Virus record (IMG/VR): IMGVR_UViG_3300042261_002390
Span: 62,001-126,000 of that record
DNA length: 64,000 nt
Reading direction: 5' to 3' (one strand)
Part shown: piece by piece, positions 1 to 64,000 of the stretch
How positions within the stretch are numbered: the first letter of the stretch is position 1
Layout of the letters: the number at the start of each line of letters is the position of its first letter
The notes under the pieces: generated by a model
Seen by the model: the letters and a program-made list of their open reading frames with translations, nothing else
The model's database searches: none
What the model was told of the DNA's origin: nothing
Made by a program: the position numbers and the translations under genes

Positions 1-246
1 ATTACTAATGATTGGGATGAAGATTTTAAAGGATTTCACTATTACGATATTTCATTTGGATTTAATAATGTATTGAGTGGTAATAATATTGGTGTAACTA
101 CTGATATTAGAATATTACATCAATCAATTGGTATGGTTAACGAGCAGTGGGAAGAAAATAGAAAATTATTTATTAAAAAATATAAAAATTATTTGCCATA
201 TTCTATTAAATAAATATAAACATAAACTACTAATAACATATGAAGA

Positions 247-876
247 ATGATACAAGTAGATAAAATTGAAGACGGATTGCCAGTTAGTGTAATTGTTCCA
301 TTAAGTAAACAAAGAAAGGATTTTTTCGAGAATATGGTTCTACCATTGATTGAAGCAAATGGGGTTAATGAAATCATTATCAACGATGATGAGGGTTCAG
401 CACCTAAAAAAAGAAATGATGGTTTTAAACGTTCTACTCAACCATATGTGTTTTTTTGTGATGATGATATTTTATTGCCAGCAGACTATATTGGAGCATT
501 GTACGAAAAACTTGAAAATAATCCTGATGTTTCATTCGTATATACCGGATATCACGGAATAGTATTATACCCTGAAACACACCCAATGCGTGGAAATTTT
601 CAGATTCCTAATATTGAATTTAATAAGTCTGCATTAATGCAGGGAAATTATATTTCGACCATGACATTAATGCGCCGGGAAGTATTTCCGATGTTTGATG
701 AAAATTTAAAAAGATTACAGGATTGGGATGTCTTTTTAACTATTGTTAAAAATGGTGGCAAGGGAATGCTTGTGCCAAATCAGACATTTTATGCATATTA
801 TTTAGATTCTGGTATTACTTCAAACAACAATAATGAAATTGATGCAGTCTTTGCTATAAGAAAAAAACATTTTTAA
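247..876 (+). CDS. Glycosyltransferase family 2
   Basis: N-terminal VSVIVP strand, PKKRNDG, PYVFFCDDD (DxD), QDWD motif. Confidence 0.85.
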   Translation: MIQVDKIEDGLPVSVIVPLSKQRKDFFENMVLPLIEANGVNEIIINDDEGSAPKKRNDGFKRSTQPYVFFCDDDILLPADYIGALYEKLENNPDVSFVYTGYHGIVLYPETHPMRGNFQIPNIEFNKSALMQGNYISTMTLMRREVFPMFDENLKRLQDWDVFLTIVKNGGKGMLVPNQTFYAYYLDSGITSNNNNEIDAVFAIRKKHF

Positions 877-879
877 ATT

Positions 880-1815
880 GTGAAAAGGTCTAATATCAAT
901 AAAAAAGAATTAATTGCTAGAAAAATTAAATACAGACATGAACAAAATTTGTTTCTGAATAATATGAATGATAGAGATTTAAGACGATTTAATAAAATTG
1001 AACCAAAACCTGATGTAACCGGATTAAGTCGTGGGGATAGACGAAGTGGAAACTATTTGGATTTAGTTGAAAATAATTATATTAAAAAAGAAAATGTCGA
1101 TGTTGATATTGTAATTTGTATTCCATCACACGATAGATATGAAAAATTAAAAAGAATTATTGAACAAATAAAAGATTCTAATTCAAAATATAGTTATTTA
1201 ATTGTTATATTAAATGATGGGTCATCTGATGAAAGATATAATACGTTAGTTAATGAATACCCAAATATTATTCAGATAGTAAATAGCGTTCCGAATGGTA
1301 AAGCATTACACTGGTTTTGTTATAATCAAATGTGGAATGTTTTAAAAGGTTGTATTTGTCATGCTGTTTTACAAATGGATGATGATTTTATATTGTGTGA
1401 CAATTTTCTTGATATAATTGTTGATTTATTTTTTGAAAAGAAAAATGTTAATAGTAGAATTATGGCAATTTCACCTCATCTATGGTCATTTAAAAAAGCT
1501 TGTAAATATGAGTCGTGGTGGAATAGAAATGATTTGATTGATGGTATTGCATTGATTGATTATGATGTTATAAAATATTTGAATTTTGAATTACAGCCAG
1601 TAAATGCTAAGGATGTAATTAAACCGGGTGTACAAGTGAGAGCATGGACACAAATTTCTATGGGAATTAAAATGTATAGAGGCATTATTTTTAGAACATC
1701 CGAATCGTTGGTTTTCCATGACGGTAATGAAGATTCTAAATTACATGGTGATTTTAGAAAAGTAAAAAAAATATATACACATAATTTTATTAATAAAAAT
1801 ATTGAATATGATTAG
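880..1815 (+). CDS. GT-A fold glycosyltransferase with basic N-terminal extension
   Basis: IVICIPSHDR, ILNDGSSD, LQMDDDF motifs; GTG start. Confidence 0.75.
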   Translation: MKRSNINKKELIARKIKYRHEQNLFLNNMNDRDLRRFNKIEPKPDVTGLSRGDRRSGNYLDLVENNYIKKENVDVDIVICIPSHDRYEKLKRIIEQIKDSNSKYSYLIVILNDGSSDERYNTLVNEYPNIIQIVNSVPNGKALHWFCYNQMWNVLKGCICHAVLQMDDDFILCDNFLDIIVDLFFEKKNVNSRIMAISPHLWSFKKACKYESWWNRNDLIDGIALIDYDVIKYLNFELQPVNAKDVIKPGVQVRAWTQISMGIKMYRGIIFRTSESLVFHDGNEDSKLHGDFRKVKKIYTHNFINKNIEYD

Positions 1816-2542
1816 CATAATATTAAATGTTTATAAGAGACCATATATGTTGGAAAAACAGATTGAAGCAATAAAAAATCAATCAATATCCATTAAAAGT
1901 GAAAATATTCATGTTTGGTATAATAATGGCGATGTAGTTCAACATACTCCAAATGATAAAAATATAAAAACATATTTATGTAATTGGAATAGTAAGTTTT
2001 GGGGAAGATTTACACTTCCGTTGTTAATCAGAACACCATATGTTGCAATATTTGATGATGATATTATACCACAAAGGGATTGGTTAAAAAATTGTCTTGA
2101 AACAATTGAAAATCCCACATATAATGGAATTTTAGGTGGTAGCGGTGTAATACTTCGTGATAAATCATATGTGCCATTTAATAAGGTTGGTTGGAATGGT
2201 CAACACTTAAATACTGCAACCCGGGTTGATTTAGTTGGTCATGCTTGGTTTTTTAGACAAGAATGGGCTAAATATTTGTGGTATGAAGAACCTGTTAGCT
2301 GGGAAAACGGTGAAGATATTATGTTTTCGTATCTTGCACAAAAATATGGAAATATTAATACTTTTGTTCCTCCACATCCTGAAAATAATTTAAATTATTG
2401 GAGTTGTGATTTTAAGACTGGTAATGAAGTCGGTAGTGATGTTAATGCTTCGTGGCTTAAAGGTTCACATTATGAACAAAGAAATAAAATTTGTATCAAT
2501 TGTATAAATAATGGTTGGAAAACAGTAAATAATATTAAATGA
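1802..2542 (+). CDS. GT-A fold glycosyltransferase
   Basis: ISIILNVYKRP, YVAIFDDDIIP, GEDIMFSY. Confidence 0.75.
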   Translation: MNMISIILNVYKRPYMLEKQIEAIKNQSISIKSENIHVWYNNGDVVQHTPNDKNIKTYLCNWNSKFWGRFTLPLLIRTPYVAIFDDDIIPQRDWLKNCLETIENPTYNGILGGSGVILRDKSYVPFNKVGWNGQHLNTATRVDLVGHAWFFRQEWAKYLWYEEPVSWENGEDIMFSYLAQKYGNINTFVPPHPENNLNYWSCDFKTGNEVGSDVNASWLKGSHYEQRNKICINCINNGWKTVNNIK

Positions 2543-3228
2543 AAAATTTCAGAGAAGATATATTAATCTTATTTAACTTACTTAAAAATAAAACACCTTT
2601 TAGCTTTAGTAAATATGCTGATGGCGAATATGCAATATTAATAAACAAGCATATTACTAATTGTGATAATTGGACTTTTAATCCTGATATAGATAATATC
2701 TATCAGAATGAGTTGTTTAAATCATTTCAATTTAATGAAGATGGATATTATGTCGGTATATCATGTCCATGTTGTGTAAGTATGGATGATGTACTGTGGA
2801 TGAGAAATAATGTGGGTGTTGATAAAAATCATTTGACTTGGGCAAATATTTTTGTAAATGGTAATTATAGAACTTTTGTAAATCTATTTATACCTGAATT
2901 TAAAAATCATGATATTGTTTTAGTTGCAAACAAAAACGCTAATATTAATAATTTACCTTTTAATGTGGTTGAACACATACCTATTGGAAATACAGCATGG
3001 AAGGAAAATTTTAATTTAGTGAATGAATTACCTGAAAAAGATTATGAGAATAAATTATTTCTTTTTTGTGCAGGACCTCTTGGAAATATGCTTGCAGCTA
3101 AAATGTGGGAAAAAAATAAAAATAACATTTATATTGATATTGGGTCTACGTTAAATCCTTGGTTGGTTGGTAATAATAGAGGATATTTACGTGGTTCTGA
3201 TACACTAAATAAAATATGTATATGGTAG
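2539..3228 (+). CDS. Putative GT-D fold (DUF1792-like) glycosyltransferase
   Basis: SFSKYADGE resembles the RFGDGE motif; LFCAGP and IDIGS near the C-terminus; cluster context. Confidence 0.5.
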   Translation: MKNFREDILILFNLLKNKTPFSFSKYADGEYAILINKHITNCDNWTFNPDIDNIYQNELFKSFQFNEDGYYVGISCPCCVSMDDVLWMRNNVGVDKNHLTWANIFVNGNYRTFVNLFIPEFKNHDIVLVANKNANINNLPFNVVEHIPIGNTAWKENFNLVNELPEKDYENKLFLFCAGPLGNMLAAKMWEKNKNNIYIDIGSTLNPWLVGNNRGYLRGSDTLNKICIW

Positions 3229-3809
3229 AAATGAATAGTTTTAATGTTGTTGATTTTAGATTTGCTAAATCAACCGATGATTTTGATTTAAAATATAGAG
3301 CGTGGTCGAGAATATATGAATATCAATATGTTTTAGATTTCATTCGTAATACCCAAATAGAGTCCCCAAATATTCATAATTCTTCATGGGGTTATGAGGG
3401 TGTACACGTAATTTTTAGAGACGAATTGGATTTGATTGGTAAATGTACTCATTCAGATATTATTCATTCTGAATTTCGTGATACTTTTTATTATGATATT
3501 ACTACAGAGAATAATGAATTCGAAAATAAGTTCGATTTTGTTATAAATATCTCAACAATAGAACATTTAAAAACATCTGAAGATAGATTGACATCAATTA
3601 AGAACTTATTTAAACAAGTGAAGCCGGGTGGATATTTAATACTAACTTTTGACTATCCCCGGGTGAATTTGACTGAGATTGAGTTTTTAATTAATAAAAA
3701 ATGTACTCGTGGTGGAAATAAAGAGTTAAATGGGTCAAATTCAAAAATTGTTGACGAAAGGTATAAAGACTTAAATATAGTTTATTTAATATTGAAAAAA
3801 AATGAATAA
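3216..3809 (+). CDS. Class I SAM-dependent methyltransferase
   Basis: KFDFVINISTIEHL and VKPGGYLILTFD. Confidence 0.75.
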   Translation: MYMVEMNSFNVVDFRFAKSTDDFDLKYRAWSRIYEYQYVLDFIRNTQIESPNIHNSSWGYEGVHVIFRDELDLIGKCTHSDIIHSEFRDTFYYDITTENNEFENKFDFVINISTIEHLKTSEDRLTSIKNLFKQVKPGGYLILTFDYPRVNLTEIEFLINKKCTRGGNKELNGSNSKIVDERYKDLNIVYLILKKNE

Positions 3810-4362
3810 TTATTGGAATGATAGATATGTTGCCGGGGGTAATTCCGGGGCAGGTTCATATGGTGAATATGCTGTGCATAAGGCTGATGTGATTAATTAT
3901 TACATTGAAAAATATGAAATTAAAACCATATCGGATTTTGGATGTGGTGATGGTAATCAAATTAGTTTATTAACTGGATTTGAAAAATATGCTGGGTGTG
4001 ATATTTCTCCACGTATTATTGAAGTATGTAAGAAGAGGTTTGAAAACGATAAAAGATATTCGTTTTACGGTTATATTCACCAAATGCCTAGTGCTGACCT
4101 ATGTATGTCCCTTGATGTAATATATCACATTATGGATTATGGTGATTATGAAACGTATTTGGCTACACTGTTTGAAAAATCAGACAATTATGTATTAATT
4201 TTTTCATCAAATCATGATAGAAAAGTTGAGACTGTTTCTCACATACATCATAGGATTTTTACTAAGTTTGTCGATGAATTTGTGCCAAACTTTAAGCTTG
4301 TCGAGGAAATTGAAAATAACTTAAACACATCAGCGAAATTTTTTTTATACGAAAAAATATGA
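3802..4362 (+). CDS. Class I SAM-dependent methyltransferase
   Basis: DFGCGDG motif I, DLCMSLDVIYH, YWNDRY..GGNSGAGS N-terminus. Confidence 0.8.
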   Translation: MNNYWNDRYVAGGNSGAGSYGEYAVHKADVINYYIEKYEIKTISDFGCGDGNQISLLTGFEKYAGCDISPRIIEVCKKRFENDKRYSFYGYIHQMPSADLCMSLDVIYHIMDYGDYETYLATLFEKSDNYVLIFSSNHDRKVETVSHIHHRIFTKFVDEFVPNFKLVEEIENNLNTSAKFFLYEKI

Positions 4363-5369
4363 TACTAATTTCATACGGTACTCGCCCGGAGTACATCAAA
4401 CTTAAATCAATATTCAAGGAATTTGATAAAGTAGGTATTAAATATTGTACATTATTTACCGGGCAACATAAAGATTTACTTAACGAACATTCACCTACAA
4501 TATCGTTGAATATTGATGATAGTAGCAAAATTCTTGATAATAGATTAAATAATATTGTATCGTCCATAGTTAAAAGTAATTTTTTCTATAGTCTTAGTGA
4601 ATTTCCAACATATGTGATGGTAATGGGTGATACTACATCTGCAATGGCTGTTGCATTATCAGCATTCCATCACGGTATTAAAGTAATTCATCTTGAAGCC
4701 GGGTTAAGAACATATGATAATCAAAATCCATACCCTGAAGAAATTAATCGACGAATTATATCGCAAATCACTTCAATTCATCTATGCCCAACTAATTGGA
4801 ATCTTCAGAATTTAAAAAATGAGTCGATTATCATGGAAGAAGCATATGTTGTAGGTAATACTGTGATTGATAATTTATTAGATTACAAAGATAAATGTGA
4901 ATATACTAATAAAGTGTTGATTACACTCCATAGACGTGAAAATCATTCAATAATACGTGAATGGTTTAACGTTATTAACAATATAGCAAAAAATCATCCA
5001 GAAATCGAATTTATCCTCCCGATACATCCAAATCCTAGGGTTCAGGTTCACCGTAATATATTAACAAATGTTAACGTTATTGAGCCGCTTTCTTATGATG
5101 ATATGTTGAATTTATTGGTTAAAACTAAGCTTGTTATTACTGATAGTGGCGGGTTACAAGAAGAATGTAGTTTTTTTAATAAAAGATGTTTAGTCTGTCG
5201 TAAAACCACAGAAAGACCTGAAGCTATTGGATTAAGTAGTATTATGGTTGAAACACCATTATTGTTATCATTGTACTTTGATAAGTATATAAATAATTAC
5301 GAAATTGATTATAAATGTCCGTTTGGAGATGGATATGCAGCAGAAAAAATAGCGGAGATATTAAAATGA
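4359..5369 (+). CDS. wecB: UDP-N-acetylglucosamine 2-epimerase (non-hydrolysing)
   Basis: GTRPEYIK, TGQH, GDTTSA, HLEAGLRT, PEEINR, TLHRREN, TDSGGLQEE, PFGDG. Confidence 0.95.
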   Translation: MILISYGTRPEYIKLKSIFKEFDKVGIKYCTLFTGQHKDLLNEHSPTISLNIDDSSKILDNRLNNIVSSIVKSNFFYSLSEFPTYVMVMGDTTSAMAVALSAFHHGIKVIHLEAGLRTYDNQNPYPEEINRRIISQITSIHLCPTNWNLQNLKNESIIMEEAYVVGNTVIDNLLDYKDKCEYTNKVLITLHRRENHSIIREWFNVINNIAKNHPEIEFILPIHPNPRVQVHRNILTNVNVIEPLSYDDMLNLLVKTKLVITDSGGLQEECSFFNKRCLVCRKTTERPEAIGLSSIMVETPLLLSLYFDKYINNYEIDYKCPFGDGYAAEKIAEILK

Positions 5370-6127
5370 AAAGAGTATTAGTTATTGGTGATAGTTGTAC
5401 AGATATTTTTATATACGGTAAGTGTGATAGGTTATGCCCCGAAGCACCTGTACCAATTTTCATTCCCGAAAATACCGTTTACAATGGTGGTATGACAATT
5501 AATGTGTATGAAAATTTAAGAGCATTAGGTATATGTTGTGACATATTAACAAATGATATTAGACCTGTGAAGACAAGATATGTTGATTCTGTTTCGAATC
5601 AATTATTACTCCGGGTTGATGAAAAAGATGTTATTAGACGAATTAATCCTGCAGATTTATCACGTTTTAAGTTAGAAAATTATGATATAATAGTAATTAG
5701 CGATTATAATAAAGGATTTTTAACTATCGAAGATATTGAATATATTTCTGAAAGAAATAAAAATGTTTTTATTGATAGTAAGAAAAAATTCGCAGAATGG
5801 TGTCATCACATCAAGTTTATTAAAATAAATGAAAAGGAATATCTGTTGAATGAAAATTACCTAAAAAATGAATATTTTGGTAATTTAATTGTAACTAAGG
5901 GTAAAGATGGGGCAGTATTAAATAATGAGCAAGTATTTTCAATTGATGAAGAACATGATGTTAGAGATTTAAGTGGTGCTGGTGATACTTTTTTTGCAGC
6001 ATTAGTTGCAGATTATTTAAATAATAACGATATTTGTAGTGCAATTAAGTATGCAAATAAATGCGCATCATGGGCAGTTACGCAAAAAGGTGTTGTAAAA
6101 ATTGATTTAGATAAAGCCAAGATATGA
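5366..6127 (+). CDS. rfaE1: Heptose-7-phosphate kinase (PfkB family, HldE kinase-domain type)
   Basis: VIGD..D..G..RL.PEAPVP, SDYNKG, DLSGAGDTF. ATG at 5366 overlapping the wecB stop preferred over the 5315 start. Confidence 0.85.
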   Translation: MKRVLVIGDSCTDIFIYGKCDRLCPEAPVPIFIPENTVYNGGMTINVYENLRALGICCDILTNDIRPVKTRYVDSVSNQLLLRVDEKDVIRRINPADLSRFKLENYDIIVISDYNKGFLTIEDIEYISERNKNVFIDSKKKFAEWCHHIKFIKINEKEYLLNENYLKNEYFGNLIVTKGKDGAVLNNEQVFSIDEEHDVRDLSGAGDTFFAALVADYLNNNDICSAIKYANKCASWAVTQKGVVKIDLDKAKI

Positions 6128-6498
6128 TATATATATTAAACTCAGACGATTGTGAAAAAGTCCCTAAAAATTGGGGTGAAGAAATAATTCTTCACAATAG
6201 TGATAAATATTGTGGTAAACTACTGCGATTTAATCGTGGTGCTAAATTTAGCATGCATTTTCATATATTAAAGGAAGAAACTTGGTATATTAATAAAGGC
6301 GAATTTCAAATTAATTACATAAATCCTGAAAATGCCGATAAATTCAGTAAAATATTAACAGAAGGAATGGTTATTGAAATTGAAAAAGGAAATCCACATC
6401 AATTGATTGCATTGACTGATGGTGAAATTTTTGAAGTTTCAACCCAACATTTTGATGATGATAGTTATAGAATTGAAAAAGGAGATAGTCAATCATGA
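6124..6498 (+). CDS. Cupin-fold protein (sugar-phosphate isomerase-like)
   Basis: K.WG.E, SMHFH..KEETW, PHQL, EVST cupin motifs. Confidence 0.7.
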   Translation: MIYILNSDDCEKVPKNWGEEIILHNSDKYCGKLLRFNRGAKFSMHFHILKEETWYINKGEFQINYINPENADKFSKILTEGMVIEIEKGNPHQLIALTDGEIFEVSTQHFDDDSYRIEKGDSQS

Positions 6499-6926
6499 AT
6501 ATTTGGGTAAATGGGTGTTTTGATATATTACATCCCGGACATATTGATTTATTATGGTATGCTAAGTTATACAATACTGATAATGTGTCGTTAAAAGACG
6601 CAATGTCGGTAAATAGATTATATGTTGGCTTGGATAGTGATGAACGTGTTAAATTTTTAAAAGGCGATAAACGACCCATAAATGATATTGGCGTTCGTGT
6701 TAAAATGATGTCTAATTTAATTATGGTAGATTCAGTAGTTTCATTTTCTGATGAAGCAGAATTAGAATATTACATAAAAACATTTAACATTGATTATATG
6801 ATTATTGGTAATCAATATGTTGATAAATATATTGTGGGTGCTGAATTTGCTAAAAACGGTGTTGTTTATTATCCAGTTAATGAATATTCTACAACTAATA
6901 TTATCGATAAAATTAAAAATTTATGA
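6495..6926 (+). CDS. rfaE2: Heptose-1-phosphate adenylyltransferase (cytidylyltransferase-like)
   Basis: NGCFDILHPGH, GLDSD..V..LKG..RPI, YSTT. Confidence 0.85.
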   Translation: MNIWVNGCFDILHPGHIDLLWYAKLYNTDNVSLKDAMSVNRLYVGLDSDERVKFLKGDKRPINDIGVRVKMMSNLIMVDSVVSFSDEAELEYYIKTFNIDYMIIGNQYVDKYIVGAEFAKNGVVYYPVNEYSTTNIIDKIKNL

Positions 6927-7831
6927 TTATAGTTACTGGTGGTGAGGGGTTTATTGGTAAAAATTTAATTAAAATGCTTAAAGCATGCGGATATAATGAT
7001 GTGGTTTCTCTCGATATTATATCAAAATCACTTGATGATATTTATGAATTTTTATTTGATAATTCAGACAATATTGATTGCGTTTTTCATTTGGGTGCTA
7101 TTAGTGATACTACGGTATTCGATAAAAATATGTTGCATATTTATAACGTCTCCTCATCAATATTCATGTGGAATTTTTGTTCATTAAAAAAAATACCTTT
7201 AATATACGCTAGTTCTGCAGCCACTTATGGTGATGGTAGTAATGGATTTGATGATGAATCATCTATTGATGTATTAAAACCATTGAATCCTTATGGTAAT
7301 TCAAAACAAGAATTTGATATGTGGATATTGAAGACACGTAGCCGACCACCATATTGGTATGGATTAAAATTTTTTAATGTTTATGGATTTGGCGAAGCAC
7401 ACAAAGGTAGAATGGCATCTATGGTATATCATTCGTTTAATCAAATAGAGTGCACTGGTATGATTAAATTATTCAAATCACATAATCCAAATTTTGAGGA
7501 TGGTGGACAATCAAGAGATTTTATTTACATTGATGATGTGGTAAATGTCTGTATTAATGTGATGAAAAATAAACCAGAATCTGGTATTTATAATGTAGGT
7601 ACGGGTAAAGCACGTAGTTTTAATGATTTAGCTAAAGCAGTTTTTAATTCTCTTGGAATTCAAGAAAATATTATATATATTGACACACCCATTGATATTA
7701 GAGATAAATATCAGTATTTTACTGAGGCAAATATCAATAAATTAATAAAAAGTGGTTGTAGTGTTAATTTTCATGAGTTAGAAGATGGAATTTTAAAATA
7801 TATTAATATGTTGAAATATGAAAATAGCTAA
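6923..7831 (+). CDS. hldD: ADP-L-glycero-D-manno-heptose 6-epimerase
   Basis: IIVTGGEGFIG, FHLGAISDT, YASSAATYG, PLNPYG.SK, GLKFFNVYG..E.HKGRMAS, RDFIY, YQYFTEA. Confidence 0.92.
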   Translation: MIIVTGGEGFIGKNLIKMLKACGYNDVVSLDIISKSLDDIYEFLFDNSDNIDCVFHLGAISDTTVFDKNMLHIYNVSSSIFMWNFCSLKKIPLIYASSAATYGDGSNGFDDESSIDVLKPLNPYGNSKQEFDMWILKTRSRPPYWYGLKFFNVYGFGEAHKGRMASMVYHSFNQIECTGMIKLFKSHNPNFEDGGQSRDFIYIDDVVNVCINVMKNKPESGIYNVGTGKARSFNDLAKAVFNSLGIQENIIYIDTPIDIRDKYQYFTEANINKLIKSGCSVNFHELEDGILKYINMLKYENS

Positions 7832-8453
7832 CATCGTTTATGAAAAGAATCTGGTAAATCATACCAAAGTAGATTACGTTAATTACATTAATGATGCTGT
7901 AAAATATGTAAATCTTGACACTTCGTTACCCACATTATATGTTGGTTGGTCATTTATGAAGCAATGTAATCCTGATAATGAGATTATCCAAAATGCTAAT
8001 ATTTTATATAAAAAAATAATCACAAATGAACTGTATTGGGAATTTAGTTTTGACGAAAGCAAACCATCTCATGTAAAGGGAGTTGAATTATTTGTTAACA
8101 ATACTCCTAATTTTTATTTTTCATCAAAATATCAATATATTAATTTAGACCCGGTATTCTTTCAATTAGCTTATATTGAGGATTTAATGTATGTAATTCC
8201 AAAACAAATTGATTCTATATATGTGTATAAGAATGAGATGGTATATATATTGTTTGAAAATAAAATATGGGGCATTAATTTAAAAATGTATGAATTTTTT
8301 AAGTTTAATATTGATGAAATATTGAAAAACTTAATGGAAAGAACTACACACTCAAAAGTTGACGATACCGGAGAAATATTCCAGAAATACTACAAAATAT
8401 TCCCTAATTATATTCACTTAAAAAGATATATTGTTACAATTTTGACAAAATGA
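7818..8453 (+). CDS. Hypothetical protein
   Basis: 211-aa ORF overlapping the hldD stop; no recognisable motif. Confidence 0.7.
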   Translation: MKIANIVYEKNLVNHTKVDYVNYINDAVKYVNLDTSLPTLYVGWSFMKQCNPDNEIIQNANILYKKIITNELYWEFSFDESKPSHVKGVELFVNNTPNFYFSSKYQYINLDPVFFQLAYIEDLMYVIPKQIDSIYVYKNEMVYILFENKIWGINLKMYEFFKFNIDEILKNLMERTTHSKVDDTGEIFQKYYKIFPNYIHLKRYIVTILTK

Positions 8454-8463
8454 ATGTATCATA

Positions 8464-8472
8464 GTATTTATA
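8464..8472 (+). promoter_or_regulatory. GTATTTATA motif, putative phage late promoter (other exact copies at 11530, 12997, 19618, 20557, 43051, 53071, 63577)
   Basis: Same 9-mer in intergenic gaps, usually 12-21 nt before an ATG. Confidence 0.65.
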
Positions 8473-8492
8473 GTAAATAAATTATATATACT

Positions 8493-8681
8493 ATGAATAA
8501 TAATGTAGAAAAGGCAATCAATGATTTTATTGATGTTTCTGACGAACAAGGAACTGTTAATAAAACTCAAAACAATTTTAATAAAAATCTGGTTCTTAAT
8601 GAACGTGAAGGATTAATTGAAAGAGTTGACAAGGTTTTTGTTACTAAAGACGGAAAACAATTATTGAGAGAACAGTATTAA
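8493..8681 (+). CDS. Small hypothetical protein
   Basis: 62-aa ORF behind a GTATTTATA motif. Confidence 0.7.
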   Translation: MNNNVEKAINDFIDVSDEQGTVNKTQNNFNKNLVLNEREGLIERVDKVFVTKDGKQLLREQY

Positions 8682-8693
8682 TATATTCATTCG

Positions 8694-9410
8694 ATGAAAA
8701 ATGAAAAAAAATCAATTCTTTTTGAGGAACACTTAAGAAAGATTAAACACCACGTTGATTATAAAATAAACGAATCACCTAGATATCGTCCATTGGTTGG
8801 AGTTGATGAAGAATTTGATAATCTTCCATTGACTAATGAGGCTGGTGAACAAGAAGATGCAATGAAACCTGCTGGCGGTAGTGTACCGCCTGAACCAACT
8901 AATACTGATAATCCATCAGTACCAAGCACACCAACACCAGCATTTGACCAAAATGCTGCACCTGCTCCGGAAGATGAAATGCCACCTGCTGGTGACGTAC
9001 CAATGGGTGACGCACCAATGCCTTCACCAGAACCTGTTGAAAAGGTTGATGATATTCAAAATGAGATTATTAAACATAATATTGAGGCAATGAAAAATAT
9101 TCATGACCAATTAGAGAGTTTAAATCAAATGACAATATCATTGAACGATAAATTAAATGTTTTAACTAGTGATGTTGAGGAAGTTCGTGAACCAACAAAT
9201 GCTGAAAAATTAATGAATAAAACAAAAGTATCGTATCCGTATTATTTCAATTTGAATGATTTATGGAGTGATAATTGGTTTAGTCAACAGAGAGAAAAGG
9301 AAGCAGGTAAGGGAATTAGAGAATTGCCGGATGGTACTTATATTGCCGATTTTGATGATTTGCCACGTAAATCAAAAATTGATGTTCAAAATAGTTTTAA
9401 CGAAGTTTAA
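8694..9410 (+). CDS. Acidic Pro-rich hypothetical protein, possible head-associated protein
   Basis: INE/TNE motifs, Pro/acidic linker, coiled-coil-like segment. Confidence 0.55.
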   Translation: MKNEKKSILFEEHLRKIKHHVDYKINESPRYRPLVGVDEEFDNLPLTNEAGEQEDAMKPAGGSVPPEPTNTDNPSVPSTPTPAFDQNAAPAPEDEMPPAGDVPMGDAPMPSPEPVEKVDDIQNEIIKHNIEAMKNIHDQLESLNQMTISLNDKLNVLTSDVEEVREPTNAEKLMNKTKVSYPYYFNLNDLWSDNWFSQQREKEAGKGIRELPDGTYIADFDDLPRKSKIDVQNSFNEV

Positions 9411-9862
9411 TGAAGATATTTCATTCATATGGCTCAAAAGAAAGACTTTTCGAATTAATGAAAAGAGTCGGTAAATTATCGCTTAATGAAGAAGTGTTGC
9501 CTCGTGAGAAAAGAAACGAAATAATCAATGATTTTGTTAAGTTTGTTGACGGTAAAATAGATTTTAATGGTGATATTCCGAACATGAGAATTTCATACGA
9601 CGATAACGATGCTCGTGAAATGAAATCATATGGGCGATATATCCCAGAAACTAATGAAATATTTGTTGTTGCTGCAAATAGAGCATTGGCAGATATTTTA
9701 AGAACCATTGCACACGAATTAATACATCAAAAACAAAAAGAAGAAGGTAGACTAAAACCAAATTCAGGAGAAACTGGTAGTGATGAGGAAAATGAGGCAA
9801 ATGCACTTGCTGGTGTTCTTATGAGAGAATTTGGAAAAATTAATCCAACAATATTTGAATAA
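9410..9862 (+). CDS. HExxH (zincin-like) protein
   Basis: LRTIAHELIHQKQ followed by ENEANALAG. Confidence 0.65.
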   Translation: MKIFHSYGSKERLFELMKRVGKLSLNEEVLPREKRNEIINDFVKFVDGKIDFNGDIPNMRISYDDNDAREMKSYGRYIPETNEIFVVAANRALADILRTIAHELIHQKQKEEGRLKPNSGETGSDEENEANALAGVLMREFGKINPTIFE

Positions 9863-9868
9863 ATTAAA

Positions 9869-11458
9869 ATGAAAATATTTAACTCAAACGGTAGTAAAGA
9901 AAGACTCTTCGAAATGATGGGTAGAGTCAATAAAATTAATATCAATGAAAATATTAATGAAATTGGTGGACAATCGCTAAATCCTGCAAGTGTTCTTAGT
10001 GTTGCATTTAGTCAACTTGTAGGTAAAAAAATAAATATTCAGCAAAGTAAAACATATGCTAGTGACGATGAAAGCTTTGTTGAGTTAATGGGTGTTGATG
10101 GTGAAGGTAATAATATCACGTTTACCTTTAAGATTACTAGCTCAGAGGCAGACCAAGATGGCGTTTATAATATTAACGATGCGTTGTTAACTTCATTTAG
10201 CTTCGATAGCGTGTCTGGTGATACTGTTGAATTGGATGAAAGCAATTTAAATCAGTTCAACATGCAGCATAAAAATGAAATTATTGGCATTGTTAGTGAT
10301 TATGCTGATTTTGATGAAAATGTTCCGGAAATCGATGAATCTTATTTAGATGCTATCAAAAAAATTGATTCATATCCATTTGGCGGTACTCCAAGAACAA
10401 TGCAAACTAGCCAAGCATATGGTGATGAAAAACCAACAAATGCAAATGTTAGGGTAAAAGCACCTGAATTGAATAAGTTTGTTGATGAAGAGGTTACTAT
10501 CGGTACTACTGGTATTATGGGTGGTACTCCTAAGCCAGCTAACCCAAGTACAAAATCACCAATTGAAAGTCTTCCTGAAGATAAAAAGAAGATTATTAAA
10601 ACAGCAATCGATAATATCACAGTAAAAAAAGGTAGACGTGAATATGCTCCAACTGCTGCAGAAGTACAAGCAGAAATTAATAGAATGAAATCTATAGTAA
10701 GTGAAGATTACGACCCTAGAGACCCGGTAACATTTATTAGTAGCGGAGATTATAATGGACAGAAGGCATTTGACTCATTATCTCAAAAAAATAAGGATAC
10801 TATTTTAAGAATAGCACAGCGTGATTTAAATAAGTTCTTAACTGAGAAAGGTATTAATGTTGATGACTATATTCAAAAGAATTATAGCGAATATGAAAAA
10901 CATTTAAATAAATTGGCTTTAATGTATTTCGAACAACAATATTCATCACAAGCAGTGAATGAAGATGACGATTATCCCGACCAAATAGGTAAAAAATTTA
11001 AAACCAAATCAAAATATCCTAAAGCTAAGAAAAAACCACAAACTACTGTGAATATTGATGAAAATGATGATGAAGAAAATGTTGAAATTTTAGCTCAAAA
11101 GCATGATGAAACTGGTGAAGAACTTAAAGGTGGATTGGGTGATGGTAAGTCACCGATGCAATTTGACCCTGAGCAAGTATCATTAGGTATTAAAGTAGAA
11201 ATGGAACATACTGATGACCCAATGAAAGCGTTGGAAATTGCATTAGACCATTTAACTGAAGACCCGGAATATTATACAGTAAAAGATGACCCGGAAGCAT
11301 CTGCACAATTTAATGCAGCTAATGATGCTGAAGAAATAAAAACTGATGATGAAGAAGAAGATGACGATGAGGAAGAAACTGATGAATTATTAGGATTTAA
11401 ACCAAAAAATGTAGGTGATTATGAAGGCGATGCTTATGAAGAATCGACAACATATTAA
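9869..11458 (+). CDS. Acidic multidomain protein with DUF5661-like C-terminal module
   Basis: GIKVEMEHTDDP..ALEIALDHLTEDPEYYT; N-terminus shared with the 9410 ORF. Confidence 0.55.
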   Translation: MKIFNSNGSKERLFEMMGRVNKININENINEIGGQSLNPASVLSVAFSQLVGKKINIQQSKTYASDDESFVELMGVDGEGNNITFTFKITSSEADQDGVYNINDALLTSFSFDSVSGDTVELDESNLNQFNMQHKNEIIGIVSDYADFDENVPEIDESYLDAIKKIDSYPFGGTPRTMQTSQAYGDEKPTNANVRVKAPELNKFVDEEVTIGTTGIMGGTPKPANPSTKSPIESLPEDKKKIIKTAIDNITVKKGRREYAPTAAEVQAEINRMKSIVSEDYDPRDPVTFISSGDYNGQKAFDSLSQKNKDTILRIAQRDLNKFLTEKGINVDDYIQKNYSEYEKHLNKLALMYFEQQYSSQAVNEDDDYPDQIGKKFKTKSKYPKAKKKPQTTVNIDENDDEENVEILAQKHDETGEELKGGLGDGKSPMQFDPEQVSLGIKVEMEHTDDPMKALEIALDHLTEDPEYYTVKDDPEASAQFNAANDAEEIKTDDEEEDDDEEETDELLGFKPKNVGDYEGDAYEESTTY

Positions 11459-11493
11459 CAAGTGTATATTTTTTTATAAAAATCAAGAATAAT

Positions 11494-11521
11494 AAAAGAC
11501 TACTTAACGGTAGTCTTTTTT
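11494..11521 (+). terminator. Intrinsic terminator
   Basis: AAAAGACTAC-ttaacg-GTAGTCTTTT hairpin plus T run. Confidence 0.75.
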
Positions 11522-11550
11522 GTTTCATCGTATTTATATGAAAAAAGAAG

Positions 11551-12960
11551 ATGTCAATATTTAGGTCATATTTTGCAAAAAACGATACGTTGATTGATAA
11601 CAATCAAACAAACAATTCACAGAATCCTGTTACTGAAATATCATATGGTACTTTCAATAAGGATGTTAGTAGATTTATTTTCGATGTTGATTTAAGTGGA
11701 TTACAAGAAAAGATATTACAAGGTTTTATTAACCCAAATAGAATTGTTAAGCATGTGTTACATATGACTAATACAATAAGCTATGCACCAAAATATATTG
11801 GAAAAAAATCATATAGTGAAAGCATTGATAGAGCATCGAGTTTTAATTTAGAGGTTTTTAATTTAAAACAAGATTGGGATGAGGGTAGTGGATATGATTT
11901 TATCTATAACGACTATACGTTATCGAGTTCTGCCGAACAAGCATCTAATTGGTATTCTGCAAAAACTGCTACACTATGGACTGTTCCCGGAGCATATATA
12001 TCAGGCACTAGTGAAATTATCGGAATGCAAAATTTTGAAGTGGGTAATGAAGATATCAATATTGACGTAACTGACTATATAAATCAAAGATTATTTGGTA
12101 CTGGATATACTGGAACTACGTTATTCTCTGGTGATAGCTATGGATTAGGTATTAAATTTACTGATGTTTTCGAACAAATTGAAACTGAATTCAGAAAGGC
12201 TGTTGCATTTCACGCTAAAAATACTAATACGTTTTATGAGCCATATATTGAAACAGTAATTGACGATTTGATTACTGATGATAGAAATTATTTTTATTTA
12301 GATAAAGATAATGACCTATACTTATATGTAAATGTGGGTGGTTTAAATCAAAATATTGTTGTTAATGGTGTAAATATTTATGACCAAAACGATAATTTAG
12401 TAACAACAATCTCAAGTAATTCAATTATTAATGTAAGTAAAGGAATATATAAAATCACATTGAATATTGATTCAGACACATATCCGGATGCAGTTTTATT
12501 TAGGGATGAATGGTTGTTAACTATTAATAGTAAGTCAAAAAAATATAGTGGTGAATTTTATTTAATATCTCAAGATAATTATTATACGTTCAATCAGTCA
12601 AATTATATAAATTTTGATAATTATTTCTTTTATTTTTGGGGTATATCTGAAAAAGAAAATATTAGGGCTAATGGCGTGAGAAAAATTAAGCTTACTATTA
12701 AAGAATTATATCCTAATCAAAATAATTTCTTACCTTTGGACATTGAATATCGATTATTTACAACAGTAGGTAATAAATATGAGTTAGATGTAATACCGTT
12801 TACATCAGTGAATAGAACAAACACTGGATATGAATTTGATTTAGATACGTCGTGGTTAATTCCACAAGATTATAAACTTCAAATTCGTATGAAAAATGGT
12901 GATTATTTTGAAAATAAGCAAACGTTATCATTTACAATTGTTTCTGAAAATATTATTTAA
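11551..12960 (+). CDS. Putative virion structural protein
   Basis: 469 aa, beta-rich Ig-like character, GTATTTATA motif upstream. Confidence 0.5.
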   Translation: MSIFRSYFAKNDTLIDNNQTNNSQNPVTEISYGTFNKDVSRFIFDVDLSGLQEKILQGFINPNRIVKHVLHMTNTISYAPKYIGKKSYSESIDRASSFNLEVFNLKQDWDEGSGYDFIYNDYTLSSSAEQASNWYSAKTATLWTVPGAYISGTSEIIGMQNFEVGNEDINIDVTDYINQRLFGTGYTGTTLFSGDSYGLGIKFTDVFEQIETEFRKAVAFHAKNTNTFYEPYIETVIDDLITDDRNYFYLDKDNDLYLYVNVGGLNQNIVVNGVNIYDQNDNLVTTISSNSIINVSKGIYKITLNIDSDTYPDAVLFRDEWLLTINSKSKKYSGEFYLISQDNYYTFNQSNYINFDNYFFYFWGISEKENIRANGVRKIKLTIKELYPNQNNFLPLDIEYRLFTTVGNKYELDVIPFTSVNRTNTGYEFDLDTSWLIPQDYKLQIRMKNGDYFENKQTLSFTIVSENII

Positions 12961-13017
12961 AATATTATAAATTTTCTATTTTTTTAAAAAAGTCTTGTAT
13001 TTATAAGAAATGTAGGC

Positions 13018-13025
13018 TATATTTG
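13018..13025 (+). promoter_or_regulatory. Bacteroidota-type -7 promoter element
   Basis: TATATTTG matches TAnnTTTG, with TTG about 20 nt upstream; precedes SSB. Confidence 0.7.
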
Positions 13026-13074
13026 TAGCATAATATTATATTGAAAATTATTAAAAACTGTAAATTTTATTAAC

Positions 13075-14268
13075 ATGGAAAATCAAAATGTAAACGGTCT
13101 TAATGACCTTAAAAAAATGTTCTCAGACTTTCAAAAAAAACAGGGTACTGTAGGTAAAAAAACTCGTGAAGATATTTTAGCCAAGTATTTTGTACCTCGA
13201 AACACAAGAGAAACTTTCAGAATCCTTCCTCCTAAACCCGGAAAAAAACACATTGAAGAAGCTTTCTTTCACGTAGTAACTACTAATGGTAGTGGTGGTA
13301 AGAAAAAACACGGCACTGTTATTTATTGTCCGGCACACAATGACCCAAAAGTTCAGAAATTGGACATTAACGGTAAACCAATGTTCGACGCAAACAATCA
13401 ACCTATTATGATTCCAGCACCATGTCCTTTGTGTGCTAAAAATAAAAGAGAGATTGCAAAACAAGACCCTTCAATTAAAGGCATTAAAAAGGAAAACATG
13501 AACGATGCCCAATTGAAAATCAAGGCTAAAAATGACGAAATCTACAAGGAAGCCGTTAAATGGGAAGCCAAGAAATTCTACATTGTTCGTGGAATTGATA
13601 AGGGTGCTGAAAAAGATGGCGTTAAATTTTGGAGATTTAAGAGCAATTTCAGAAATCAAGGTACACTTGATAAATTACTCCCAATTTTGGAAGATTACTT
13701 CCAATCACAGCAAGCAGACTTTTCAGACCCTCAGAATGGTACTGATTTGAGTATTATTATGACTGATAGTGAATTTAACGGTCATGTATACAAAACAATT
13801 TCAGCTATCACAACTCGTGGTAAATCACCATTACATTCAGACCCAATCGTTGCCCGTCAATGGTTAGATGATAATATTGGGTGGAGAGAAGTATTCTTAC
13901 CTAAGAAAGCACCGGGTATTACTCCTTATGAGTATCTTGAAATGGTTGTAAGCGGTACTAGTCCATATTGGGATGATAGTGATGCAAACAACAAACATTG
14001 GGTATTCCCGGGTCGTCCAGATTTGGAAGAAGCAGCAAATACTCGTTCACGTAATCTTGATGCTGATAATGATGATAATTTCGAATATGCATCGGATGTT
14101 GACGAAGAATATCCACGAGTTACAATCAGTAACATCACTGAATCAAAGGTTGGTACATTCAATGATGACGCTATGGATATCGGTGCTGAAGCTGCTGCAA
14201 AGGTAAATGCTTCAAACACAACCGAGCCAGAAGATGATGGTGAGGATTATAGCGATTTACCTTTCTAA
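13075..14268 (+). CDS. Single-stranded DNA-binding protein (T4 gp32-like)
   Basis: FRILPP, YCP...CPLC Zn ligands, G.DL.I, acidic tail ending DYSDLPF; next to UvsX. Confidence 0.8.
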   Translation: MENQNVNGLNDLKKMFSDFQKKQGTVGKKTREDILAKYFVPRNTRETFRILPPKPGKKHIEEAFFHVVTTNGSGGKKKHGTVIYCPAHNDPKVQKLDINGKPMFDANNQPIMIPAPCPLCAKNKREIAKQDPSIKGIKKENMNDAQLKIKAKNDEIYKEAVKWEAKKFYIVRGIDKGAEKDGVKFWRFKSNFRNQGTLDKLLPILEDYFQSQQADFSDPQNGTDLSIIMTDSEFNGHVYKTISAITTRGKSPLHSDPIVARQWLDDNIGWREVFLPKKAPGITPYEYLEMVVSGTSPYWDDSDANNKHWVFPGRPDLEEAANTRSRNLDADNDDNFEYASDVDEEYPRVTISNITESKVGTFNDDAMDIGAEAAAKVNASNTTEPEDDGEDYSDLPF

Positions 14269-14282
14269 AAATTAAAAGAAAA

Positions 14283-14314
14283 AAACAATGGGGATTAATA
14301 ATCCCCATTGTTTT
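14283..14314 (+). terminator. Intrinsic (possibly bidirectional) terminator
   Basis: AACAATGGGGATT / AATCCCCATTGTT inverted repeat with A and T flanks. Confidence 0.75.
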
Positions 14315-14332
14315 CAATAATCAATTATAAAT

Positions 14333-15454
14333 ATGGCAAGAATTGTAGACGATGTGCCGTCTAATGACAAGGCACGTAAACCTGTGGCGAAAAAAACATT
14401 TTCGCTTGATAATTTTAAAAAGAAAATTGGTGCTGAAGACGTACCCGATAAGCCATTACGTTGGATTGAATTGTCAAAGGGATTCAAAACAGCTACAGGT
14501 ATGCCGGGATTTGCTAAAGGTTATGTAAATTTGGCTCGTGGTCACTCAAATACTGGTAAGTCAACAGCAATCTGTGAAGGAATTGTAGCTGCCCAAAAAA
14601 TGGGTGATTTTGTTGTAATTATCGATACTGAAAATAATTTAGGTAGAGATAGGTTAACCTCAATGGGTTTTGATTGGGATGGTAATTATCTTCATATTGA
14701 TAATGAATATCTTCTTCAAAATTTCGGTAAAGCTCAAGATAAAGACAGAAAAGAAGCTGCTATCGAAGATATGGCTAAATGTATGTATTATTTATTGGAT
14801 ATTCAGGAATCAGGTGATTTACCATTCGACATTACATTTGCAATCGATTCGATTGGTACATTAAACTGTATTAAAACAGTTAATGCACAAGAAAAAGACG
14901 ATTCACAAAATAATATGTGGAATGCTGGTGCTTATGAAAAAGCATTTATGAATCTTCTTAATAATACAATACCTAATAGTAGAAAGGTAAATAAACCATA
15001 TACTAATACTATTATTGCTGTTCAAAAAATTTGGATTGACAATATGAACCAAGGTGTTGTAAAACATAAAGGCGGTGAAACATGGTATTTGGGGTCAAGA
15101 TTGATTTTCCATTTTGGTGGAATTATTAGTCATTCAACAAAGCGTGTTACAGCTACAAGCAAAAAACGTGAATTATCATACGGTATTGAAACTAAAGTTA
15201 ATGTAGCTAAGAACCATATTGATGGTCCTCTTGGGGGTATTTCTATGGAAGGCAAGATTATTTCAACACCGCACGGATTTGTATATCCTGATGATTTAGA
15301 AACATACAAAAAGGCAAATGTATTGTACTTCAGAAATTTATTTGAAGATGATGACATTAATGCTGATGAAATTGAAACTAAAATCAGAAATGTCGATGTA
15401 AACGGCAAAATATCGTTTGCCGACGATTATGTCGAAAGTAGCGATAACGATTAA
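14333..15454 (+). CDS. uvsX: RecA/UvsX-like recombinase
   Basis: GHSNTGKST Walker A, IIDTEN, FAIDSIG, KHKGGET.Y. Confidence 0.85.
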   Translation: MARIVDDVPSNDKARKPVAKKTFSLDNFKKKIGAEDVPDKPLRWIELSKGFKTATGMPGFAKGYVNLARGHSNTGKSTAICEGIVAAQKMGDFVVIIDTENNLGRDRLTSMGFDWDGNYLHIDNEYLLQNFGKAQDKDRKEAAIEDMAKCMYYLLDIQESGDLPFDITFAIDSIGTLNCIKTVNAQEKDDSQNNMWNAGAYEKAFMNLLNNTIPNSRKVNKPYTNTIIAVQKIWIDNMNQGVVKHKGGETWYLGSRLIFHFGGIISHSTKRVTATSKKRELSYGIETKVNVAKNHIDGPLGGISMEGKIISTPHGFVYPDDLETYKKANVLYFRNLFEDDDINADEIETKIRNVDVNGKISFADDYVESSDND

Positions 15455-15457
15455 ACA

Positions 15458-16510
15458 ATGAAAACTAGAACTTTATTAGTCGATGCTTCTAATCTATTGA
15501 AACGTTCGTTTCATGGTGCTAAGGATGTGTATACTCCCGCTTTTGGTCACATTGGTGGGTTATATCAATTCTTGACTACGATACGTAAATTAATTAAGGA
15601 ACATAAGACTAATAAAGTTATTCTAGTTTGGGATGGTGAAAATGGTGGTATTCATAGACATCGAATCGATATTAACTACAAAGCTAATCGTAAGTCGAAA
15701 GAGTGGTATACTAAGATTGAACTGAGTGAAAGCGAGATAAAACGTGAGAAGGAAAAAGAGCAATCAATCTTAAAACAGAGAATTAGAATTCAGGCATATG
15801 CTGAAGAACTATATTTGAGACAAATTGAGATTGATGATATTGAAGCTGATGATTTAATTGCTGAATATTGTCTTAGGTATAATCAAAGAGAAGAAATTTT
15901 ATTATACTCCAATGACCGAGATTTTGCACAATTATTGGATTTGAATATTACTATATTATTTCCAAACATTAGTGAACCTGTTACTAAGTTTAATTATATT
16001 ATGCATTTTGACCATCATTATTCAAATGCGTTAACATTAAAAATTATCTGTGGTGATACTGCAGATAATATTAAAGGCATTGAAGGAATTGGTGAAGGTA
16101 CATTATTAAAATATTTTCCGGAATTAAAGTTTAAACATCTTTCTGTGAGAGAAATATGCATTAAGGCAAATGAAATTAATCAAGAAAGAATTAGCAACAA
16201 AAAGAAACCAATTAAATCATTGGAAAATTTATTAAATAGCGTAAAGCGATTAAAGACTAACTATCAGTTGGTTAACCTGCGTGAACCTATTTTAAATACA
16301 AAAGCATTGGAGGGTTTAGAAGAACTAGAAACACCTTTAAACCCAGAAAAAAGAGGTGGTAGATATTTGATTAAATTAATGCAAGAAGACCAATTTCTAA
16401 CAATATATAACAGTACAATAGTACAATATATCGAACCTTTTTATACTGTTGCTCAATGTGAAAAAGATGCATATGATAGATACATGAAAAAAAATAGACG
16501 AGTTTTGTAA
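15458..16510 (+). CDS. 5'-3' exonuclease / RNase H (T4 rnh / PolI 5' nuclease family)
   Basis: LLVDASNL, YKANR, EADDLIA, SNDRDFAQL, GDTADNIKGIEGIGE helix-hairpin-helix. Confidence 0.9.
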   Translation: MKTRTLLVDASNLLKRSFHGAKDVYTPAFGHIGGLYQFLTTIRKLIKEHKTNKVILVWDGENGGIHRHRIDINYKANRKSKEWYTKIELSESEIKREKEKEQSILKQRIRIQAYAEELYLRQIEIDDIEADDLIAEYCLRYNQREEILLYSNDRDFAQLLDLNITILFPNISEPVTKFNYIMHFDHHYSNALTLKIICGDTADNIKGIEGIGEGTLLKYFPELKFKHLSVREICIKANEINQERISNKKKPIKSLENLLNSVKRLKTNYQLVNLREPILNTKALEGLEELETPLNPEKRGGRYLIKLMQEDQFLTIYNSTIVQYIEPFYTVAQCEKDAYDRYMKKNRRVL

Positions 16511-16539
16511 AAAACCTTTCATTTAAATTTCTTTGTATA

Positions 16540-16547
16540 TATATTTG
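16540..16547 (+). promoter_or_regulatory. Bacteroidota-type -7 promoter element
   Basis: TATATTTG upstream of the 16576 ORF. Confidence 0.6.
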
Positions 16548-16575
16548 TAGTATAAACTTTAAATATAATAATAAG

Positions 16576-17235
16576 ATGAACGAGAAAAAGTTCAGTAATA
16601 AATTTAAGTTTTCATTATATCAGCAAGATGTGTTGTTGTGTGAAAAGATGTTTGATGCTGACCAGTTTAATCCTTTTACCCGAAGTTCTATTGACATTAG
16701 GGAGATTTTACCTCGTGCAACTGTAAAGTTGCAAAAAGTGCTTTCTAAAAGAAGTTACGAGACATGTGTTGACGTTGGATTTAGTAATACTGATGATGTT
16801 AATAGTCTTGAATCTTCGTATGAATTATTTCAATATCATCAAAAAATGGTTAACCTCTACCCTCAAGGATATAGGAATGATATGAAATACAATCCCGAAC
16901 CAATTGTTCAACAAATCGTTAATGATTTTACACTTGAAGAAAAAACCATTAAGGGTGTTGAATGTAAAATTGGTTTTTATATCAACGATAAAACCATTGT
17001 TGAAAGGGTTTTTTATGTTGATGGCTTCAATCCTATAGCTAGGTGGTCATTAGATGTTGTTTATATAGTTGATGAAATTGTTGAAATGATTTTCAACAAT
17101 ATTAAAAAAACTGACGTAAAGAATATTTGGGATGATTATGATTTAATTAAGAAAATGGGACTTTCATTTAATGAAATTAAACTACTGCCTGCATCTGAAA
17201 GAGACATGTTGTTGAGAAGGATTAAAGACAACTAA
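16576..17235 (+). CDS. Hypothetical protein
   Basis: 219-aa ORF in the replication cluster. Confidence 0.7.
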   Translation: MNEKKFSNKFKFSLYQQDVLLCEKMFDADQFNPFTRSSIDIREILPRATVKLQKVLSKRSYETCVDVGFSNTDDVNSLESSYELFQYHQKMVNLYPQGYRNDMKYNPEPIVQQIVNDFTLEEKTIKGVECKIGFYINDKTIVERVFYVDGFNPIARWSLDVVYIVDEIVEMIFNNIKKTDVKNIWDDYDLIKKMGLSFNEIKLLPASERDMLLRRIKDN

Positions 17236-17247
17236 AAGTTATTGACT

Positions 17248-17278
17248 GGTGACTGTTTAATACAACAGTCACCTTTTT
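17248..17278 (+). terminator. Intrinsic terminator
   Basis: GGTGACTGTT-taatac-AACAGTCACC plus T5. Confidence 0.7.
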
Positions 17279-17300
17279 AATCTATTATTTTATTTAAACT

Positions 17301-19280
17301 ATGAGTGATTTGAGCGAAAATACACTTTCGGCATATTATGGTACTGAATTTCAAATGCATTTGTTATGGCAGTTGTTAGTTGAACCAGAATTTGCAGAGA
17401 AAATATTGCCTGTTTTAGCTGTGGAATACTTTGATAGTCCACATTTTAAAAGGTTATTCATTATTATTTTTGAATACTATAAGGAGTTTGGTAAAGTACC
17501 AAATCTACAAAACCAAAGTATTAAGCATGCAATTAATAAATATAAAACACCCAATAATTTAATTGAAGAAGAATCATTATTTTCTGAACTTAGGCGTATT
17601 GAATTATGGAATGACCGTGTTATTAATAAACAATTATTACACAGTGGTGATGTTATTCAGAAAGAAACATTTAATTTTATTAAACAACAGGAATATCGTA
17701 AATTAGGTGAATTTATTCTCGATAAAACAAAAACAGGTGAAATTAGAAATAAAAAGAATCTGTTTAATATCGAGGAAAGATTTCAAAAAATTTCACATAT
17801 TGGAGAAGAAGATGACGATTGTGAAGAAGTTATTGATAATATTAGTAGAGCACTTCGCAAAGAGTTTAGAAAAACTATACCTACTGGTGTTGAAGTAATT
17901 GATGCTTTAACTGGTGGTGGACTAGGTAAAGGCGAAATTGGCGTTATTTTAACTCCGTCAGGTGTTGGTAAAACTACATTATTGACAAAAATTGCAAATA
18001 CTGCGTATGAAGGGGGATATAATGTGGCTCAGGTTATTTTTGAAGACACACAAGACCAAGTAAAACGTAAACATTATTCAATATGGTCTAAAACACCGTT
18101 AAGTAAAATTGATGAAAACTTGGATTATGTAACTGAAATCTCCGAAAAAAGGGCAGCAGAATTGAGAGGTAATGGTAGATTATTGGTTAAAAGATTTAGT
18201 CAGGAAAATACTACCATTGTTGATATTAGAAATTGGATGACTTCATATCAGAAAAAATTTGGAATTAAGTTTGATTTACTAATACTTGACTATCTTGATT
18301 GTCTCGAATCACATAAACATTCACCCGATAGAAATGAAGCCGAATTAGCAATTGTTAAGGGATTTGAAGCATTGGCTTCTGATTTTGATATTCCTGCTTG
18401 GACTGCAATTCAAACAAATCGTTCGGGGTTTGATGCTGAATTTGTTGAAGCACATCAGTCCGGTGGTAGCATTAAGAGAATTCAAAAAGCACATTTCTTT
18501 ATGAGCGTCGCTAAAACACCAGACCAAAAACAAGCTGGTTTAGCTAATATCAGGATTATTAAGGCACGATTTGCACAGGATGGTCAAACGTTTAATGATT
18601 GTATATTCAATAATGATACGTTGGAAATCCGTATTGAAGATGATAGATATAAGTACAATAAACTTAGTAAAGGTCAGAAACATCATGACTCTAGTGATAT
18701 TGATAAATTAGAAAACAATATTAATAAAATGCATGTTGCAGCTAGTAATTATATGGACGATGCGTTAAGTCGAGCAAATGATGATGCTGTAAATGATGCT
18801 GTGTTTGATAATTTACGTGACACGTATATTGCTAAAAATAATACAGATGATGTATTGAAATTACCTGAAATTACGAATAATGTGGATGAAGTCGATGATG
18901 ATAACGCAGTGCTTCAGAAAATATATCAAGAAGCTGCATTAATCGACTATGACAATTCTGAATTACTTGAATTCGGTGAACCTAGATTTGATGTTGAAAG
19001 TGATGTGATTGAAAGTCCATCAACAGTATTGAACGATTCTGAATTTAATCTTATCGGATGGAATGGCGAGTCTGGAAAAACAACAGTTGAAATTATTAAT
19101 ATGCCAAGTATTGAGGTTAAGAATGAACCAAAACGACCAGTAAATTTGATTAGTGGCTCAGATATTAATGAAGTTGAAAAATTATTATCAGACCCTGATG
19201 AAGTCGAAAGACCACATATGGGCGTACATGAAATGTTACAACAAGCACGTAAAAATCAGGATGTTATGAAAAAAGATTAA
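17301..19280 (+). CDS. DnaB-type replicative helicase (T4 gp41-like) with long acidic C-terminal extension
   Basis: IPTG...D..TGGGLGKGE, PSGVGKTT, ILDYLD, WTAIQTNR, K.RF. Confidence 0.9.
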   Translation: MSDLSENTLSAYYGTEFQMHLLWQLLVEPEFAEKILPVLAVEYFDSPHFKRLFIIIFEYYKEFGKVPNLQNQSIKHAINKYKTPNNLIEEESLFSELRRIELWNDRVINKQLLHSGDVIQKETFNFIKQQEYRKLGEFILDKTKTGEIRNKKNLFNIEERFQKISHIGEEDDDCEEVIDNISRALRKEFRKTIPTGVEVIDALTGGGLGKGEIGVILTPSGVGKTTLLTKIANTAYEGGYNVAQVIFEDTQDQVKRKHYSIWSKTPLSKIDENLDYVTEISEKRAAELRGNGRLLVKRFSQENTTIVDIRNWMTSYQKKFGIKFDLLILDYLDCLESHKHSPDRNEAELAIVKGFEALASDFDIPAWTAIQTNRSGFDAEFVEAHQSGGSIKRIQKAHFFMSVAKTPDQKQAGLANIRIIKARFAQDGQTFNDCIFNNDTLEIRIEDDRYKYNKLSKGQKHHDSSDIDKLENNINKMHVAASNYMDDALSRANDDAVNDAVFDNLRDTYIAKNNTDDVLKLPEITNNVDEVDDDNAVLQKIYQEAALIDYDNSELLEFGEPRFDVESDVIESPSTVLNDSEFNLIGWNGESGKTTVEIINMPSIEVKNEPKRPVNLISGSDINEVEKLLSDPDEVERPHMGVHEMLQQARKNQDVMKKD

Positions 19281-19406
19281 AATAATTTGTAAATTTTTAT
19301 AAAAAATTGTAACTTTTTTAAAACTCATACGTAGGTATATATCACAAGCATATTGAAAAAAATAAAAAAATTTTTAAAAAATGCTTGCAGATTGAAATAA
19401 AGGTGT

Positions 19407-19414
19407 TATATTTG
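19407..19414 (+). promoter_or_regulatory. Bacteroidota-type promoter driving the RNA island
   Basis: TATATTTG with TTG at 19385-19387. Confidence 0.75.
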
Positions 19415-19459
19415 CACCGTCAATTTGAAACACGTTCATTGTAAGATTGAAAATTATAT

Positions 19460-19591
19460 GGGGAAGTATGCGAATAAAAAACAAAGAATATAGTCGTAAT
19501 ACTCCTACGGAGAACTGGTTATGTTTTCAGTAAAGGTACAGCAATTTGTGTTGAAAACAAATGTTTGTGGGTTCAACTCCCGCCTTCCCCA
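19460..19591 (+). ncRNA. tRNA-like RNA 1 (anticodon-position UGA) with ~60-nt D-loop insertion
   Basis: Acceptor GGGGAAG/CTTCCCC, D stem TGC/GCA, anticodon stem TTTGT/ACAAA with loop GTTGAAA, 5-nt variable loop, T arm GTGGG-TTCAACT-CCCGC. Confidence 0.8.
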
Positions 19592-19642
19592 CCGATGGTC
19601 ATTTTTTGTACTTTTTAGTATTTATATTAAAAAGTATATAAT

Positions 19643-20314
19643 ATGGCTAGAATTGAAAAAAAATATCATTTCATATATAAAACAACATGTATGTTAAATG
19701 ATAGGTATTATTTTGGAATGCATTCTACCGACAATATAAATGACGGATATATGGGTTCTGGAAGAAGATTAAAACGTTCATTGAAAAAATATGGTAAAGA
19801 AAATCATATCGTTGAAATTATTGAATTTTTACCTGACAGAAAATCACTTTTTCTTAGAGAAAAAGAAATTGTTAGCTTAAATGAAATTGCTAAAAAAAAT
19901 TGCATGAATTTAAAAGTTGGCGGTGATGGTGGGTTCTCTAGTGAACAGCATAGAATAAAATTTTTTGAAAAAGCAAGTGAATATTCAAAAATTAATTCAT
20001 TACTTGCTGTTAAACGTAAAGTCGAAATCCGTAAAAACAATCCAAATTGGCAGTTGGATTTAAATCGTAAGACTGGTGAAGGTGTTAGAAAATATTATCG
20101 TGATAATAATATTGTTGGTAGTTTTTATGGAAAAAAACACAGTGAACTATCTAAGGAAAAAATCAGTAAAACAAATAAAATAGTTCTTGCTGGAACAGGT
20201 AATTCACAATATGGCACACGTTGGATTACAAACGATATTGATAATAAAAAAATAATGAAAAATGATAATCTGCCAGATGGTTGGCATTATGGTAGAATTA
20301 TAAAGAAATTATAA
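19643..20314 (+). CDS. GIY-YIG (Seg-like) homing endonuclease with NUMOD3-like motif
   Basis: FIYKTT...YYFGMHST...DGYMGSG, FYGKKHSELSKEKIS. Confidence 0.85.
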   Translation: MARIEKKYHFIYKTTCMLNDRYYFGMHSTDNINDGYMGSGRRLKRSLKKYGKENHIVEIIEFLPDRKSLFLREKEIVSLNEIAKKNCMNLKVGGDGGFSSEQHRIKFFEKASEYSKINSLLAVKRKVEIRKNNPNWQLDLNRKTGEGVRKYYRDNNIVGSFYGKKHSELSKEKISKTNKIVLAGTGNSQYGTRWITNDIDNKKIMKNDNLPDGWHYGRIIKKL

Positions 20315-20335
20315 AGGAAACTGATTGTTATTTCA

Positions 20336-20408
20336 GTACAATTAACTCAGTGGGTAGAGTATTTGCCTATCAAGCGAAACGCCGTTGGTTCAAATCCAGC
20401 ATTGTAAA
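20336..20408 (+). tRNA. Atypical tRNA, anticodon ATC (Asp-like), possibly non-functional
   Basis: Cloverleaf: GTACAAT/ATTGTAA (1:72 mismatch), D ACTC/GAGT, anticodon TTTGC-CTATCAA-GCGAA, T GTTGG-TTCAAAT-CCAGC; no CCA. Confidence 0.7.
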
Positions 20409-20448
20409 ACAATAGATAACAAACGAAATATCCTTTTTAAAAATATAT

Positions 20449-20532
20449 TGTGGGATAGTGTAATTGGTAACATATTGGGCTCATAACCCAAAGACAGTAA
20501 TGCTAGTGAAGGTTCGATTCCTTCTCCCGCTA
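20449..20532 (+). tRNA. tRNA-Met(CAT), initiator-type, with 16-nt variable region
   Basis: 1:72 mismatch, anticodon stem TTGGG/CCCAA with three G-C pairs, loop CTCATAA, T arm GAAGG-TTCGATT-CCTTC. Confidence 0.85.
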
Positions 20533-20580
20533 CCGGGGTCATTTTTGAAATTACAAGTATTTATATGAAAAATATAAATC

Positions 20581-21249
20581 ATGAGTAATTACAATGACAA
20601 CAAAAAGTATCATTTCATATATAAGACAACTAATATTCTAAATGGTTCATATTATATTGGAATGCATTCCACAAATAATATCAGCGATGGGTATTTGGGA
20701 AGTGGAAAAAGAATAAAACGTTCTTTGAAGAAATATGGTAAAGATAACTTCAAATTTGAAATTTTAGAATTTACTGAAAATCGTAAAATGCTGATTGAGC
20801 GAGAAATTGCTATAGTAAACTCCGATGTCTTGAAAGATAAACTATGTTTAAACTTGAAAGAAGGTGGTTGTGGTGGATTATGTAATGAAACACATTCTAA
20901 AAATTTTCATGCTGCTGGTGGAAGAAAAGTACGTGAGTATTTTAGAGAAATTCACGCCAATAGAATGAAAAATGATGCTGAATATCATGAAAAATGGAAA
21001 ATTGCGTATAAAAATGCAATTGGCTCTCGTAAAGGAGACACTAATCCATTTTATGGTAGAAAACATGATGATGAGTGGAAAAAAACAATTAGCGATATTA
21101 TGAGAGTAAAACAATCAGGAACTAATAATTCTCAATATAATACTTGTTGGATTACTAATGAAATTGAGAATAGGAAAATAAAAAAAGATGAAATAGTTCC
21201 AGTTGGTTGGAGATTCGGTAGAAATTTGAAGATATTGAAAAAACAATGA
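20581..21249 (+). CDS. GIY-YIG (Seg-like) homing endonuclease, paralog of the 19643 ORF
   Basis: FIYKTT...YYIGMHST...DGYLGSG, NPFYGRKH, NSQY.T.WITN. Confidence 0.85.
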   Translation: MSNYNDNKKYHFIYKTTNILNGSYYIGMHSTNNISDGYLGSGKRIKRSLKKYGKDNFKFEILEFTENRKMLIEREIAIVNSDVLKDKLCLNLKEGGCGGLCNETHSKNFHAAGGRKVREYFREIHANRMKNDAEYHEKWKIAYKNAIGSRKGDTNPFYGRKHDDEWKKTISDIMRVKQSGTNNSQYNTCWITNEIENRKIKKDEIVPVGWRFGRNLKILKKQ

Positions 21250-21373
21250 ATTAGTAAGCGATTCAGTAATGGAGAGAGTAATTGCTGCAAATTGTTGAAC
21301 ATGAAAAGGCTGGTAGACCGTAAATTATTTCTCAGTAGTGCCTCACATAACCTCAATGACAATTACTAATTTA
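21247..21373 (+). ncRNA. Candidate structured RNA
   Basis: AATTAGTAA (21249-57) pairs with TTACTAATT (21363-71); inner GAGAGAGTAATT/AATTATTTCTC helix. Confidence 0.4.
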
Positions 21374-21384
21374 TTCAAACAAAT

Positions 21385-21519
21385 GGAGAAGTAGCAAAGT
21401 GATAAACAAGAAATACTATCTCAATGCTCTTGAAAAAAGAGAACTAATGGTGTTTTCAGTAAAGGTAATGCAATTGTGTTGAAAACAATCTATCGGTGGT
21501 TCAAATCCATCCTTCTCCG
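21385..21519 (+). ncRNA. tRNA-like RNA 2 (anticodon-position UGA) with ~60-nt D-loop insertion
   Basis: Acceptor GGAGAAG/CTTCTCC, D stem GCA/TGC, anticodon ATTGT-GTTGAAA-ACAAT, T arm GGTGG-TTCAAAT-CCATC; same architecture as 19460-19591. Confidence 0.8.
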
Positions 21520-21523
21520 CATT

Positions 21524-21880
21524 ATGCTCAGTCAAGCCTCTTATTCGAAAGAATAATGTAACTGGGCGAAAGACCTGATTCCCGCTAGTCCCTGAAGAAA
21601 TTCAAACTGGTGGGTACGGTTTAAAAATATTAGGGAAAACGTAAAGTGTTTACAGTAACATCGGTTCGACTCCGATATTGTTCGCCAAAAAATGAGCGAT
21701 TAGCCAAGTGGTTAAGGCACAAGTCCGTTAAACTTGCAAAAGAAAAGAATACTTTAAAATTGTTCCCAAAACTTATTGATTTTTGGCTGTTGGTGTCAGT
21801 GTTTTTTTAAAAAATGGGGCGCACCACCTAACATTTGATGGTTAAGAATGGTTTTTCGTCGCTAACGAGTGACTTTTTTT
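21524..21880 (+). ncRNA. Structured RNA containing a circularly permuted tRNA-like module (21660-21736); Y RNA (YrlA)-like candidate
   Basis: T arm, then acceptor 3' strand + GCCA, 6-nt linker, acceptor 5' strand, D arm, GTT anticodon hairpin; extra hairpins; ends at a terminator. Confidence 0.6.
21858..21880 (+). terminator. Intrinsic terminator
   Basis: GTCGCT-aacg-AGTGAC plus T7. Confidence 0.7.
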
Positions 21881-21895
21881 CAAAAAAGATGAATT

Positions 21896-22087
21896 TTAAC
21901 TATGAAAAAGGAGTAGATAGTGAAGCCGGGAGAGCGTTAACTCAAGGGTGCACACTAAGGATAAGCAGCAATGCTCAACTCTCTAATGGTGTGTGAAGCA
22001 CATATATTGTCGCCCGAAAGGATAAAAGAATGGCGTATGTGGTTAGCAAGATTCCTGATAAAAGCTATTGAGTAGTTAATTTTTTTT
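21896..22087 (+). ncRNA. Candidate ~185-nt structured RNA
   Basis: Ends pair (TTAACTA/TAGTTAA); internal CACATA/TATGTG; GCAA- and GAAA-capped hairpins; T8 after. Confidence 0.45.
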
Positions 22088-22269
22088 ACTGAAGAACTTG
22101 TTGTGTATGCAGTAAATTGAAATTTGTCGCCCATGATGGTGGCGACACAAACTTACAAGATACAACAGAACTTCTTCTCAATATTAGAGAAGCAGTGTTT
22201 TTCTGAAAAAACAAGTGGGCGGGGAACTCGACGTGGAAACGTGTCGAAGTACTTCGTCCATTTTTTTTT
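22088..22269 (+). ncRNA. Candidate structured RNA(s) or leader upstream of the vWA gene
   Basis: TTGTTGTGT/ATACAACAG, GTCGCC/GGCGAC, CTTCTC/GAGAAG; then a long hairpin TGGGCGGGG...CTTCGTCCA plus T9. Confidence 0.5.
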
Positions 22270-22349
22270 GTAGTTATTGTAACATTTTTGAATTCAATTC
22301 GTATAATTGATTCTGAATAAAATAAATTGAATTAAATTAATATTGTAGT

Positions 22350-23975
22350 ATGGAAAAATTGGTATTGACACAAAACATGGTTACATCAGTCAAGAAAGCA
22401 TTGATTGATGGATTAACTATTGCTTCTGGTGCTAAGAGCGTTGCTACTTATTACCATAGCAAAGATGAACAGATGAAGGCAATACAAGCACAAATTAAAG
22501 GCATGTATGGTCTTTCGAAAGAACTCCCCTTGATTGTTGCAACACAAAAAGGAGCAACAGGACGATTTGTATCTGAAGTATTATTAAATGAATTTAAAAA
22601 TACTTTAAAGGGTGGCGCATGTAATATTGTCAATCCGATTGATTGGTATGACAATGGTTTGGGTGATAAGGTATTGTTAAATGCTTTGAGAAATTTATCT
22701 GAGAATGGTTTACCTTATGTTCTCCGTTTATATGTTGATTTGAAAAACGCCAAAGTTAATAATGAAAGGTCGAGGAAAATCTTTCTTGGTTTCATTTGGG
22801 GTCAGCCAAATCTTGAATTTTATTCGATGAAATATCGTAATAAAATTGCCGATGTATTGAAGCATATTTATGGTCAAAAGAAAACATCAATATTGCTCTC
22901 AATTGCTCAAAAAGCCGTTAATGGTGGCGAATTTATTGCTACAGATAAGGAAATGAAGATTGCCAATGATTTGTTGCTTAAATATTATGATGGTAATGCG
23001 ATTAAAGCATTTAAATTGTTATTGTTCTTATTTAAAAAGGATAAGGGTGTTAACTATGATGCTGCTGAATTTTCATTGTTGAGCGAATACCAGAAAGCTA
23101 AGGTAAATATTAGTTTAGCAAAGCTTGTACCTGAAGAAGTATTGATTGGTTTGATTTCGAATAAAAATCATCCTCAATATAGTACAATGTGGTCAACTGA
23201 TGCACAAAAGGCTGCAACGAAGGCAATGATTCGTAAAAATGTTGAAGTTACGTCGGTAAATCAACAAGTACGTCAAACTAAATCAACAGCTAAGTTAGGT
23301 GTTGAAAAAGAGGTTGAACTTGAAAAAGCTACCGATTTCTTGGCACTTTACAAAACTGCATATGAAAATGGTTGGACTGATGAATTGAAAATTGCAATTG
23401 GTAAACTCGCAGTTAAGAAGAAAATTCAAGGATTCTTATATCAGAACATCGGTATTATCGTTGACGATAGTGCTTCTATGACTGGTAACAAGAATGAGTC
23501 TAAGAATACACCGAGAGCAATTGCCGAATTTACTGGTTTAGTACTTCAAAATTCTGCAAGGAATTCTGTTGTTGCACGTACAAGTGAATTTAGTACAGAT
23601 TTAGCATCAGCATTTATCCAATTATTGAAAGATGAAAATGATAGTCAATATGATGCTATTTTCATCATTACCGATGGTTATGAAAATGCTTACGATGGAT
23701 TGACGAATGAAGTTATCTCAATCTGGCAAGCTGAAACTGGTAGAAGTCTACCAATATTCCAGATTTCGCCTATTACTAGTGCCGAAATGGGTGCTAATGT
23801 GAGAAAGATTGGTGATAGTGTTGTTCCTATGTCGGTGAATAATCCATCTGCAATTCAGCCACAAATCAATGCGAGATTGCTTGAAATTGACGCTAAACTT
23901 TGGTTGGAAAATGAAGTACGTCAATTGGAATCAATTTCGATTACAAGAAAAGCAAAAATTAGTGTAAACGTTTAA
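22350..23975 (+). CDS. vWA-domain protein with long helical N-terminus, putative Ro60/TROVE-like RNA-binding protein
   Basis: C-terminal MIDAS: IIVDDSASM, STD, FIITDGYEN; 541 aa, Ro60-like size and layout. The TROVE assignment is inferred. Confidence 0.65.
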   Translation: MEKLVLTQNMVTSVKKALIDGLTIASGAKSVATYYHSKDEQMKAIQAQIKGMYGLSKELPLIVATQKGATGRFVSEVLLNEFKNTLKGGACNIVNPIDWYDNGLGDKVLLNALRNLSENGLPYVLRLYVDLKNAKVNNERSRKIFLGFIWGQPNLEFYSMKYRNKIADVLKHIYGQKKTSILLSIAQKAVNGGEFIATDKEMKIANDLLLKYYDGNAIKAFKLLLFLFKKDKGVNYDAAEFSLLSEYQKAKVNISLAKLVPEEVLIGLISNKNHPQYSTMWSTDAQKAATKAMIRKNVEVTSVNQQVRQTKSTAKLGVEKEVELEKATDFLALYKTAYENGWTDELKIAIGKLAVKKKIQGFLYQNIGIIVDDSASMTGNKNESKNTPRAIAEFTGLVLQNSARNSVVARTSEFSTDLASAFIQLLKDENDSQYDAIFIITDGYENAYDGLTNEVISIWQAETGRSLPIFQISPITSAEMGANVRKIGDSVVPMSVNNPSAIQPQINARLLEIDAKLWLENEVRQLESISITRKAKISVNV

Positions 23976-23986
23976 AATTTGAACAT

Positions 23987-25084
23987 ATGAATACTAGAGA
24001 TTTTTCAGAATTATTAAAAGGTTGTCGTCCTGTTAAGGATAGTGATGGCAACATCGTAGTTCAGTCAATAATGAACATGCAGATTGTATGTTTAACTACT
24101 GATAATGAGTTTTCGTTGGATAGTCGTTTCGGTAATCCTTTAACTGCTTTGAAAGCAGGTAACTCTTCATATGGTCAAATTAATTTTACTAATAAAGAGA
24201 ATAAGGAAATTATCGTTCCTACTCAAATGGCTGTTATGACCAAACAAACTGCCCAAAACCACGGTATGACTAAAGCAGGTTATATTCCCGCTAAAGGAAA
24301 TATTACATTTAGGGATGCTGGTTGTGTTCAAGGTTCTCAAGGCGGTCATTTCAGTGACACTCAGGAGTTCCGTATGTTGCCAATATCAATGCGTGAAATG
24401 GTACTTGATACTATTGGTACTCCGGAATCATATCAAAGAATTTATCCTGCAATTAATAAATTGGGTGTTGACACACAATCAAATTCAGGTAGTTATTTGA
24501 ATGTTTATTTCGATAAATACGATAAGAAACTTGAACAGTTCATCGCACATTTTGAACGTCCAAAAAACCTTATTGGTATTGTTGTGTTGGTTGATGACGA
24601 AATTGTTGGTATCGATAAGTTTCCATCATTCACATATGCAGAACAGGTTTGGGATATGATGATTCGTGACTGTTATGGGTCACTTGCAATTATTTCTGAA
24701 TTGAAATCTAAGAAATCACGTGCAGTATTTGCTGAATCATATAATGAAGTGAAGAAACATCGTGAAGATGTTGTAACTATGCTTGAAAAAGCGTTGTTAA
24801 AGACAAAACAGAAAATGACTGCAAGTGTTCAGGAAAAGATTCAAGAATTGCTTGATTTAACTTTCGATGCAACTCCTGATACTGTAGGTAACCCAACAGC
24901 AGGTAGTCATGCACCAAAATCATATGTCCTTAAAACTGAAGGATATGTTGGTCAGGTATTAACTGAAAACGAATACAACCATATGGTTAGTATCGTTAAA
25001 AGGGAAAGATTTGACCCAACTGCATTTCGTCAGGTAAACGAGTTAAGAAATAAAGCTCGTAAACAAGACAGATTCACATTATAA
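23987..25084 (+). CDS. ARPP-family-like (DUF6569-type) protein
   Basis: KQ.AQNH, AGCVQGSQGG, IGIVVLVDDEIVGID, RDCYG recall ARPP domains; 11 nt after the vWA gene. Confidence 0.55.
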   Translation: MNTRDFSELLKGCRPVKDSDGNIVVQSIMNMQIVCLTTDNEFSLDSRFGNPLTALKAGNSSYGQINFTNKENKEIIVPTQMAVMTKQTAQNHGMTKAGYIPAKGNITFRDAGCVQGSQGGHFSDTQEFRMLPISMREMVLDTIGTPESYQRIYPAINKLGVDTQSNSGSYLNVYFDKYDKKLEQFIAHFERPKNLIGIVVLVDDEIVGIDKFPSFTYAEQVWDMMIRDCYGSLAIISELKSKKSRAVFAESYNEVKKHREDVVTMLEKALLKTKQKMTASVQEKIQELLDLTFDATPDTVGNPTAGSHAPKSYVLKTEGYVGQVLTENEYNHMVSIVKRERFDPTAFRQVNELRNKARKQDRFTL

Positions 25085-25105
25085 TAATAGCGTGAATAAA
25101 AAAAC

Positions 25106-25138
25106 AACCCTGTAGGAAATTTTCTTACAGGGTTTTTT
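25106..25138 (+). terminator. Intrinsic terminator ending the vWA-ARPP operon
   Basis: AACCCTGTAGGAA/TTCTTACAGGGTT plus T run. Confidence 0.8.
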
Positions 25139-25273
25139 GTTTTATGGTGTTTTTAATTTGATTTTGTGGTATTTATTATAAATAATTCCGAACAAAAAAG
25201 TTCGGAATTGGTAACTTAATGGACGGTCATTGAGTTACGAAAAATAACCATAAAAAAATCTAAATTAATTAAA

Positions 25274-26398
25274 ATGCCATTTTTTGCAAGACCTAACCTA
25301 GATAATGAACAATTTAAGCAAATTCAGGGTACTACATTAACATTATCGGGTCAAACCCAAATAGCTACAGTTAGTGGATTTACATTAACTGATGGTACTG
25401 GTAATAATATACCTGTTATTGCTACTGGTGGTACTAATTATGATGTTTTAACCTATCTTAATGGTAAAATTTTATTAGAACCTGTTAGTGGTATTACTGG
25501 TAATGCATATAGCGGTAATTCACCAACGACATGTACTGTCGGTGGTTTAATTTCTGGAACTAGTATTAACGGATGTAGTATATCGTGTATTATTCAAGAT
25601 ATGGTAGCACCTCCGCTAAACCCGACAATAACATCACCGTCGATTGGTTTTACAATATCTCCTTCAAATATTTTATATGAAGTTGGCTCAACAATTAGCG
25701 TAACTGGATGCACTGTTTTTGATAGAGGCTGTATTACACCAGCATATTGTGGAACATGTAGTAAAAGAAGTGGTTCTGCAGTATGTTATGAATATAATGT
25801 GTGGGGAGTTCCCACATGTACTGTTAGCTCATTACCAAATAATTCAACATCTTTTACTCCATATCAAGCTGCACCGGGAAGCGTAAATACTTTAACTAGT
25901 AGAACATGGTATTCTTCTGGTTGTACTCCCGCATATAATAGTCAAGGTAGTGAATATAGTGCAGCATTATCATCAGGTTGTACACCAACATCAACAATAA
26001 CGATAACTGGTATATATCCATATTACTATGGTAAAGTTGCTAGTGGAAATGTTGCTGCCGGGTTAAACAGACCATCTGCAACTGCTGCATTGATTACTGG
26101 TGGTACTAAGGTTGTATGCAGTAGTAATAATACAATTTGCCTTAATTTTAATAGTACTTCTGATGATTACATTTGGTTTGCAACACCCGCAGCCAGCATT
26201 ACTAAAACATGTTGGTACGTTGATTCTGCAAACAATGGAATAATTAGTGGTGGCACTACAGTTGGTGGTAATTTATTTCCAGCTCCCGTTACTGTTAACG
26301 GTGTTGCAAATGTGTGTTGGAGTGGGCAATCATATAAGCTATACATTAGTAATTATCAAACCACATCAAATAAAATAATTGAACTAAGAAATAATTAA
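25274..26398 (+). CDS. Virion fibre/structural protein, Cys-rich C-terminal domain
   Basis: T/S/G-rich; RPNL..QF.Q N-terminus shared with 39242; C-terminal domain homologous to 26406. Confidence 0.6.
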   Translation: MPFFARPNLDNEQFKQIQGTTLTLSGQTQIATVSGFTLTDGTGNNIPVIATGGTNYDVLTYLNGKILLEPVSGITGNAYSGNSPTTCTVGGLISGTSINGCSISCIIQDMVAPPLNPTITSPSIGFTISPSNILYEVGSTISVTGCTVFDRGCITPAYCGTCSKRSGSAVCYEYNVWGVPTCTVSSLPNNSTSFTPYQAAPGSVNTLTSRTWYSSGCTPAYNSQGSEYSAALSSGCTPTSTITITGIYPYYYGKVASGNVAAGLNRPSATAALITGGTKVVCSSNNTICLNFNSTSDDYIWFATPAASITKTCWYVDSANNGIISGGTTVGGNLFPAPVTVNGVANVCWSGQSYKLYISNYQTTSNKIIELRNN

Positions 26399-26405
26399 TC
26401 ATAAA

Positions 26406-28256
26406 ATGTCAATAAAACTTAACGATAATATTAAAATTAATGCTGGTAAACCAATAGATACCAGATATTTAAATGCTGATAATGAAACATTTTCATCGAT
26501 TAGTGCTGTAAATTCCGAAATTCCGATTGGTGAAAGATATGTTGGCTTAACCGTTAATATCAATAATGTTGAATATTGGTATAAAGACGGTGTTGATGAT
26601 GCTGATTTAATTGAAAAATTAATTGACATTCAAAATTATGTTACTGGTGCTACTAATGTTGGATATTTCAGTGGAAAAACGGGTGTTCAAACATTACCTA
26701 TTGACCATTTGGTTGGTAGTTTATTTGATGGTAATTATTTGTCACTTTATAATTACTATTATCGTGGTACTGATGGCAATATTCATATCGGTACACCTAG
26801 CGATGGAATACCAAAGCGTGGATATGTGAAATCAACAGGGCAGGTAAAATCTTGGATATGGAATGAATATACTGGTGGTACTGACATGTTGGGATGGATT
26901 TTAATTGATGGTGATATCTCTAAGCAATTAGGTACATTTCAATATAGCAGCAGTCCATTGTATTACAATGGTTTAACAACATTTCCATATGTTCAAACAA
27001 GCTGGACTACAGGTAGTGCATATAATAATTCATCAAATTTGGTTATTAATACTGTTCTCGGTAGCCTAAATACTGGTAATACTATAACTATTGGTGGTAG
27101 ACCATATGATTATAAGATAGATAAAGACTTGTATTTTAGAACGGTAATATCTGAAACACCTTCAATTGTAAATGTGAGAGATGATGAAACTTTCATTTAT
27201 GTTTCAGGAAAAACTGTTTCAGTTAGTGGGTCAAATTTGGGCACGACTGGTGCTAGAGTATATGCTAATACATCTGGAACTACACTTAATTTTAGAAGAA
27301 TAATTGGTAGTGGTGATACTAGCGTTAGCGAAGTTGGTAATAGTATTATTGTGTATTCAAGTGGAAGTACTACACCAGAGAATAGATATAATTTAAGTAG
27401 TCCCTCAACTGTAAGTGTTGGTGGATTGATATCTGGCTCAACATTAACTGGAAATACTTCATTTGAGTTGTTTGAAAAAATATTAGTCCCGACAGTATAT
27501 CCAACTCTTACAAACCCAAGTATAAATATTGCAATGTCACCTTCAGGAACAACTGAAATTGGTACTGTAATACCTACAATATCAGTTACCGGAACATTTA
27601 ATCAGGGTTGTATTAATCCTCAATATAATGCGGTATGTGATAAGAGAAGTAATGGTGCATTATCTTATTGTTTTACTGGTGCACAAATAACCTATTGTTG
27701 CGTTGATACCAGTAATTCTAGAACAGAATATGTTACATCATATTCGGTACTCCCGGGAGTACAAACATGGGGTGTAAAGGTTAATTATCAGGCAGGTGTT
27801 CAACCTTTTGATAGTAAGGGAAATTATTATTGTAGTCCATTACCAGTTGGCTCAACTTCAACTGAAACAGCAACAATAAACGGTATTTTACCTTGGTATT
27901 GGGGTTTAAGTAGCTCAATGTCAGTAAATAGTTCATGCATTGCATTATGTGGTCGTGATGGTCTTGGTTGTAAATGTGTTGATGATGTTACAACAGCACC
28001 ACTTGAAATTACATTCAATAGCACCGCATGTGATTACATATGGTTTGCATTGCCTGCATGTTCAGATATTAAAACTTGCTGGAATGTGAATACTGGTAAT
28101 AATGGTTGTGTTGGTGGTGTAGGTAATCTATTTTCCAGTGGTTGTACAGTATCTGTATCGTCATATGAAGGATGCTGGAATAATTGTGATTATGATGTTT
28201 ATGTAAGCTGTTATAAAACAGGTACTGCAGCAAATATACCAATGTACATAAGTTAA
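26406..28256 (+). CDS. Virion fibre/structural protein
   Basis: N-terminus (KP.D.RYLN...RYVGLTVNI..VEYWY) shared with 28276; C-terminus shared with 25274. Confidence 0.6.
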   Translation: MSIKLNDNIKINAGKPIDTRYLNADNETFSSISAVNSEIPIGERYVGLTVNINNVEYWYKDGVDDADLIEKLIDIQNYVTGATNVGYFSGKTGVQTLPIDHLVGSLFDGNYLSLYNYYYRGTDGNIHIGTPSDGIPKRGYVKSTGQVKSWIWNEYTGGTDMLGWILIDGDISKQLGTFQYSSSPLYYNGLTTFPYVQTSWTTGSAYNNSSNLVINTVLGSLNTGNTITIGGRPYDYKIDKDLYFRTVISETPSIVNVRDDETFIYVSGKTVSVSGSNLGTTGARVYANTSGTTLNFRRIIGSGDTSVSEVGNSIIVYSSGSTTPENRYNLSSPSTVSVGGLISGSTLTGNTSFELFEKILVPTVYPTLTNPSINIAMSPSGTTEIGTVIPTISVTGTFNQGCINPQYNAVCDKRSNGALSYCFTGAQITYCCVDTSNSRTEYVTSYSVLPGVQTWGVKVNYQAGVQPFDSKGNYYCSPLPVGSTSTETATINGILPWYWGLSSSMSVNSSCIALCGRDGLGCKCVDDVTTAPLEITFNSTACDYIWFALPACSDIKTCWNVNTGNNGCVGGVGNLFSSGCTVSVSSYEGCWNNCDYDVYVSCYKTGTAANIPMYIS

Positions 28257-28275
28257 AAAGTAAAATTTAAATAGA

Positions 28276-31200
28276 ATGGCAATAATTTATAATGATAATT
28301 TTAGTGTGCATGCAAATAAACCTGTAGATAACAGGTATTTGAATATATCAACCCCTTGGGCTTCGGTGAGTGAGGTAAATGCTAACATACCTGAACCATA
28401 TAGGTATGTTGGTTTAACTGTTAATATTGATAAAGTAGAATATTGGTATTATACAGGTACTACTGACGGTGATTTGGTTCAAAGAAGTATGGGTAGTTTA
28501 AATAATGCAATTAATGGTCTTCGAGTATTAAGTGCAACAACTGTTTCATTAGGTGGTACATTGACTGGTAATACTATTTTTAATGGTGATGCTTCGATGT
28601 ATACTTTAAGATATGGGGGAGATTATAGTAGTGCATATTCTAATCGTTCTTTAGTTGATAAAGAATATGTTGATTCGATTGCAAGTGGATTAAGACCCAA
28701 ACAGGCTGTTAAGGTTGCAACAACTACAGAAATTACGCTTAGTGGGTTAACTATTGTTGATGGTTATCAACTACAAACAGGTGATAGAGTTTTAGTTAAA
28801 AATCAAAGTAGTGGTGCGACAAATGGTATATATAGTGCTAGTACTGGCACGTGGGGTCGTACTTCAGATTTTGATGGCAGTCCTAGTAGTGAAGTGGTTA
28901 GTGGTTCATATATGTTTGTCAATACTGGTAATACAAATATTGATTCTGCGTGGATTCTTTCAACGCCTGACCCTATAACAATCGGTGTTACACCGTTGAC
29001 TTTTGTATTATTTACACATAGTGAATCTATTGTCGCTGGTGTTGGTATTACGATAAGTGCAACAACGGGTGGAAAACAAATTAATTTTGATGGTGCTAGT
29101 GTTGCTGGTTCATGTTTGTCATGGGATGGCACTCAATTAAATGTCGATTCTGCAAGTCAATGTATTTTAAATAATGCAATTACTGGTGGAACAAATGGTT
29201 TGAGCGTTGTCAATCATAGTGTTAAATTAGGTGGTTTACTATCTTCAGGTGAAACAATGATATGTATGCCGTATTCCGAACCATCATCGTTGGTTGTTGG
29301 TTATGGAACACCTTCAACTTGGACTGGTGGTAGATTAAAAATATGTAGAGATAGTGCTCATGCATCTGGCAATACTGTTTGTATTGGTGCTAGAACCAAT
29401 GCAAATAATTCAATGGTCATTGCAATGTATGCTACTTCTGGGATGACGTTTGCCACAAGTATTGGTGGTGTTTCACATGGAATGAAATTAGATGGTGCTG
29501 CATTAGCTTATGATGCTTGTTATCATGCTGATTATACCAAACGTTCACTTGTTGATAAAGAATATGTTACGGGAATTACTTCAACTTTAGTTGCAACTGC
29601 AAATAATGGTTTAAATAGAGTTGGAGATAACATTCGTTTAGGTGGTGCATTAACTGGTGATACTTATATTGATGGTAATTATACATTAAATTTATGTGGT
29701 GATGCAAGGTTTAATTCAGATAATGGATATCAGATTTCTGGTGTTACAGTGTTTAGGACACCTCCATCAACAATTACTTCAATTTACATTGGTCAAAATG
29801 CTGGCAGTAATGAAATTGGATGTAATAATATTGGTATTGGTGAGAATAGTTTAAGTCAAAATAGTATTGTTGAATATAGTATTGCAGTTGGTAATAATGC
29901 ATTATCTGGTGCTACTGGTGGTACTGCCAATGTTGCTATTGGTAATAATGCATTTGCTGGTGATATTGCTCCTTATTATGGTGTCGCTATCGGTAATTGC
30001 GCTTTACGTACTGGTTATGGTTCATATAGTGTTGCTATTGGTAATTGTGCACTTCACGGTGGTGGGTCTGTAAATGTTGCTATTGGCGAATCTGCGTTAT
30101 ATTGTGGTGGTGGTGGATTTAATGTGGCACTTGGTGATAACGCTATGTATCATGGCGGTGGATGTGGAAATATTGCAATTGGTCACTATTCTTCATATTG
30201 TAGTGGGTGCGTTAATGGCTCTAATGTTAGTATTGGGTATTCTGCATTATATAATAATACTATTGGTAATAGTAATATAGGTATTGGTGCTCAATCATTT
30301 AGTTGTCTTGTGTGTGGCAATTTTAATGTTGGAATTGGTAATGCAACAGGATATTATAATACCACTGGTTCGTCTAACGTATTCATTGGAAATTGTGCTG
30401 GTTTAAATGAACAAGGTTCAAATAAATTATATATTGCAAACACTAATGCATGTACTTTGATTTATGGTGATTTTGCTCAAAATTACGTGATTTTACCGAC
30501 TTTAAAGCTTAGTACTACCCCAAGTGCGGGAACTACTTCAGATGGTATTTTAGTGTGGAATTCAAGCGATAAATGCGTAAAACAAGTTAGTTGTGCTAGT
30601 GCTTTTGGTAGCGTTATTACCGGGGCAACTAATGGATTGACAAAAACAGGTAAAAATGTAGTCCTTGGTGGTACATTGACAGGTGCTACTTCGATTAATT
30701 TAAATGAATTCGATTTTAGATTAAAATCAGATGGTAGTACATCATACGGTATTGCAGATTTCAATTTAAGTCAGACATATGCTAATTCAAAATTTGCTAT
30801 TTGTTCTCGTGATGCTACTTCAGCAACAATATGGGGTATTACAGGTAATAGTACAAATATTACAGCAGTGCATTGTTCAAACAGCTCAAATGGTAGTTGT
30901 TTATCAATAAACAATGGCGATATTAATTTAACAAATAAGACTTCAAGCTGCAGTAGAGTGGTTTGTTTAGGTGCAAACGCTTTAGTTTATGGTGCTTGTT
31001 ATCATGGTGATTATACAAATCGTTCGTTGGTTGATAAAGAATATGTTGATGTTTCAATATGTAATGAATCTAACGTTATTAAGGTTTGTAATGTTGGTGC
31101 ACCATATACAACAACAAGATATGACGATTTTATTGGTGTAAGCGGTACTAGTTGTATTTATTTATATAATACTCCTGTCTGTGGACAAAGAGTTATCGTG

Positions 31201-31359
31201 ACGGATATTTGTGGTAATGCACTACTTGACCCAATCACTGTGGATGGTAATGGTAAAAAAATTAATAATGGCACTTGCTCTACTATCAATACTGACTATG
31301 GGTCTATTACATACCTATATAATGGATTTTGTTGGAGTGCTGTTGGATTTATTAATTAA
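28276..31359 (+). CDS. Tail-fibre-like protein
   Basis: TANNGL..G.NVRLGG.LTG modules, N.AIG..AL beta-helix repeats, LSG...DG..L.TGDRVLVKNQ module. Confidence 0.75.
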   Translation: MAIIYNDNFSVHANKPVDNRYLNISTPWASVSEVNANIPEPYRYVGLTVNIDKVEYWYYTGTTDGDLVQRSMGSLNNAINGLRVLSATTVSLGGTLTGNTIFNGDASMYTLRYGGDYSSAYSNRSLVDKEYVDSIASGLRPKQAVKVATTTEITLSGLTIVDGYQLQTGDRVLVKNQSSGATNGIYSASTGTWGRTSDFDGSPSSEVVSGSYMFVNTGNTNIDSAWILSTPDPITIGVTPLTFVLFTHSESIVAGVGITISATTGGKQINFDGASVAGSCLSWDGTQLNVDSASQCILNNAITGGTNGLSVVNHSVKLGGLLSSGETMICMPYSEPSSLVVGYGTPSTWTGGRLKICRDSAHASGNTVCIGARTNANNSMVIAMYATSGMTFATSIGGVSHGMKLDGAALAYDACYHADYTKRSLVDKEYVTGITSTLVATANNGLNRVGDNIRLGGALTGDTYIDGNYTLNLCGDARFNSDNGYQISGVTVFRTPPSTITSIYIGQNAGSNEIGCNNIGIGENSLSQNSIVEYSIAVGNNALSGATGGTANVAIGNNAFAGDIAPYYGVAIGNCALRTGYGSYSVAIGNCALHGGGSVNVAIGESALYCGGGGFNVALGDNAMYHGGGCGNIAIGHYSSYCSGCVNGSNVSIGYSALYNNTIGNSNIGIGAQSFSCLVCGNFNVGIGNATGYYNTTGSSNVFIGNCAGLNEQGSNKLYIANTNACTLIYGDFAQNYVILPTLKLSTTPSAGTTSDGILVWNSSDKCVKQVSCASAFGSVITGATNGLTKTGKNVVLGGTLTGATSINLNEFDFRLKSDGSTSYGIADFNLSQTYANSKFAICSRDATSATIWGITGNSTNITAVHCSNSSNGSCLSINNGDINLTNKTSSCSRVVCLGANALVYGACYHGDYTNRSLVDKEYVDVSICNESNVIKVCNVGAPYTTTRYDDFIGVSGTSCIYLYNTPVCGQRVIVTDICGNALLDPITVDGNGKKINNGTCSTINTDYGSITYLYNGFCWSAVGFIN

Positions 31360-31447
31360 TGTATGGAAATATGTGTCAATAGCACATATTTCCAATATTT
31401 ATATTATGAAAGAAAAATTATGGGAATTTTAAATAAAAACAGAGCGA

Positions 31448-34400
31448 ATGTCTATTGAAACTAAACTAAATTTAACCAATGACAAGTTTTGTCAGACTGA
31501 TGGTAGTTTATTAACATTATCAGGTGATACTCAAATTTCTAGTGTTGGTACAATAAAATATGAAACGAATCAAAGTAGTACATATACTTCTCGTTCATTG
31601 ACTGATGCTGGATATGTAACAGGATTAACTAAACAATTATGTACTACCGCAAATAATGGTATTACTAAAACTGATTGTAATTTTCATCTTGGTGGGGCAT
31701 TAACAGGTGACACATTTATTAGTGGAAATTATTCATTGAATATTTGTGGTAGTGCAAAATTAAATTCAAATAACGGATATCAGATTAATAATAATACTGT
31801 TTTAAATTCACCAAGTAATGATTATAATTCAATATTTGTTGGTATAAATGCAGGTGCTACCGGAAACACCGGAAATAATGATATTGCTATTGGCGCATAT
31901 ACTTTACGTAAATTAGTTTTTGGTGCTGGTGGTGGTCATAATGTCGCTATCGGTTCTCAGAACTTATGTAATAGTGCTGATGGTTGCAATAATGTTGCAA
32001 TTGGTACTAGTGTGATGTCAGCGTCATGTACTGGTTCATATAATATTGGTATTGGTAGTCAATCGTTGACACGAAATTGTGGAAGCTATAATATTGGTTT
32101 AGGTGTATCTTCGTTGTTATGCAATAGAACTGGTGAATGTAATATTGGTATTGGTTTAGAATCATTAAAATTAAATTTCTATGGTTGCCAAAATATCGCT
32201 ATTGGTAATCAAACATTGTGCACTAATAGTTGTGGTAATAATAATATTGCTATTGGTCTAGGTGCTGGTTTTAGTGCTACTGGTAATAGTAGCGTGTTTA
32301 TTGGTAAAAATGCTGGTTATTACGAAACTGGTTCTGATAAATTGTATATTGGAAATAGTCAAACACAGAGTTTAATTTATGGCGATTTTTTAAATAATTT
32401 TGTGACTTTACCAACATTAAAGCTTTGTAGTACACCGGGAATAGGTACTACATCCGATAATATTCTTGTATGGAATTCTAGCGATAAGTGTGTAAAAATA
32501 GTTAGTGGTGGTGCTGTATTAACGTCAGCAATTACTGGTGCTACTAACGGATTGACAAAGACTGGTCAAAATGTTAAATTAGGTGGTATTTTAACAGGTG
32601 ATACAATAATTTATGGAAATTCAAAATCACTGTCTTTAGGAACATGTGATTGCATAATTAATGCATTTAATGTGAACTCAGGTTCGGCAAATATTCGCCC
32701 AACAGGTGCATTAACACTATATGGTGCAACTATATCGATTAATAATTTTGCTTCATATGATTGTAATTATTGCTGTTCATTTAGTAAATATTCATTAGTT
32801 GATAAGAATTATGTTACCGGAACAACAATCTCAACAGCAAATAATGGATTAACTTCAAATAATAGAAACATACGTTTGGGTGGAACTATTACTGGTGATA
32901 CATGTATTACTTATAATAATGCTAAATTAGCTTTCTGTACCGAAGGTGGTGCATGTAATATAAGTTTATGTAATTTAGGTAGTGAAGTTAAATTATCTTC
33001 ACGATGTGCTTATATGATTAGTACGTCGGTGGATAGTTGTCAAAGTAATGTTGGTGTGAAAAATGGTTGTGTTGATATTTTTTCTAATATCAGCGAATGT
33101 GGCGTTCAAATTACTGCACCAACAACAGGTGCTGTTTATATTGCTGATTATAGCAGTGGTTTTGTCAACGAATCTTTAGTGAGTAAAAGATATGTTACTG
33201 GTTTAACTACTACGTCTGGTGTACAATCAGCTAATAATGGCTTAACCAAATCAGGTACAAATGTTCGTTTAGGTGGTACATTAACCGGGAATACTGTAAT
33301 TGATGGAGCATATTCATTAGGATTTAATAATTCGATTATTAATCTTACTGGTAGTAGTTGTGTTAATTTAAGTGGTGTTGTAAATTTAATTACAACCCCG
33401 GCAGTAGGTAGTACTTCAGATAATATTCTTGTTTGGAATTCAGGGGATAAGTCAATTAAAACGGTGAGTGGTGGTGCTGTATTAACATCAGCAATCACTG
33501 GTGCTACAAATGGATTGTCAAAAACAGGTCAAAATGTTAAATTAGGTGGTACTTTAACAGGTAATACTACAATCGGTGGGTCTAGTACTTTATGTATTAC
33601 TGCGCCAAGTATCAGCACAGATGTTCAACATTTGACATTCGATTCGAATCCAATTACACCGACAGCATTTGGTTCGTTATTTTATAAAAATAATTCATTA
33701 AATTTCAATAGAGAATTTAGTGGAGTTACATTACAAATTGGTGAAGAAACAGTTGTTAGGGTAACAAATACAACTGGTTCATTAATTGAAAATGGTAGTG
33801 CAGTTTATATTTGTGGTGCTGTGAGTGGTATTCCTGCTATTGCAAAAACGATTGCAAGTTCAAGTAGCAATGCAGTTAATACATTGGGTTTAACTACAAT
33901 GGGAATATCTGATAATAATGAAGGATATGTTACTATATTGGGACTTGTGCATGATATTGATACTTCATCGTGGAGTGCTGGTAGTAGAATTTACTTATCA
34001 TCGACACAAGCTGGTTGTTTAACTGCAACAGCACCATCATATCCAAATGAAGTAATTCATATTGGATATGTTACATGTCAAGATGTATTAGGGTCGATTT
34101 TAGTTGCGCCTGTTATTGAAACATCATATACTAGTATTAGTACATTTACTGGATACACTGCAAGTACGGCTATTGTATTGAACAATAAATTGGATAACTG
34201 CATTTTTAATAATTATACTGGTGCGACTTCAAGCACACTTGATTATTTATTGGATGTTAGTAGTTTTGCTGTTACTGGTGCGACTAATGGATTGAGTAAG
34301 TCAGGTGTTCGTGATGTTTGTCTTGGTGGAACAATATCAAATCCAGTTACTATTTGTGGTGCTAGTTCAGTTAAAATTGGTGATACTAATGGTATTACAT

Positions 34401-37400
34401 TAAGTACATCCAATACTAACGATATTGCCCTCAATTCTAAATCATGTGGTGGAATTTATATTAAATCACAATCAGGCACTAGTAATTCAACAGTTAGTTT
34501 TGTTGGTTCTGTTGGGTTGCAAGTTGATTATGACGCTGTTAATGGTTTTGCATTATATGATAATAGGGTTGGTGCTAGTCGAACTGGTTTAGTGTATGCT
34601 GATGATTATAGCTCAAATTATGTGAATCGTTCATTAGTAGATAAAGCTTATGTGGATAGTGTTGCGACTGGTTTAGATGTTAAGTCTGCAGCATTGGTTA
34701 GTACAACCACAAATATTACATTAAGTGGTTTAACTACTGTTGATGGCATAACGTTAACGACAGGCGATAGAATTTTAGTCAAAGACCAAATAAATGGTGC
34801 TTTGAATGGTATATATAGTGCTAGTACTGGTACTTGGGGTCGTACTAGTGATTATGATTTTTCACCAAGTGGTGAAATTAGTAATGGTAACCTAATCCCC
34901 GTAACAAGTGGTAATACAAATGGTAATAGTATTTGGATATTAACAACGCCTAACCCAATAGTGAGTGGAGATACATTAATTTTTTCTAAATTCTCACAAC
35001 AAGCAGGAATTATTGAGGGTAATGGTATTAATGTAACGACTGTTGGTACAAATAAACAAATTTCAGTAGAGTTGCCCCCAAGTGCATGTGGTTTACAATT
35101 TAATGGTACTGGTTTAGAAGTTGATTACGATATTTTCCGTTTAGGTTTATGTTCTGCAACAGGTGGATATGTGGATATTAGAGCAACTAAAGGCGTTGCA
35201 AGTGGAAATGAGATTCCTGTGAAAATTAACACTGGTGGAACTAATTCATTATATGTAGATTCTTCATCTGTAATTACTTGCATTGGCAATCCTGTGTTAT
35301 CTGCAAATAATGGATTGAATAAGATTGGCTGCAATGTACGCTTAGGTGGGACATTGACAGGTGCTACAACAATTAATGGTGGAACTAATGCTTTGACATT
35401 CTGTTGTGTCTGTGCATTGGGAATTGGATATACTACAAGTGCAACAATTACAGATGCGAATGCAACACCAAGAGGGTTGGTATATGCTGGAAATTATTCA
35501 GCAACATATTGTGACCGTTCGTTAGTCGATAAAGGATATGTTGATAGTTTGGTAACATCAGGCGTATTAGCTTGTAACGGTTTAAGTAAAGTGGGAAATA
35601 CTGTTATTTTAGGCGGTGCATTAACCGGAAATACTTTTATTAGTTATGGTGCAAATAGGTTGTGTTTCATTGATGGCGGTACTTCATGCATGGATATTAT
35701 TTCTGATTGTAGCCAAATTCATGTTCAAAACACTTCATTGTGTTTAAGAAGTTGTACATTAGGTTCTTGTGTTGGTACGGTTTGTCTTACAAATTCAGGT
35801 ATTATATCTATTTCAAGTAATGCTACAAATTGTGGTGTTAGGGTAACATCACCATCGACTGGTGCTATTTATAGCGCAGATTATAGCGGTAATTTTATTA
35901 ATGAATCATTAGTAACTAAAAGGTATGTTACTGGTATAACTAGCTCAATATGTAGTAATTATTTATGTAGTGCAAATAATGGTTTAACTAAGTCTGGAAC
36001 TAATGTTCGTTTAGGTGGTGCATTAACAGGAAACACTGCAATTACTGGTGCATATACTTTAAGTATTTGTGGTGGCGCTAAATTAAATACTGCTTGCGGA
36101 TATCAAATTAGTGGTAGTACCGTATTAAGAACAAGTCCTAATTCAATTAATAATATTTTGATTGGAGAGTCTGCAGGCAATAGTACGATGACTGGCACTA
36201 ATAACTTTGTAGTAGGATGTCAAGCTCTTTTAAGTAACACAACTGGCTATAATAACATCGCTAATGGTTATTTAGCACTTAATAAAAACACAATCGGTTA
36301 TAATAATATTGCCAACGGTAATGGTGTACTTTATGCTAACACAATTGGTTGTAATAATATTGCCAATGGTTATAATGCTCTTTACTGTAATATTTGTGGT
36401 AATGGAAATATTGTCAATGGTTATAGTGCACTTTTTAATAATACAACTGGTTGTGATAATATTGCTAATGGCTTTATAGCACTAGCTATGAATATAAATG
36501 GTTCTAATAATATTGCCAATGGTTATTATGCTCTTTATAATAATACTACTGGTTCTAACAACATTGCTAGTGGCTGTCAAGCATTATATTGCAATACAAC
36601 TGCCAACAATTTAATTGCAATTGGTATAAATGCTTTATATAATAACAAATGTATTAATGCTAGTTGTAATGGTCAATATAATATTGCTGTTGGTCACGGC
36701 TCATTAAGTGGAAATACTTATGGCTGTGCAAATTATGCTTTTGGTTATGGTGCGTTAAGCGGGAATACATATGGTTGCTATAATATTGCAAATGGTTATC
36801 AAACACTTGCGAAAAATACAACAGGCAGTGACAATATTGCAATTGGGTATCAGAGTCTTTATTCGAATACCGGAGGTACTGCTAATATTGCAATCGGCTC
36901 ATCTGCCTTAAAATCAAATACAAAGGGTTTAGATAATATTGCAATTGGTTGCATTTCATTGAATGCAAATACTTTGGGATGTTTTAATACTGCAATAGGT
37001 GGTTATTCATTGAATGCAAATACTATCGGTAATTTTAATATTGCTGTGGGTAATTCTGCACTTATGTGCAATACGTGTGGTTGCAATAATACTGCATATG
37101 GTTATTCTGCTCTTGGTCTTAATAGCTCAGGATGTAATAATCTTAGTTTTGGATTCAGCAGTAATTTAATGAATACTACGGGAAATAATAACATTGGATT
37201 GGGATATCGTGCAGGATATTCTAATTCTACTGGCTCAAATAATATATTTATCGGAACGTGTGCAGGTTATAATGAAACAGGTTCTGGTAAATTATACATT
37301 GCTACAGGTGCAACAAATCAATTAATATATGGTGATTTTGCCACTAAAGAAGTAACATTGCCTAAACTTAAAGTTTGTGAAACACCTGCCACTGGAAGTT

Positions 37401-38110
37401 TTAGCGATAATGTGTTGGTATGGAACTCAAGTGATAAATGTGTTAAGCAATATAATTTATCTTCATGTTTTTCAAACGCAATAACTGGTGCAACAAATGG
37501 TTTAACTATAACAGGACAAAAAATTAAATTAGGCGGTAGTCTAACTGGTAATACAGATATTTCAGGAGCATATACATTAGGATTTAATAATTCAATTGTT
37601 AATGTTACCGGAAGTACTTCGGTAAATATTAGTAGTAGTGGTTCTGTTAATATTAATGGAACATCGAGTGTTGGTATTACTGGTTCGGTTAAATTACTAA
37701 CAACTCCATCAAATGGAGCATGTAGCGATTCTGCGTTAGTTTGGAATTCAAGTGATAATTGTATTAAAAAGGTCAGTGCAAATGGATTGTTTGGTATATA
37801 TTCAATAACTGGTGTTTCAACGAATGCTACTTTATCTGCTGATAATCAAGTAATATTTGTCGATACTACATCGGGTGTTGTAACAATTACATTACCTACT
37901 GCAGCAACAATTACTAATGGTAAGGTCTATATGGTTAAAAATACTGCATGTGGTTTGATAAATAATGTTATCATTGATTCTGGATTAAATTCAACAATCG
38001 ATGGCTCAAGATGTGCATTGATTAATACTAATTATGGTGCGCTTCAATTAATACGAGCATGTACTGCAGGTTCTAATAGTGTTTGGTATACGTTATCATT
38101 CAATAACTAA
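31448..38110 (+). CDS. Giant (2220 aa) tail-fibre-like protein
   Basis: About ten NGL.K.G.NV.LGG.LTG modules, two N.I..G..AL..N beta-helix arrays, RSLVDK.YV motifs. Confidence 0.8.
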   Translation: MSIETKLNLTNDKFCQTDGSLLTLSGDTQISSVGTIKYETNQSSTYTSRSLTDAGYVTGLTKQLCTTANNGITKTDCNFHLGGALTGDTFISGNYSLNICGSAKLNSNNGYQINNNTVLNSPSNDYNSIFVGINAGATGNTGNNDIAIGAYTLRKLVFGAGGGHNVAIGSQNLCNSADGCNNVAIGTSVMSASCTGSYNIGIGSQSLTRNCGSYNIGLGVSSLLCNRTGECNIGIGLESLKLNFYGCQNIAIGNQTLCTNSCGNNNIAIGLGAGFSATGNSSVFIGKNAGYYETGSDKLYIGNSQTQSLIYGDFLNNFVTLPTLKLCSTPGIGTTSDNILVWNSSDKCVKIVSGGAVLTSAITGATNGLTKTGQNVKLGGILTGDTIIYGNSKSLSLGTCDCIINAFNVNSGSANIRPTGALTLYGATISINNFASYDCNYCCSFSKYSLVDKNYVTGTTISTANNGLTSNNRNIRLGGTITGDTCITYNNAKLAFCTEGGACNISLCNLGSEVKLSSRCAYMISTSVDSCQSNVGVKNGCVDIFSNISECGVQITAPTTGAVYIADYSSGFVNESLVSKRYVTGLTTTSGVQSANNGLTKSGTNVRLGGTLTGNTVIDGAYSLGFNNSIINLTGSSCVNLSGVVNLITTPAVGSTSDNILVWNSGDKSIKTVSGGAVLTSAITGATNGLSKTGQNVKLGGTLTGNTTIGGSSTLCITAPSISTDVQHLTFDSNPITPTAFGSLFYKNNSLNFNREFSGVTLQIGEETVVRVTNTTGSLIENGSAVYICGAVSGIPAIAKTIASSSSNAVNTLGLTTMGISDNNEGYVTILGLVHDIDTSSWSAGSRIYLSSTQAGCLTATAPSYPNEVIHIGYVTCQDVLGSILVAPVIETSYTSISTFTGYTASTAIVLNNKLDNCIFNNYTGATSSTLDYLLDVSSFAVTGATNGLSKSGVRDVCLGGTISNPVTICGASSVKIGDTNGITLSTSNTNDIALNSKSCGGIYIKSQSGTSNSTVSFVGSVGLQVDYDAVNGFALYDNRVGASRTGLVYADDYSSNYVNRSLVDKAYVDSVATGLDVKSAALVSTTTNITLSGLTTVDGITLTTGDRILVKDQINGALNGIYSASTGTWGRTSDYDFSPSGEISNGNLIPVTSGNTNGNSIWILTTPNPIVSGDTLIFSKFSQQAGIIEGNGINVTTVGTNKQISVELPPSACGLQFNGTGLEVDYDIFRLGLCSATGGYVDIRATKGVASGNEIPVKINTGGTNSLYVDSSSVITCIGNPVLSANNGLNKIGCNVRLGGTLTGATTINGGTNALTFCCVCALGIGYTTSATITDANATPRGLVYAGNYSATYCDRSLVDKGYVDSLVTSGVLACNGLSKVGNTVILGGALTGNTFISYGANRLCFIDGGTSCMDIISDCSQIHVQNTSLCLRSCTLGSCVGTVCLTNSGIISISSNATNCGVRVTSPSTGAIYSADYSGNFINESLVTKRYVTGITSSICSNYLCSANNGLTKSGTNVRLGGALTGNTAITGAYTLSICGGAKLNTACGYQISGSTVLRTSPNSINNILIGESAGNSTMTGTNNFVVGCQALLSNTTGYNNIANGYLALNKNTIGYNNIANGNGVLYANTIGCNNIANGYNALYCNICGNGNIVNGYSALFNNTTGCDNIANGFIALAMNINGSNNIANGYYALYNNTTGSNNIASGCQALYCNTTANNLIAIGINALYNNKCINASCNGQYNIAVGHGSLSGNTYGCANYAFGYGALSGNTYGCYNIANGYQTLAKNTTGSDNIAIGYQSLYSNTGGTANIAIGSSALKSNTKGLDNIAIGCISLNANTLGCFNTAIGGYSLNANTIGNFNIAVGNSALMCNTCGCNNTAYGYSALGLNSSGCNNLSFGFSSNLMNTTGNNNIGLGYRAGYSNSTGSNNIFIGTCAGYNETGSGKLYIATGATNQLIYGDFATKEVTLPKLKVCETPATGSFSDNVLVWNSSDKCVKQYNLSSCFSNAITGATNGLTITGQKIKLGGSLTGNTDISGAYTLGFNNSIVNVTGSTSVNISSSGSVNINGTSSVGITGSVKLLTTPSNGACSDSALVWNSSDNCIKKVSANGLFGIYSITGVSTNATLSADNQVIFVDTTSGVVTITLPTAATITNGKVYMVKNTACGLINNVIIDSGLNSTIDGSRCALINTNYGALQLIRACTAGSNSVWYTLSFNN

Positions 38111-38130
38111 TCTGAAATAAAAATAATGAA

Positions 38131-38161
38131 AATGGAAATTGAAAGATTTCCATTTTTTTTT
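38131..38161 (+). terminator. Intrinsic terminator
   Basis: AATGGAAAT/ATTTCCATT plus T run. Confidence 0.6.
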
Positions 38162-38241
38162 ATAATTATATGTGTTTTTTTGAGAAATCAACTATTTATA
38201 AAAAAATATAAAAAATTATAACAAATAATAATAAATTTCAG

Positions 38242-39153
38242 ATGAAAAAAGATTCAACAATCCAACCTAGCGATAAATTTGTGATTTTACATACCGAGGG
38301 TGGACACGGTAAACAAATTATGGCAACTGCAGTATGTCGTGCAATAAAAAAAGCATATCCTGATAGAAAATTAATAGTTGTTACTGCTTGGGATGGACCT
38401 TTTTTTTACAATCCAGATGTTTGGCGTTTTTATACTTTTAATCAAATGCAATATTTCTTTGATGATTTTGTTAATGAAGATACTAAAATTTTTAGGCATG
38501 AAGTATATCATAGTGAAGACCATATCCTTCAAAGAAAACATTTAACTCAATCTTGGTGTGATATGTATGGCATTCCGTATGATGGCTATAAGCCAAAGAT
38601 TTATTTAAACCCAAGAGAACTTGAAATAGCTAGGGATAAAATAAAACCAGATGGTAAGCCTATTATGTTGTTACAAACTCATGGTGGTTCGCCTAATGGA
38701 CAATATTCAAAAAAATCTTGGTTTAGAGATATGCCTGTTGAAATTGCCCAAAAATTAGTTAACTATTTTAATAAATCATATCGCATATTACATATTAAAA
38801 CTCCTGAACAACCAGAATTGCAGGGAGTTGAGATGCTAAATTTGCCGTTCAGAGAATTATATGCTGTGTTTCCTCTTTCAACCAAAAGATTATTTATTGA
38901 TAGTTTTGCACAACATGTTGCAGCAGCATTGGATTTGGAAAGTACTGTGGTTTGGATTGGTAATAAACCTGAAATATTTGGTTATTCTGAGCATATTAAT
39001 ATACAGCCAAATGCTAATTATGTGAGGGAACTGAATAAGTTCAGTTATCTTGACCAATTTGATATTTCAGGTCAGATACAACAATTTCCTTATGATACAA
39101 TAAATTTGTTTGATATTAATAAAATTATTGAAGCAGTAAATAAACAAAAGTAA
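38242..39153 (+). CDS. GT9-like (heptosyltransferase-like, GT-B) glycosyltransferase
   Basis: GGHGKQIMATAVCRAIKKAYPDRKLIVVT resembles the GT9 N-terminus; FIDSFAQHVAAALD resembles DSG..HLAAA. Confidence 0.6.
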   Translation: MKKDSTIQPSDKFVILHTEGGHGKQIMATAVCRAIKKAYPDRKLIVVTAWDGPFFYNPDVWRFYTFNQMQYFFDDFVNEDTKIFRHEVYHSEDHILQRKHLTQSWCDMYGIPYDGYKPKIYLNPRELEIARDKIKPDGKPIMLLQTHGGSPNGQYSKKSWFRDMPVEIAQKLVNYFNKSYRILHIKTPEQPELQGVEMLNLPFRELYAVFPLSTKRLFIDSFAQHVAAALDLESTVVWIGNKPEIFGYSEHINIQPNANYVRELNKFSYLDQFDISGQIQQFPYDTINLFDINKIIEAVNKQK

Positions 39154-39161
39154 ATAAAATT

Positions 39162-39188
39162 AAATCCCATCATATTGATGGGATTTTT
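39162..39188 (+). terminator. Intrinsic terminator
   Basis: AAATCCCATCA-tat-TGATGGGATTT plus T. Confidence 0.75.
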
Positions 39189-39241
39189 ATTTGAAAATAA
39201 GTTTGGTTTAAAGTATTTATCTCTAATAATGGTAATTTAGC

Positions 39242-41299
39242 ATGGCATACGATAATAGACCAAATTTAAATTGTAGACAATTCGACCAAAAGGGTAGTGA
39301 TTATTTATTTTTAGCCGGACAAAACTGTATTTGTAGTGGTGGAACAATAAGTTCAGATAATGGATATCAAGTTTCAGGTATCACTGTATTTGATACCGGG
39401 ATGGTATCAAGTTCAATTCAAATTGGCTGTAATGCAATTTCATCTGGAATTGCTGCCACTGTTGTTGGTACAGGCGCACTCGCATCAGGATTAACCTCAA
39501 TTTCAATCGGGTGCAATAGTAAATCATGTGGTAATGGTAGTATTTCAATAGGAACAGTATCAAATGCACACGCTCTTTGTGGTATCTCAATCGGATGTGG
39601 TGGTAATGCTTGTTGCGATTATTCAATAAGTATTGGTGCTAATTCAATTTCATATGGGTCTGGTGGTATTGCTGTTGGTAAGATAACTAAATCATATGAA
39701 AATAGTATTTCAATTGGAAATAATTCGTGTGCAACAAATATTAATGGGATTGCTATTGGCGAAAATAGTATAGCAATTAACAGTTCAAGTATTGCTATAG
39801 GTTATAATACCCTTGCATACTGTACTTGTTCACATGTCATTGGAAATTATATATGTAATAATATTAAAGATTCTCTGGGTTTAGGCTGGTATAGTGGTGC
39901 TACATATCAAACTCCTTCAATTTTATTTTCCGATACATTATCATATTTTTATGGAAAGGGTGATGCTAAAGTAGGGTTCGGAGTTTGTAACCCAACTGCA
40001 AGGGTTGATATATATACCACTACAACATGTGGATTTAAATTGGTTGATGGTAATCAAGGTGCTGGAAGAATATTAACTAGTGATACTAATGGTTATGGAA
40101 AATGGTGTGCTGTAAGTTTAGGTATTACGACAGCTAATAATGGTTTAAATGTTATTGGTAGTAATGTACGATTAGGCGGTGCATTAACTGGAAACACTTC
40201 TATTAGTGCAAATTATACTCTCACAATTGGCTCATGTGCAAAATTAAACACTGAATGTGGTTATCAAATTAGCGGTAATACAATACTATGCACAGCTAAA
40301 AGTGATATCACCAGTGTTTTTATGGGATATAATGCAGGCTCAAATTCAGTTAATTCATATAATATTGGAATTGGTTATAGTACGTTAAAATGCAATCCCA
40401 CTGGAAATAATAATATCGCTGCTGGTTTTAAAGCATTGTGTTGTAATACTTGTGGAAGTCATAATATTGCTTTTGGTAATTCCGCACTTCAGGTAAATAC
40501 TAGTGGGTGCAATAATATTGCAATCGGTAGCTCTTCATTATATACCAATTCTGTTGGGTATAGTAATGTTGCTGTTGGTGGTGGTTCACTCCAAAGCAAT
40601 ACTGGTGGTACTCAAAATGTTGCTATTGGTGCATCGGCTTTAGTTCAAAATACCAAAGGTAATGACAATACTGCTGTTGGTGCACTTGCATTAATGCTTA
40701 ATACTTGTGGTTGTCACAATGTTGGTATTGGATATGAATCTGTATGGAAAAACACTACTGGTTGTGAAAATATTGGTATTGGATTATTTAGTTTATCGTG
40801 TAGCCAAACTGGAAGTAAAAATGTTGCTGTTGGTATTTGTGCCGGATTTAGTAGTGTTGGTAGTAATAATGTTTATCTGGGAAATAGTGCAGGTTTTTAT
40901 GAAACTGGCTCAAATAGACTACACATTGGTAATTGTTGGTGCTGTTCATTAATATATGGTGAGTTTGATAATAAAATGGTGAAAATTGATGGCACATTGT
41001 GTGCTAGTTCGAATATGTGTGCTACTAATTTTATTTTGACTTCCGATGAAAGATATAAAACAAATGTTTCATCAATTTCAATTGCCCCCGTAAATATTGA
41101 CTATAAACAATTTGAAATGTGTGATGAACCCAATCAATTGAGATATGGTGTTTTAGCTCAAGAATTACATTTAGTAAATCCTGAATTAACTAGAATTAAT
41201 TCTTGTGGATACTTAAGTGTAGCATATATTGACTTATTAATTAAAGAAGTCGCATATTTAAAATATAAAATATCTGAATTAGAAAAGAAAATTCAATAA
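39242..41299 (+). CDS. Tail fibre with YadA-head-like repeats and C-terminal S74 intramolecular chaperone
   Basis: SISIG..A repeats, NIAIG..AL repeats, TSDERYKTNV...YGVLAQEL...ELEKK. Confidence 0.8.
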   Translation: MAYDNRPNLNCRQFDQKGSDYLFLAGQNCICSGGTISSDNGYQVSGITVFDTGMVSSSIQIGCNAISSGIAATVVGTGALASGLTSISIGCNSKSCGNGSISIGTVSNAHALCGISIGCGGNACCDYSISIGANSISYGSGGIAVGKITKSYENSISIGNNSCATNINGIAIGENSIAINSSSIAIGYNTLAYCTCSHVIGNYICNNIKDSLGLGWYSGATYQTPSILFSDTLSYFYGKGDAKVGFGVCNPTARVDIYTTTTCGFKLVDGNQGAGRILTSDTNGYGKWCAVSLGITTANNGLNVIGSNVRLGGALTGNTSISANYTLTIGSCAKLNTECGYQISGNTILCTAKSDITSVFMGYNAGSNSVNSYNIGIGYSTLKCNPTGNNNIAAGFKALCCNTCGSHNIAFGNSALQVNTSGCNNIAIGSSSLYTNSVGYSNVAVGGGSLQSNTGGTQNVAIGASALVQNTKGNDNTAVGALALMLNTCGCHNVGIGYESVWKNTTGCENIGIGLFSLSCSQTGSKNVAVGICAGFSSVGSNNVYLGNSAGFYETGSNRLHIGNCWCCSLIYGEFDNKMVKIDGTLCASSNMCATNFILTSDERYKTNVSSISIAPVNIDYKQFEMCDEPNQLRYGVLAQELHLVNPELTRINSCGYLSVAYIDLLIKEVAYLKYKISELEKKIQ

Positions 41300-43008
41300 T
41301 GGCTAGAGTTCCTGATACAAATACATTTTCGTTACAAGATGTTGTCAATGTTGTGAATCCGGCAACTGGTGATTTAATCAGTTGCAATAATAATTCAATA
41401 GCTGAATATTTTGATGCTAGATATAGTGGCGATAAAAATTCATTGTATAATTTCAGGAATTATGGTTTTGACCCTGTAAGCAGCACTAGTACTACGACTA
41501 CTACAAGTACCACTAGTACCAGTACGTCAACAACAACACTACAGCCGTTAGATTTTGCTATAAATAGTAGTTGTACGTATTATCCTGATACACTTACTAT
41601 TTCAACCAGTTCGTATGTTGGCGGTAGTGGCGTATATTATGCGGGTACTAGTATCTTTAATAGTGAATCTGAGGCATTATCCAATACTAATTGGATATTA
41701 GTGAATGGATTTGGTGCAGGTATTACTCCTGCTAATGGTACATATTGGGCAGTTGTTAAAGATTCTGTTGGAAATATAAAAGCAAAAAGTGTTGTGGTTT
41801 CATGTTTTCCAGCACCTTCTACAAGTACAAGCACGACTACAAGTACAACTACGACAACGCAACCACCTACAGCACCGTTCATAAATTCGATTACGTTCCC
41901 CGCAAAAACATTTAATTCAGTTACTGTCGAATCAAATGTTTCATCTGATGGTGGTAGTCCTATTACCGAACGTGGAATTTGTTATAATTTAACTGGTAAC
42001 CCAACAATTAATGATAATAAAGTTTTAATGAGTAATGTAGTTGGTTTACTTTCTGTAGATGTTACTGGATTAGCACCAAATACCGGATATTACTTCTGTG
42101 CATATGCAGTGAATAGTGTTGGAATAACATACTATTGCTATCCGTTTGAGATATATACTGATGCTATTGTGACAACAAGTACCAGTACTAGTACAACTAC
42201 GACAACACAAGCACCGACTACGACTAGTACTACTACTAGTACCACTAGTACTACTACAAGTACCACTAGTACTACCACTACGACTGAAAGCACATTAATG
42301 TATCCTTGGTATCAAGTATTTGAAAGTATTAGCGGATATTGTGGCGAAGTACCATATACTTATACTATGCCGGGATTAGAGGCATCACAATATGCTTGTT
42401 ATAGTTACAATACTTGTGGATATGATTCATTTGAAGGATTCAAATTTAGGGTGAAAAATTTAGTGGTTGGTGCTCAATTATATTCATATAGTTTTGAAGG
42501 TGTACCATATTCAAGCCCAACAAACTATGGTTATTATTTTATGACAGATTCAACAGGTGCTGTATCTTATATTATTAGTTTTACTAGTGATGGTATAATT
42601 CAATCAATTACGACAAGTTGTCCTCAGCCAACAACTACGACCACAACTAGTACTACAACGACTACTGCAGCACCGAATGCTACTGCGAGGTTATGGACTG
42701 TAACAATTCCTACAAATGTTACAAGATTAAACGTTACTGTTCTATATACAAATAATTCAGGTGTTGATAAAAACATGAAGATTAGAGTAATGAACAATAC
42801 TCAAGGTAGTTCATGGGTTGAAGGTATTGTTCATAGTATTTTTAATGGCGATACAAATGTTTCTTATTTAGATGTACTAAACATGGGTGTTAGCAATTTT
42901 GCTGGTGATTCGTTCAGTATTGAATTAAGTCTTGATGGCGGTAGCACTTGGACAGGTACGATTTATCATAGTAATCCATTAACATTGCCATATGATGAAA
43001 GTGCATGA
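41299..43008 (+). CDS. Thr/Ser-linker multidomain virion protein with FN3-like domain
   Basis: Four poly-T/S tracts; SDGGSPITERGICY...TGLAPNTGYYFCAYAVNSVG. Confidence 0.65.
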   Translation: MARVPDTNTFSLQDVVNVVNPATGDLISCNNNSIAEYFDARYSGDKNSLYNFRNYGFDPVSSTSTTTTTSTTSTSTSTTTLQPLDFAINSSCTYYPDTLTISTSSYVGGSGVYYAGTSIFNSESEALSNTNWILVNGFGAGITPANGTYWAVVKDSVGNIKAKSVVVSCFPAPSTSTSTTTSTTTTTQPPTAPFINSITFPAKTFNSVTVESNVSSDGGSPITERGICYNLTGNPTINDNKVLMSNVVGLLSVDVTGLAPNTGYYFCAYAVNSVGITYYCYPFEIYTDAIVTTSTSTSTTTTTQAPTTTSTTTSTTSTTTSTTSTTTTTESTLMYPWYQVFESISGYCGEVPYTYTMPGLEASQYACYSYNTCGYDSFEGFKFRVKNLVVGAQLYSYSFEGVPYSSPTNYGYYFMTDSTGAVSYIISFTSDGIIQSITTSCPQPTTTTTTSTTTTTAAPNATARLWTVTIPTNVTRLNVTVLYTNNSGVDKNMKIRVMNNTQGSSWVEGIVHSIFNGDTNVSYLDVLNMGVSNFAGDSFSIELSLDGGSTWTGTIYHSNPLTLPYDESA

Positions 43009-43077
43009 TGAAATTGATTTGAATATCTGATGAATTAAATAAGATATTTTGTATTTATATAGTAAACATAGTTAAGA

Positions 43078-46000
43078 ATGGCAACTGATACTAAACCGAA
43101 TTTAATTAGTGGTAAATTTGAACAGTGTGTTGGAGATGTATTAAATCTTTCAGGATGCACTCAGATTTATGGTACAATGGATATTCATCCTCAAGGTACT
43201 ATTGACTCATGTAGTGGATATAAGATATCTGGGGTTACTACTTTAATTAATCAATTTCGCTGTGGTTATGCCGGAGCATCTGGTCAACCATTAATTGGTC
43301 AAGGTACTACAACAGCACCTACATGGGCAAATTTAAATACTGGTTACATAGCGTATAAATCAGCAAGTAGTTTTGTTGATTCACAAATATATACTGATGG
43401 TACTAATATTGCAATAGGTACAACCACATTAGATGGAAAACTTAATGTTAGTGGAAAAACAAAAACCGCTACACTTCAAATTACAACAAATGCTGGTGCT
43501 GGAAAAGTATTAGTATCCGATGCAAGTGGAAATGCTGCTTGGTGTACATTATCAGCATCAGGCATTCAAACAGCTAATAATGGTTTAAATGTTATAGGTA
43601 GTAATGTACGATTAGGTGGTGCTTTAACTGGAAATACTTCTATTACCGGGGCATATACCCTAAGCATTTGCGGTGGTGCAATACTGAATACTACATGTGG
43701 ATATCAGGTTTCGGGGTCTACTATATTTAGGACATCACCAAATACAATATCATCAATATTAATTGGATGTGGTGCAGGTAATAACACTTCCACGGGAGCT
43801 GATAATATAGGTATTGGATACCAAGTATTGTTTAAGAATACTAGTGGTATTGGTAACATTGCAATTGGATGTCAATCACTTCAATGTAATATTACCGGAT
43901 GTTATAATGTTGCGAATGGTTTTGGTTCATTATTATATAACACAAGTGGAAATAATAATATTGGTCTTGGTAATGGTAGCCTATATTCAAATTCAATTGG
44001 TTGTGCCAATATTGGTGTTGGATATCAAGCATTGCTTAGTAATTCAAGTGGTTGTTATAATATAGGTGATGGATTTCAAGCACTTTATTCAAATACTACG
44101 GGATGTTTTAATATTGCACATGGATTTCGAACACTATACTGTAATACGACAGCAAATAATTTAATTGCGATTGGTACATGTGCATTATATAATAATACTT
44201 GTATTAATGCTAGTTGTAATGGTCAGTACAATATAGCTGTTGGACATGGTGCATTAAGTGGAAATACTTATGGCTGCGCAAATTATGCTTTTGGTTATGG
44301 CTCATTAAGTGGAAATACCACTGGATGTTATAATGTAGGTATTGGTTATCAAACACTTACAAAAAATACAACTGGTCGTAATAATATTGCTAAAGGTTAT
44401 CAGGCGTTAGCAAAGAATACAATTGGTATTGATAATATTGCCAATGGTTATGGGGCACTTTTTTGTAATACTTGTGGTTCATATAATATCGCCAATGGTT
44501 GCCAAGCACTTTGTACTAATACAACTGGCTGTAACAACATAGCCAATGGTTATCAAGCTCTTTTTCTTAATACTATTGGTTGTCATAATATAGCTAATGG
44601 CAATGGTGCACTTTTTACTAATTCTTGTGGTTCATATAATATCGCCAATGGTAATTTTGCACTTATTAGTAACACAACTGGTTGTGATAATATTGGATTA
44701 GGTCAAAATAGTGGTTATTTAAACTCAACAGGTTCATTAAATATATTTATAGGTAGATGTGCTGGATATAATGAAACTGGTTCAGGTAAACTATATATTG
44801 CTACAGGTGCAACAAACCAATTAATATATGGCGATTTTTCAATTAAAGAAGTAACATTACCTAAACTTAAACTTTGTGAAACACCCGCAGATGGTACTTG
44901 TAGTAATTCTGTATTAGTTTGGGATTCTAGTAGTTGTTGTGTGAAAAAAGCACCATATTATAGCGGATGTACTGGTATTTTGACAGCTAATAATGGTTTG
45001 ACTAAATCAGGTACGAATGTTCGTTTAGGTGGGGCGTTGACGGGTGATACAATAATTAGTGGTAGCAATAGTTTAAGTATTTGTGGAAATGTTGGTATTG
45101 GCACTATTTCGCCAACATATAAATTAGATGTTAGAGGCACTACTGCTGCAAATGGTGTGCGTTCGGCGATGGGATATGATATGTATCCTGTTCCAGACCC
45201 CACTTCACTATCAGGAGTTGTTAGTGCAGGTGGTAGCGTTGATACAGGTACACATTATTATTGGGTATCATTTACAACTGCAATAGGTGAAACTCACGCT
45301 TTTCTTTCTAGTGTTATAACAACAACTGCTGGTAATAATACTGTCACATTAACTGTCCCAACATCAACTGACCCTAGAGTTACTGGAAGAAAATTATATA
45401 GAACTAAAGCAGGTACTAACTATTGGCTTGAATATTATTTAGGTGCTATAAATGATAATGTAACGACAACATATGTGGATACTGCAGCAGATTCAACTTT
45501 AAGTGGTAGTAATGCAGTAGCTAATACAAGAGCTAATACCACAAGTTATTATCTTAGTGTTAATGGTGTTAGAATTGCAATGCCAGACCCAAATGTAACT
45601 ATCTTTGGTTATAATGCTGGTAGTTCTATTACTACTTCTCCACAATCTGTTTATATTGGTTCTAGTGCTGGTAGATTAGTAACTACTGGTGGATATAATA
45701 CTGTGGTTGGTTATTTGTCCCTATATACTAATGTTGTGGGTGCTTCGAATTCTGCGTTTGGAACATCTACATTGAGATATACAACAGGTAGTCAATCTTC
45801 TGCATTTGGTTCATTAGCTTTAATGAATTTTGTCGGTGATGGCTCAACGGGTATTGGTTATGCTGCTGGTATGAATATGGGTTGTGGTAATTCAAGCACT
45901 TATTTAGGTTATATGGCAGGTTACTATCTTTCAAATGGTAGTTCTTTATTTACTGGTGCTACGAATAGTTTATATTTAGGTGCAAGCACTAAAGGTTCGG

Positions 46001-46977
46001 CAAATGGCGTATCCAATGAAATTGCTATTGGTCAAAATGCAATTGCTAAAGGTTCAAATACTGCAGTTTGGGGTAATACGTCAATAACAAGTCATTATTT
46101 TAGTGGTAGTATAACGTTAACTGGTTCTGCCCCTACAGCTAAATTACATCTACCTGCAGGTACTGCTACGGCAGGTACAGCACCATTGAAATTAAATTCA
46201 GGTACTAATTTAACTAATCCAGAAGCTGGTGCAGTTGAATTTGATGGCACTAACTTATATTTTACTCCATCATCGACAAGAAGAACTGTTGCATTCTTGG
46301 ATTCGCCTACATTTACAGGCACACCGTTAGCACCAACTGCATGTGCAGGTACAAATACTACACAAATAGCAACAACAGCTTTTGTTACCACAGCAGTAAG
46401 TGCTGCAGGTGGTGGTGCAACTGTTGATGATGTTGCACCTACAGGAAGTGTGGGAAAATTATGGTTTCAGCCAACAAACGGTAGTTTAATGGTATATGCC
46501 GGGGGTGCTTGGGTTACTGGAAACAGAAACGGTATTGATGGTAAAGGTTGGACTGGTGGTTCATATAATGCATCGACAGGTATTGTAACGTTTGGCTCAT
46601 CAAATGGTTTAGGATTTTCAACAGGCGATTTACGTGCTTCACTTACTGATGATTCGGTAACATATGCTAAATTAGGTACTGGTTTTAAGAACGCTATTAC
46701 TGATAATGATGGTGCATTTGACTTTTCAACTGCAGGTATTATTACTGCAAATATAAGTGGAACAACGACAATTAGTTTCACTAATTTACAAAGAAACAAA
46801 ACATTAAAAGTAAAATTGGTTATTACTAATTCGCCAACAATTAATTTCCCATCATATGCAGTAAAATTAGCTGGTAGTCAAACACTTGCGAATGGTACTT
46901 TCTATTTATATTTTGACTGTTGGGAAAGTACGGGTGGTTCAGAATTAGTTTTATATAGTATAATGAAGGCAGCTTAA
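43078..46977 (+). CDS. Tail-fibre-like protein
   Basis: Beta-helix repeats shared with 31448, Ig-like module, FTGTP.APT..AGTNTTQIATTAFV fibre motif. Confidence 0.8.
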   Translation: MATDTKPNLISGKFEQCVGDVLNLSGCTQIYGTMDIHPQGTIDSCSGYKISGVTTLINQFRCGYAGASGQPLIGQGTTTAPTWANLNTGYIAYKSASSFVDSQIYTDGTNIAIGTTTLDGKLNVSGKTKTATLQITTNAGAGKVLVSDASGNAAWCTLSASGIQTANNGLNVIGSNVRLGGALTGNTSITGAYTLSICGGAILNTTCGYQVSGSTIFRTSPNTISSILIGCGAGNNTSTGADNIGIGYQVLFKNTSGIGNIAIGCQSLQCNITGCYNVANGFGSLLYNTSGNNNIGLGNGSLYSNSIGCANIGVGYQALLSNSSGCYNIGDGFQALYSNTTGCFNIAHGFRTLYCNTTANNLIAIGTCALYNNTCINASCNGQYNIAVGHGALSGNTYGCANYAFGYGSLSGNTTGCYNVGIGYQTLTKNTTGRNNIAKGYQALAKNTIGIDNIANGYGALFCNTCGSYNIANGCQALCTNTTGCNNIANGYQALFLNTIGCHNIANGNGALFTNSCGSYNIANGNFALISNTTGCDNIGLGQNSGYLNSTGSLNIFIGRCAGYNETGSGKLYIATGATNQLIYGDFSIKEVTLPKLKLCETPADGTCSNSVLVWDSSSCCVKKAPYYSGCTGILTANNGLTKSGTNVRLGGALTGDTIISGSNSLSICGNVGIGTISPTYKLDVRGTTAANGVRSAMGYDMYPVPDPTSLSGVVSAGGSVDTGTHYYWVSFTTAIGETHAFLSSVITTTAGNNTVTLTVPTSTDPRVTGRKLYRTKAGTNYWLEYYLGAINDNVTTTYVDTAADSTLSGSNAVANTRANTTSYYLSVNGVRIAMPDPNVTIFGYNAGSSITTSPQSVYIGSSAGRLVTTGGYNTVVGYLSLYTNVVGASNSAFGTSTLRYTTGSQSSAFGSLALMNFVGDGSTGIGYAAGMNMGCGNSSTYLGYMAGYYLSNGSSLFTGATNSLYLGASTKGSANGVSNEIAIGQNAIAKGSNTAVWGNTSITSHYFSGSITLTGSAPTAKLHLPAGTATAGTAPLKLNSGTNLTNPEAGAVEFDGTNLYFTPSSTRRTVAFLDSPTFTGTPLAPTACAGTNTTQIATTAFVTTAVSAAGGGATVDDVAPTGSVGKLWFQPTNGSLMVYAGGAWVTGNRNGIDGKGWTGGSYNASTGIVTFGSSNGLGFSTGDLRASLTDDSVTYAKLGTGFKNAITDNDGAFDFSTAGIITANISGTTTISFTNLQRNKTLKVKLVITNSPTINFPSYAVKLAGSQTLANGTFYLYFDCWESTGGSELVLYSIMKAA

Positions 46978-46978
46978 T

Positions 46979-48037
46979 ATGTTTGGAATTGGAATACCTA
47001 TGATAATTGTTGGTGAGGATTCATTATACTCATTCACCGAATTTACATTTACCAATGCTGCAGCTACTGGTCGATATGGACCTACTTTGGTTCAATGTCA
47101 AACTGCTTATGCTGGACAAGTATGGCTTGCTTCATATTTTACAATGAGTACTCAGGGATATCAGTTATGGACTGTGCCTACTACTGGTACTTATCGAATT
47201 GAGATAAGCGGTGCTCGTGGTGCTAGAGTTAGTGGACAAGTATATACATCGGGAAGAGGTGTTAAAGTTAGGGGTGATATTAGTTTAACTAAGGGAGATG
47301 TATTAACAATTATAGTTGGACAATATATCGATAGTCCAAACACTGGCAATGCATCAACATATACTGGTCTTGGTGGTGGTGGTGGCAGCTTTGTCGCTAA
47401 AAGTGGTACAATATTAATTGCTGCAGGTGGCGGTGGTGGTGCTAGTACGTATACTAGTAATAGTCCACAAGGATATAATGGCGGTGATGGTTTAACTACA
47501 ACTTCGGGTGGATATGGTGATGCTGCCAATTCACTTGGTGCTGGTGGTACTGGTGGTGGTGGTGGTACAGTATATACTGCAGTATCGTCACAAATGTATA
47601 GAGGTGGTGCTGGTGCAGGATGGTCAGCAGTTGGACAAAACGGTAATGGGTCAACAACACATCCATTTGGTCAGGTTAGTTATTATGGCGAAGGTGGTTT
47701 TAGTTACAGTGGTGGTTTTATAGGTGGTGATTATAACTATAGTTGGGGTAACCCAACAGCATATGCTTCTACACATGGAGGATTTGGTGGAGGCGGCGGT
47801 GGAAATGGTATTATTTCTGGTGGTGCTGGTGGTGGCTATTCTGGTGGTGGTATTGGTGGTGCTGGTTCATATATTGCAGGTGCTGGTGGTGGTGGTTCAT
47901 ATATAGTATCGACAGCTACTAATGTTGCAACAAGTAATGGTCAGTATGCGGGTTCATCCACGTTTAATGGAAATGCAATAACAAATTTATCTTCATATAA
48001 TGAAGCAATGGGATATGTAAAAATAACGAGATTATAA
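46979..48037 (+). CDS. Glycine-rich-domain protein (ALK/LTK GRD-like)
   Basis: GYQLWTVP.TGTYRIE..GARG, IIVGQ, GGGGGSFV, IAAGGGGG, GGFGGGGG. Confidence 0.7.
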   Translation: MFGIGIPMIIVGEDSLYSFTEFTFTNAAATGRYGPTLVQCQTAYAGQVWLASYFTMSTQGYQLWTVPTTGTYRIEISGARGARVSGQVYTSGRGVKVRGDISLTKGDVLTIIVGQYIDSPNTGNASTYTGLGGGGGSFVAKSGTILIAAGGGGGASTYTSNSPQGYNGGDGLTTTSGGYGDAANSLGAGGTGGGGGTVYTAVSSQMYRGGAGAGWSAVGQNGNGSTTHPFGQVSYYGEGGFSYSGGFIGGDYNYSWGNPTAYASTHGGFGGGGGGNGIISGGAGGGYSGGGIGGAGSYIAGAGGGGSYIVSTATNVATSNGQYAGSSTFNGNAITNLSSYNEAMGYVKITRL

Positions 48038-48047
48038 AATTAGAAAT

Positions 48048-48632
48048 ATGAGTACAAGTATTAGTTTTCCAGCAAATCCACAAGTGGGTGATACATATAC
48101 ATATGGTTCGGTGACCTATGAATGGAATGGTATTAGTTGGAATGTTAAATCAACAATTACATATCTAACCGATATTGTTCAAGATACTACTCCGCAATTG
48201 GGTGGTAATTTAGATATGAATGATAAAAGCATTCAATTGACAGCAGCACTTTCAACTAATCAATCGTATGTTGGTACTATTGAAAGCGGAACTGTTGGTG
48301 AAAATGTTGCATTTGGTGATGTTTTATATTTAAAGTTTAGTGATGGTAAGTGGTGGAAAGCAAATGCTAGTGGATATACCACAACACCTGCAGTAAGAAT
48401 GGCATTGGCGACAATTACTGCGAATAATAGTGGTAATTTATTGGTTGAGGGATATATTCGTTATGATTCTTGGAGTTTCGCAACAAATAAGGTGTATTTA
48501 TCTGCATCAACTTCCGGGGCAATTACAACAACACAGCCATCAACTACTGGAAATCAAATACAGGTAATTGGCGATGCTAAAACAAGTGCAAAACTATATT
48601 TTAAGCCATCAAGAGATGTCGGTCAAATTTAA
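48048..48632 (+). CDS. Small fibre/decoration protein
   Basis: FPANPQVGDTY, D.TPQLGGNLD and G.VYLS..GA.TTT.P motifs common in phage virion proteins. Confidence 0.6.
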   Translation: MSTSISFPANPQVGDTYTYGSVTYEWNGISWNVKSTITYLTDIVQDTTPQLGGNLDMNDKSIQLTAALSTNQSYVGTIESGTVGENVAFGDVLYLKFSDGKWWKANASGYTTTPAVRMALATITANNSGNLLVEGYIRYDSWSFATNKVYLSASTSGAITTTQPSTTGNQIQVIGDAKTSAKLYFKPSRDVGQI

Positions 48633-48637
48633 TAAAA

Positions 48638-51600
48638 ATGGATAAAAAACAATTAGATAGACTTGTTTGGAATGAATTATTTAAGGAGCGTGAAATAATA
48701 ATCACTCAAAATAATGATGGTTCATATATTATGAATCAAATGCCGTTTCATGCTGAAATGAAATCGAAGGCAAATGATAATGAATTTCTAACATATCGTT
48801 TTGGCGATAATTTCTTATCATATGACTTAATTAGTATTGGCTTTGATAATGGTGAAATTATTGGTAATCCAAAAACAGGTGAAACAATATTAGAATCCGA
48901 TTCTAAATTAAAATATAAAAATTGTTTTGGAAGTGGTATTGATATTGATGTGAATATCACAAAAGAGGGTGTTGGTAAAAATATTGTAATAAATTCATTA
49001 TCTGACTTAGGCGAAATACCTGACAATACTGAATATGTTGATGTTTTATTTAAAATAAATACAAATTTTGATTTTAGTTTTTTAACTGAAGACGAGTTTA
49101 TTATTGGCGATGTTCTGTATATTGATTCGGATAGTTATATTAATAAAGTCAAAACTTGGGATTTAAATAATTCGGTTGATGATGAAACCAAAGGTATTTT
49201 ATATCTTAAAAATGGCGAGATTTATCTTAAAAAACAAATAAGTGTTGAATATTTAAAATCGGCAATATTTCCTGTTTATAGTGATTTATTTCTCAGTTTT
49301 GGCGTAACACCAACAGGTGCTAACTTTGGCTCAAGTTTAGAATATCCTACTATATCTAAATTAGACAGTACTCATTTTGTTGTCGCATATCCTGATATTT
49401 CAAATCTTAGTTATGGTACGGCTATTATTGGTACTATTAATGGAGGTCGAATTACTTATGGTAGTGCATACGTTTTTAATTATAGTACTACTTCCAATAT
49501 ATCGGTTATATCATATAATAGTACTCATTTTGTGGTAGCATATACTGATGCTGGTAATAATTATTATGGCACAGCAATGATTGGAACAGTAACTGGAACT
49601 GCAATTAGTTATGGTAGTGGATATGTGTTTAGTGCAGTGTTTGGTACTTCTAATACATCTGTTTCATTATTAGATAGTACTCATTTTGTCGTAGCATATA
49701 ATGCTAACTCAAATGGTTCTGCTGTGATTGGCACTATAAGTGGTACTGCAATTAGTTATGGTAGCACATATGTATTTAATGCTGCAGCCATTTCATATAC
49801 ATCTGTTTCAGTTTTGAATAGTACTCATTTTGTTGTAGCCTATCGTGATGATGGTAATAGTAATTATGGAACTGCAATTGTTGGTACTGTGAGCGGAACT
49901 GCTATTAGTTATGGTAGTGAATATGTGTTTAATACTGCAAATAGTAATTATACATCAGTTTCGTTATTAGATAGCACACATTTTGTTGTGGTATATACTG
50001 ATGAAGGAAACGGTAGTTATGGTACAGCAATTATCGGTACTGTAAGTGGCACTGCAATTAGTTATGGTAGCGAATATGTGTTTAATGCTGCAACTACTAT
50101 TAATACATCTGTTTCATTATTAGATAGTACTCATTTTGTTGTAGCCTATCGTGATAGTGGCAACAGTAATTATGGAACAGCTATAGTTGGTACTGTGAGT
50201 GGTAGTGTTATAAGTTATGGTAGCGAATCTATATTTTATGCTGGAAATATTACTTATGTGTCTGTTTCGTTGTTGGATGATAGTCATTTTCTAGTTGCAT
50301 ATTATATTGGTAGTGGTAGGGTATCAATAGGTACAGTTGGTGATATTGGTATTGGCTATGGTAGCGAATATGTGTTCAATGCAGCATTTACACAATATAT
50401 ATCATCTGTTAAAATAGATAGCACTCATTTTATAACAACCTATCAAGATGGCGGTAATAGTAATTATGGTACTGCAATAATTGGTACTATTAGTTTAAAT
50501 AATGTAATTAGTTATGGTAGTGAATATGTATTTAATCCAGCAACCACTACTGATATATCTGTTTCGTTACTGGATAGTACTCATTTTGTTGTAACATATT
50601 CTGATGGCGGTAATAGTTATTACGGTACTGCGATAATTGGTACTGTAAGTGGAACTGCAATTAGTTATGGTAGTGAATATGTATTTAATGCAGCAAGCAC
50701 TACATATATTTCAGCGACTATGCTGGATAGCACTCATTTTATTGTAGGTTACAAGGATGGTGGTAATAGTAGTTATGGTACAGCAATAATTGGTACTGTA
50801 AGTGGAAGTGCAATTAGCTACGGTAGTGAATACGTATTTAATGCTGCAGCTACTGATTTTATTAGCGTTAGTGCATTAGATACCACGCATTTTGTTGTAA
50901 CATATTCTGATGGCGGTAATAGTTATTACGGTACGGCAATAATTGGTACTGTTAGTGGAACGGCAATTAGTTATGGTAGCGAATATGTGTTTAAGGCGGG
51001 TAATGCTCAATATATATCATCAGCTAAAATAGATGGTACTCATTTTGTTGTAGCATATTCTACTGCATATGGTGCTGCTGTGATTGGTACTGTAAGTGGG
51101 AGCGTAATTAGCTACGGCAACACATATTGGTTTAACAATTCTCAAGTTCAAAATGATAATCCTATAAGTCTTTCATTATTAGATAGTACTCATTTTGTAG
51201 TCGCATATGGAAATAGTGATATTGGTGGTACTAAATGGGGTGCTGCTGTGGTTGGTACTATAAATGGGACGGTGATTGATTTTAATGTTGGATATATGTT
51301 TAATGGAGCATATAGTTGGTATTTGTCAACAGTAAATATTGATGCCACACATTTTGTTGTCACATATTATGATGGTGGTAATAGTTATTATGGTACTGCA
51401 ATTGTGGGACAAATAAATTATGATGAATTATTTTTTAACTATTCAATTTATAATAATAATTCATCGTATATTTCAATTGCTAAATTAGATAGTACACATT
51501 TTGTTATTACATATGCTGATGATGGAAATAGTAGTTATGGAACAGCAATAATTGGTACTGTAACAAATGGTGTAATTTCATATGGAAGTGAATATGTGTT

Positions 51601-52540
51601 TAATACAGCAACCACTGATTTTATTAGTGTTAGTGCATTAGATAGTACACATTTTGTTGTTACATATCGTGATGGTGGCAACAGTAATTATGGCACTGGA
51701 ATAATTGGCACAGTAAGTGGAACGGCAATTAGTTATGGTAGCGAATATGTATTTAACACTGCAAGTACTTCATATAAATCAGTAATGACTTTAGATAGTA
51801 CTCATTTTGTTGTTGTTTATTCTAATGTTGGAGGACCTACTGGAAGTGCTGTAGTCGGTACTGTTAGTGGAACAGCAATTAGTTATGGTACTGTATACGG
51901 ATTTAATACTGCAACGAATTATACTTCTGCTGCATTGTTGGATAGTACTCATTTTATTGTTGGATTTTCTAATGGAGCTAATAGTAGTTATGGGACGGCA
52001 ATAATCGGTACAATAAGTGGAACTGCGATTAGTTATGGTAGTAAATATGTTTTTAATTCAGCAAGCACTGGTTATATTTCAGCGATTATGCTGGATAGTA
52101 CTCATTTTGTTATTGCATATGCTGATGATGGAAATAGTAGTTATGGTACTGCAATAGTTGGCACTGTTAGTGGAACTGTAATTAGTTATGGCAGCGAATA
52201 TGTGTTTAATGCTGCAACAACTACATATGTTTCAGCAACTATGTTGGATAGTACTCATTTTATCGTGACATATACTAATGGCGGTAATAGTAGTTATGAA
52301 ACTACAATAGTTGGTACTGTGAGCGGGACTGCAATTAGTTATGGTAGTGAATATGTTACCAAACCAGTCTCAACAACATATAAAAATATTGCTCAATTAG
52401 ATAGCACTCATGCTATTGTGGGAGATAGTACTAATGGTACATATATTACATATTCTCCAACAATTATAGGTAAAATAATTAATGCTGTTAAAAACTTATT
52501 TTGGAATGCTGTTAAATTAATTAAATGGAATAATGCATAA
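48638..52540 (+). CDS. Tandem-repeat protein (21 x ~54 aa), probable beta-propellers
   Basis: 21 copies of LDSTHFVVxY...YGTAIxGTVSGTAISYGSEYVFN after a ~230-aa non-repetitive N-terminus. Confidence 0.75.
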   Translation: MDKKQLDRLVWNELFKEREIIITQNNDGSYIMNQMPFHAEMKSKANDNEFLTYRFGDNFLSYDLISIGFDNGEIIGNPKTGETILESDSKLKYKNCFGSGIDIDVNITKEGVGKNIVINSLSDLGEIPDNTEYVDVLFKINTNFDFSFLTEDEFIIGDVLYIDSDSYINKVKTWDLNNSVDDETKGILYLKNGEIYLKKQISVEYLKSAIFPVYSDLFLSFGVTPTGANFGSSLEYPTISKLDSTHFVVAYPDISNLSYGTAIIGTINGGRITYGSAYVFNYSTTSNISVISYNSTHFVVAYTDAGNNYYGTAMIGTVTGTAISYGSGYVFSAVFGTSNTSVSLLDSTHFVVAYNANSNGSAVIGTISGTAISYGSTYVFNAAAISYTSVSVLNSTHFVVAYRDDGNSNYGTAIVGTVSGTAISYGSEYVFNTANSNYTSVSLLDSTHFVVVYTDEGNGSYGTAIIGTVSGTAISYGSEYVFNAATTINTSVSLLDSTHFVVAYRDSGNSNYGTAIVGTVSGSVISYGSESIFYAGNITYVSVSLLDDSHFLVAYYIGSGRVSIGTVGDIGIGYGSEYVFNAAFTQYISSVKIDSTHFITTYQDGGNSNYGTAIIGTISLNNVISYGSEYVFNPATTTDISVSLLDSTHFVVTYSDGGNSYYGTAIIGTVSGTAISYGSEYVFNAASTTYISATMLDSTHFIVGYKDGGNSSYGTAIIGTVSGSAISYGSEYVFNAAATDFISVSALDTTHFVVTYSDGGNSYYGTAIIGTVSGTAISYGSEYVFKAGNAQYISSAKIDGTHFVVAYSTAYGAAVIGTVSGSVISYGNTYWFNNSQVQNDNPISLSLLDSTHFVVAYGNSDIGGTKWGAAVVGTINGTVIDFNVGYMFNGAYSWYLSTVNIDATHFVVTYYDGGNSYYGTAIVGQINYDELFFNYSIYNNNSSYISIAKLDSTHFVITYADDGNSSYGTAIIGTVTNGVISYGSEYVFNTATTDFISVSALDSTHFVVTYRDGGNSNYGTGIIGTVSGTAISYGSEYVFNTASTSYKSVMTLDSTHFVVVYSNVGGPTGSAVVGTVSGTAISYGTVYGFNTATNYTSAALLDSTHFIVGFSNGANSSYGTAIIGTISGTAISYGSKYVFNSASTGYISAIMLDSTHFVIAYADDGNSSYGTAIVGTVSGTVISYGSEYVFNAATTTYVSATMLDSTHFIVTYTNGGNSSYETTIVGTVSGTAISYGSEYVTKPVSTTYKNIAQLDSTHAIVGDSTNGTYITYSPTIIGKIINAVKNLFWNAVKLIKWNNA

Positions 52541-52551
52541 TATTAAAATAT

Positions 52552-53061
52552 ATGAAAACAATTGTTGAAAAAGATACAAACTTATCTAAATTTATCGTTG
52601 AAAACGATATTGAGATAATACTTACTGAAAATTCTATAGAACTTCCCGGGATGGTTGTTTATGGGTTGAATGCTTCTAATGTTGACATTTTTGAGAATGT
52701 CACACAACCTTTAGATTGGGTTGGTAATAAATATAAGTATTTAAATTCGGAATGGGTTTTAAATCCTGATTGGATTGACCCTGAGAATCCCATCTCAACA
52801 GTGACTATTGAAGAAAGAAAAAATATTTTGACTAATGAACTAGCGTTAATAAGAAAAGAAGTTGCAGTTTTAATTACCGAATGTCAGTTGGTTAACAACC
52901 CACAACCACAAGCGTTAATTGATTTAATTGATTTGAGTCGAAATACATATCTTCGTGTAAAAAATGATATCGACGCATTAAGTGAAGATAATTATTTGGT
53001 GTATCATTTACAAACTGAAGAATTAAATATGCTTTTAAATGGTTTTAAATCATTTTTATAG
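52552..53061 (+). CDS. Hypothetical protein, possible fibre assembly chaperone
   Basis: DWVGNKYKY...WVLNPDW resembles tail fibre assembly proteins; follows the repeat protein. Confidence 0.45.
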   Translation: MKTIVEKDTNLSKFIVENDIEIILTENSIELPGMVVYGLNASNVDIFENVTQPLDWVGNKYKYLNSEWVLNPDWIDPENPISTVTIEERKNILTNELALIRKEVAVLITECQLVNNPQPQALIDLIDLSRNTYLRVKNDIDALSEDNYLVYHLQTEELNMLLNGFKSFL

Positions 53062-53094
53062 CGTTTAGTAGTATTTATATTAAAACCTAACAAT

Positions 53095-53340
53095 ATGTTA
53101 CAGAATAGTGATTTAAATGTTCAATTTCAGCCACAAGAACCTATTACGTTGGTTCATGAATATTCATCAACCGAATATTATGTTGGTGTTTCGATAAATG
53201 GCAATGATACTAGTAAAGCAAACTGGCAAATAAAAAAAATAAGTAAATCGGGCGATGTTTGGAATTTAGGTAAATTTCCGAATGGTGACCAGTCGTTTAC
53301 ATATACATGGGACGATAGATTAACCTACATATATCAATAA
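53095..53340 (+). CDS. Small hypothetical virion protein
   Basis: 81 aa, GTATTTATA upstream. Confidence 0.6.
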   Translation: MLQNSDLNVQFQPQEPITLVHEYSSTEYYVGVSINGNDTSKANWQIKKISKSGDVWNLGKFPNGDQSFTYTWDDRLTYIYQ

Positions 53341-53355
53341 TAAAAAGAATTTACT

Positions 53356-55068
53356 ATGGCAACATTTGCAATTAATTTATTAACAGGTAATAGTTATTTA
53401 TTTGATGGTACTTTTTCTGGAACAACTGGAAGTACTTCAGGCACAACATATCCACAAGTTGGCGCATTTGCTGAATTACCTACACCTGCATCATCATATA
53501 ATGGAGAAATTTATGTGGTTAGAACAGCTAGTGGAAACTACATGACTGGTATTAAAGATGCTGGTTTGTATTGGTCTAATGGTTTAGATTGGGTTAGATT
53601 AGGTGATATTACACAATATTTTAACTCAGATAATTTTCAAATATACGATGGTGATGATAAGACTAAAGGTATTGAAATTAATACTGGTGGAATTAGCAGT
53701 GGTGTGTTTAGAACTATAACTGTTCCGAATAAAAATGGTACATTAATATATCAGGCTGATGTGAATACATATACTGGTACAACTGCACCAAATACGTTTT
53801 TAAAGTTAAATCAAACTACGCCACAACGTGTTATTGGAAATCCACGAATGGACGGAATACAATTTGTTACTACTGGTTTAACAACCCCAAGTGTTGGAAA
53901 ATTATTTTGGAATGCTAACAATTCTACATTAGAATATGGCTTAAATTCTGATGTCAATATTCAAATTGGTCAAGAAACAGTATTTTTTGCAGTAAATAAG
54001 ACCGATAAAATAATACCAAACGGAACTGTGGTATATGTTAATGGTGCACAAGGTAGTGCACCAACCATTGGGTTAGCAGATAATGGCAATAATGGACTTA
54101 ATACGATAGGTGTTACAACGCAAGAATTTTCAATAAATGGTAGGGGATATGTTACATTAAGAGGTGTTGTTCGTAGCTTAAATACTAATGCATATTCTGC
54201 TGGTACTACAATATATTTAAATACAGGTGGTACTTGGACAAATCAAATGCCTGATGCACCAAAGACTGTAGTACGTATCGGTACGGTACTATATCAGCAT
54301 CAAAATCAGGGTCAAATATTGGTTTCACCATTATCATTACCTAAATTAAGCGATTTGTCGGATGTTGATGGTACACCATTGAGTACTACTGGTCTTATCC
54401 CTGTTTGGGATAATACTAATAAATATTTCGATTTTACATCAAATATTAATGATTTTGTACATGTAACTGGTGATACTATAACTGGAATTTTAAACGTGAG
54501 TGGTATCACCAAACTAGGCTCAACATTTAATGTTCTTGGCGTATCTACGTTAAAAAATGCATTAAATGTCAGTGGCATCACAACATTAGGGTCAACAGTT
54601 AACATATTATCAACACCAGCATTGGGCGACATTACTAGACCTACATTATTTTGGAATCCAAGTAGTAATGCTGTAGAAGCAATACATTTAACTGGTGGAA
54701 CATCTGAATATCATTATGCTGATAAATATACTCCTGCAACAACAACAAATACTTGTGCAAATTCAGTAAAATATTTGGGATATACCGCAAATACATTTTC
54801 TGGTGGTAGATATCGTATTGATGTTAATACAAGAGTAGGGAACATGTCTAATAATAAATGTACTGGTGTTCAGTTTTTACTTGATGGAGTTGTTAAGAGT
54901 AAGTTTTTAAATGTTGCATCATTTGCTGAAGCAGAGTGGAGCGAAACAATAACGAGAGATGAAACATATACACCGGGAACTCATTGTATTGATATTAGAT
55001 TTTATGATTGTGGCGGTGGTACAGCTTGTGTAGCTAGGGGTGTAATAAGAATTGCAAAAATTTGTTAA
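53356..55068 (+). CDS. Fibre/decoration protein
   Basis: QIGQE...NGTVVYV.G...GYVT.RGVV module also present in 31448. Confidence 0.6.
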   Translation: MATFAINLLTGNSYLFDGTFSGTTGSTSGTTYPQVGAFAELPTPASSYNGEIYVVRTASGNYMTGIKDAGLYWSNGLDWVRLGDITQYFNSDNFQIYDGDDKTKGIEINTGGISSGVFRTITVPNKNGTLIYQADVNTYTGTTAPNTFLKLNQTTPQRVIGNPRMDGIQFVTTGLTTPSVGKLFWNANNSTLEYGLNSDVNIQIGQETVFFAVNKTDKIIPNGTVVYVNGAQGSAPTIGLADNGNNGLNTIGVTTQEFSINGRGYVTLRGVVRSLNTNAYSAGTTIYLNTGGTWTNQMPDAPKTVVRIGTVLYQHQNQGQILVSPLSLPKLSDLSDVDGTPLSTTGLIPVWDNTNKYFDFTSNINDFVHVTGDTITGILNVSGITKLGSTFNVLGVSTLKNALNVSGITTLGSTVNILSTPALGDITRPTLFWNPSSNAVEAIHLTGGTSEYHYADKYTPATTTNTCANSVKYLGYTANTFSGGRYRIDVNTRVGNMSNNKCTGVQFLLDGVVKSKFLNVASFAEAEWSETITRDETYTPGTHCIDIRFYDCGGGTACVARGVIRIAKIC

Positions 55069-55071
55069 TAT

Positions 55072-55506
55072 ATGTTAGAAGAATTTATAAAAATAATAGT
55101 AGGCGGTGAATATACTAACGTAATGTTACTTGCGTATTTATGGTTTTTTGTTGTTGGTTATGTTATCTATGGATTAACCGAAACAACTGGTCGTGACGTT
55201 AAAAGTAAGAGAACACCAAATAAATGGAGTTGGAAATTTTGGTTTAAAGATAATTGGCGAAGATATTTGACTACATTATTGTGTACATATATTTTATTTA
55301 GATTTTATACTGAAATTAGTGGACATCCTTTCGGTTATTTCGATGCAGTTTCGACAGGTCTTATCGGTGATGGTATTTCTGCAACAATAAAGAAAAGAGT
55401 AAGAGGCATGACACCCTATGAAGGCGAAACATTTGCCGATAATGGCGATAATAAATATGGTGGTGCTGATAATAATATCGACTTAAATGAAGGAGAAAAA
55501 CAATGA
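55072..55506 (+). CDS. Membrane protein, possible holin
   Basis: Hydrophobic segments (MLLAYLWFFVVGYVIYGL; YLTTLLCTYILF) and charged C-terminal tail. Confidence 0.45.
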   Translation: MLEEFIKIIVGGEYTNVMLLAYLWFFVVGYVIYGLTETTGRDVKSKRTPNKWSWKFWFKDNWRRYLTTLLCTYILFRFYTEISGHPFGYFDAVSTGLIGDGISATIKKRVRGMTPYEGETFADNGDNKYGGADNNIDLNEGEKQ

Positions 55507-55928
55507 ACTATTCAACATTCAATGTAAAGAATTTTTTTATTAAGAAAGACAGTACATTACCTGTGCTAAAATATCCTCTAATTCAACAAGTTAGGGAACA
55601 ATATGATATTAGTGACGAAATGCTTGAAAATGTTGCTGTGACTTTTTCAATGATTGATGCTGAAACCGGATTATATCGCATTGCTAATGTTGCTGGAAAT
55701 CTCGTTATTAATAATGACAGGGTTAATTTTCCTGATGAAGAACAATATACACTGACATATAAATTTAAATTACCTCAAACAGCAAAAGCTGGTAGATATT
55801 TAGGTGAATTCGTGATAGATTTCATACCTATTGGTGATGGAGGTGGATGTGGTAAAATAAAACTACCTATTGAAGGATATATCAACATTATTATTTCAGA
55901 TAGTGTCACAAAAACTACCGTAGTTTAG
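55503..55928 (+). CDS. BppU N-terminal-like baseplate protein
   Basis: FFIKKDSTLP.L, TY.F...TAKAGRYLGEF.I.F. Confidence 0.55.
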   Translation: MNYSTFNVKNFFIKKDSTLPVLKYPLIQQVREQYDISDEMLENVAVTFSMIDAETGLYRIANVAGNLVINNDRVNFPDEEQYTLTYKFKLPQTAKAGRYLGEFVIDFIPIGDGGGCGKIKLPIEGYINIIISDSVTKTTVV

Positions 55929-55930
55929 TG

Positions 55931-56773
55931 TTATATTAACCACGACCATGTGATGCGTTTGACAATATTGTAAATAATACCATAGCTTCTGTTGTATTTT
56001 ATTTGAATTTGTTTTATAGACATTCCATTTTCATAGTCATTTCTAATTGTTAACACTTCATCTTTATTGGTAAGTGCCATAGCTCTACCGTTTTTTTCGC
56101 CTTTATTAATACCTTTATGTGTTTCTGATATTTTTTTTCTAGTTTCATCAGTTACAATACGTCCTTTACCATTTTGATTACCTTTTAAAGCAATACTGAT
56201 TTTCAATTTGCGTTCTTCTGAAAAAATTCTACCTGTGCTACTTTTGGATAATTTTTCTTTTGTTTCTTTTGAAAGTGTTTTTCCTTTTCGGCTAATACTC
56301 ATTTTTAGTCTAGTTTCTTCGGATGGCTTATGTCCTTTTCTTCCTTTTCTATTTACATTTAATTTAACACCTTTTTTGGCGATACTCATATTTTTTCTTG
56401 TTTTTTCTGATAACTTAACCCCCAAATGACTTTCACTCATTTTTAATCTGGTCTCATCAGTATGTATATATCCTAATATATTACCTGCCTTTGGTAATAT
56501 ATTGTAACCAAAACGTCTATCACAAGCATTAAATAAATCAATGTAATGTTGTTCTCTCTCAAGCAAAGTATTGATTTCAGTATATTCAATAACAATAAAT
56601 TCAAAATTATTAGTACCATATTTATTCCATGATTTTTGTAAATATGAATTGTCATGTTTATTTAAGTTTAAATCACTAATGTGTTTTTTCCATCTATTAT
56701 TTATATTTATCGAACTACCAACATACTGTTTATTGTTTATTTTATTCTTTATTACATATATTCCAGATTTCAT
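55931..56773 (-). CDS. GIY-YIG homing endonuclease with NUMOD3 repeats
   Basis: SGIYVIKNKINNKQYVGSS, HDNSYLQKSWNKYG, repeated HT/S.ETR.KMS. Confidence 0.9.
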   Translation of the reverse strand: MKSGIYVIKNKINNKQYVGSSININNRWKKHISDLNLNKHDNSYLQKSWNKYGTNNFEFIVIEYTEINTLLEREQHYIDLFNACDRRFGYNILPKAGNILGYIHTDETRLKMSESHLGVKLSEKTRKNMSIAKKGVKLNVNRKGRKGHKPSEETRLKMSISRKGKTLSKETKEKLSKSSTGRIFSEERKLKISIALKGNQNGKGRIVTDETRKKISETHKGINKGEKNGRAMALTNKDEVLTIRNDYENGMSIKQIQIKYNRSYGIIYNIVKRITWSWLI

Positions 56774-56854
56774 ATTATCTTTTAATATAAATACATTAAT
56801 TTATATTAATTAATTGATTATTGCATAAATATTTTGTTATTTGTATTTTTTTTA

Positions 56855-56862
56855 TATATTTG
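56855..56862 (+). promoter_or_regulatory. Bacteroidota-type -7 promoter element
   Basis: TATATTTG 20 nt before ATG 56883. Confidence 0.6.
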
Positions 56863-56882
56863 CAAAATATATACGATTTTAT

Positions 56883-58676
56883 ATGGATAAAATTCCGATT
56901 TTCATTGTTTCATGTGAAAGAGTTCCAAAAAAAACATCATACTATGTTAGATTTAATTATAATGATGGTTTGCTTAAACAAATTAAAGAATTACCACACG
57001 ATACACGTAAATGGAGTGGGTTAAATTTTGCTTGGGAAATTCATGCACATTCATTATTCCTTTTAATTAAAAAATATAAAGGTTCAAACAAAATTCATTT
57101 TGATTTTGGAAATGAAGACAGCCGAAAGCTATTTATTCAGCAAATAAAGAAGATTGAAATTGCTGAAGAAGAAAAACGTAAATTTATCGCTGACTTAAAT
57201 GTTAAAAAAGAAAATTGGGTTGCTTATAAAAAAGAACTTGAAGAACAATACTTAGAATTTAGTGATAAAATGCATGCACTTTTGAATGAGGGTATTAAAT
57301 TATATCCACATCAGATTGTTGCTGCTATGTTTATGAATGTTACCCGGAGTACATTAGTTTCGCACGAAATGGGATTAGGGAAAACACTTTCGAGTATTCT
57401 TTATGTTGAAATGAATAATTTCAAAAAGGTTGTGGTGGTCACACCAAATTCATTAAAATTTAACTACTACAATGAAGTTCAAAAATTCACAAAAAGTACT
57501 GCACATATTGTGAGATGGAAAAAAAATAAGTGTGGTATTGAAGATGCTAAGTATGTGATAGTTAACTATGATTTCTTCAATCCAAAAAACAAAGACAAGT
57601 TTAAGAAAAAATGGGATGAACTTGGAATTGGTAAGATTGATGCTGTAATTTGTGATGAATCACAAAAATTAAAAAACAGCAAATCAAACACATATAAGAA
57701 TTTTAATCGTACTTTTAAGAGTAAAGTATTTAAAGACGAAAAAATTAGTAAAATTTTCTTATCGGGAACACCTGCCCCAAATAGAGCACATGAATTATAT
57801 ACAGTATTGAATCAGATATCACCCACTGATTTTTCGACAAAAAATTATTTTAATGAATATTATTGTGGAATGACATATGATGGTGGTGGTTGGGGATATA
57901 ATGTTGAAACAATGGATGAAAGATTGGAAGAACTATATCACAAAATTTCACCATATGCACATAGAAAAAGAAAATTTGAGGTATTAACTGATTTACCGGA
58001 TAAAATATATTCAAATATTATTCTTGAAATGGAAGACGATGAACTTGATGTTTATAATGATATTGAAGCCGGGGTAGCTAATGAATTTGTCGAAAAACCG
58101 TCATCAAATCCGTTAACAATAATGGTTCGTTTAAGACAATTTACTGCACATCTCAAAGCAAAACCAATTGTTGAACTTATTGAAAATATTTTAGAAACAG
58201 GCGAAAAGGTTGTTGTCGTTGATTTCTTTAAAGAATCACTATATGAATTGAAGAAAATCTTAGGTGATGTAGCTGCTTTACATACTGGCGACCAAAGTGT
58301 TGAAGAACGTGCTGAATTGGTTAAAGTATTTCAAGACCCGAACAGTAGTATTAAGGTATTTTTAGGCTCAATTCAGACATGTAATTATGGGTTGACATTA
58401 ACTGCTGCAAGTAAACTTTTTATTATTACACTACCGTATTCCGTGGGCGAATATGACCAAGTAGCCGACCGTTTACATAGAATTGGTCAGAAAGATGTCG
58501 TTAATATATATCCGTTGATTTTCAGGGACAGTATTGATGAATATATATTTCAAGCAATTGAAAATAAACGTAAGGAAATTGTTAAGGTTATTGATAATGA
58601 AACATATAAATCGAATGTCTCTGAATCAGTACTAAGTGAAGTAATTAGAATAATTAAAGATAAACATGGCAAGTGA
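56883..58676 (+). CDS. SNF2-family helicase/ATPase
   Basis: HEMGLGKT, ICDESQKLKN, LSGTPAPNR, GLTLTAAS, QVADRLHRIGQ. ATG 56883 preferred because the 56841 start lies upstream of the promoter. Confidence 0.9.
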   Translation: MDKIPIFIVSCERVPKKTSYYVRFNYNDGLLKQIKELPHDTRKWSGLNFAWEIHAHSLFLLIKKYKGSNKIHFDFGNEDSRKLFIQQIKKIEIAEEEKRKFIADLNVKKENWVAYKKELEEQYLEFSDKMHALLNEGIKLYPHQIVAAMFMNVTRSTLVSHEMGLGKTLSSILYVEMNNFKKVVVVTPNSLKFNYYNEVQKFTKSTAHIVRWKKNKCGIEDAKYVIVNYDFFNPKNKDKFKKKWDELGIGKIDAVICDESQKLKNSKSNTYKNFNRTFKSKVFKDEKISKIFLSGTPAPNRAHELYTVLNQISPTDFSTKNYFNEYYCGMTYDGGGWGYNVETMDERLEELYHKISPYAHRKRKFEVLTDLPDKIYSNIILEMEDDELDVYNDIEAGVANEFVEKPSSNPLTIMVRLRQFTAHLKAKPIVELIENILETGEKVVVVDFFKESLYELKKILGDVAALHTGDQSVEERAELVKVFQDPNSSIKVFLGSIQTCNYGLTLTAASKLFIITLPYSVGEYDQVADRLHRIGQKDVVNIYPLIFRDSIDEYIFQAIENKRKEIVKVIDNETYKSNVSESVLSEVIRIIKDKHGK

Positions 58677-59028
58677 GTATGAATTTGGGATAAATCCATT
58701 TCAAGATTTTTTAATGGAATCTCTAATGTATGAAGTGGATATTTCTAATAGTGAGTTTGTTAACGAAATTAAACCTTCGTTTAGAATAATTTTAGAAGAC
58801 ATGTTAGAAAATCCAAATGAAGTATTATATTTGGACTTTAAAATCTTGAATGAGGATGGTCATTATAAAGTTATTGGTATGAACTCGGTGAGTGCTTTGT
58901 GGCTGAGTGGAATAATAGTAGATAATGCTGAACTAATTATTAAAAACAGTAACTTTAAATTAGACAATAGAAAGTATAAATATGATGTTAATACTAATAA
59001 ACTTACATATAAAATAGAAGATGAGTAA
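58666..59028 (+). CDS. Hypothetical protein
   Basis: 120-aa ORF overlapping both neighbours. Confidence 0.65.
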   Translation: MASEYEFGINPFQDFLMESLMYEVDISNSEFVNEIKPSFRIILEDMLENPNEVLYLDFKILNEDGHYKVIGMNSVSALWLSGIIVDNAELIIKNSNFKLDNRKYKYDVNTNKLTYKIEDE

Positions 59029-59848
59029 AAAAATTGCACTCTTATTTTCAGGTGGATTAGATTCCACATACTTGTTATGGAAAAATCTTAAAGAGGGTAA
59101 TACCGTTACCCCGATTTACGTTGAAATTAAAAATAATGAAAAAAAGACGATTCTTGAAAAAAATCGTATTGAATTGCTTCATAAGGAGTTTAAAAAAGAA
59201 TTTGACCCTGATGCATATTGGGAGGGTAATTCTAAACTGAAGCACCTTCATTATCTTTTCAATGTTGGTGTTTCTGCAAATGAAGATAGCTTATACTTTA
59301 AACAAGTCCCAATATGGACTGCTGCAACATTGTTTATGCAGAGTCTTGATGTTGATGAAATCCAAATAGGGTATGTTTCAAATGACGATGCTATACCATA
59401 TTTAGATGATATTCGTAAAATATATAAATCGTATCAAGCTATTTGTAAACCAATGAAGCCTTTAAAATTTCCTTTAACTAAGTTTAAGAAGGAATTAATG
59501 GCACGTGAACTTCCCGAGAAATATCTTAACTTGGTAGTTAGCTGTGAAAATCCTCAGATTATCAGTAGTAAAGATGTCGAATTGGTTGAATATTTACCTT
59601 GTTGTAGATGTGAGCCGTGTAAACGAATAATAAATGGTGATTACTATGGATTGGGACATTTTCCTAAAAACTACGATATTAATATGATTCAAGATAAAAT
59701 ATTTTACCTACATAATAAAGGGTATAAGATACAGAATCCTGACGGCACTGATTATTTTGAAGGTTTACGTGTTGAGGCTAAAAAAGAACCGTATCAGTTG
59801 AAAATAGATTTTGATAATGAGAATTATGCTGTCGATTACGATGGCTAA
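59021..59848 (+). CDS. queC: QueC-like PP-loop ATPase (7-cyano-7-deazaguanine synthase-like)
   Basis: LLFSGGLDST, SC..P and C.RCEPC Zn motif. Confidence 0.65.
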   Translation: MSKKIALLFSGGLDSTYLLWKNLKEGNTVTPIYVEIKNNEKKTILEKNRIELLHKEFKKEFDPDAYWEGNSKLKHLHYLFNVGVSANEDSLYFKQVPIWTAATLFMQSLDVDEIQIGYVSNDDAIPYLDDIRKIYKSYQAICKPMKPLKFPLTKFKKELMARELPEKYLNLVVSCENPQIISSKDVELVEYLPCCRCEPCKRIINGDYYGLGHFPKNYDINMIQDKIFYLHNKGYKIQNPDGTDYFEGLRVEAKKEPYQLKIDFDNENYAVDYDG

Positions 59849-59865
59849 TTAAAAATAAATATAAA

Positions 59866-62800
59866 ATGGAAATAAATAAATTAAGTGTTTTAAGTGAAAT
59901 CAAAGGATTTCTTGAAGGATATAATGATGAATTAAAATATTTGGTAAATGTCGAGACAGATTCTAAATCTGCAGTAGCTGAATGTGTAATTCATCCACCC
60001 GGAGAAAAACCTAAAATTATAAGAGTGGTTTATGAACCATTCATGTATATGAAAGATTTGTCGAAGCATAATGTTGAACTATATGCCGGACATTCTGAAT
60101 CGTATATTAAGAGTATGCAAATCAAGCACGGTATTACAATCACCAAGTTAAAAACAGGTAATCAAAAAAGGATGGTTAATGGCTATTGCTATAAGCTAAC
60201 AAGCTATAAATCATATACTAATATTATAAATTATATTCGTGATGGAGGTTTGAATCCATATGAAAAAGGCGTTGATGAAAATGGTAATTTTTTAAGGGAT
60301 GCTAAGGGTGAATTTGTCTATCCATATCGTGATTTATTTTATGCACCTAGAACTACTGAACAGTTTTTTATTAGCAAAAAAGCTCGTTTGTTTAAAGGTT
60401 TTGAGGAATATAAAAATGTTCACAAAGTAACATTTGACATTGAAACAACTGGTTTGAGATATCAAATGTCAAGAGTATTTGCTATTGGTGTTAGGGATAA
60501 TCGTGGGTTTGAAACAATACTTGAAGTCGAAAAATTGAATGACGATGAATCTGAAGTTAAGTTAATCCAAGATTTTTACAACCTTATAAACATATTACAA
60601 CCCGCAGTTATATCTGGTTATAATTCAGAAGAATTTGACTTTGAATTTTTATTGGGTAGAGCAAAGATATTGGGTATGGATATGGATAAATTGCCCACTA
60701 CCCTTAAAGATGGAGAACATCTAAAAAGAATTCCCAATACTTCAGTAAAATATGGAAATAGTGCAGATAAATATACTGCAACAAATATGTGGGGATATTC
60801 TGTTATCGATATTATTCATGCTTCGAAAAAAACAGCAGCAATTAATACTGAGGTTAAGGCAACTGGTTTGAAGTACATCGCAAAACATGAAAAAATTGCA
60901 AAACCAAATAGAACATACATTAAGGGTGAAGATAATTCGATAGGTAGATTCTATAGTGAAAATAAAATATTTTTGATTGATGAGAATAATGGTTATGTTC
61001 AAATACCTGATGAATTTCAACAAATAGGTAATAAGTTCTATACGCTTCAAGCTAATAAGAATAGATTGAGTGAAGCTGATTATAAAAATCTGAGAGTAAA
61101 ATACTTAGATAGTGATAAAGAGTTTGTCGCTTGGTTTAGAACTATGCCACCAACTATGAACAAATTTATTACAGGTAGGAAAATTGTTAGACAATATTTG
61201 CTTGATGACTTATGGGAAACCGAACAAGTTGATGAATTGTATAACCAGTCATCATTCATGTTGGCAAAAATTATTCCCACAACATATCATCGTGTATGTA
61301 CGATGGGTACTGCAGCAATTTGGAATTTATTGCTTACTGCATGGAGTTATGAGAATGACTTAGCGATTCCAGAATGTGATGTTCAGGATAGATTTTCTGG
61401 TGGTTTGGCTAGATGTTATAAGGTTGGATATTCAACTCGTATCATTAAGATTGACTACGCATCGTTGTATCCTATGATTCAGTTGACCGATAACGTATTT
61501 CCGATGTTTGATATCACCGGGGTTATTAAAAAAATGTTATTGTATTTGACAACTACACGTAATATCTATAAAAAATTAGCGAGTAAGACTAAACTGAATG
61601 ATGAAGAAGTTAAACTGTTGGAACAGATTGACCGTGAGGTACATGTTAAATATTTGAATAATGCATTTACACCGGAAGATATTGCGATGTTTAAGATTAA
61701 ACAATTACCAATTAAGATTTTGAACAACTCGTTGTTCGGTGCATTGGGTTCGGCAATATCATTCAATTGGTCTGATAATACTTGTGCTGCTAGGATTACG
61801 TGTACAGGTAGGTTACATTTAAGACACGCTATTGACTGGTTTAGTAAATTTGGTTGTATTGCATTACTTGCTGTAACAGATGGTATTAACTTTAGTTTTC
61901 CTGAGAAGACAACCATACGTGTTACTGATGAGGGAATAACTGAGGGAGTAAATGAGGGAGTAATCGAAGAAATGTGGCAATATGGTGGTAAGACCGGAAT
62001 CTCTGCATTGATTGAAAAATATAATAAAGAAGAAATGAAGCCACCATTTATGGCTGTTGATGATGATGGTGAATCGTTATCTTGTTTAAATCTCTCTCGT
62101 ATTAATTATGCTACATTGGCATTGGAGAAGGATAAAAAAACTGGTGAAATGAAAGAAAAAGTCAAATTAACTGGTAATACTATTAAATCTAAAACGATGC
62201 CGGAATATATTGAAGAATTTATTGATAAAGGATTGAATATGATTCTTCACGGACAGGGTAAAGAATTTGTTGAATATTATTATGACTATTGTGATAATAT
62301 TCGTTACATGCAAATTCCATTGAAAAAGATTGCTAGTAAGAGTAAAATTAAGACTACATTAGCTGCATACCGTAAACGTGGTAAGGATAAGAATGGTAGA
62401 GAAAAAGGTATGCAGGCACACATGGAATTATTGTTGGAGAAACGAGATAAATTGTGTGAAGAATTGTTTGAAAAACATAAAGATAATTTCGATTTAAAAA
62501 AATACGAAAAGAAGGGTATTACCATAGAAGATAAAATGAAATTAGTTTCAGACTATATGCCACCAGAACCACCGTTGGATAGCGTAGTGTATTATGTGAA
62601 TACTGGTTACAAAAAATCACATGGCGATTCTAGAATGATTACTGATAAATTTACTGGCAAAGAAAGATTTTGTGCAACTTTAATTGATACTGAAGATTTG
62701 ATTGAAAATCCAAATATGCTTGGTGGATATAATTATGAAAAATATTTAGATGCATTCAATAAGCGTGTTGAAACACTATTGGCAGGATTTGACGTTGAAA

Positions 62801-63567
62801 CTCAAAAGAAGGTTTTGGTTAAAATAGCTAAAAAAGATAATGAGAAGTTAGAAATTAATGCTGGTGATTTAATTAAGGAAGACTTCATTTCGAGTGACTT
62901 AGTGTTGAGAAATTTTGATGCTGACGATTTTGATGAATCAATGTATTTGGAAGAACTTGAAGTTATGTTTTGGAATAAAACCGGATATGACCCAAGACTT
63001 ATTTGGAATGGTTTTAAGATGCGTGATGATATGCAAGTATATTACGAGATATATGAGAATGCATTGAATCATTTGAACGATTTAATGACTAAATCAGGTA
63101 AACCAAAAATTAAATCAATTAATGAGCAATATGGTGATGGTGATTTGGTCTTAATTAAAGATGGTGGTGAGTATCGTGTTGGATTATTCAACGGAACATA
63201 TCTTCAAATCATCAAAGAAAATGTTAATGTGCCTAAATCCGAAATCGAATTGGAACTTGATAGAAAATATGAAGAGGCATTAAAGAAGATTGAAGATTTA
63301 AAAGAAAATGAGATGTCAGTTAAAAGTGCTGATGATATTAGGTTAGAAGCAATTGAAATTGAGCGTGAAGAATATTATCCTGAATTTTTGAAAAATTTTG
63401 GATTAAATATTGAAAATTATCCTATGGTTAGATTATTTGCTGAAGTACCTGAATCAGTTGGTGCATTAGATACTTTTATCAAGAATGCAAAGAAGGGCGG
63501 TGGCGATTTTGATGACAATGAAGATAATGAAAGTTATCCGGATGTTGATGCTGATAATGAATATTGA
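59866..63567 (+). CDS. Family B DNA polymerase
   Basis: Exo FDIETTG, GYNSEEFD, YLLDD; pol KIDYASLYP, KILNNSLFG, VTDG. Confidence 0.93.
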   Translation: MEINKLSVLSEIKGFLEGYNDELKYLVNVETDSKSAVAECVIHPPGEKPKIIRVVYEPFMYMKDLSKHNVELYAGHSESYIKSMQIKHGITITKLKTGNQKRMVNGYCYKLTSYKSYTNIINYIRDGGLNPYEKGVDENGNFLRDAKGEFVYPYRDLFYAPRTTEQFFISKKARLFKGFEEYKNVHKVTFDIETTGLRYQMSRVFAIGVRDNRGFETILEVEKLNDDESEVKLIQDFYNLINILQPAVISGYNSEEFDFEFLLGRAKILGMDMDKLPTTLKDGEHLKRIPNTSVKYGNSADKYTATNMWGYSVIDIIHASKKTAAINTEVKATGLKYIAKHEKIAKPNRTYIKGEDNSIGRFYSENKIFLIDENNGYVQIPDEFQQIGNKFYTLQANKNRLSEADYKNLRVKYLDSDKEFVAWFRTMPPTMNKFITGRKIVRQYLLDDLWETEQVDELYNQSSFMLAKIIPTTYHRVCTMGTAAIWNLLLTAWSYENDLAIPECDVQDRFSGGLARCYKVGYSTRIIKIDYASLYPMIQLTDNVFPMFDITGVIKKMLLYLTTTRNIYKKLASKTKLNDEEVKLLEQIDREVHVKYLNNAFTPEDIAMFKIKQLPIKILNNSLFGALGSAISFNWSDNTCAARITCTGRLHLRHAIDWFSKFGCIALLAVTDGINFSFPEKTTIRVTDEGITEGVNEGVIEEMWQYGGKTGISALIEKYNKEEMKPPFMAVDDDGESLSCLNLSRINYATLALEKDKKTGEMKEKVKLTGNTIKSKTMPEYIEEFIDKGLNMILHGQGKEFVEYYYDYCDNIRYMQIPLKKIASKSKIKTTLAAYRKRGKDKNGREKGMQAHMELLLEKRDKLCEELFEKHKDNFDLKKYEKKGITIEDKMKLVSDYMPPEPPLDSVVYYVNTGYKKSHGDSRMITDKFTGKERFCATLIDTEDLIENPNMLGGYNYEKYLDAFNKRVETLLAGFDVETQKKVLVKIAKKDNEKLEINAGDLIKEDFISSDLVLRNFDADDFDESMYLEELEVMFWNKTGYDPRLIWNGFKMRDDMQVYYEIYENALNHLNDLMTKSGKPKIKSINEQYGDGDLVLIKDGGEYRVGLFNGTYLQIIKENVNVPKSEIELELDRKYEEALKKIEDLKENEMSVKSADDIRLEAIEIEREEYYPEFLKNFGLNIENYPMVRLFAEVPESVGALDTFIKNAKKGGGDFDDNEDNESYPDVDADNEY

Positions 63568-63600
63568 TAATTTGTAGTATTTATATGAAAATAGTTTGTT

Positions 63601-64000
63601 ATGGAATTTAAAAAGAAAGAACTAACTGAAATTATTGGAAGTGATGGCAATTTGATTGGTAATAGTGGCATCCCAACAAACGGTGCTGACCTTGAATCAC
63701 AAGCCAATAATACTACAGATTATAATGCCAAAATCGGAGTACAACCATTCAGGTATGATATGTTGGGTCGATTTGGTTTTACGCTTATGCCGTTTTTAGA
63801 GGGTAAAGAAAGCCAAGAACAACTTGAACTTTTAAAGGATTTGGATGAAATGTTATCCGATGGATATAAAGAAATTCTCGAACATTATTATAAGAATCCA
63901 AATAAGCTTAAATCAGATTATCGTAAACTTGTTGATGGAAAGGGTGAAATTGACCTTGATGGTAGTTCGATTAATTCTAAGAAAATTGTCAAAATTATTG
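63601..64000 (+). CDS. Hypothetical protein, truncated by the window end
   Basis: Open frame MEFKKKELTEIIGSDG... to the end of the window, GTATTTATA upstream; absent from the ORF track. Confidence 0.7.
   Translation, partial: MEFKKKELTEIIGSDGNLIGNSGIPTNGADLESQANNTTDYNAKIGVQPFRYDMLGRFGFTLMPFLEGKESQEQLELLKDLDEMLSDGYKEILEHYYKNPNKLKSDYRKLVDGKGEIDLDGSSINSKKIVKII

What the first reader, a model, noticed from the sequence alone, without database searches (positions are those of the whole stretch)
247..7831. Phage ADP-heptose pathway plus glycosyl- and methyltransferases, with a GT9-like enzyme parked among the fibre genes
Seen: four GT-like ORFs, two SAM methyltransferases, wecB, heptose kinase, adenylyltransferase and hldD in one overlapping-gene operon, plus a GT9-like ORF (38242-39153) between two fibre genes. 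Established: GT9 enzymes use ADP-heptose, and bacterial AAH/TibC heptosylate Ser/Thr-rich adhesins. Inference: the phage heptosylates, and possibly methylates, glycans on its own S/T-rich virion fibres, or remodels the host surface.
Basis: partly seen in the sequence, partly recalled or inferred. Interest (0 to 1): 0.7.

Follow-up and report, generated by a model that had tools for sequence, protein, structure and literature searches.

The report
Jumbo phage heptose-glycan island
A freshwater jumbo phage encodes its own route to the bacterial sugar ADP-heptose, a set of sugar-adding and methylating enzymes, and a heptosyltransferase-like enzyme lodged among its tail-fibre genes; these most likely coat its own fibres, or else its host's surface, with a strain-specific glycan.

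Summary
Window 1-8453 is a tightly overlapping + strand operon that starts 473 bp upstream of the window. ORF 38242-39153 has no Pfam hit. It folds (pLDDT 95.8) into a GT-B enzyme whose only close structural relatives are GT9 heptosyltransferases (Z 19-23, against 11 for other GT-B).

The genome is a ~340-kb freshwater jumbo phage. In relatives the operon is one allele of a hypervariable glycan island. HldD and the cupin occur in 4 of 19 relatives. The GT9-like gene, by which those relatives were found, nearly always sits in the variable fibre cluster. A distant phage group joins fibre, GT9-like gene, cupin, mini-HAD, HldC, HldA and HldD in one operon.

GmhA is absent. Cupin-HldE-GmhB-HldD clusters without GmhA recur in bacterial MAGs, so the cupin is probably the sedoheptulose-7-phosphate isomerase.

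The acceptor is unresolved. I favour fibre or decoration proteins with Ser/Thr linkers (~0.45). Host-envelope remodelling is the main rival (~0.3). DNA glycosylation is unlikely.

The parts
1..213 (+). 3' end of the first island gene, a GT-A glycosyltransferase (PF13712 Glyco_tranf_2_5). The full gene is G000 61527-62213. It is conserved at 47-66% identity in relatives as the island's left-hand anchor.
247..876 (+). GT2 glycosyltransferase, 209 aa, no hydrophobic segment
880..1815 (+). GT2 glycosyltransferase, 311 aa
1802..2542 (+). GT2 glycosyltransferase, 246 aa
2539..3228 (+). GT-D-fold glycosyltransferase, 229 aa. No Pfam hit. Its nearest ESM Atlas clusters are 79-100% viral and carry PF08759 or PF22882.
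3216..3809 (+). SAM-dependent methyltransferase, 197 aa
3802..4362 (+). SAM-dependent methyltransferase, 186 aa
4359..5369 (+). WecB, non-hydrolysing UDP-GlcNAc 2-epimerase (makes UDP-ManNAc)
5366..6127 (+). [quoted passage not shown] The ORF opens at 5315, but the ATGA overlap with the WecB stop at 5366 gives the 253 aa seen in relatives.
6124..6498 (+). Metal-binding cupin of the type II phosphomannose-isomerase kind, 124 aa. Proposed sedoheptulose-7-phosphate isomerase standing in for GmhA.
6495..6926 (+). [quoted passage not shown]
6923..7831 (+). HldD, ADP-glyceromanno-heptose 6-epimerase, 302 aa
7818..8453 (+). Conserved 211-aa protein of unknown function. It is the right-hand boundary of the island in relatives (37-66% identity) and overlaps the HldD stop.
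31448..38110 (+). 2220-aa fibre-like virion protein (PHROG tail spike / virion structural protein), 23% Ser+Thr
38242..39153 (+). GT9-like GT-B glycosyltransferase, 303 aa (P0001). Found at 57-88% identity across relatives of the jumbo lineage, nearly always within the variable fibre cluster.
39242..41299 (+). 685-aa fibre with a weak C-terminal Peptidase_S74 (intramolecular chaperone) match
41299..43008 (+). 569-aa protein with five poly-Ser/Thr tracts (mucin-like linkers) between globular domains (P0272). Candidate O-glycosylation substrate.
43078..46977 (+). 1299-aa fibre-like virion protein

Best explanation
Window 1-8453 is the heptose allele of a hypervariable glycan-biosynthesis island. 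The island belongs to a lineage of aquatic jumbo phages of about 325-370 kb.

SHOWN BY HOMOLOGY
- An HldA-like kinase and an HldC-like adenylyltransferase supply its substrate.
- WecB makes UDP-ManNAc.
- Four GT2-type enzymes, one GT-D enzyme and two SAM methyltransferases are encoded with them. All are soluble.

INFERRED
- The PMI-type cupin converts sedoheptulose-7-phosphate to D-glycero-D-manno-heptose-7-phosphate, the GmhA step.
- The 7-phosphatase step is left to a host enzyme in this phage. Relatives carry a 95-101-aa mini-HAD between the cupin and HldC.
- The conserved GT9-like enzyme encoded among the fibre genes (38242-39153) transfers heptose from ADP-heptose. That ADP-heptose is phage-made here and host-made in relatives without the module.
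- The island's transferases and methyltransferases build a methylated oligosaccharide containing heptose and ManNAc in the cytoplasm.

MOST LIKELY ACCEPTOR (INFERRED)
The phage's own fibre and decoration proteins, including three proteins with mucin-like Ser/Thr linkers. This would give each phage strain its own virion glycan.
For: PATHWAY
- HldD scores above its equivalog cut-off and aligns full-length with E. coli HldD.
- For the kinase and the adenylyltransferase the best families by far are the two HldE domains.
- WecB scores above its cut-off.

CUPIN
- The metal ligands H45, H47, E52 and H92 are invariant in 32 homologues.
- The 17 best Swiss-Prot structural matches are all the C-terminal phosphomannose-isomerase cupin of ManC/RfbM/XanB/AlgA. 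They have rmsd 1.4-2.4 A over 110-117 residues.
- The cupin co-occurs with HldD in 4 of 19 related records and is absent from the other 15.
- In genome and MAG contigs it lies beside HldE-, GmhB- or HldD-like genes in 15 of 35 loci. No GmhA homologue lies nearby in any of them.
- 7 of 12 such genomes have no GmhA at all.

MINI-HAD
- It carries a DIDGTIC motif. It sits between the cupin and HldC in L006, L097, L098 and L068.

GT9-LIKE ENZYME
- The model has pLDDT 95.8.
- The 30 best PDB matches are all GT9 enzymes.
- VIA-align gives Z 23.1, 20.7, 20.0 and 19.3 for 3tov, WaaF, TibC and WaaC. Other GT-B enzymes reach Z 11.
- hhalign to WaaF has probability 88.7%. It covers the donor-domain motif, where D220-S221...H225 matches the GT9 D-S/T-G..H motif.
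- One operon joins a fibre gene, the GT9-like gene, a sulfotransferase, an APS kinase, the cupin, the mini-HAD, HldC, HldA and an HldD-like gene in L068, L069 and L088.

FIBRE LINK
- 41 of 44 loci in the jumbo lineage have a homologue of the window's fibre proteins within two genes of the GT9-like gene.
- 42 of 44 have an ORF of at least 500 aa there, against 29% of genes in the genome at large.
- In Pelagibacter phage HTVC112P the homologue gp49 directly follows tail fibre gp48.

CYTOPLASMIC ACCEPTOR
- No multi-spanning membrane protein (Wzx, Wzy, ligase, transporter or initiating transferase) lies inside the islands of eight relatives. None of the operon's own products has a hydrophobic segment.

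CANDIDATE SUBSTRATES
- Only 3 of 285 predicted proteins have poly-Ser/Thr tracts. One lies two genes after the GT9-like gene.

VARIABILITY
- The island interior differs in every complete relative examined, between the conserved p1078-p104-GT2_5 genes and the 211-aa gene.
Against: - No glycan has been observed, and the acceptor is inferred only from gene position and protein composition.
- The heptose module is missing from 15 of 19 relatives that keep the GT9-like gene. The enzyme therefore does not depend on the phage pathway, and its donor is unproven.
- P0001 itself does not reach the Pfam GT9 model.
- By alignment offsets, the GT9 catalytic Asp (WaaC D13, TibC D110) falls on an invariant Gly-Lys (G23-K24) of a GGxGK loop. 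Such glycine-rich loops bind acceptor phosphates in some other GT-B enzymes (my own knowledge), which would fit a lipid-linked or nucleotide acceptor.
- The kinase and the adenylyltransferase score below their curated cut-offs.
- No 7-phosphatase is encoded in the operon.
- Poly-Ser/Thr proteins are not a constant neighbour of the GT9-like gene in relatives.
- Some of the MAG contigs that carry cupin clusters may be misbinned phage DNA.
Confidence: 0.45

Rival explanations
1. Host-envelope remodelling. The island and the GT9-like enzyme act on host lipid-linked glycans (LPS core, O-chain or capsule precursors) during infection. This would change the cell surface so that other phages cannot co-infect, or so that progeny do not stick to lysed cells.
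For: - Most characterised GT9 enzymes heptosylate the LPS inner core. The closest solved structures include WaaC and WaaF.
- Members of the GT9-like family occur fused to GT25, an LPS-type family.
- The same reading has been published for pelagimyophage host-recognition clusters, which mix tail fibres, glycosyltransferases and rfaE (PMC7029224).
- Soluble transferases could use the host's own flippase and ligase.
- The GGxGK loop could bind a phosphorylated acceptor (inference).
Against: - Two complete relatives have direct terminal repeats, which fits a virulent jumbo phage. Lasting seroconversion therefore brings little benefit.
- No membrane-machinery gene lies in any island examined.
- The GT9-like gene is tied to fibre genes in three unrelated phage groups.
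- The phage encodes proteins with mucin-like linkers, which are classic O-glycan carriers.
- The N-terminal acceptor domain shows no sequence similarity to WaaC or WaaF.
Confidence: 0.3
2. Metabolic support only. The heptose genes are auxiliary metabolic genes that keep the host's ADP-heptose and LPS synthesis running during a long infection. The GT9-like enzyme is then functionally unrelated to the operon and uses another donor.
For: - The heptose module and the GT9-like gene are 30 kb apart here.
- Most GT9L-bearing relatives lack the module.
- Viral heptose genes are usually filed as auxiliary metabolic genes.
Against: - The module is translationally coupled to five transferases and two methyltransferases in one operon.
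- It is fused into one operon with the GT9-like gene in L068, L069 and L088.
- The island is hypervariable like a glycan-structure locus, not conserved like a metabolic booster.
Confidence: 0.12
3. DNA hypermodification. The sugars are attached to hydroxymethylated bases of the phage DNA, as in phages that make heptosyl-5hmC.
For: - Phage gene clusters that put mono- and di-heptose on 5hmC are known (bioRxiv 10.1101/2023.12.21.572611).
- The phage does seem to invest in DNA modification: a QueC-like gene lies at 59021-59848.
Against: - The 246-kb record has no TET/JBP dioxygenase and no C5 cytosine methyltransferase.
- Its single thymidylate-synthase-family protein passes the ThyA equivalog. 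It keeps Asn in the PYNMASY motif, where dCMP hydroxymethylases have Asp (the Asn/Asp rule is my own knowledge).
- The known DNA heptosylation used a T4 beta-GT-like enzyme and a HAD/APH plus cytidylyltransferase route, not HldA/HldC/HldD.
- Six or more transferases and two methyltransferases exceed any known DNA glycan.
- About a quarter of the genome is missing from the record, so absence is not proof.
Confidence: 0.05

Closest known systems
[quoted passage not shown]
   Same: - HldD is an equivalog-level match.
- The kinase and the adenylyltransferase are separate HldA- and HldC-type proteins.
- The nucleotide and the stereochemical outcome are expected to be the same.
   Different: - There is no SIS-type GmhA. 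A PMI-type cupin occupies its place in the gene cluster.
- There is no GmhB here. Relatives have a 95-101-aa mini-HAD.
- The pathway is encoded by a virus, inside a glycosyltransferase operon.
GT9 heptosyltransferases WaaC/WaaF and the autotransporter heptosyltransferases TibC/AAH (BAHT family)
   Same: - GT-B fold with Z 19-23 to these structures only.
- Conserved donor-domain motif D-S...H.
- Like tibC-tibA and aah-aidA, the gene sits next to genes for large, Ser/Thr-rich, repetitive surface proteins.
   Different: - 9-14% sequence identity in the structural alignments.
- The Pfam GT9 model is not reached.
- The N-terminal domain is unrelated in sequence.
- An invariant Lys stands where the catalytic Asp is expected.
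- There is no iron-binding cysteine cluster and none of the extra length that TibC carries.
- The nearest relatives found in the ESM Atlas are almost all viral.
Host-recognition clusters of pelagimyophages (Zaragoza-Solas et al. 2020, PMC7029224)
   Same: - Aquatic phages with T4-type genes.
- Hypervariable regions mix tail-fibre genes with glycosyltransferases and LPS-sugar genes, including rfaE.
- A 149-kb marine virus record holds a 39%-identical homologue of the GT9-like protein.
   Different: - Here the sugar island and the fibre cluster are two separate loci with defined conserved borders.
- The genome is more than twice as large.
- The full HldA-cupin-HldC-HldD set and the GT9-like family were not described there.
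- Those authors favoured host O-chain modification.
Mycobacteriophage virion glycosylation (Freeman et al. 2023, as cited in PMC12619734)
   Same: - Phage-encoded glycosyltransferases in or next to the structural gene modules.
- Glycans on virion proteins made in the cytoplasm.
   Different: - Those glycans sit on capsid and tail-tube C-termini.
- No nucleotide-sugar pathway, heptose or GT9-like enzyme is involved there (my recollection).
- Here nothing has been measured.
Clade-specific glycosylation gene clusters of giant viruses (Mimivirus fibrils, chlorovirus capsid; from my own knowledge)
   Same: The virus encodes its own nucleotide-sugar pathways, transferases and sugar methyltransferases, in clusters that differ between strains. 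They decorate fibres on the particle.
   Different: - Those are eukaryote-infecting viruses with different sugars and enzymes.
- No GT9 enzyme is involved.
Phage DNA sugar hypermodification clusters (Pyle et al., bioRxiv 10.1101/2023.12.21.572611)
   Same: A phage GT-B enzyme plus a phage-encoded heptose activation route.
   Different: - The acceptor there is 5hmC, made by a methyltransferase plus a TET-like dioxygenase. Neither is found here.
- The enzymes are different: a HAD/APH fusion, a cytidylyltransferase and a T4 beta-GT-like transferase.

Membership tests
[quoted passage not shown] | HldD: ADP-glyceromanno-heptose 6-epimerase | tested here: met
   TIGR02197 scores 327.7 bits against a cut-off of 274.6. 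The protein is 34% identical to E. coli HldD over 302 aa, with the Y-x-x-x-K motif aligned.
[quoted passage not shown] | HldA / HldE N-domain: heptose-7-phosphate 1-kinase | tested here: inconclusive
   The best family is TIGR02198 (E 1.3e-36, 126 bits), but its cut-off is 345. The next family, ribokinase, scores E 2e-11.
[quoted passage not shown] | HldC / HldE C-domain: heptose-1-phosphate adenylyltransferase | tested here: inconclusive
   The best family is TIGR02199 (E 6.8e-25, 87.6 bits), but its cut-off is 181.5.
[quoted passage not shown] | GmhA: SIS-fold sedoheptulose-7-phosphate isomerase | tested here: not met
   TIGR00441 has no match in the 246-kb record. No GmhA homologue lies beside the cupin in 35 genome loci. 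The cupin is proposed as an analogue.
[quoted passage not shown] | GmhB: heptose-1,7-bisphosphate 7-phosphatase | tested here: not met
   TIGR00213 has no match. The mini-HAD of relatives is absent. There is only a weak HAD-like match (E 0.03) at G000 128134-128259.
CAZy GT9 / Pfam PF01075 | GT-B fold closest to solved GT9 structures | tested here: met
   The top 30 Foldseek matches are all GT9 enzymes. VIA-align Z is 19-23 for them and 11 for other GT-B enzymes.
CAZy GT9 / Pfam PF01075 | Sequence reaches the Pfam GT9 model | tested here: not met
   P0001 has no hit, and PF01075 has no match anywhere in the record. Six of 73 family members match weakly, the best at E 4.7e-4.
CAZy GT9 / Pfam PF01075 | C-terminal donor-binding motif D-(S/T)-G-x-x-H | tested here: met
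   hhalign to E. coli WaaF has probability 88.7% and aligns the IDSFAQH motif with NDSGLMH. D220, S221 and H225 are nearly invariant in 73 sequences.
CAZy GT9 / Pfam PF01075 | N-terminal catalytic Asp (WaaC D13, TibC D110; residue numbers from my own knowledge) | tested here: inconclusive
   From the alignment ranges (model residue 12 = WaaC residue 1; model residue 11 = TibC residue 96), the Asp falls on G23-K24-Q25. K24 is invariant and no acidic residue is conserved nearby. No residue-level superposition was available.
CAZy GT9 / Pfam PF01075 | Uses ADP-heptose as donor | not testable with these tools
   The only evidence is gene linkage with HldA, HldC and HldD in L068, L069 and L088.
BAHT (TibC/AAH) protein heptosyltransferases | Iron-binding cysteine cluster and dodecameric assembly | tested here: not met
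   P0001 has two cysteines (C32, C106). It has 303 aa and aligns only to TibC residues 96-387. The oligomeric state was not tested.
BAHT (TibC/AAH) protein heptosyltransferases | Gene adjacent to its large Ser/Thr-rich surface-protein substrate | tested here: met
   41 of 44 loci in the jumbo lineage have a homologue of the window's fibre proteins within two genes. The same adjacency is seen in L068 (fibre with S74 chaperone) and in HTVC112P (gp48-gp49).
BAHT (TibC/AAH) protein heptosyltransferases | O-heptosylation of Ser/Thr on the substrate protein | not testable with these tools
   The complex-prediction run of P0001 with P0272 gave no answer.
Type II phosphomannose isomerase cupins | Cupin fold with a His-His-Glu-His metal site | tested here: met
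   The model has pLDDT 93.7. The top 17 Swiss-Prot matches are PMI domains of ManC/AlgA/XanB. H45, H47, E52 and H92 are invariant.
Type II phosphomannose isomerase cupins | Aldose-ketose isomerase activity on a manno-configured sugar phosphate | not testable with these tools
   Inferred from the fold, and from gene clusters that have HldE, GmhB and HldD but no GmhA.
Phage DNA sugar hypermodification | Enzyme that makes 5-hydroxymethylpyrimidine in DNA or in the nucleotide pool | tested here: not met
   There is no TET/JBP and no C5 methyltransferase. The thymidylate-synthase homologue is ThyA-like. The record is 75% complete.

The most novel reading that the evidence does not exclude
A widespread lineage of aquatic jumbo phages dresses its tail fibres with strain-specific, methylated, heptose-containing O-glycans. 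A phage-specific GT9-like enzyme would start or extend them, as a viral counterpart of TibC/AAH. The heptose would come from a GmhA-independent pathway in which a phosphomannose-isomerase-type cupin and a mini-HAD phosphatase replace GmhA and GmhB. The same pathway variant also operates in bacteria that lack GmhA, such as Saccharibacteria.
Probability: 0.3. Interest if true: 0.75.

Novelty: new variant of a known kind. Interest (0 to 1): 0.62.

Why it matters
- Virion glycans. If the glycan is on the virion, protein glycosylation by phages extends beyond mycobacteriophages to abundant environmental jumbo phages. A hypervariable glycan island beside a hypervariable fibre cluster would mean these phages diversify a sugar coat as bacteria diversify O-antigens. 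That bears on host recognition, protease resistance and decoy avoidance.

- The cupin. Whatever the acceptor, the cupin finding is directly testable. A second, non-homologous sedoheptulose-7-phosphate isomerase would correct pathway predictions in genomes that appear to lack GmhA. Examples are the candidate phyla radiation genomes that have HldE, GmhB and HldD.

- The GT9-like family. It has 725 cluster representatives and at least 564 viral loci. It gives a named fold and a likely donor to a common phage protein of unknown function.

Tried and rejected
- Megablast of the operon against deposited phages found no match.
- Pfam and PHROGs gave nothing for 38242-39153. NCBIfam gave only a 47-residue match at E 1.3e-3.
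- Searches of the record for GmhA, GmhB and Pfam GT9 found nothing.
- A search for the relatives' mini-HAD in this genome found nothing in the operon. The only hit is a weak HAD-like match (E 0.03) at G000 128134-128259.
- The 211-aa protein after HldD has no family, no Atlas lead and no structure. It is a conserved lineage gene and I treat it as the island's border, not as an enzyme.
- A profile of the GT9-like family against PDB sequences gave only E 0.09 to WaaF. Structure was needed.
- A profile of the cupin against PDB sequences gave only generic cupins. The Foldseek PDB list is also generic. Only the Swiss-Prot model library singled out PMI domains.
- Complex prediction of the GT9-like enzyme with the poly-Ser/Thr protein returned no answer (score 0.00). 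This is neither support nor evidence against.
- The T4 late-promoter motif TATAAATA is not enriched (27 found, 21 expected), so expression timing could not be read from the sequence.
- The first related-loci run with the 73-sequence alignment failed for lack of a conserved stretch. A 10-sequence alignment worked.
- The mycobacteriophage glycosylation paper could not be read.
- I considered and dropped an RmlC-type sugar-nucleotide epimerase role for the cupin. Its invariant metal ligands and its PMI-domain neighbours argue against it, though a CapF/WbcJ-like role on a nucleotide sugar is not excluded.

Full report
WHAT THE WINDOW IS
The window is G000:C1:62001-126000 of a 246-kb IMG/VR virus record, estimated 75% complete. 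The same HldD protein is also seen on a 339,914-bp contig. GC content is about 30%. Near-identical DNA occurs in freshwater and lake metagenomes. Relatives found through the fibre-cluster enzyme include complete genomes of 325-370 kb, two of them with direct terminal repeats. The phage has a T4-type baseplate protein, PhoH, a RecA/UvsX-like protein, DnaB, SNF2 and PolB. It is therefore a jumbo tailed phage with T4-type baseplate and replication genes. The 'provirus' label is probably an artefact of its bacterial-looking sugar genes.

THE OBSERVATION
Thirteen co-directional genes run from G000 61527 (window -473) to window 8453. Adjacent genes mostly overlap by 4-14 nt, and a few have short gaps. 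In order they are:
- a PF13712 GT-A transferase;
- three GT2 enzymes;
- a 229-aa protein with no Pfam hit, which the ESM Atlas places in the GT-D fold (TM 0.85-0.93, mostly viral clusters);
- two SAM methyltransferases;
- WecB, above its equivalog cut-off;
- a PfkB kinase whose best family is the heptose-7-phosphate kinase domain of HldE;
- an adenylyltransferase whose best family is the second HldE domain;
- HldD, above its equivalog cut-off and 34% identical to E. coli HldD;
- a conserved 211-aa protein of unknown function.

The kinase probably starts at 5366, where its ATG overlaps the WecB stop. That start gives the 253 aa seen in relatives. None of these proteins has a hydrophobic segment. 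The record has no SIS-type GmhA, no GmhB and no Pfam GT9 match.

THE FIBRE-CLUSTER ENZYME
ORF 38242-39153 (P0001) is invisible to Pfam and PHROGs. It belongs to a large family: 725 representatives at 50% clustering and at least 564 loci in IMG/VR.

With a 73-sequence alignment AlphaFold gives a model of pLDDT 95.8.
- The 30 best Foldseek matches in the PDB are all GT9 enzymes: a Veillonella GT9, WaaF, WaaC and TibC, with E 3e-13 to 3.5e-7.
- VIA-align gives Z 23.1, 20.7, 20.0 and 19.3 for these. Unrelated GT-B enzymes reach only Z 11.
- A profile comparison with E. coli WaaF has 88.7% probability over the C-terminal, donor-binding domain. It aligns the nearly invariant D220-S221...H225 with the GT9 motif D-S-G-x-x-H.

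Three differences from known GT9 enzymes matter.
- The N-terminal acceptor domain has no detectable sequence similarity to WaaC or WaaF.
- From the alignment offsets, the GT9 catalytic Asp would fall on an invariant Gly-Lys of a GGxGK loop.
- The protein has only two cysteines and lacks the extra length that TibC has beyond the aligned core, so it is not a BAHT-family member.

The nearest Atlas clusters are 89-100% viral. Some carry the Pfam GT9 domain, and some are fused to GT2 or GT1/GT4 domains. Other family members are fused to FkbM methyltransferase or GT25 domains.

COMPARATIVE CONTEXT OF THE ISLAND
In eight relatives at least 91% complete, the same conserved genes bracket the locus. On one side are a 1078-aa protein, a 104-aa protein and the PF13712 transferase. 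On the other is the 211-aa protein (in G009 the locus was fetched from the 211-aa match, but that gene was not recalled by my ORF finder). The 8-13 kb between them differ in every genome.

One island (G003) has a PseB/CapD-type dehydratase, an RmlD-like reductase, other methyltransferases and other GT2 enzymes. Of the heptose set it retains only the kinase. No island contains a multi-spanning membrane protein.

The heptose module is accessory. HldD and the cupin occur together in 4 of 19 GT9L-bearing records and in 2 of the 10 that are at least 90% complete. Both are absent from the rest. Closer relatives of this phage (81% HldD identity) keep kinase-cupin-HldC-HldD-211aa while swapping the upstream transferases and methyltransferases.

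COMPARATIVE CONTEXT OF THE GT9-LIKE GENE
Within the jumbo lineage the gene stays 57-88% identical, while its neighbours change in size and sequence.
- 41 of 44 loci have a homologue of this phage's fibre proteins within two genes.
- 42 of 44 have an ORF of at least 500 aa there, against 29% of genes in the genome at large.

In a second, distant group (41-48% identity) the order is: large fibre, a small ORF of about 112 aa, the GT9-like gene, a sulfotransferase.

In three loci of that group the operon continues with an APS kinase, the cupin (55-60% identical to this phage's), a 101-aa HAD phosphatase, HldC, HldA and an HldD-like epimerase. The fibre there is 2017 aa and ends in a Peptidase_S74 chaperone domain.

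In Pelagibacter phage HTVC112P the homologue gp49 directly follows the tail fibre gene gp48.

These three independent adjacencies are the best evidence that the enzyme's function is tied to fibres. The single-operon arrangement is the best evidence that it uses the heptose pathway's product.

THE CUPIN
- H45, H47, E52 and H92, the classic cupin metal ligands, are invariant in 32 homologues, as are several basic residues.
- The model (pLDDT 93.7) matches best the C-terminal phosphomannose-isomerase cupin of the bifunctional ManC/RfbM/XanB/AlgA enzymes. These take 17 of the top 17 Swiss-Prot matches, with rmsd 1.4-2.4 A.
- GmhA's reaction is the seven-carbon counterpart of the phosphomannose isomerase reaction (established chemistry, my own knowledge).
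- In genome and MAG contigs from many phyla the cupin lies beside HldE-, GmhB- or HldD-like genes in 15 of 35 loci, never beside a GmhA homologue.
- Of 12 such genomes, seven have no GmhA at all, among them two Saccharibacteria. Four have a strong GmhA elsewhere.
- Relatives also carry a 95-101-aa HAD with a DIDGTIC motif between the cupin and HldC. This completes a five-enzyme set.

I therefore propose that the cupin is a non-homologous sedoheptulose-7-phosphate isomerase. I found no paper in the held library that links a cupin to GmhA.

Caveats:
- Some MAG contigs may be misbinned phage DNA, and MAGs are incomplete.
- A CapF/WbcJ-like role on a nucleotide sugar is not excluded.
- This phage lacks the mini-HAD, so the phosphatase step would fall to the host.

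THE ACCEPTOR
This is the weak link.

For virion proteins:
- the fibre linkage described above;
- the absence of any export or lipid-carrier machinery in the islands;
- a GT-D enzyme, whose founding member works on a serine-rich adhesin (my own knowledge);
- only 3 of 285 predicted proteins have mucin-like poly-Ser/Thr linkers. One (41299-43008) lies two genes after the GT9-like gene. A second shares its C-terminal domain. The third has leucine-rich-repeat-like sequence (by eye).

For the host envelope:
- the usual substrates of GT9 enzymes;
- the GT25 fusions in the family;
- the possible phosphate-binding loop;
- the published reading of pelagimyophage host-recognition clusters, which mix fibres, transferases and rfaE (PMC7029224).

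DNA glycosylation with heptose exists in phages. Here I found no TET/JBP and no cytosine methyltransferase, and only a ThyA-like thymidylate synthase. The enzyme types also differ from the known DNA system.

The fold of the enzyme with the linker protein gave no answer.

VERDICT
- The sequence observation is confirmed and extended.
- The pathway assignment is solid for HldD and WecB, good for the kinase and the adenylyltransferase, and inferential for the cupin.
- The GT9-like fold is established. Its donor and acceptor are not.
- I rate virion glycosylation at about 0.45, host-envelope remodelling at about 0.3, metabolic support only at about 0.12 and DNA modification at about 0.05.

In kind, this is a new variant of things already known: phage glycan genes in host-recognition regions, phage virion glycosylation, and GT9/BAHT heptosyltransferases. 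It has two new and testable elements. One is a GmhA-free ADP-heptose route. The other is a large phage-specific GT9-like family anchored in fibre clusters.

Noticed in passing
window 59021-59848 (+): QueC-like PP-loop ATPase (PF06508, E 1.3e-6) between an SNF2 helicase (56841-58676) and the family B DNA polymerase (59866-63567). It may point to 7-deazaguanine modification of the phage DNA, which would be separate from the sugar island.
   Followed up: partly
L068 7445-8716 (also L063-L088): In a distant phage group the GT9-like gene is followed by a ~270-aa gene (268-281 aa) in most loci (next gene in 19 of 26). Only the L068 copy was scanned, and it is a PAPS-type sulfotransferase (PF13469, E 1.5e-18). 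In L068, L069 and L088 a 145-149-aa ORF follows (APS kinase fold in L068). This suggests a sulfated glycan next to a giant tail fibre.
   Followed up: partly
L097 2256-3392 (-) and L098 2249-3400 (-): In two complete relatives the cupin gene is a 378-383-aa ORF. The L097 copy has an HNH endonuclease domain in the middle, which looks like a mobile-element or intein-type insertion into the pathway gene.
   Followed up: partly
window 8464, 11530, 12997, 19618, 20557, 25169, 39213, 43051, 53071, 63577 (+): The motif GTATTTAT(A) occurs 14 times on the coding strand and 3 times on the other (17 found, 10 expected). Most intergenic copies lie about 20-40 nt upstream of a start codon, a few further away. 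The downstream genes include fibre genes 39242 and 43078. A variant, CTATTTATA, precedes the GT9-like gene. It is a candidate phage promoter element. None lies upstream of the sugar operon inside the window.
   Followed up: partly
window 19643-21249 and 55931-56773 (-): Two paralogous GIY-YIG/NUMOD3-like endonuclease genes (19643-20314, 20581-21249) flank tRNA-Asp and tRNA-Met (20336-20534). A third GIY-YIG gene on the minus strand is among the very few reverse-strand ORFs in the window.
   Followed up: partly
window 21250-22349: A 1.1-kb stretch without an ORF of 100 aa or more contains two sub-threshold tRNA-like matches (21458-21511 and 21694-21766, 26.7 and 28.8 bits against a gathering score of 29). 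They may be decayed or unusual tRNA genes.
   Followed up: partly
G000 147491-148687 and 154866-156665 (outside the window): These are the only two other proteins in the genome with long poly-Ser/Thr linkers. By eye, one carries leucine-rich-repeat-like sequence. The other shares a ~105-aa C-terminal domain with the window's 569-aa linker protein and follows a 1560-aa protein.
   Followed up: partly
whole record G000: IMG/VR labels the record a provirus. Relatives are 325-370-kb genomes, two of them with direct terminal repeats, so the label is probably a trimming artefact caused by bacterial-like sugar genes.
   Followed up: partly
L120, L126 (genome contigs): Contigs of 335 kb and 357 kb, filed in Neomarinimicrobiota and Comchoanobacterales MAGs, carry cupin-HldE-HldD-GmhB clusters. 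Their size is that of jumbo phages, so they may be misbinned phage genomes.
   Followed up: no

Follow-up and report, generated by a model that had tools for sequence, protein, structure and literature searches.

In a 64,000-nt stretch of viral DNA (the window; IMG/VR record IMGVR_UViG_3300042261_002390, positions 62,001 to 126,000), a region of about 1.1 kb without a sizeable open reading frame (ORF) is followed by two coupled genes. What does this region produce, and how does it relate to the two proteins? From the sequence alone it had been predicted that a divergent Ro60-like ring binds several unusual tRNA-like RNAs, perhaps as a counter to host anticodon nucleases or for dealing with damaged RNA, and has an ARPP-like partner. 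To answer the question, we analyzed the RNAs, the proteins and their relatives.

Organization of the locus

The features of the locus are listed in Table 1. The region 21250-22349 contains no ORF longer than 76 aa; the one of that length is on the minus strand and runs over the edge. Among ORFs fully inside, the longest is 59 aa, which confirmed the gap in coding sequence. The preceding region 19460-21249 also holds a tRNA-like RNA (19460-19593), two segB-like GIY-YIG genes and two tRNA-scoring RNAs. Five non-coding RNAs bearing a common handle (H1-H5) lie upstream of the Ro60-like gene on the same strand, and the RNA array is found upstream of this gene in about 80 related phage loci. Most relatives lack the first endonuclease gene at the same place; homing endonuclease or KilA-N genes sometimes stand between the RNAs and the Ro60-like/ARPP genes.

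The promoter-like block 5' of the array is kept in about 50 relatives, and a matching arrangement was found 5' of the array in locus L001. Judged by the known Bacteroides consensus, it may act as a promoter. The Ro60-like gene has its own promoter-like site in the phage, as read from the sequence. The tail behind H4 folds with ordinary stability (z = -0.16), and 21891-22085 showed neither conservation nor unusual folding stability. The 365-aa ORF begins 11 nt past the stop codon of the 541-aa ORF and a terminator follows it; the coupling and closure of the gene pair noted earlier were both confirmed.

Table 1. Features of the RNA array and the adjacent gene pair (positions in the window)
Feature	Position	Strand	Description
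Promoter-like site for RNA array	19385..19414	+	TTG ... TAtatTTG, Bacteroidota -33/-7 type, read from sequence
H1 (module A), tRNA-like	19460..19593	+	Free 7-bp acceptor stem, T-arm, anticodon-like arm; capped P1-AAC-P2-CAG handle replaces D-arm
segB-like GIY-YIG homing endonuclease gene within RNA array	19643..20314	+	PHROG 314 E = 9e-36; NUMOD3 motif; DNA similarity to T4 segB
H2, handle around complete tRNA body	20315..20434	+	tRNA body 20336-20408, called tRNA-Asp, anticodon AUC
Initiator-like tRNA-Met (CAU), 86 nt	20449..20534	+	Long variable arm, no handle; ARAGORN, Rfam tRNA 59.1 bits
Second segB-like GIY-YIG homing endonuclease gene	20581..21249	+	Pfam SegE_GIY-YIG, GIY-YIG, NUMOD3; PHROG 314 E = 8e-35
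M4, structured RNA without handle	21250..21370	+	In 15 relatives
H3 (module A'), H1 paralogue	21385..21521	+	Alignment and pair counts shared with H1
M5, two stable hairpins, near phage-specific	21526..21622	+	In 4 loci only
H4, circularly permuted tRNA mimic	21633..21767	+	Alignment A3, model R1
Conserved tail with intrinsic-terminator-like hairpin	21770..21880	+	Hairpin 21858-21873 and T run
H5 (M8)	22091..22177	+	Handle GAAG-AAC-UU-GUUGUGU...CAGUAA around one covarying hairpin; no tRNA-like part
Compound terminator at end of RNA array	22215..22270	+	GC-rich stem, then nine-T run; kept in relatives
Ro60-like protein, 541 aa	22350..23975	+	Helical TROVE-like N-terminal part (~residues 1-356) and MIDAS vWA (~360-530), predicted
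ARPP-1 protein, 365 aa, predicted enzyme	23987..25084	+	Pfam PF20208 (ARPP-1) E = 3e-14
Intrinsic terminator after protein pair	25106..25134	+	13-bp stem, 3-nt loop, T run

Predicted fold of the 541-aa protein

An AF2 model of the 541-aa protein was built with a deep alignment (pLDDT 93.9, pTM 0.91). Its N-terminal part is all-helical and its C-terminal domain alternates strands and helices. When the model was compared with the PDB by Foldseek, the top 12 matches were all Ro60/Rsr/TROVE chains that aligned over the full length (E = 3e-7 to 7e-4), and the first match after them had E = 0.05. PDB 9l5y and 9kop were among the fold matches, and named viral matches in BFVD included TROVE proteins and, from a Gordonia phage, a 'Ro-like RNA binding protein'. 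The likeness to Ro60/Rsr/TROVE is at the fold level only (TM ~0.5, rmsd 8-9 Å). Pfam TROVE found no match among 56 members of the protein family, and the best Pfam vWA match of the 541-aa protein had E = 0.16.

The MIDAS motif consists of D-D-S-A-S at residues 371-376 together with D442-G443. Among 111 family members D372, D442 and G443 never vary, and conservation of S374 and S376 is 90% or more. The family comprises 304 representatives at 50% clustering, with ring protein identities of 62-100% among related phages and 25-30% in bacteria of other phyla. In the predicted structure, the 541-aa protein thus shows the Ro60 fold, in which a helical ring resembling TROVE is joined to a vWA domain with MIDAS, and both the C-terminal vWA and the divergent ring of the original prediction were borne out by the model.

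The ARPP-1 partner

The 365-aa protein matched Pfam ARPP-1 with 53 bits (cut-off 27), in agreement with the proposed ARPP-like partner. Across 71 members from phages and bacteria, residues C113, Q115, Q118, H92, R136, E190, R227 and C229 are conserved, and ARPP-1, in which a Cys and a Gln are invariant, is predicted to be an enzyme. It seems to be an obligate partner of the ring protein, lying next to it or fused to it in 57 of the 64 non-phage loci.

The ARG / Rhodanese-phosphatase / ARPP conflict systems (Iyer, Burroughs, Anantharaman and Aravind 2022, PMC9503650) contain the same ARPP domain, in which the Cys and Gln are again invariant, and vWA proteins are noted in their neighbourhoods. 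Unlike the phage locus, these published contexts are ADP-ribose-processing systems and not RNA systems. The ARPP two-gene pairs listed there contain HIRAN, WYL or deacetylase, and no TROVE-fold protein, RNAs or tRNA arrays.

Structure of the handle RNAs

H1-H5 share a covarying handle, which is composed of P1, an invariant AAC internal loop, P2 and then an invariant CAG. All but H5 carry a tRNA-shaped cargo. The cargo takes four topologies: D-arm replaced, acceptor stem extended, circularly permuted with closed acceptor, and plain hairpin. The T-loop, the D-loop GG and the U8/A14 positions of the tRNA-like cargo are as in tRNA. At their 3' ends the handle RNAs have either terminators of their own or P1 with a U run behind it.

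In the H1/H3 alignment (A4, 56 sequences), 94.4% of the cells were paired, versus 47-56% for slid controls, and 23 of 32 pairs showed compensatory changes. P2 of H1 pairs with an upstream strand, and compensatory changes in this pairing were found in loci L018 and L024. H3 scored 26.7 bits against Rfam tRNA, under the cut-off. H4 is ordered as handle 5' strand (GGGAAAAC..AAAGUGUUU-ACAGUAA), T-arm, 7-bp acceptor with a GCCA-led loop, D-arm, anticodon-like hairpin and handle 3' strand. Its alignment (51 sequences) was 98.7% paired, compared with 38-55% for slid controls, and compensatory changes were seen in 23 of 34 pairs. It scored 135.6 bits with R1, a covariance model built from phage RNA, and 28.8 bits with Rfam tRNA in the 5' half only. 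H5 was found in 69 loci, where a P2 pair is UA in 31 and AU in 14 sequences and a hairpin pair is GC in 18, CG in 17 and AU in 6.

The handle of H2 is formed by the strands AGGAAACUGAUUGUUAUUUCAG (5') and AGAUAAC...UCCU (3'). H2 was called by ARAGORN, scored 53.6 bits with Rfam tRNA and matched R1 over its full length (34 bits), and its flanks are kept with compensatory changes in 20 relatives. H2 could be a plain working tRNA. The neighbouring tRNA-Met, which has GGG/CCC in the anticodon stem and a 1:72 mismatch, occurs in nearly all relatives scanned.

The closing stem of M4 covaries (UUAGUAA/UUACUAA here versus UGACCU/AGGUCA in relatives), and the single-sequence fold is of ordinary stability (z = +1.4). 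M5 has an MFE of -34.2 kcal/mol (z = -4.27), and none of 200 shuffles was equally stable. The base-paired modules noted in 21250-22349 were thus recovered, by covariation in H3, H4, H5 and M4 and by folding stability in M5. No Rfam family except tRNA was matched by the RNAs. As had been suspected, no described RNA family matches this set of RNAs.

The permuted order of H4 (T-arm, acceptor 3' strand, NCCA, spacer, acceptor 5' strand) raises the idea that H4, alone or together with H1, serves in ribosome rescue as a tmRNA-like molecule that is permuted and in two pieces. H1 has a weak Rfam tmRNA match, and in locus L099 the equivalent bacterial RNA was called a permuted 'tmRNA*' by ARAGORN. However, the H1 match reached 18.8 bits against a cut-off of 47, and the alanine identity pair G3:U70 is unconserved, being G:U in the window and A:U or others in relatives. 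A conserved tag reading frame is absent, and in many relatives the H4 acceptor is closed by a tetraloop without CCA. We give this explanation hardly any credence.

Variation of the anticodon-like triplets

In the H4 and H1/H3 alignments the anticodon-like triplet has an entropy of 1.15-1.98 bits versus a column mean of 0.64-0.74; for the H2 anticodon it is 1.51-1.84 bits. U33 and A37/A38 of the loop are kept while the triplet varies freely. The 21 H2 orthologues carry 16 anticodons on one conserved tRNA body, ranging over about 12 amino acids and two stop codons. From the sequences, the hypervariable triplets and the embedding in tRNA arrays (see below) fit a tRNA-centred role without proving it.

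The handle RNAs might instead be precursors or stored forms of decoding tRNAs, above all H2 and the bacterial acceptor-extending versions. The handle would then be a leader-trailer clamp controlling RNase P/RNase Z maturation, and the Ro60-like/ARPP proteins, instead of forming a Y-RNA-style particle, would serve the adjacent tRNA array in maturation or quality control. tRNA detectors accept H2 and several bacterial handle RNAs, whose loops are canonical; U33 and A37 are retained, the acceptor stems are 7 bp and often followed by NCCA, and the system sits within tRNA arrays. M. smegmatis YrlA also has a 7-bp acceptor, which is cleaved by RNase P and receives CCA (PMC4201824). In contrast, H1/H3 lack a D-arm, H5 has no tRNA part, and the tetraloop-closed acceptor of many H4 relatives has no CCA. 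Moreover, 16 anticodons on one body are hard to square with the identity rules of aminoacyl-tRNA synthetases. We consider this explanation unlikely, though it keeps some weight.

Bacterial relatives of the system

The ring protein and ARPP pair was found with handle-bearing tRNA mimics in Planctomycetota, Myxococcota, Bacteroidota and other bacteria. In these three phyla the handle motif and a closed-acceptor tRNA mimic lie directly 5' of the gene pair. A regular expression for the handle gave 32 matches on the gene strand versus 1 on the opposite strand, all 130-1030 nt upstream of the gene, and a closed acceptor stem right after the T-arm was found 46 times versus 1. A P1 partner exists for 28 of 35 handle motifs, compared with 33% at control positions, and covariation is seen among the P1 sequences. 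All 67 R1 matches are on the gene strand and many lie directly upstream of the gene. Some inside arrays are tandem-tRNA artefacts; the gene-adjacent ones are at sites where ARAGORN calls no tRNA. The bacterial cassette often stands within co-oriented tRNA arrays, with 424 tRNAs on the gene strand and 0 on the other at 63 non-phage loci. The detectors found no RNA at about 40% of the bacterial loci, of which some have short flanks and some perhaps diverged RNAs. These results showed that homologous vWA-ARPP loci do carry such RNAs, and the main inference of the original prediction was supported, surviving every in-silico test run.

Could the locus be an ordinary phage tRNA cluster that is decaying and has been invaded by homing endonucleases, with an unrelated vWA neighbour kept by shared ancestry only? 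The T4 tRNA gene cluster contains segB and the stable species 1 and 2 RNAs, and thus resembles the locus in its phage tRNAs, tRNA-sized stable RNAs and segB-type GIY-YIG invasion. To our knowledge, it has no Ro60-like/ARPP neighbour genes and no common handle. The segB-like genes and the tRNA matches are in line with decay, and synteny among close phages is weak evidence against it because their proteins are 62-100% identical, so that synteny is expected. However, decaying genes should neither stay 94-99% base-paired, with compensatory changes by the dozen, nor share a non-tRNA handle. The RNA features also recur beside 25-30%-identical proteins in other phyla with near-complete strand bias. 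We disfavour decay as highly improbable.

The position of the RNAs, upstream on the same strand and in bacteria with the last RNA ending 100-300 nt ahead of the start codon, would also suit leaders that act in cis, as attenuators or protein-binding operators, in feedback regulation of the Ro60-like/ARPP operon. This is very unlikely, given that each locus has multiple RNAs, which end in terminators or P1 and a U run, and that in phages insertions can separate them from the genes, whose first member has a promoter-like site of its own.

Comparison with known systems

Upstream of canonical Ro60 genes lie Y RNAs, whose tRNA-like module runs from the T-arm through a closed acceptor to the D-arm (PMC4201824). 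The phage locus resembles the bacterial Rsr loci with YrlA/YrlB (Salmonella rsr-yrlBA-rtcBA, M. smegmatis, D. radiodurans Rsr-Yrn1-PNPase) in its helical-repeat ring with MIDAS vWA, at the fold level, and in having several ncRNAs encoded shortly before the gene in the same orientation. Both also have a 5'/3' closing stem whose internal loop is purine-rich and conserved, as well as a tRNA mimic with T-arm, closed acceptor-like stem, D-arm and tRNA tertiary-contact nucleotides. Bacterial relatives of the phage RNAs keep the YrlA order stem-V-T-acceptor-D-stem. In contrast to Rsr/YrlA, the phage ring has no sequence-level TROVE match and its RNAs match neither Rfam Y_RNA nor YrlA; the handle is GGGAAC...CAG, and the canonical Ro60-binding motif GNCGAAN0-1G is absent. 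The partner gene is ARPP instead of RtcB/RtcA or PNPase, there are four cargo topologies and an anticodon-like arm with a free triplet, and the cassette is often inside tRNA arrays.

One phage Ro60 is known to bind two upstream Y-like RNAs (PMC12135203). Thermus phage phiLo (phiRo60 with Yrl1/Yrl2), mycobacteriophages, CcrColossus and Bacillus phage G share with our locus a phage Ro60-fold protein and at least two small RNAs directly upstream. Unlike the 541-aa protein and the handle RNAs, they have a recognisable TROVE, and their RNAs contain the CGAA motif. No ARPP partner has been described in these phages, and the proposed effector of phiLo is host PNPase. tRNA array units of bacteria, plasmids and phages resemble the arrays here in having at least 20 co-oriented tRNA genes at more than 2 per kb, and the available sections of the published surveys report no Ro60-like/ARPP cassette or handle RNAs inside arrays (PMC4758250, PMC5966550).

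Proposed mechanism

In our judgement, the locus is probably a divergent Ro60/Y-RNA-type ribonucleoprotein module. By analogy with Ro60/Y-RNA particles, the ring may bind the handle, a closing stem with a conserved internal loop, so that the tRNA-shaped part would project from the particle. This part could gate the ring, or tether or bait a tRNA-recognising factor. ARPP would be the effector, held at the MIDAS face of the vWA domain or through fusion. Its target would probably be a ribose-linked lesion or end in an RNA that is threaded into the ring or presented there. The role would most likely be tRNA surveillance, protection or repair in conflict; in the phage, it may be directed against host systems that cut or modify tRNAs. 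In conclusion, the trio of ring, ARPP and handle RNAs in this huge phage, together with its distant bacterial counterparts, points to an undescribed tRNA-directed ribonucleoprotein system.

The ring protein is predicted to have the architecture of Ro60

The 541-aa protein encoded directly after the RNA array (the ring protein) was compared with Pfam, PHROGs, NCBIfam, PADLOC and PDB sequences, both as a single sequence and as a profile, and only weak vWA matches were found. The first 360 residues gave nothing by sequence methods, and the remainder gave a sub-threshold vWA signal. Among 56 family members scanned, weak vWA HMM matches appeared in 14, 10 and 7 members. None of the 56 matched TROVE (PF05731), the Pfam family of the Ro60 N-terminal domain, even at E <= 1, and a 111-member profile retrieved no Ro60 chain from the PDB sequences.

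A usable structural model was obtained only with an alignment of 111 diverse representatives (AlphaFold, pLDDT 93.9, pTM 0.91); an earlier model from 19 close homologues was poor (pLDDT 63.5). When the model was searched against PDB with Foldseek, the best 12 matches were all Ro60, Rsr (bacterial Ro60) or TROVE proteins (E = 3e-7 to 7e-4), and the next match had E = 0.05. These 12 matches, from Xenopus and human Ro60, D. radiodurans Rsr and the Ro60 of Thermus phage phiLo, aligned over the whole length (~575 columns) with TM 0.38-0.55. BFVD, a viral structure library, returned phage and giant-virus proteins of the Ro-like and TROVE types. In the model the N-terminal part has the TROVE fold, a predicted toroid of HEAT-like helical repeats, and strands and helices alternate in the C-terminal vWA domain. 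The MIDAS motif is DDSAS at residues 371-376; D372, D442 and G443 are invariant in the family, while at least 90% of members keep S374 and S376. We conclude from the model that the ring protein has the Ro60 architecture, as the original prediction had proposed, and that it lies outside the TROVE sequence family, since none of the 56 members scanned matches PF05731. The family comprises 373 close sequences, mostly 70-75% identical and from contigs up to 355 kb, and extends down to ~25% identity.

The second gene encodes an ARPP protein

The second protein (365 aa) matched ARPP-1 (PF20208) with E = 3e-14 and 53.4 bits (cut-off 27), and 68-70 of the 71 members compared share its residues C113, Q115 and Q118. 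The phage protein has ~30 further positions in common with bacterial members. This match, with the invariant Cys and Gln kept, confirmed the ARPP identity suggested for the gene. Iyer et al. 2022 described ARPP as an orphan domain of ADP-ribose-processing conflict neighbourhoods in which a Cys and a Gln are invariant (PMC9503650). A sequence search for a solved relative of ARPP found none.

ARPP directly follows the ring protein, or is fused to it, in 57 of 64 non-phage loci. Ring protein and ARPP form one polypeptide of ~880-900 aa in L121, L127, L130, L142 and L085 (P0248), and several of these fusion loci are Myxococcota/Polyangia assemblies. A CobT/CobS or MoxR-vWA pair had been guessed from the protein sizes. 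Such pairs have an AAA+ ATPase as partner gene, whereas the partner here is ARPP and the N-terminal domain is TROVE-like; CobT itself gave only a marginal vWA-level match (E ~ 1).

Phage setting

All large ORFs of the window are on the + strand, and its source contig is ~340 kb. Upstream of the cassette are genes for a RecA-like protein, a 5'-3' exonuclease and a DnaB-type helicase. Promoter-like sites of the Bacteroidota form, TTG ... TAnnTTTG, were read from the sequence of the window and of the related phage locus L001, and one relative was binned as Porphyromonadaceae. The source is a huge phage whose host is probably a member of Bacteroidota. Among deposited phage genomes no close relative was found; at the DNA level only homing endonuclease genes of the segB type were matched. 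The stretch without ORFs, the MIDAS motif, the closely coupled ARPP gene and the terminator all lie where the original prediction had placed them.

Several other features of the neighbourhood were observed. The DnaB helicase of relatives has 1106 aa and carries a LAGLIDADG/Hom_end intein, and that of the window is intein-less with 659 aa. In relatives an HNH endonuclease gene separates the ring gene from ARPP, and the ring gene is preceded by a KilA-N gene. Two proteins encoded directly after ARPP (374 and 616 aa) are unannotated and syntenic in relatives. In the row of very large ORFs at the end of the window, a Pfam scan of the 1027-aa protein gave no match.

Positions of the features discussed (window coordinates unless another locus is named)
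Feature	Locus	Position	Strand	Description
DnaB-type helicase	window	17301-19280		intein-less
DnaB-type helicase	L001	622-3942		with intein
H1	window	19460-19593		handle-bearing RNA
segB-like gene 1	window	19643-20314		GIY-YIG/NUMOD3
H2	window	20315-20434		handle-bearing RNA
H2 tRNA body	window	20336-20408		variable triplet
tRNA-Met(CAU)	window	20449-20534		initiator-like
segB-like gene 2	window	20581-21249		GIY-YIG/NUMOD3
M4	window	21250-21370		handle-less RNA
H3	window	21385-21521		handle-bearing RNA
M5	window	21526-21622		handle-less hairpin pair
H4	window	21633-21767		handle-bearing RNA
M7	window	21891-22085		unassigned segment
H5	window	22091-22177		handle-bearing RNA
Array terminator	window	22215-22270		
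Ring gene	window	22350-23975	+	541 aa
ARPP gene	window	23987-25084	+	365 aa
Row of large ORFs	window	28276-63567	+	1027, 2220, 1299, 1300, 1233 aa
R1 match	L102	991-1071		discounted
R1 match	L096	2431-2506		discounted
Closed-acceptor mimic	L102	~9094-9130	-	downstream of cassette
Flavo-1 RNA (RF01705)	L093	4622-4712	-	downstream of cassette
ARAGORN 'tmRNA*'	L099	4656-5206		permuted, 31-residue tag

Five RNAs of the phage array have a handle in common

Comparison of the window with 80 related phage loci showed that the array consists of conserved blocks with lineage-specific insertions between them. Five RNAs upstream of the ring gene (H1-H5) have a handle in common: a stem P1, a 5'-side internal loop with invariant AAC, a second stem P2, and an invariant CAG, usually CAGUAA, at the opening of P2. 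The 5' strand of the handle is GGGAAAAC, GGAGAACU, AGGAAACU or GAAGAACU in the phage and GGGAACU in bacteria.

In H4 the two handle strands form the 5' and 3' ends of the RNA, and between them follow a T-arm, a closed 7-bp acceptor stem, a D-arm and a 5-bp hairpin with a 7-nt loop. The T-arm loop is canonical (GGUUCGAnUCC), the D-arm has the GG dinucleotide and equivalents of U8 and A14, and the acceptor loop, often NCCA-led, ranges from 4 to ~25 nt among relatives. In an alignment of 51 distinct sequences 98.7% of the cells were paired and 23 of 34 pairs had changed on both sides; in the slid-partner control the pairing fell to 38-55%.

The ends of H1 and H3 (module A) are free. Both RNAs consist of a 7-bp acceptor stem, a T-arm, an anticodon-like arm and, where a tRNA has its D-arm, the handle with a small capping loop. 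Their alignment of 56 sequences had 94.4% of cells paired and compensatory changes in 23 of 32 pairs. Pairing of GUUUUCA with the downstream UGAAAAC was rejected for this module, as the compensatory changes favour the upstream A-rich strand as P2, and also a separate hairpin of 5 bp with a 7-nt loop downstream. A D-arm-like helix GAGAUAG/CUAUCUC was also rejected, since it runs into the acceptor stem and its pairing is lost in L056 and L058.

In H2 the handle clamps both ends of a full tRNA body, called tRNA-Asp(AUC) by ARAGORN. In 20 relatives the flanks of H2 are kept, with compensatory changes, and H2 is also matched by R1, the covariance model built from H4. H5 is a handle enclosing one covarying hairpin. 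With tRNA detectors (cut-off 29 bits), H2 scored 53.6 bits and tRNA-Met 59.1 bits, versus 26.7 for H3 and 28.8 for H4.

The tRNA-Met, M4 and M5 are handle-free. The initiator-like tRNA-Met(CAU), conserved in nearly all relatives, has an anticodon stem with three G:C pairs at its base and a mismatch between positions 1 and 72. Its variable arm is long and of varying length (73-89 nt for the tRNA among relatives), which is odd for a Met tRNA. M4 is an RNA of ~120 nt with a covarying closing stem and the conserved internal motifs GAACAUGAAAAUGCUGG and UCACAUAACCAC; it is found in 15 relatives and has no Rfam match. M5, a pair of very stable hairpins (z = -4.3), occurs in 4 loci only, and M7 is neither conserved nor stable. 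The array terminator contains GGGGAACUCGACGUG..., which resembles the 5' strand of a handle without CAG and may be there by chance or be a sixth, degenerate handle.

Most relatives have the array as one compact stretch of ~1.1 kb that immediately precedes the ring gene, and in the window it is split by two paralogous segB-like genes. The segB gene likewise sits inside the tRNA cluster of T4. The stop codon of the first segB-like gene abuts the H2 handle. L001 has its insertions at other places, namely a KilA-N gene and an HNH gene.

Two further identities were considered for the permuted RNAs, namely a permuted tRNA gene giving a normal tRNA and a two-piece tmRNA. Both were rejected: in many relatives a tetraloop closes the acceptor, a conserved G3:U70 is lacking since the 3:70 pair varies among relatives, and a tag frame is absent. 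The Rfam tmRNA model gave 18.8 bits (cut-off 47), and ARAGORN found no tmRNA in the window. In L099 ARAGORN called a 'tmRNA*' at the bacterial handle RNA and the beginning of the ring gene; this call almost certainly arises artificially from the permuted order of T-arm and acceptor. The Rfam models of the known large phage RNAs GOLLD, ROOL and HEARO gave no match.

The anticodon-like triplets are hypervariable

The anticodon-like loop of H2, H1/H3 and H4 keeps 7 nt, mostly with U33 and A37/A38. The middle three positions are variable, with an entropy of 1.15-1.98 bits against column means of 0.64-0.74 bits (computed for the H4 and H1/H3 alignments). On one conserved tRNA body, the H2 orthologues carry 16 different triplets in 21 phages (window and L006-L074): AUC, GUC, UCA, CGU, CAA, UAA, UUU, UCU, UUC, UGA, UUA, GUU, ACA, UAU, CCU and CUU. 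Two of these, UCA and UUA, would read stop codons. A34 is unusual in an Asp anticodon.

Handle RNAs and tRNA arrays accompany the ring gene in bacteria

The link between RNA and protein goes beyond phage synteny. A scan of GTDB species representatives found relatives of the ring protein (25-31% identity) in Planctomycetota, Myxococcota, Bacteroidota, Desulfobacterales and other lineages, and the RNAs occur with them across phyla. R1 gave 67 matches in the bacterial loci, all on the gene strand and many directly upstream of the gene. Many gene-adjacent matches have the permuted order of T-arm, closed acceptor and D-arm, and some are full-length including the handle (e.g. L085, 41 bits). The R1 matches inside bacterial tRNA arrays, for instance in L102 and L096, are tandem-tRNA artefacts, of which Chen et al. 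warned, and were discounted.

The handle pattern G[AG]GAAC-N-(9-14 nt)-Y-N-CAG, searched over 457 kb, was found 32 times on the gene strand versus once on the other, every one 130-1030 nt upstream of the gene. A P1 partner followed 60-300 nt downstream in 28 of 35 handles, versus 33% of random positions; the bacterial P1 strands covary, and the 3' strand is often followed by a U run. An independent detector, T-arm plus closed 7-bp stem, gave 46 matches on the gene strand and 1 on the other. Handle RNAs are thus present at distant homologous vWA-ARPP loci, whose lack of such RNAs would have counted against the original prediction. The sole opposite-strand mimic, in L102, has a good D-arm next to it and may belong to a second, oppositely oriented unit. 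By eye, planctomycete and myxobacterial RNAs have the order of the bacterial Y RNA YrlA: handle, V hairpin, T-arm, closed acceptor, D-arm, handle. Other bacterial handles clamp a whole tRNA (e.g. Lys-CUU, Thr-GGU or Ala-UGC).

ARAGORN found 424 tRNA genes on the gene strand and 0 on the other in 63 non-phage loci (560 kb). At least 10 tRNAs were present in 16 of these loci, with 39 in 11 kb in Minicystis rosea. The tRNA array is a frequent and not an obligatory companion, because 22 of the 63 loci have no tRNA gene. The Flavo-1 RNA (51 bits) in L093, a Chitinophagales MAG, is probably unrelated to the cassette.

Comparison with canonical Ro60/Y-RNA systems

Y RNAs lie ahead of the canonical Ro60 genes of bacteria and phages; the closing stem of these RNAs binds Ro60, and their second module imitates tRNA, with a T-arm, a closed acceptor-like stem and a D-arm in this order. 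Ro60 itself takes up single-stranded RNA ends in its central cavity. The YrlA of M. smegmatis has a 7-bp acceptor, is cut by RNase P and receives CCA. The Ro60 of Thermus phage phiLo binds two upstream Y-like RNAs, and a few jumbo phages are known with TROVE proteins. What the tRNA-like domain of bacterial Y RNAs does and which factor it engages has been a question since 2014, when the interactor was reported as unknown (PMC4201824).

Like Y RNA and YrlA, the handle RNAs have paired 5' and 3' ends and a conserved internal loop and lie next to a Ro60-fold gene; P1/AAC/P2 covaries in phages and bacteria. The T-arm, closed acceptor, D-arm order of YrlA is present in H4 and in bacterial RNAs, and the full order, with the closing stem at the anticodon-stem position, in L092, L096 and L099. 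However, YrlA has a V hairpin before the T-arm, whereas in H4 of the window the hairpin follows the D-arm, and the topologies of H1, H2, H3 and H5 are different. Unlike Y RNA and YrlA, phage and bacterial handles lack GNCGAAN0-1G in the 5' strand. Rfam Y_RNA/YrlA gave no match at E <= 10 in 19200-25400 and none at the gathering threshold in 13 bacterial loci. The system is predicted to work like canonical and phage Ro60, from which it differs in failing the TROVE, YrlA and GNCGAAN0-1G sequence tests, and also in its obligate ARPP partner, four modes of handle attachment, a retained anticodon-like arm and the association with tRNA arrays. In conclusion, the locus is of the Ro60/Y-RNA kind and not a categorically new system. 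As far as computation reaches, our results support the original interpretation, and the finding is real. The literature searched contained no paper connecting ARPP, a TROVE-fold protein and tRNA arrays.

Discussion

By analogy with Ro60 and Y RNA, the ring would bind the handle, the tRNA-shaped part would gate the ring or tether a tRNA-recognising factor, and ARPP would be the effector, held by the MIDAS face of the vWA domain or by fusion. More speculatively, tRNAs that bear a ribose-linked lesion or have a damaged end might be the substrate, and through their variable triplets the RNAs might serve as baits for tRNA-targeting toxins. Phage tRNAs are known to neutralise tRNA-cleaving defences (PMC11464382, PMC11555353), and a toxin that ADP-ribosylates a tRNA anticodon loop has been described (PMC13617354). 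With these precedents and the ADP-ribose contexts of ARPP, a role in tRNA conflict is plausible, if speculative.

One reading, which we hold to be rather unlikely, is that the particle is a tRNA-decoy and repair machine. The handle would anchor tRNA-shaped baits on the Ro60-like ring, and the freely evolving triplets would follow those tRNA species that toxins of the host or of competitors (such as anticodon nucleases, acceptor-end modifiers or tRNA ADP-ribosyltransferases) attack. ARPP would use its invariant cysteine to remove or trap a ribose-linked lesion (ADP-ribose, a damaged 3' ribose or a pyrophosphate) on a tRNA passing through the ring. If true, huge phages and bacterial tRNA arrays would have in common a new class of RNA repair or counter-defence, and the effector long sought for the tRNA-like domain of Y RNAs would be at hand.

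Our results suggest that a whole Ro60-fold family (304 clusters at 50% identity) has been overlooked by sequence models. The RNA design is modular, in that one predicted protein-binding stem is grafted on tRNA scaffolds at the acceptor, D-arm or variable-loop position. ARPP, an orphan domain so far seen only in ADP-ribose conflict neighbourhoods, gains an RNA context. The tRNA arrays and the tRNA clusters of huge phages, at present accounted for chiefly by codon supply or by evasion of defences that cleave tRNA (PMC11464382, PMC11555353), gain a candidate accessory. The question of the Y-RNA tRNA-like domain is now testable because of the obligate, sometimes fused ARPP, a predicted enzyme, and the clear common handle, and the locus offers a concrete, unusually well defined and testable three-component system for reconstitution.

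Follow-up and report, generated by a model that had tools for sequence, protein, structure and literature searches.

Two RNAs of about 133 nt, encoded in a phage tRNA cluster, are conserved tRNA-shaped molecules that carry a two-helix arm of about 60 nt in the D-loop, and the same arm is a portable module that also bridges a circularly permuted tRNA gene next door. We found no description of this architecture for bacterial viruses. The RNAs lie at positions 19460-19591 (TLR1) and 21385-21519 (TLR2), both on the + strand, of a 64,000-nt stretch (the window; positions 62,001 to 126,000 of IMG/VR record IMGVR_UViG_3300042261_002390). An earlier note, made from the sequence alone, had described them as two paralogous cloverleaves with a conserved structured D-loop insertion, and that observation is confirmed. 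Its interpretation is supported only in part, as set out below.

Both elements are full cloverleaves with an insertion of about 62 nt between the D stem and G18G19. They align over 137 columns with 95 identical, and the differences are compensatory: acceptor pair 3:70 is G-C in one and A-U in the other, T-stem pairs change on both sides, the D stem is UGC/GCA versus GCA/UGC, and the inner hairpin is CUCC/GGAG versus CUCUU/AAGAG. Both anticodon loops read GUUGAAA. Each RNA folds better than its dinucleotide shuffles (z -3.07 and -2.90). In TLR1 the acceptor strands are at 19460-66/19584-90, followed by U8 and A9, with the D stem at 19469-71/19541-43, the anticodon arm at 19545-61 (loop 19550-56), a 5-nt variable loop, the T arm at 19567-83 and the discriminator A at 19591. 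Its insertion (19473-19534) consists of an A-rich 5' linker, helix H1 (19485-94/19518-27), helix H2 (19502-05/19509-12), the joining sequence AACU (J3') and a 3' linker CAGUAAA. In TLR2 the acceptor is at 21385-91/21512-18, the D stem at 21394-96/21469-71, the anticodon arm at 21473-89 (loop 21478-84), the T arm at 21495-511 and the discriminator G at 21519, with an insertion (21398-21463) that has an A-rich linker, H1 (21410-19/21447-56), H2 (21427-31/21437-41), AACU and CAGUAAA.

Standard tools miss these RNAs, which at 132 and 135 nt are longer than the 70-95 nt of a canonical tRNA. ARAGORN, and Rfam at gathering score, find only the two ordinary tRNAs that lie between them. A permissive Rfam search (E up to 10, over 18.5-24.5 kb) gave nothing beyond weak tRNA and tmRNA hits, namely a partial tRNA match (RF00005) for TLR2 of 26.7 bits against a cut-off of 29, and a tmRNA match for TLR1 of 18.8 bits (E 1.3e-4) against a cut-off of 47. 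However, when the insert is deleted in silico both become sequences that ARAGORN calls, mostly as tRNA-Ser(tga) of 72-79 nt, in 33 and 55 of 60 deletion variants respectively. A blastn search of both elements against 50,697 GenBank phage records gave no match, and a scan of genome contigs with a 23-base TLR pattern gave no hits in 185,579 species, so there is no prophage or host clue.

A covariance model finds 63 homologues (62 distinct) in 50 sources, nearly all of them contigs of uncultured phages; TLR1 scores 133.4 bits and TLR2 142.7 bits. The homologues keep all five helices, with 97.9% of cells paired against 49-58% with slid partners, 22 of 29 pairs changed on both sides, and 0 of 500 shuffles reaching the covariation score. 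The acceptor, anticodon and T stems and both arm helices covary. The D stem also covaries, as UGC/GCA, GCA/UGC, GAUU/AAUC and GUUU/AAAC directly after nt 9, so that nt 1-13 and the 3' part belong to one fold with the insert in place, although the commonest type-B D stem has only 2 Watson-Crick pairs. U8 A9 is present in 61 of 63, and the GG of the D-loop and a GUUCRA T-loop are kept. An unsupervised search of the alignment for further covarying column pairs returned only the known helices plus subtype-correlated noise. The family has three scaffold types. TLR1 and TLR2 represent two old ones, A and B, which coexist in several related phages, so that the description as paralogues in the earlier note is right and understated. 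The covariation fully supports its view that this is selected structure rather than decay, and its picture of a tRNA body with an appendage fits the anatomy.

Two points need correcting. The insertion is not a private feature of these two RNAs: it is a modular element (H1 of 9-10 bp, H2 of 4-7 bp, invariant AACU and CAGUAA) that is found five times in this RNA cluster, closed inside the two D-loops and split as leader and trailer in the other three cases. One split copy encloses an ordinary-length tRNA (20313-20436, +; tRNA at 20336-20408, anticodon AUC), with a leader of H2 AAAGGA, AACU, H1 strand and UUCAGUA (20313-38) and a trailer of the H1 strand (20416-24) and H2 UCCUUU (20431-36); the leader-trailer helix was recovered by RNAalifold on three loci. 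Another, at 22091-22178 (+), has a GAAGAA...CAGUAA leader and a UUCUUC trailer around a G+C-rich hairpin that is not a tRNA, and is conserved in five related loci (L003, L032, L051, L010 and L021). The third surrounds a circularly permuted tRNA unit at 21633-21767 (+). Its order is module 3' half (21633-58), T arm (21660-76), acceptor 3' strand (21677-83), G, CCA (21685-87), linker (21688-93), acceptor 5' strand (21694-700), D arm (21703-18), anticodon arm (21720-36, loop CCGUUAA) and module 5' half (21748-67). Among 35 distinct permuted units with 19 acceptor pair types, 6.94 of 7 acceptor pairs form in cis against 4.1 across units, and NCCA is always encoded, which points to a used 3' end. 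The complementarity of the 5' acceptor strand of the window's permuted unit to its own trailer does not covary in other loci, and we take it as coincidence.

The second correction concerns the identity as Ser, which the earlier note read from the anticodon UGA and which is unproven. The variable loop is 5 nt rather than the long arm of bacterial tRNA-Ser, and the discriminator is A in TLR1, G in TLR2 and A in 49 of 63 family members, including most type-B copies, whereas bacterial tRNA-Ser has G73. The anticodon loop keeps 7 nt, with A37 in 58 of 59 and A38 in 52 of 59, but the triplet is hypervariable: type B is UGA in 27 of its 41 copies and type A is GUA in 8 of 16. These loops match those of bacterial tRNA-Ser(UGA) and tRNA-Tyr except at positions 32 or 33; U33 is present in only 40 of 59 and G32 in 26 of 59, both window copies having G32 and U33. 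In two loci (L101 and L156) several copies on near-identical scaffolds in one phage differ only in the loop. Loops with G or A at 34 and U at 35 avoid U33-G34-U35, with 1 exception in 19 contiguous bodies and none in 10 permuted units, either because N33 is not U or through a change of G34 to A. Codon use in the window (AAU 1382, UAU 875, GAU 855, AAA 817, UCA 478) matches the anticodons carried.

We tentatively propose, as the best of several readings but with slightly less than even confidence, that TLR1 and TLR2 belong to a phage-specific family of L-shaped, tRNA-derived RNAs that act as substitute tRNAs, here reading UCA or UCN, and that keep the arm. In this view they are made from one polycistronic small-RNA operon (19.4-22.3 kb in the window), RNase P and 3' trimming plus CCA addition would free their ends, and the anticodon would be re-tuned from phage to phage towards the A/U-ending codons that the phage uses most and towards host tRNAs that get destroyed, with loops edited so that anticodon nucleases and tRNA-guanine transglycosylase do not recognise them. 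The arm, with its invariant AACU, CAGUAA and AAAC, leaves the body in the 5' part of the D-loop beside the 15:48 pair, close to where a class II long variable arm emerges, and most likely serves as a common handle for maturation, stabilisation or recognition by one dedicated host or phage protein. The structure, the family, the modularity and the anticodon pattern are established by the analysis, whereas aminoacylation, decoding, retention of the arm and the identity of what binds it are inferred from sequence alone. The proposal is helped by the absence of any insertion-less type-B allele in IMG/VR, and by documented phage tRNAs that escape tRNA-targeting defences through loop changes (PMC10264068, PMC11555353). 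It is weakened by the fact that one scaffold carries anticodons of a dozen amino acids, which ordinary synthetase identity rules do not easily allow, by the loss of U33 and frequency of G32, and by the possibility that a bulky arm could clash on the ribosome or with EF-Tu. The presence of the module around a non-tRNA hairpin and an ordinary tRNA suits a processing signal at least as well. In addition, nt 4-10 pair alternatively with the module, and this pairing covaries, which the model does not explain.

An alternative, which we consider unlikely, is that the module is an intron-like or processing element that is removed: an unidentified endonuclease would cut at its conserved borders (AAAC... 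and ...CAGUAA) and a ligase would join the flanks, giving normal 72-nt tRNAs from TLR1 and TLR2 and, from the permuted gene, a circular intermediate that RNase P then opens. It might instead be a cleavage site of RNase III type that merely punctuates the polycistronic transcript. The topology does match that of intron versus permuted intron-exon, each leader-trailer pair has its own H2 sequence, the borders are invariant, deletion of the insert gives sequences that ARAGORN accepts, the segment complementary to nt 4-10 resembles an exon-binding guide, and H1, an asymmetric internal loop and H2 together resemble phage RNase III sites in size. However, the excisable D-loop intron offered in the earlier note has no positive support, although it is not excluded. 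An insert of about 62 nt cannot hold a group I or II core (more than about 200 nt), no Rfam ribozyme or intron matches even at E up to 10, and no bulge-helix-bulge (3-4-3) geometry can be drawn, since H1 is 9-10 bp with long single-stranded linkers. Pfam and PHROGs searches of about 30 window proteins recognised no RNA ligase, kinase-phosphatase, splicing endonuclease, other RNase or synthetase, and the conserved neighbours, a 541-aa protein and an ARPP-1 protein, gave no RNA-related lead. The spacing from CAGUAA to the cargo varies by 0-6 nt, which is awkward for exact splicing, D-stem covariation includes nt 11-13, beyond the guide-like pairing, and there is no insertion-less allele of the kind noted above. 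Comparison of the module by eye with hammerhead, hairpin, twister, pistol and hatchet cores, the k-turn and the 11-nt receptor gave no convincing fit, and a pseudoknot between ACU of J3' and AGU of CAGUAA was rejected because it would have to span a 9-bp helix with no linker.

It is also possible, though again unlikely, that the RNAs are tRNA mimics that do not decode, acting as uncleavable decoys or sponges for host tRNA-targeting defence nucleases or other tRNA-binding factors, or as tRNA-shaped domains of a larger ribonucleoprotein built on the shared module. The hypervariable loops on constant scaffolds, the loss of U33 and gain of G32, the weak top of the acceptor stem in the enclosed ordinary tRNA, the lack of an encoded CCA in TLR1 and TLR2, and the attachment of the module to a non-tRNA hairpin would fit this, as would the conservation of the whole 2.8-kb non-coding cluster at nucleotide level between phages whose proteins are only about 60-75% identical; T4 RNAs C and D still have no assigned role (PMC3014915). 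On the other hand, the triplets track the phage's most used codons and A34 variants fit NAU codons, which a decoy does not need, a decoy should copy the target loop, UGU included, and the permuted tRNA keeps an encoded CCA next to a perfect acceptor stem. A miniature tmRNA or tmRNA-like rescue RNA, suggested by the weak Rfam match and by the GGGG acceptor with A73, is very improbable and already contradicted: ARAGORN finds no tmRNA, pair 3:70 is G-C or A-U and not G3:U70, there are no pseudoknots and no conserved reading frame after the 5' part (frames differ between homologues), and a complete anticodon arm is present. Decaying pseudogenes disrupted by insertions, or chance similarity, might be suspected from the homing endonuclease genes in the cluster and the failure of tRNA finders, but are refuted by compensatory changes in every helix, including those of the insert.

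A more speculative and rather unlikely reading, which would be of great interest if true, is that the module is the signal of an undescribed RNA cutting-and-joining (or cutting-and-holding) system in bacterial viruses, allowing tRNA bodies to be encoded interrupted, as in TLR1 and TLR2, or circularly permuted, as in the neighbouring gene, with maturation through ligated or circular intermediates or through stable two-piece tRNAs. This would be a bacterial-world counterpart of archaeal and algal tRNA splicing, built on a different motif.

We found no close precedent. The nearest analogue is bacteriophage T4 species 1 RNA (rnaC, with rnaD), a stable RNA of about 139 nt (reportedly sequenced as a stable species of ~140 nt) encoded in the phage tRNA cluster beside a GIY-YIG seg gene, whose role is unassigned (PMC3014915). 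It folds into an acceptor-like stem, a long hairpin where the D arm should be, an anticodon-like arm and a canonical T arm, but only this gross layout is alike: there is no detectable sequence or model similarity, the model (R1) hitting only ordinary T4 tRNAs in that region and not rnaC or rnaD in locus L058, and T4 is not known to have a repeated module, a permuted tRNA or family-wide anticodon variation. Class II tRNAs (bacterial Ser, Leu, Tyr) share an extra helical arm on an L-shaped body, a short D stem followed by a purine13-A22 mismatch, and, for Ser UGA and Tyr GUA, the predominant anticodons of types B and A; in the permuted neighbour the module sits exactly in the variable region. 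In TLR1 and TLR2, however, the arm is in the D-loop and not between positions 44 and 48, is 2-3 times longer, has long single-stranded linkers and an invariant sequence, and is shared between different tRNA bodies. Ectopic tRNA introns and circularly permuted tRNA genes of archaea and algae (Cyanidioschyzon merolae, prasinophytes, Thermofilum) also show D-loop insertions, a 3' half before the 5' half, and pairing of leader and trailer (PMC4090602, PMC9602550), but depend on a bulge-helix-bulge motif and the archaeal or eukaryal splicing endonuclease, which bacteria are not known to have. Here the motif is different and the initiator-like tRNA of the cluster has a bacterial-type 1:72 mismatch, and no bacterial or phage case turned up in our literature searches. 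Two-piece tmRNA from permuted ssrA genes is a bacterial precedent for the permuted unit, in that the CCA end lies upstream of the 5' acceptor strand and removal of a short intervening stretch gives a two-piece tRNA-like molecule, but it is tmRNA rather than a tRNA with D and anticodon arms, and has no shared module. The phage tRNAs that escape defence nucleases have non-canonical loop positions matched to those nucleases (PMC10264068; for tRNA-Tyr and retron effectors, PMC11555353), but are ordinary 75-nt tRNAs, and systematic avoidance of U33-G34-U35, an accessory arm and permutation are not described there.

tRNA-like RNAs with an extra domain have been known in phage T4 for fifty years without a function, and the present family is large and rich enough in covariation to make the question testable. 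Its hypervariable triplet on a fixed scaffold, near-complete avoidance of U33-G34-U35, and A34 for NAU codons link it to the fast-moving field of tRNA-targeting antiphage defence and phage counter-tRNAs. If the RNAs decode, the scaffold is a natural generic tRNA whose identity follows the anticodon or the arm, which is of interest for orthogonal translation, and if the module is processed, it reveals a new RNA maturation route. Because standard tRNA finders miss all of these genes, phage tRNA inventories are probably incomplete.

It is worth adding some details of the cluster. Two ORFs resembling GIY-YIG/NUMOD3 homing endonucleases (Pfam) are inserted in it, at 19643-20314 (+), where the ORF is present in only some related loci, and at 20581-21249 (+). 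The second ordinary tRNA, at 20449-20534 (+), is an initiator-like tRNA(CAU) with a U1xU72 mismatch, here with a 16-nt variable arm and no module. A promoter-like TTG-N19-TAnnTTTG, of the Bacteroidota-type consensus, lies upstream of the cluster at 19385-19414 (+), and the same TAnnTTTG box lies upstream of the type-A RNA in L032 and L051; however, the motif is not enriched across the window (4 matches against 2.9 expected), so that both this inference and the host assignment are weak. Finally, ARAGORN calls of 'tRNA-Leu(taa)' inside two of the loci (L063 and L123) are an alternative fold of the 3' two-thirds of a type-B RNA without a proper D arm, and we treat them as spurious.

The window is a phage segment of 31% G+C, with nearly all of the long ORFs on the + strand. 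Searches with Pfam and PHROGs recognise a UvsX/RecA-like recombinase, a 5'-3' exonuclease and a DnaB-like helicase upstream of the RNAs studied here. Sugar-modification genes are recognised at the left end, where positions 247-8453 hold a run of glycosyltransferase, methyltransferase, UDP-GlcNAc 2-epimerase, sugar kinase and NAD-dependent epimerase genes, a block that is unusual in size for a phage. Most of the other proteins have no family. The helicase has no close relative among 50,697 GenBank phage records, the best match being 27% identity to an uncultured 484-kb phage. Between the helicase gene and a conserved 541-aa ORF lies a stretch of 3 kb (19.3-22.3 kb), which holds no conserved ORF apart from two GIY-YIG/NUMOD3 homing-endonuclease-like genes. 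This stretch is a small-RNA cluster. The two homing-endonuclease-like genes (19643-20314 and 20581-21249) are inserted between the RNA genes, and in related loci they are present at different places, or absent, as with segB in the T4 tRNA cluster.

The two tRNA-like RNAs, TLR1 (19460-19591) and TLR2 (21385-21519), are as described in the earlier note, and the observation of two cloverleaves with an insertion in the D-loop therefore holds. Each has a 7-bp acceptor stem, U8 A9 and a 3-bp D stem, then an insertion of about 62 nt, followed by the D-loop GGUA, an anticodon arm with the loop GUUGAAA, a 5-nt variable loop, a canonical T arm and a discriminator base. ARAGORN and Rfam at gathering score see neither RNA, but removal of the insert in silico makes ARAGORN call both, mostly as tRNA-Ser(tga). 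Both RNAs also occur, sequence-identical, in IMG/VR loci from a 246-kb and a 35-kb contig.

An exact 16-mer from the conserved 3' border was used to search IMG/VR, and found 12 distinct homologues. RNAalifold gave the same five helices, with 14 of 29 pairs compensated. A covariance model, together with a second scan using a looser border motif, raised this to at least 63 hits in 50 sources, 62 of them distinct. In the alignment of these hits, 97.9% of cells form standard pairs, against 49-58% when the partners are slid, 22 of 29 pairs change on both sides, and no shuffle reaches the observed covariation score. Rfam 15 has no matching family, and literature searches found no description of these RNAs, although a 2023 catalogue of about 8,500 unnamed IMG/VR structure candidates might contain the family without characterisation (PMC10690425).

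Three scaffold types appear, which are distinguished by their 5' ends. Type A begins GGGGAAG UA UGCG and has TLR1 as its window member, type B begins GGGGAGA UA GCAA and has TLR2, and type C begins GGGGGAG UA GAUU and has no member in the window. Types A and B coexist in several phages (the related IMG/VR loci L014, L032, L051, L085, L110, L118 and L142), and the pair is therefore an old duplication. The D stem covaries directly after nt 9, as UGC/GCA, GCA/UGC, GAUU/AAUC and GUUU/AAAC. The first thirteen nucleotides and the 3' part thus belong to one fold with the insert in place. All of the loci are syntenic, in the order helicase, RNA cluster, 541-aa gene and ARPP-1 gene, with protein identity mostly 60-75%. 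No copy was found in representative genomes of 185,579 bacterial and archaeal species, and no type-B allele without the insert was found in IMG/VR.

The insert is a portable module. Its 3' half has the form (G)AGAACU-N4-6-GUNUUUWCAGUAA, and this occurs five times in the window (19511, 20316, 21440, 21635 and 22093) and nowhere else convincingly. It occurs 3-7 times in every related cluster, always on the coding strand. The module consists of a helix H1 of 9-10 bp, an asymmetric internal loop with an invariant AACU on the 3' side, a second helix H2 of 4-7 bp, an A-rich 5' linker containing AAAC, and a 3' linker UUCAGUAA. In TLR1 and TLR2 a variable loop closes H2 and the tRNA ends are open, while in three other units the module is open at H2 and its halves act as leader and trailer.

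The first of these split units (20313-20436) surrounds an ordinary-length tRNA (20336-20408). The leader H2 strand AAAGGA pairs with the trailer UCCUUU, and an H1 of 8-9 bp forms. The orthologues of this tRNA carry at least 15 different anticodons across loci, among them UCA and UUA, and the top one or two acceptor pairs are often mismatched. Another unit (22091-22178) surrounds a non-tRNA hairpin with a variable G+C-rich stem. Here H2 is GAAGAA/UUCUUC, and the unit is conserved in most clusters, just before a terminator-like hairpin. The remaining unit (21633-21767) surrounds a circularly permuted tRNA. Each leader-trailer pair has its own H2 sequence, so that the pairing is specific and not a by-product of tandem repeats.

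In the permuted tRNA, the order along the RNA is the module 3' half, the T arm, a 7-nt acceptor 3' strand, the discriminator, CCA, an A/U-rich linker of 3-18 nt, a 7-nt acceptor 5' strand, UA, the D arm, the anticodon arm, an A-rich linker and the module 5' half. There are 35 distinct units in related loci (for example L003:3240-3391 and L061:1252-1403), and across these there are 19 different acceptor pair combinations. The acceptor stem covaries, and on average 6.94 of 7 positions pair within a unit, against 4.1 of 7 between units, and NCCA is encoded in every unit. RNAalifold recovers H2, H1 and the T, D and anticodon arms. The split module closes the unit at the variable-loop position, and stands exactly where a class II variable arm would be. 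We found no report of permuted tRNA genes in bacteria or phages, the known cases being algal, nucleomorph and archaeal.

The anticodon loop is 7 nt in 59 of 63 TLRs, with A37 in 58 and A38 in 52, but the triplet is hypervariable. In type B it is UGA in 27, followed by UUG, GUA, UGG, UUA, AUU, CGA, UAA, CAU and UUC. In type A it is GUA in 8, AUG in 3, UUA in 2, UUC in 2 and UGA in 1, the single UGA being TLR1 of the window. Near-identical scaffolds within one phage differ only in the loop (loci L101 and L156). The permuted tRNA carries mostly CUU and GUU or AUU, the latter two mostly with G73. The codon use of the window is AAU 1382, UAU 875, GAU 855, AAA 817 and UCA 478. This matches the anticodons carried, and A34 would read the dominant NAU codons by Watson-Crick pairing.

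Loops with G or A at position 34 and U at position 35 would read Tyr, His, Asn or Asp codons, and in the tRNA-like bodies of the clusters such loops almost never contain U33-G34-U35. Either position 33 is A, G or C (CAGUAAA, CGGUAAA, CCGUUAA, ACGUCAA), or position 34 is A (CUAUUAA, CUAUGAA, CUAUCAA). There is one exception among 19 contiguous bodies and none among 10 permuted units. UGU in a 7-nt loop is the recognition element of bacterial tRNA-guanine transglycosylase, and the triplet is also the recognition signal of colicin E5-type anticodon nucleases, which cut between positions 34 and 35 of exactly these four tRNAs.

The structural claims are solid, whereas the function, including any aminoacylation or decoding and the retention of the arm, is inferred. 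The interpretation in the earlier note, of a tRNA body with a protein-binding appendage or an excisable D-loop intron, is supported only in part. We favour, tentatively, the proposal that these RNAs are substitute tRNAs that keep the arm. All tRNA tertiary signatures and a strict 7-nt loop with A37 and A38 are maintained. The triplets follow codon use, and the loops look edited against a specific nuclease and modification signal, which fits published work on phage tRNAs and tRNA-targeting immunity (PMC10264068, PMC11555353, PMC13056530). The permuted neighbour keeps an encoded CCA. In addition, types B and A are, by their anticodons, mainly Ser and Tyr, the tRNAs that normally need an extra arm, and on structural reasoning alone an arm leaving the D-loop after position 15 would emerge next to the 15:48 pair, close to the base of a class II variable arm. 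T4 species 1 RNA, which still has no assigned role (PMC3014915), folds with the same layout. This shows that a phage can encode such an RNA, and the T4 RNA is reported to accumulate unspliced.

However, one scaffold with a dozen anticodons is hard to reconcile with synthetase identity rules, U33 is often absent, and the same module flanks RNAs where it must lie outside the mature product. It therefore remains possible, although we consider it unlikely, that the module is an excised or cleaved processing element, and a role as a non-decoding mimic or decoy is also doubtful but slightly more plausible. The intron proposal lacks a catalytic core, a bulge-helix-bulge shape, recognisable enzymes and intron-less alleles. 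The closed-versus-split topology is nonetheless exactly that of intron versus permuted intron-exon.

It is worth adding that nt 4-10 of the TLRs (for example GAGAUAG) are complementary to a segment inside the module (CUAUCUC), which overlaps the distal end of H1 and the 5' junction strand, a feature that we cannot readily explain. In the window, the complementary segments are 19463-19469 with 19499-19505, and 21388-21394 with 21415-21421. The two covary across the family, with GAGUUAG matched by CUAACUC in locus L032, GAAGUAG by CUACUUC in L136, GGAAUAG by CUAUUCC twice in L119, and GGAGUAG by CUACUCC in type C. This pairing excludes the acceptor stem and H1, and may be a co-transcriptional folding intermediate or a guide-like contact. 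In loci L063 (7792-7877) and L123 (1660-1745), ARAGORN calls an 86-nt 'tRNA-Leu(taa)' inside type-B RNAs, using the H2 3' strand as the acceptor 5' strand and UUUAC-AGUAAAG-GUAAA as the anticodon arm. This alternative fold is probably spurious, but it shows that the H2 3' strand resembles the 5' end.

The cluster contains further conserved elements. An initiator-like tRNA(CAU) with a U1xU72 mismatch (20449-20534) is present in nearly every related cluster surveyed, and in the window and a few other phages (loci L093, L130 and L155) it carries a variable arm of 13-16 nt, which is unusual for a Met tRNA. A non-coding stretch at 21769-22085 is conserved at nucleotide level in loci L003, L021, L032 and L051, examples being GGCUGUUGRURYCAG and GGGGCRYAYCACCUAACAUUUGA...GGUUAAGAAUGG. 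It has no Rfam match, and is probably one or more additional structured RNAs. Finally, a conserved segment of ~65 nt (GAACAUGAAAAGGCUGG...CUCAGUAGUGCCUCACAUAACC) lies before TLR2 in the window (21296-21362) but after the type-B RNA in L003 (3165-3230), which points to rearrangement inside the cluster.
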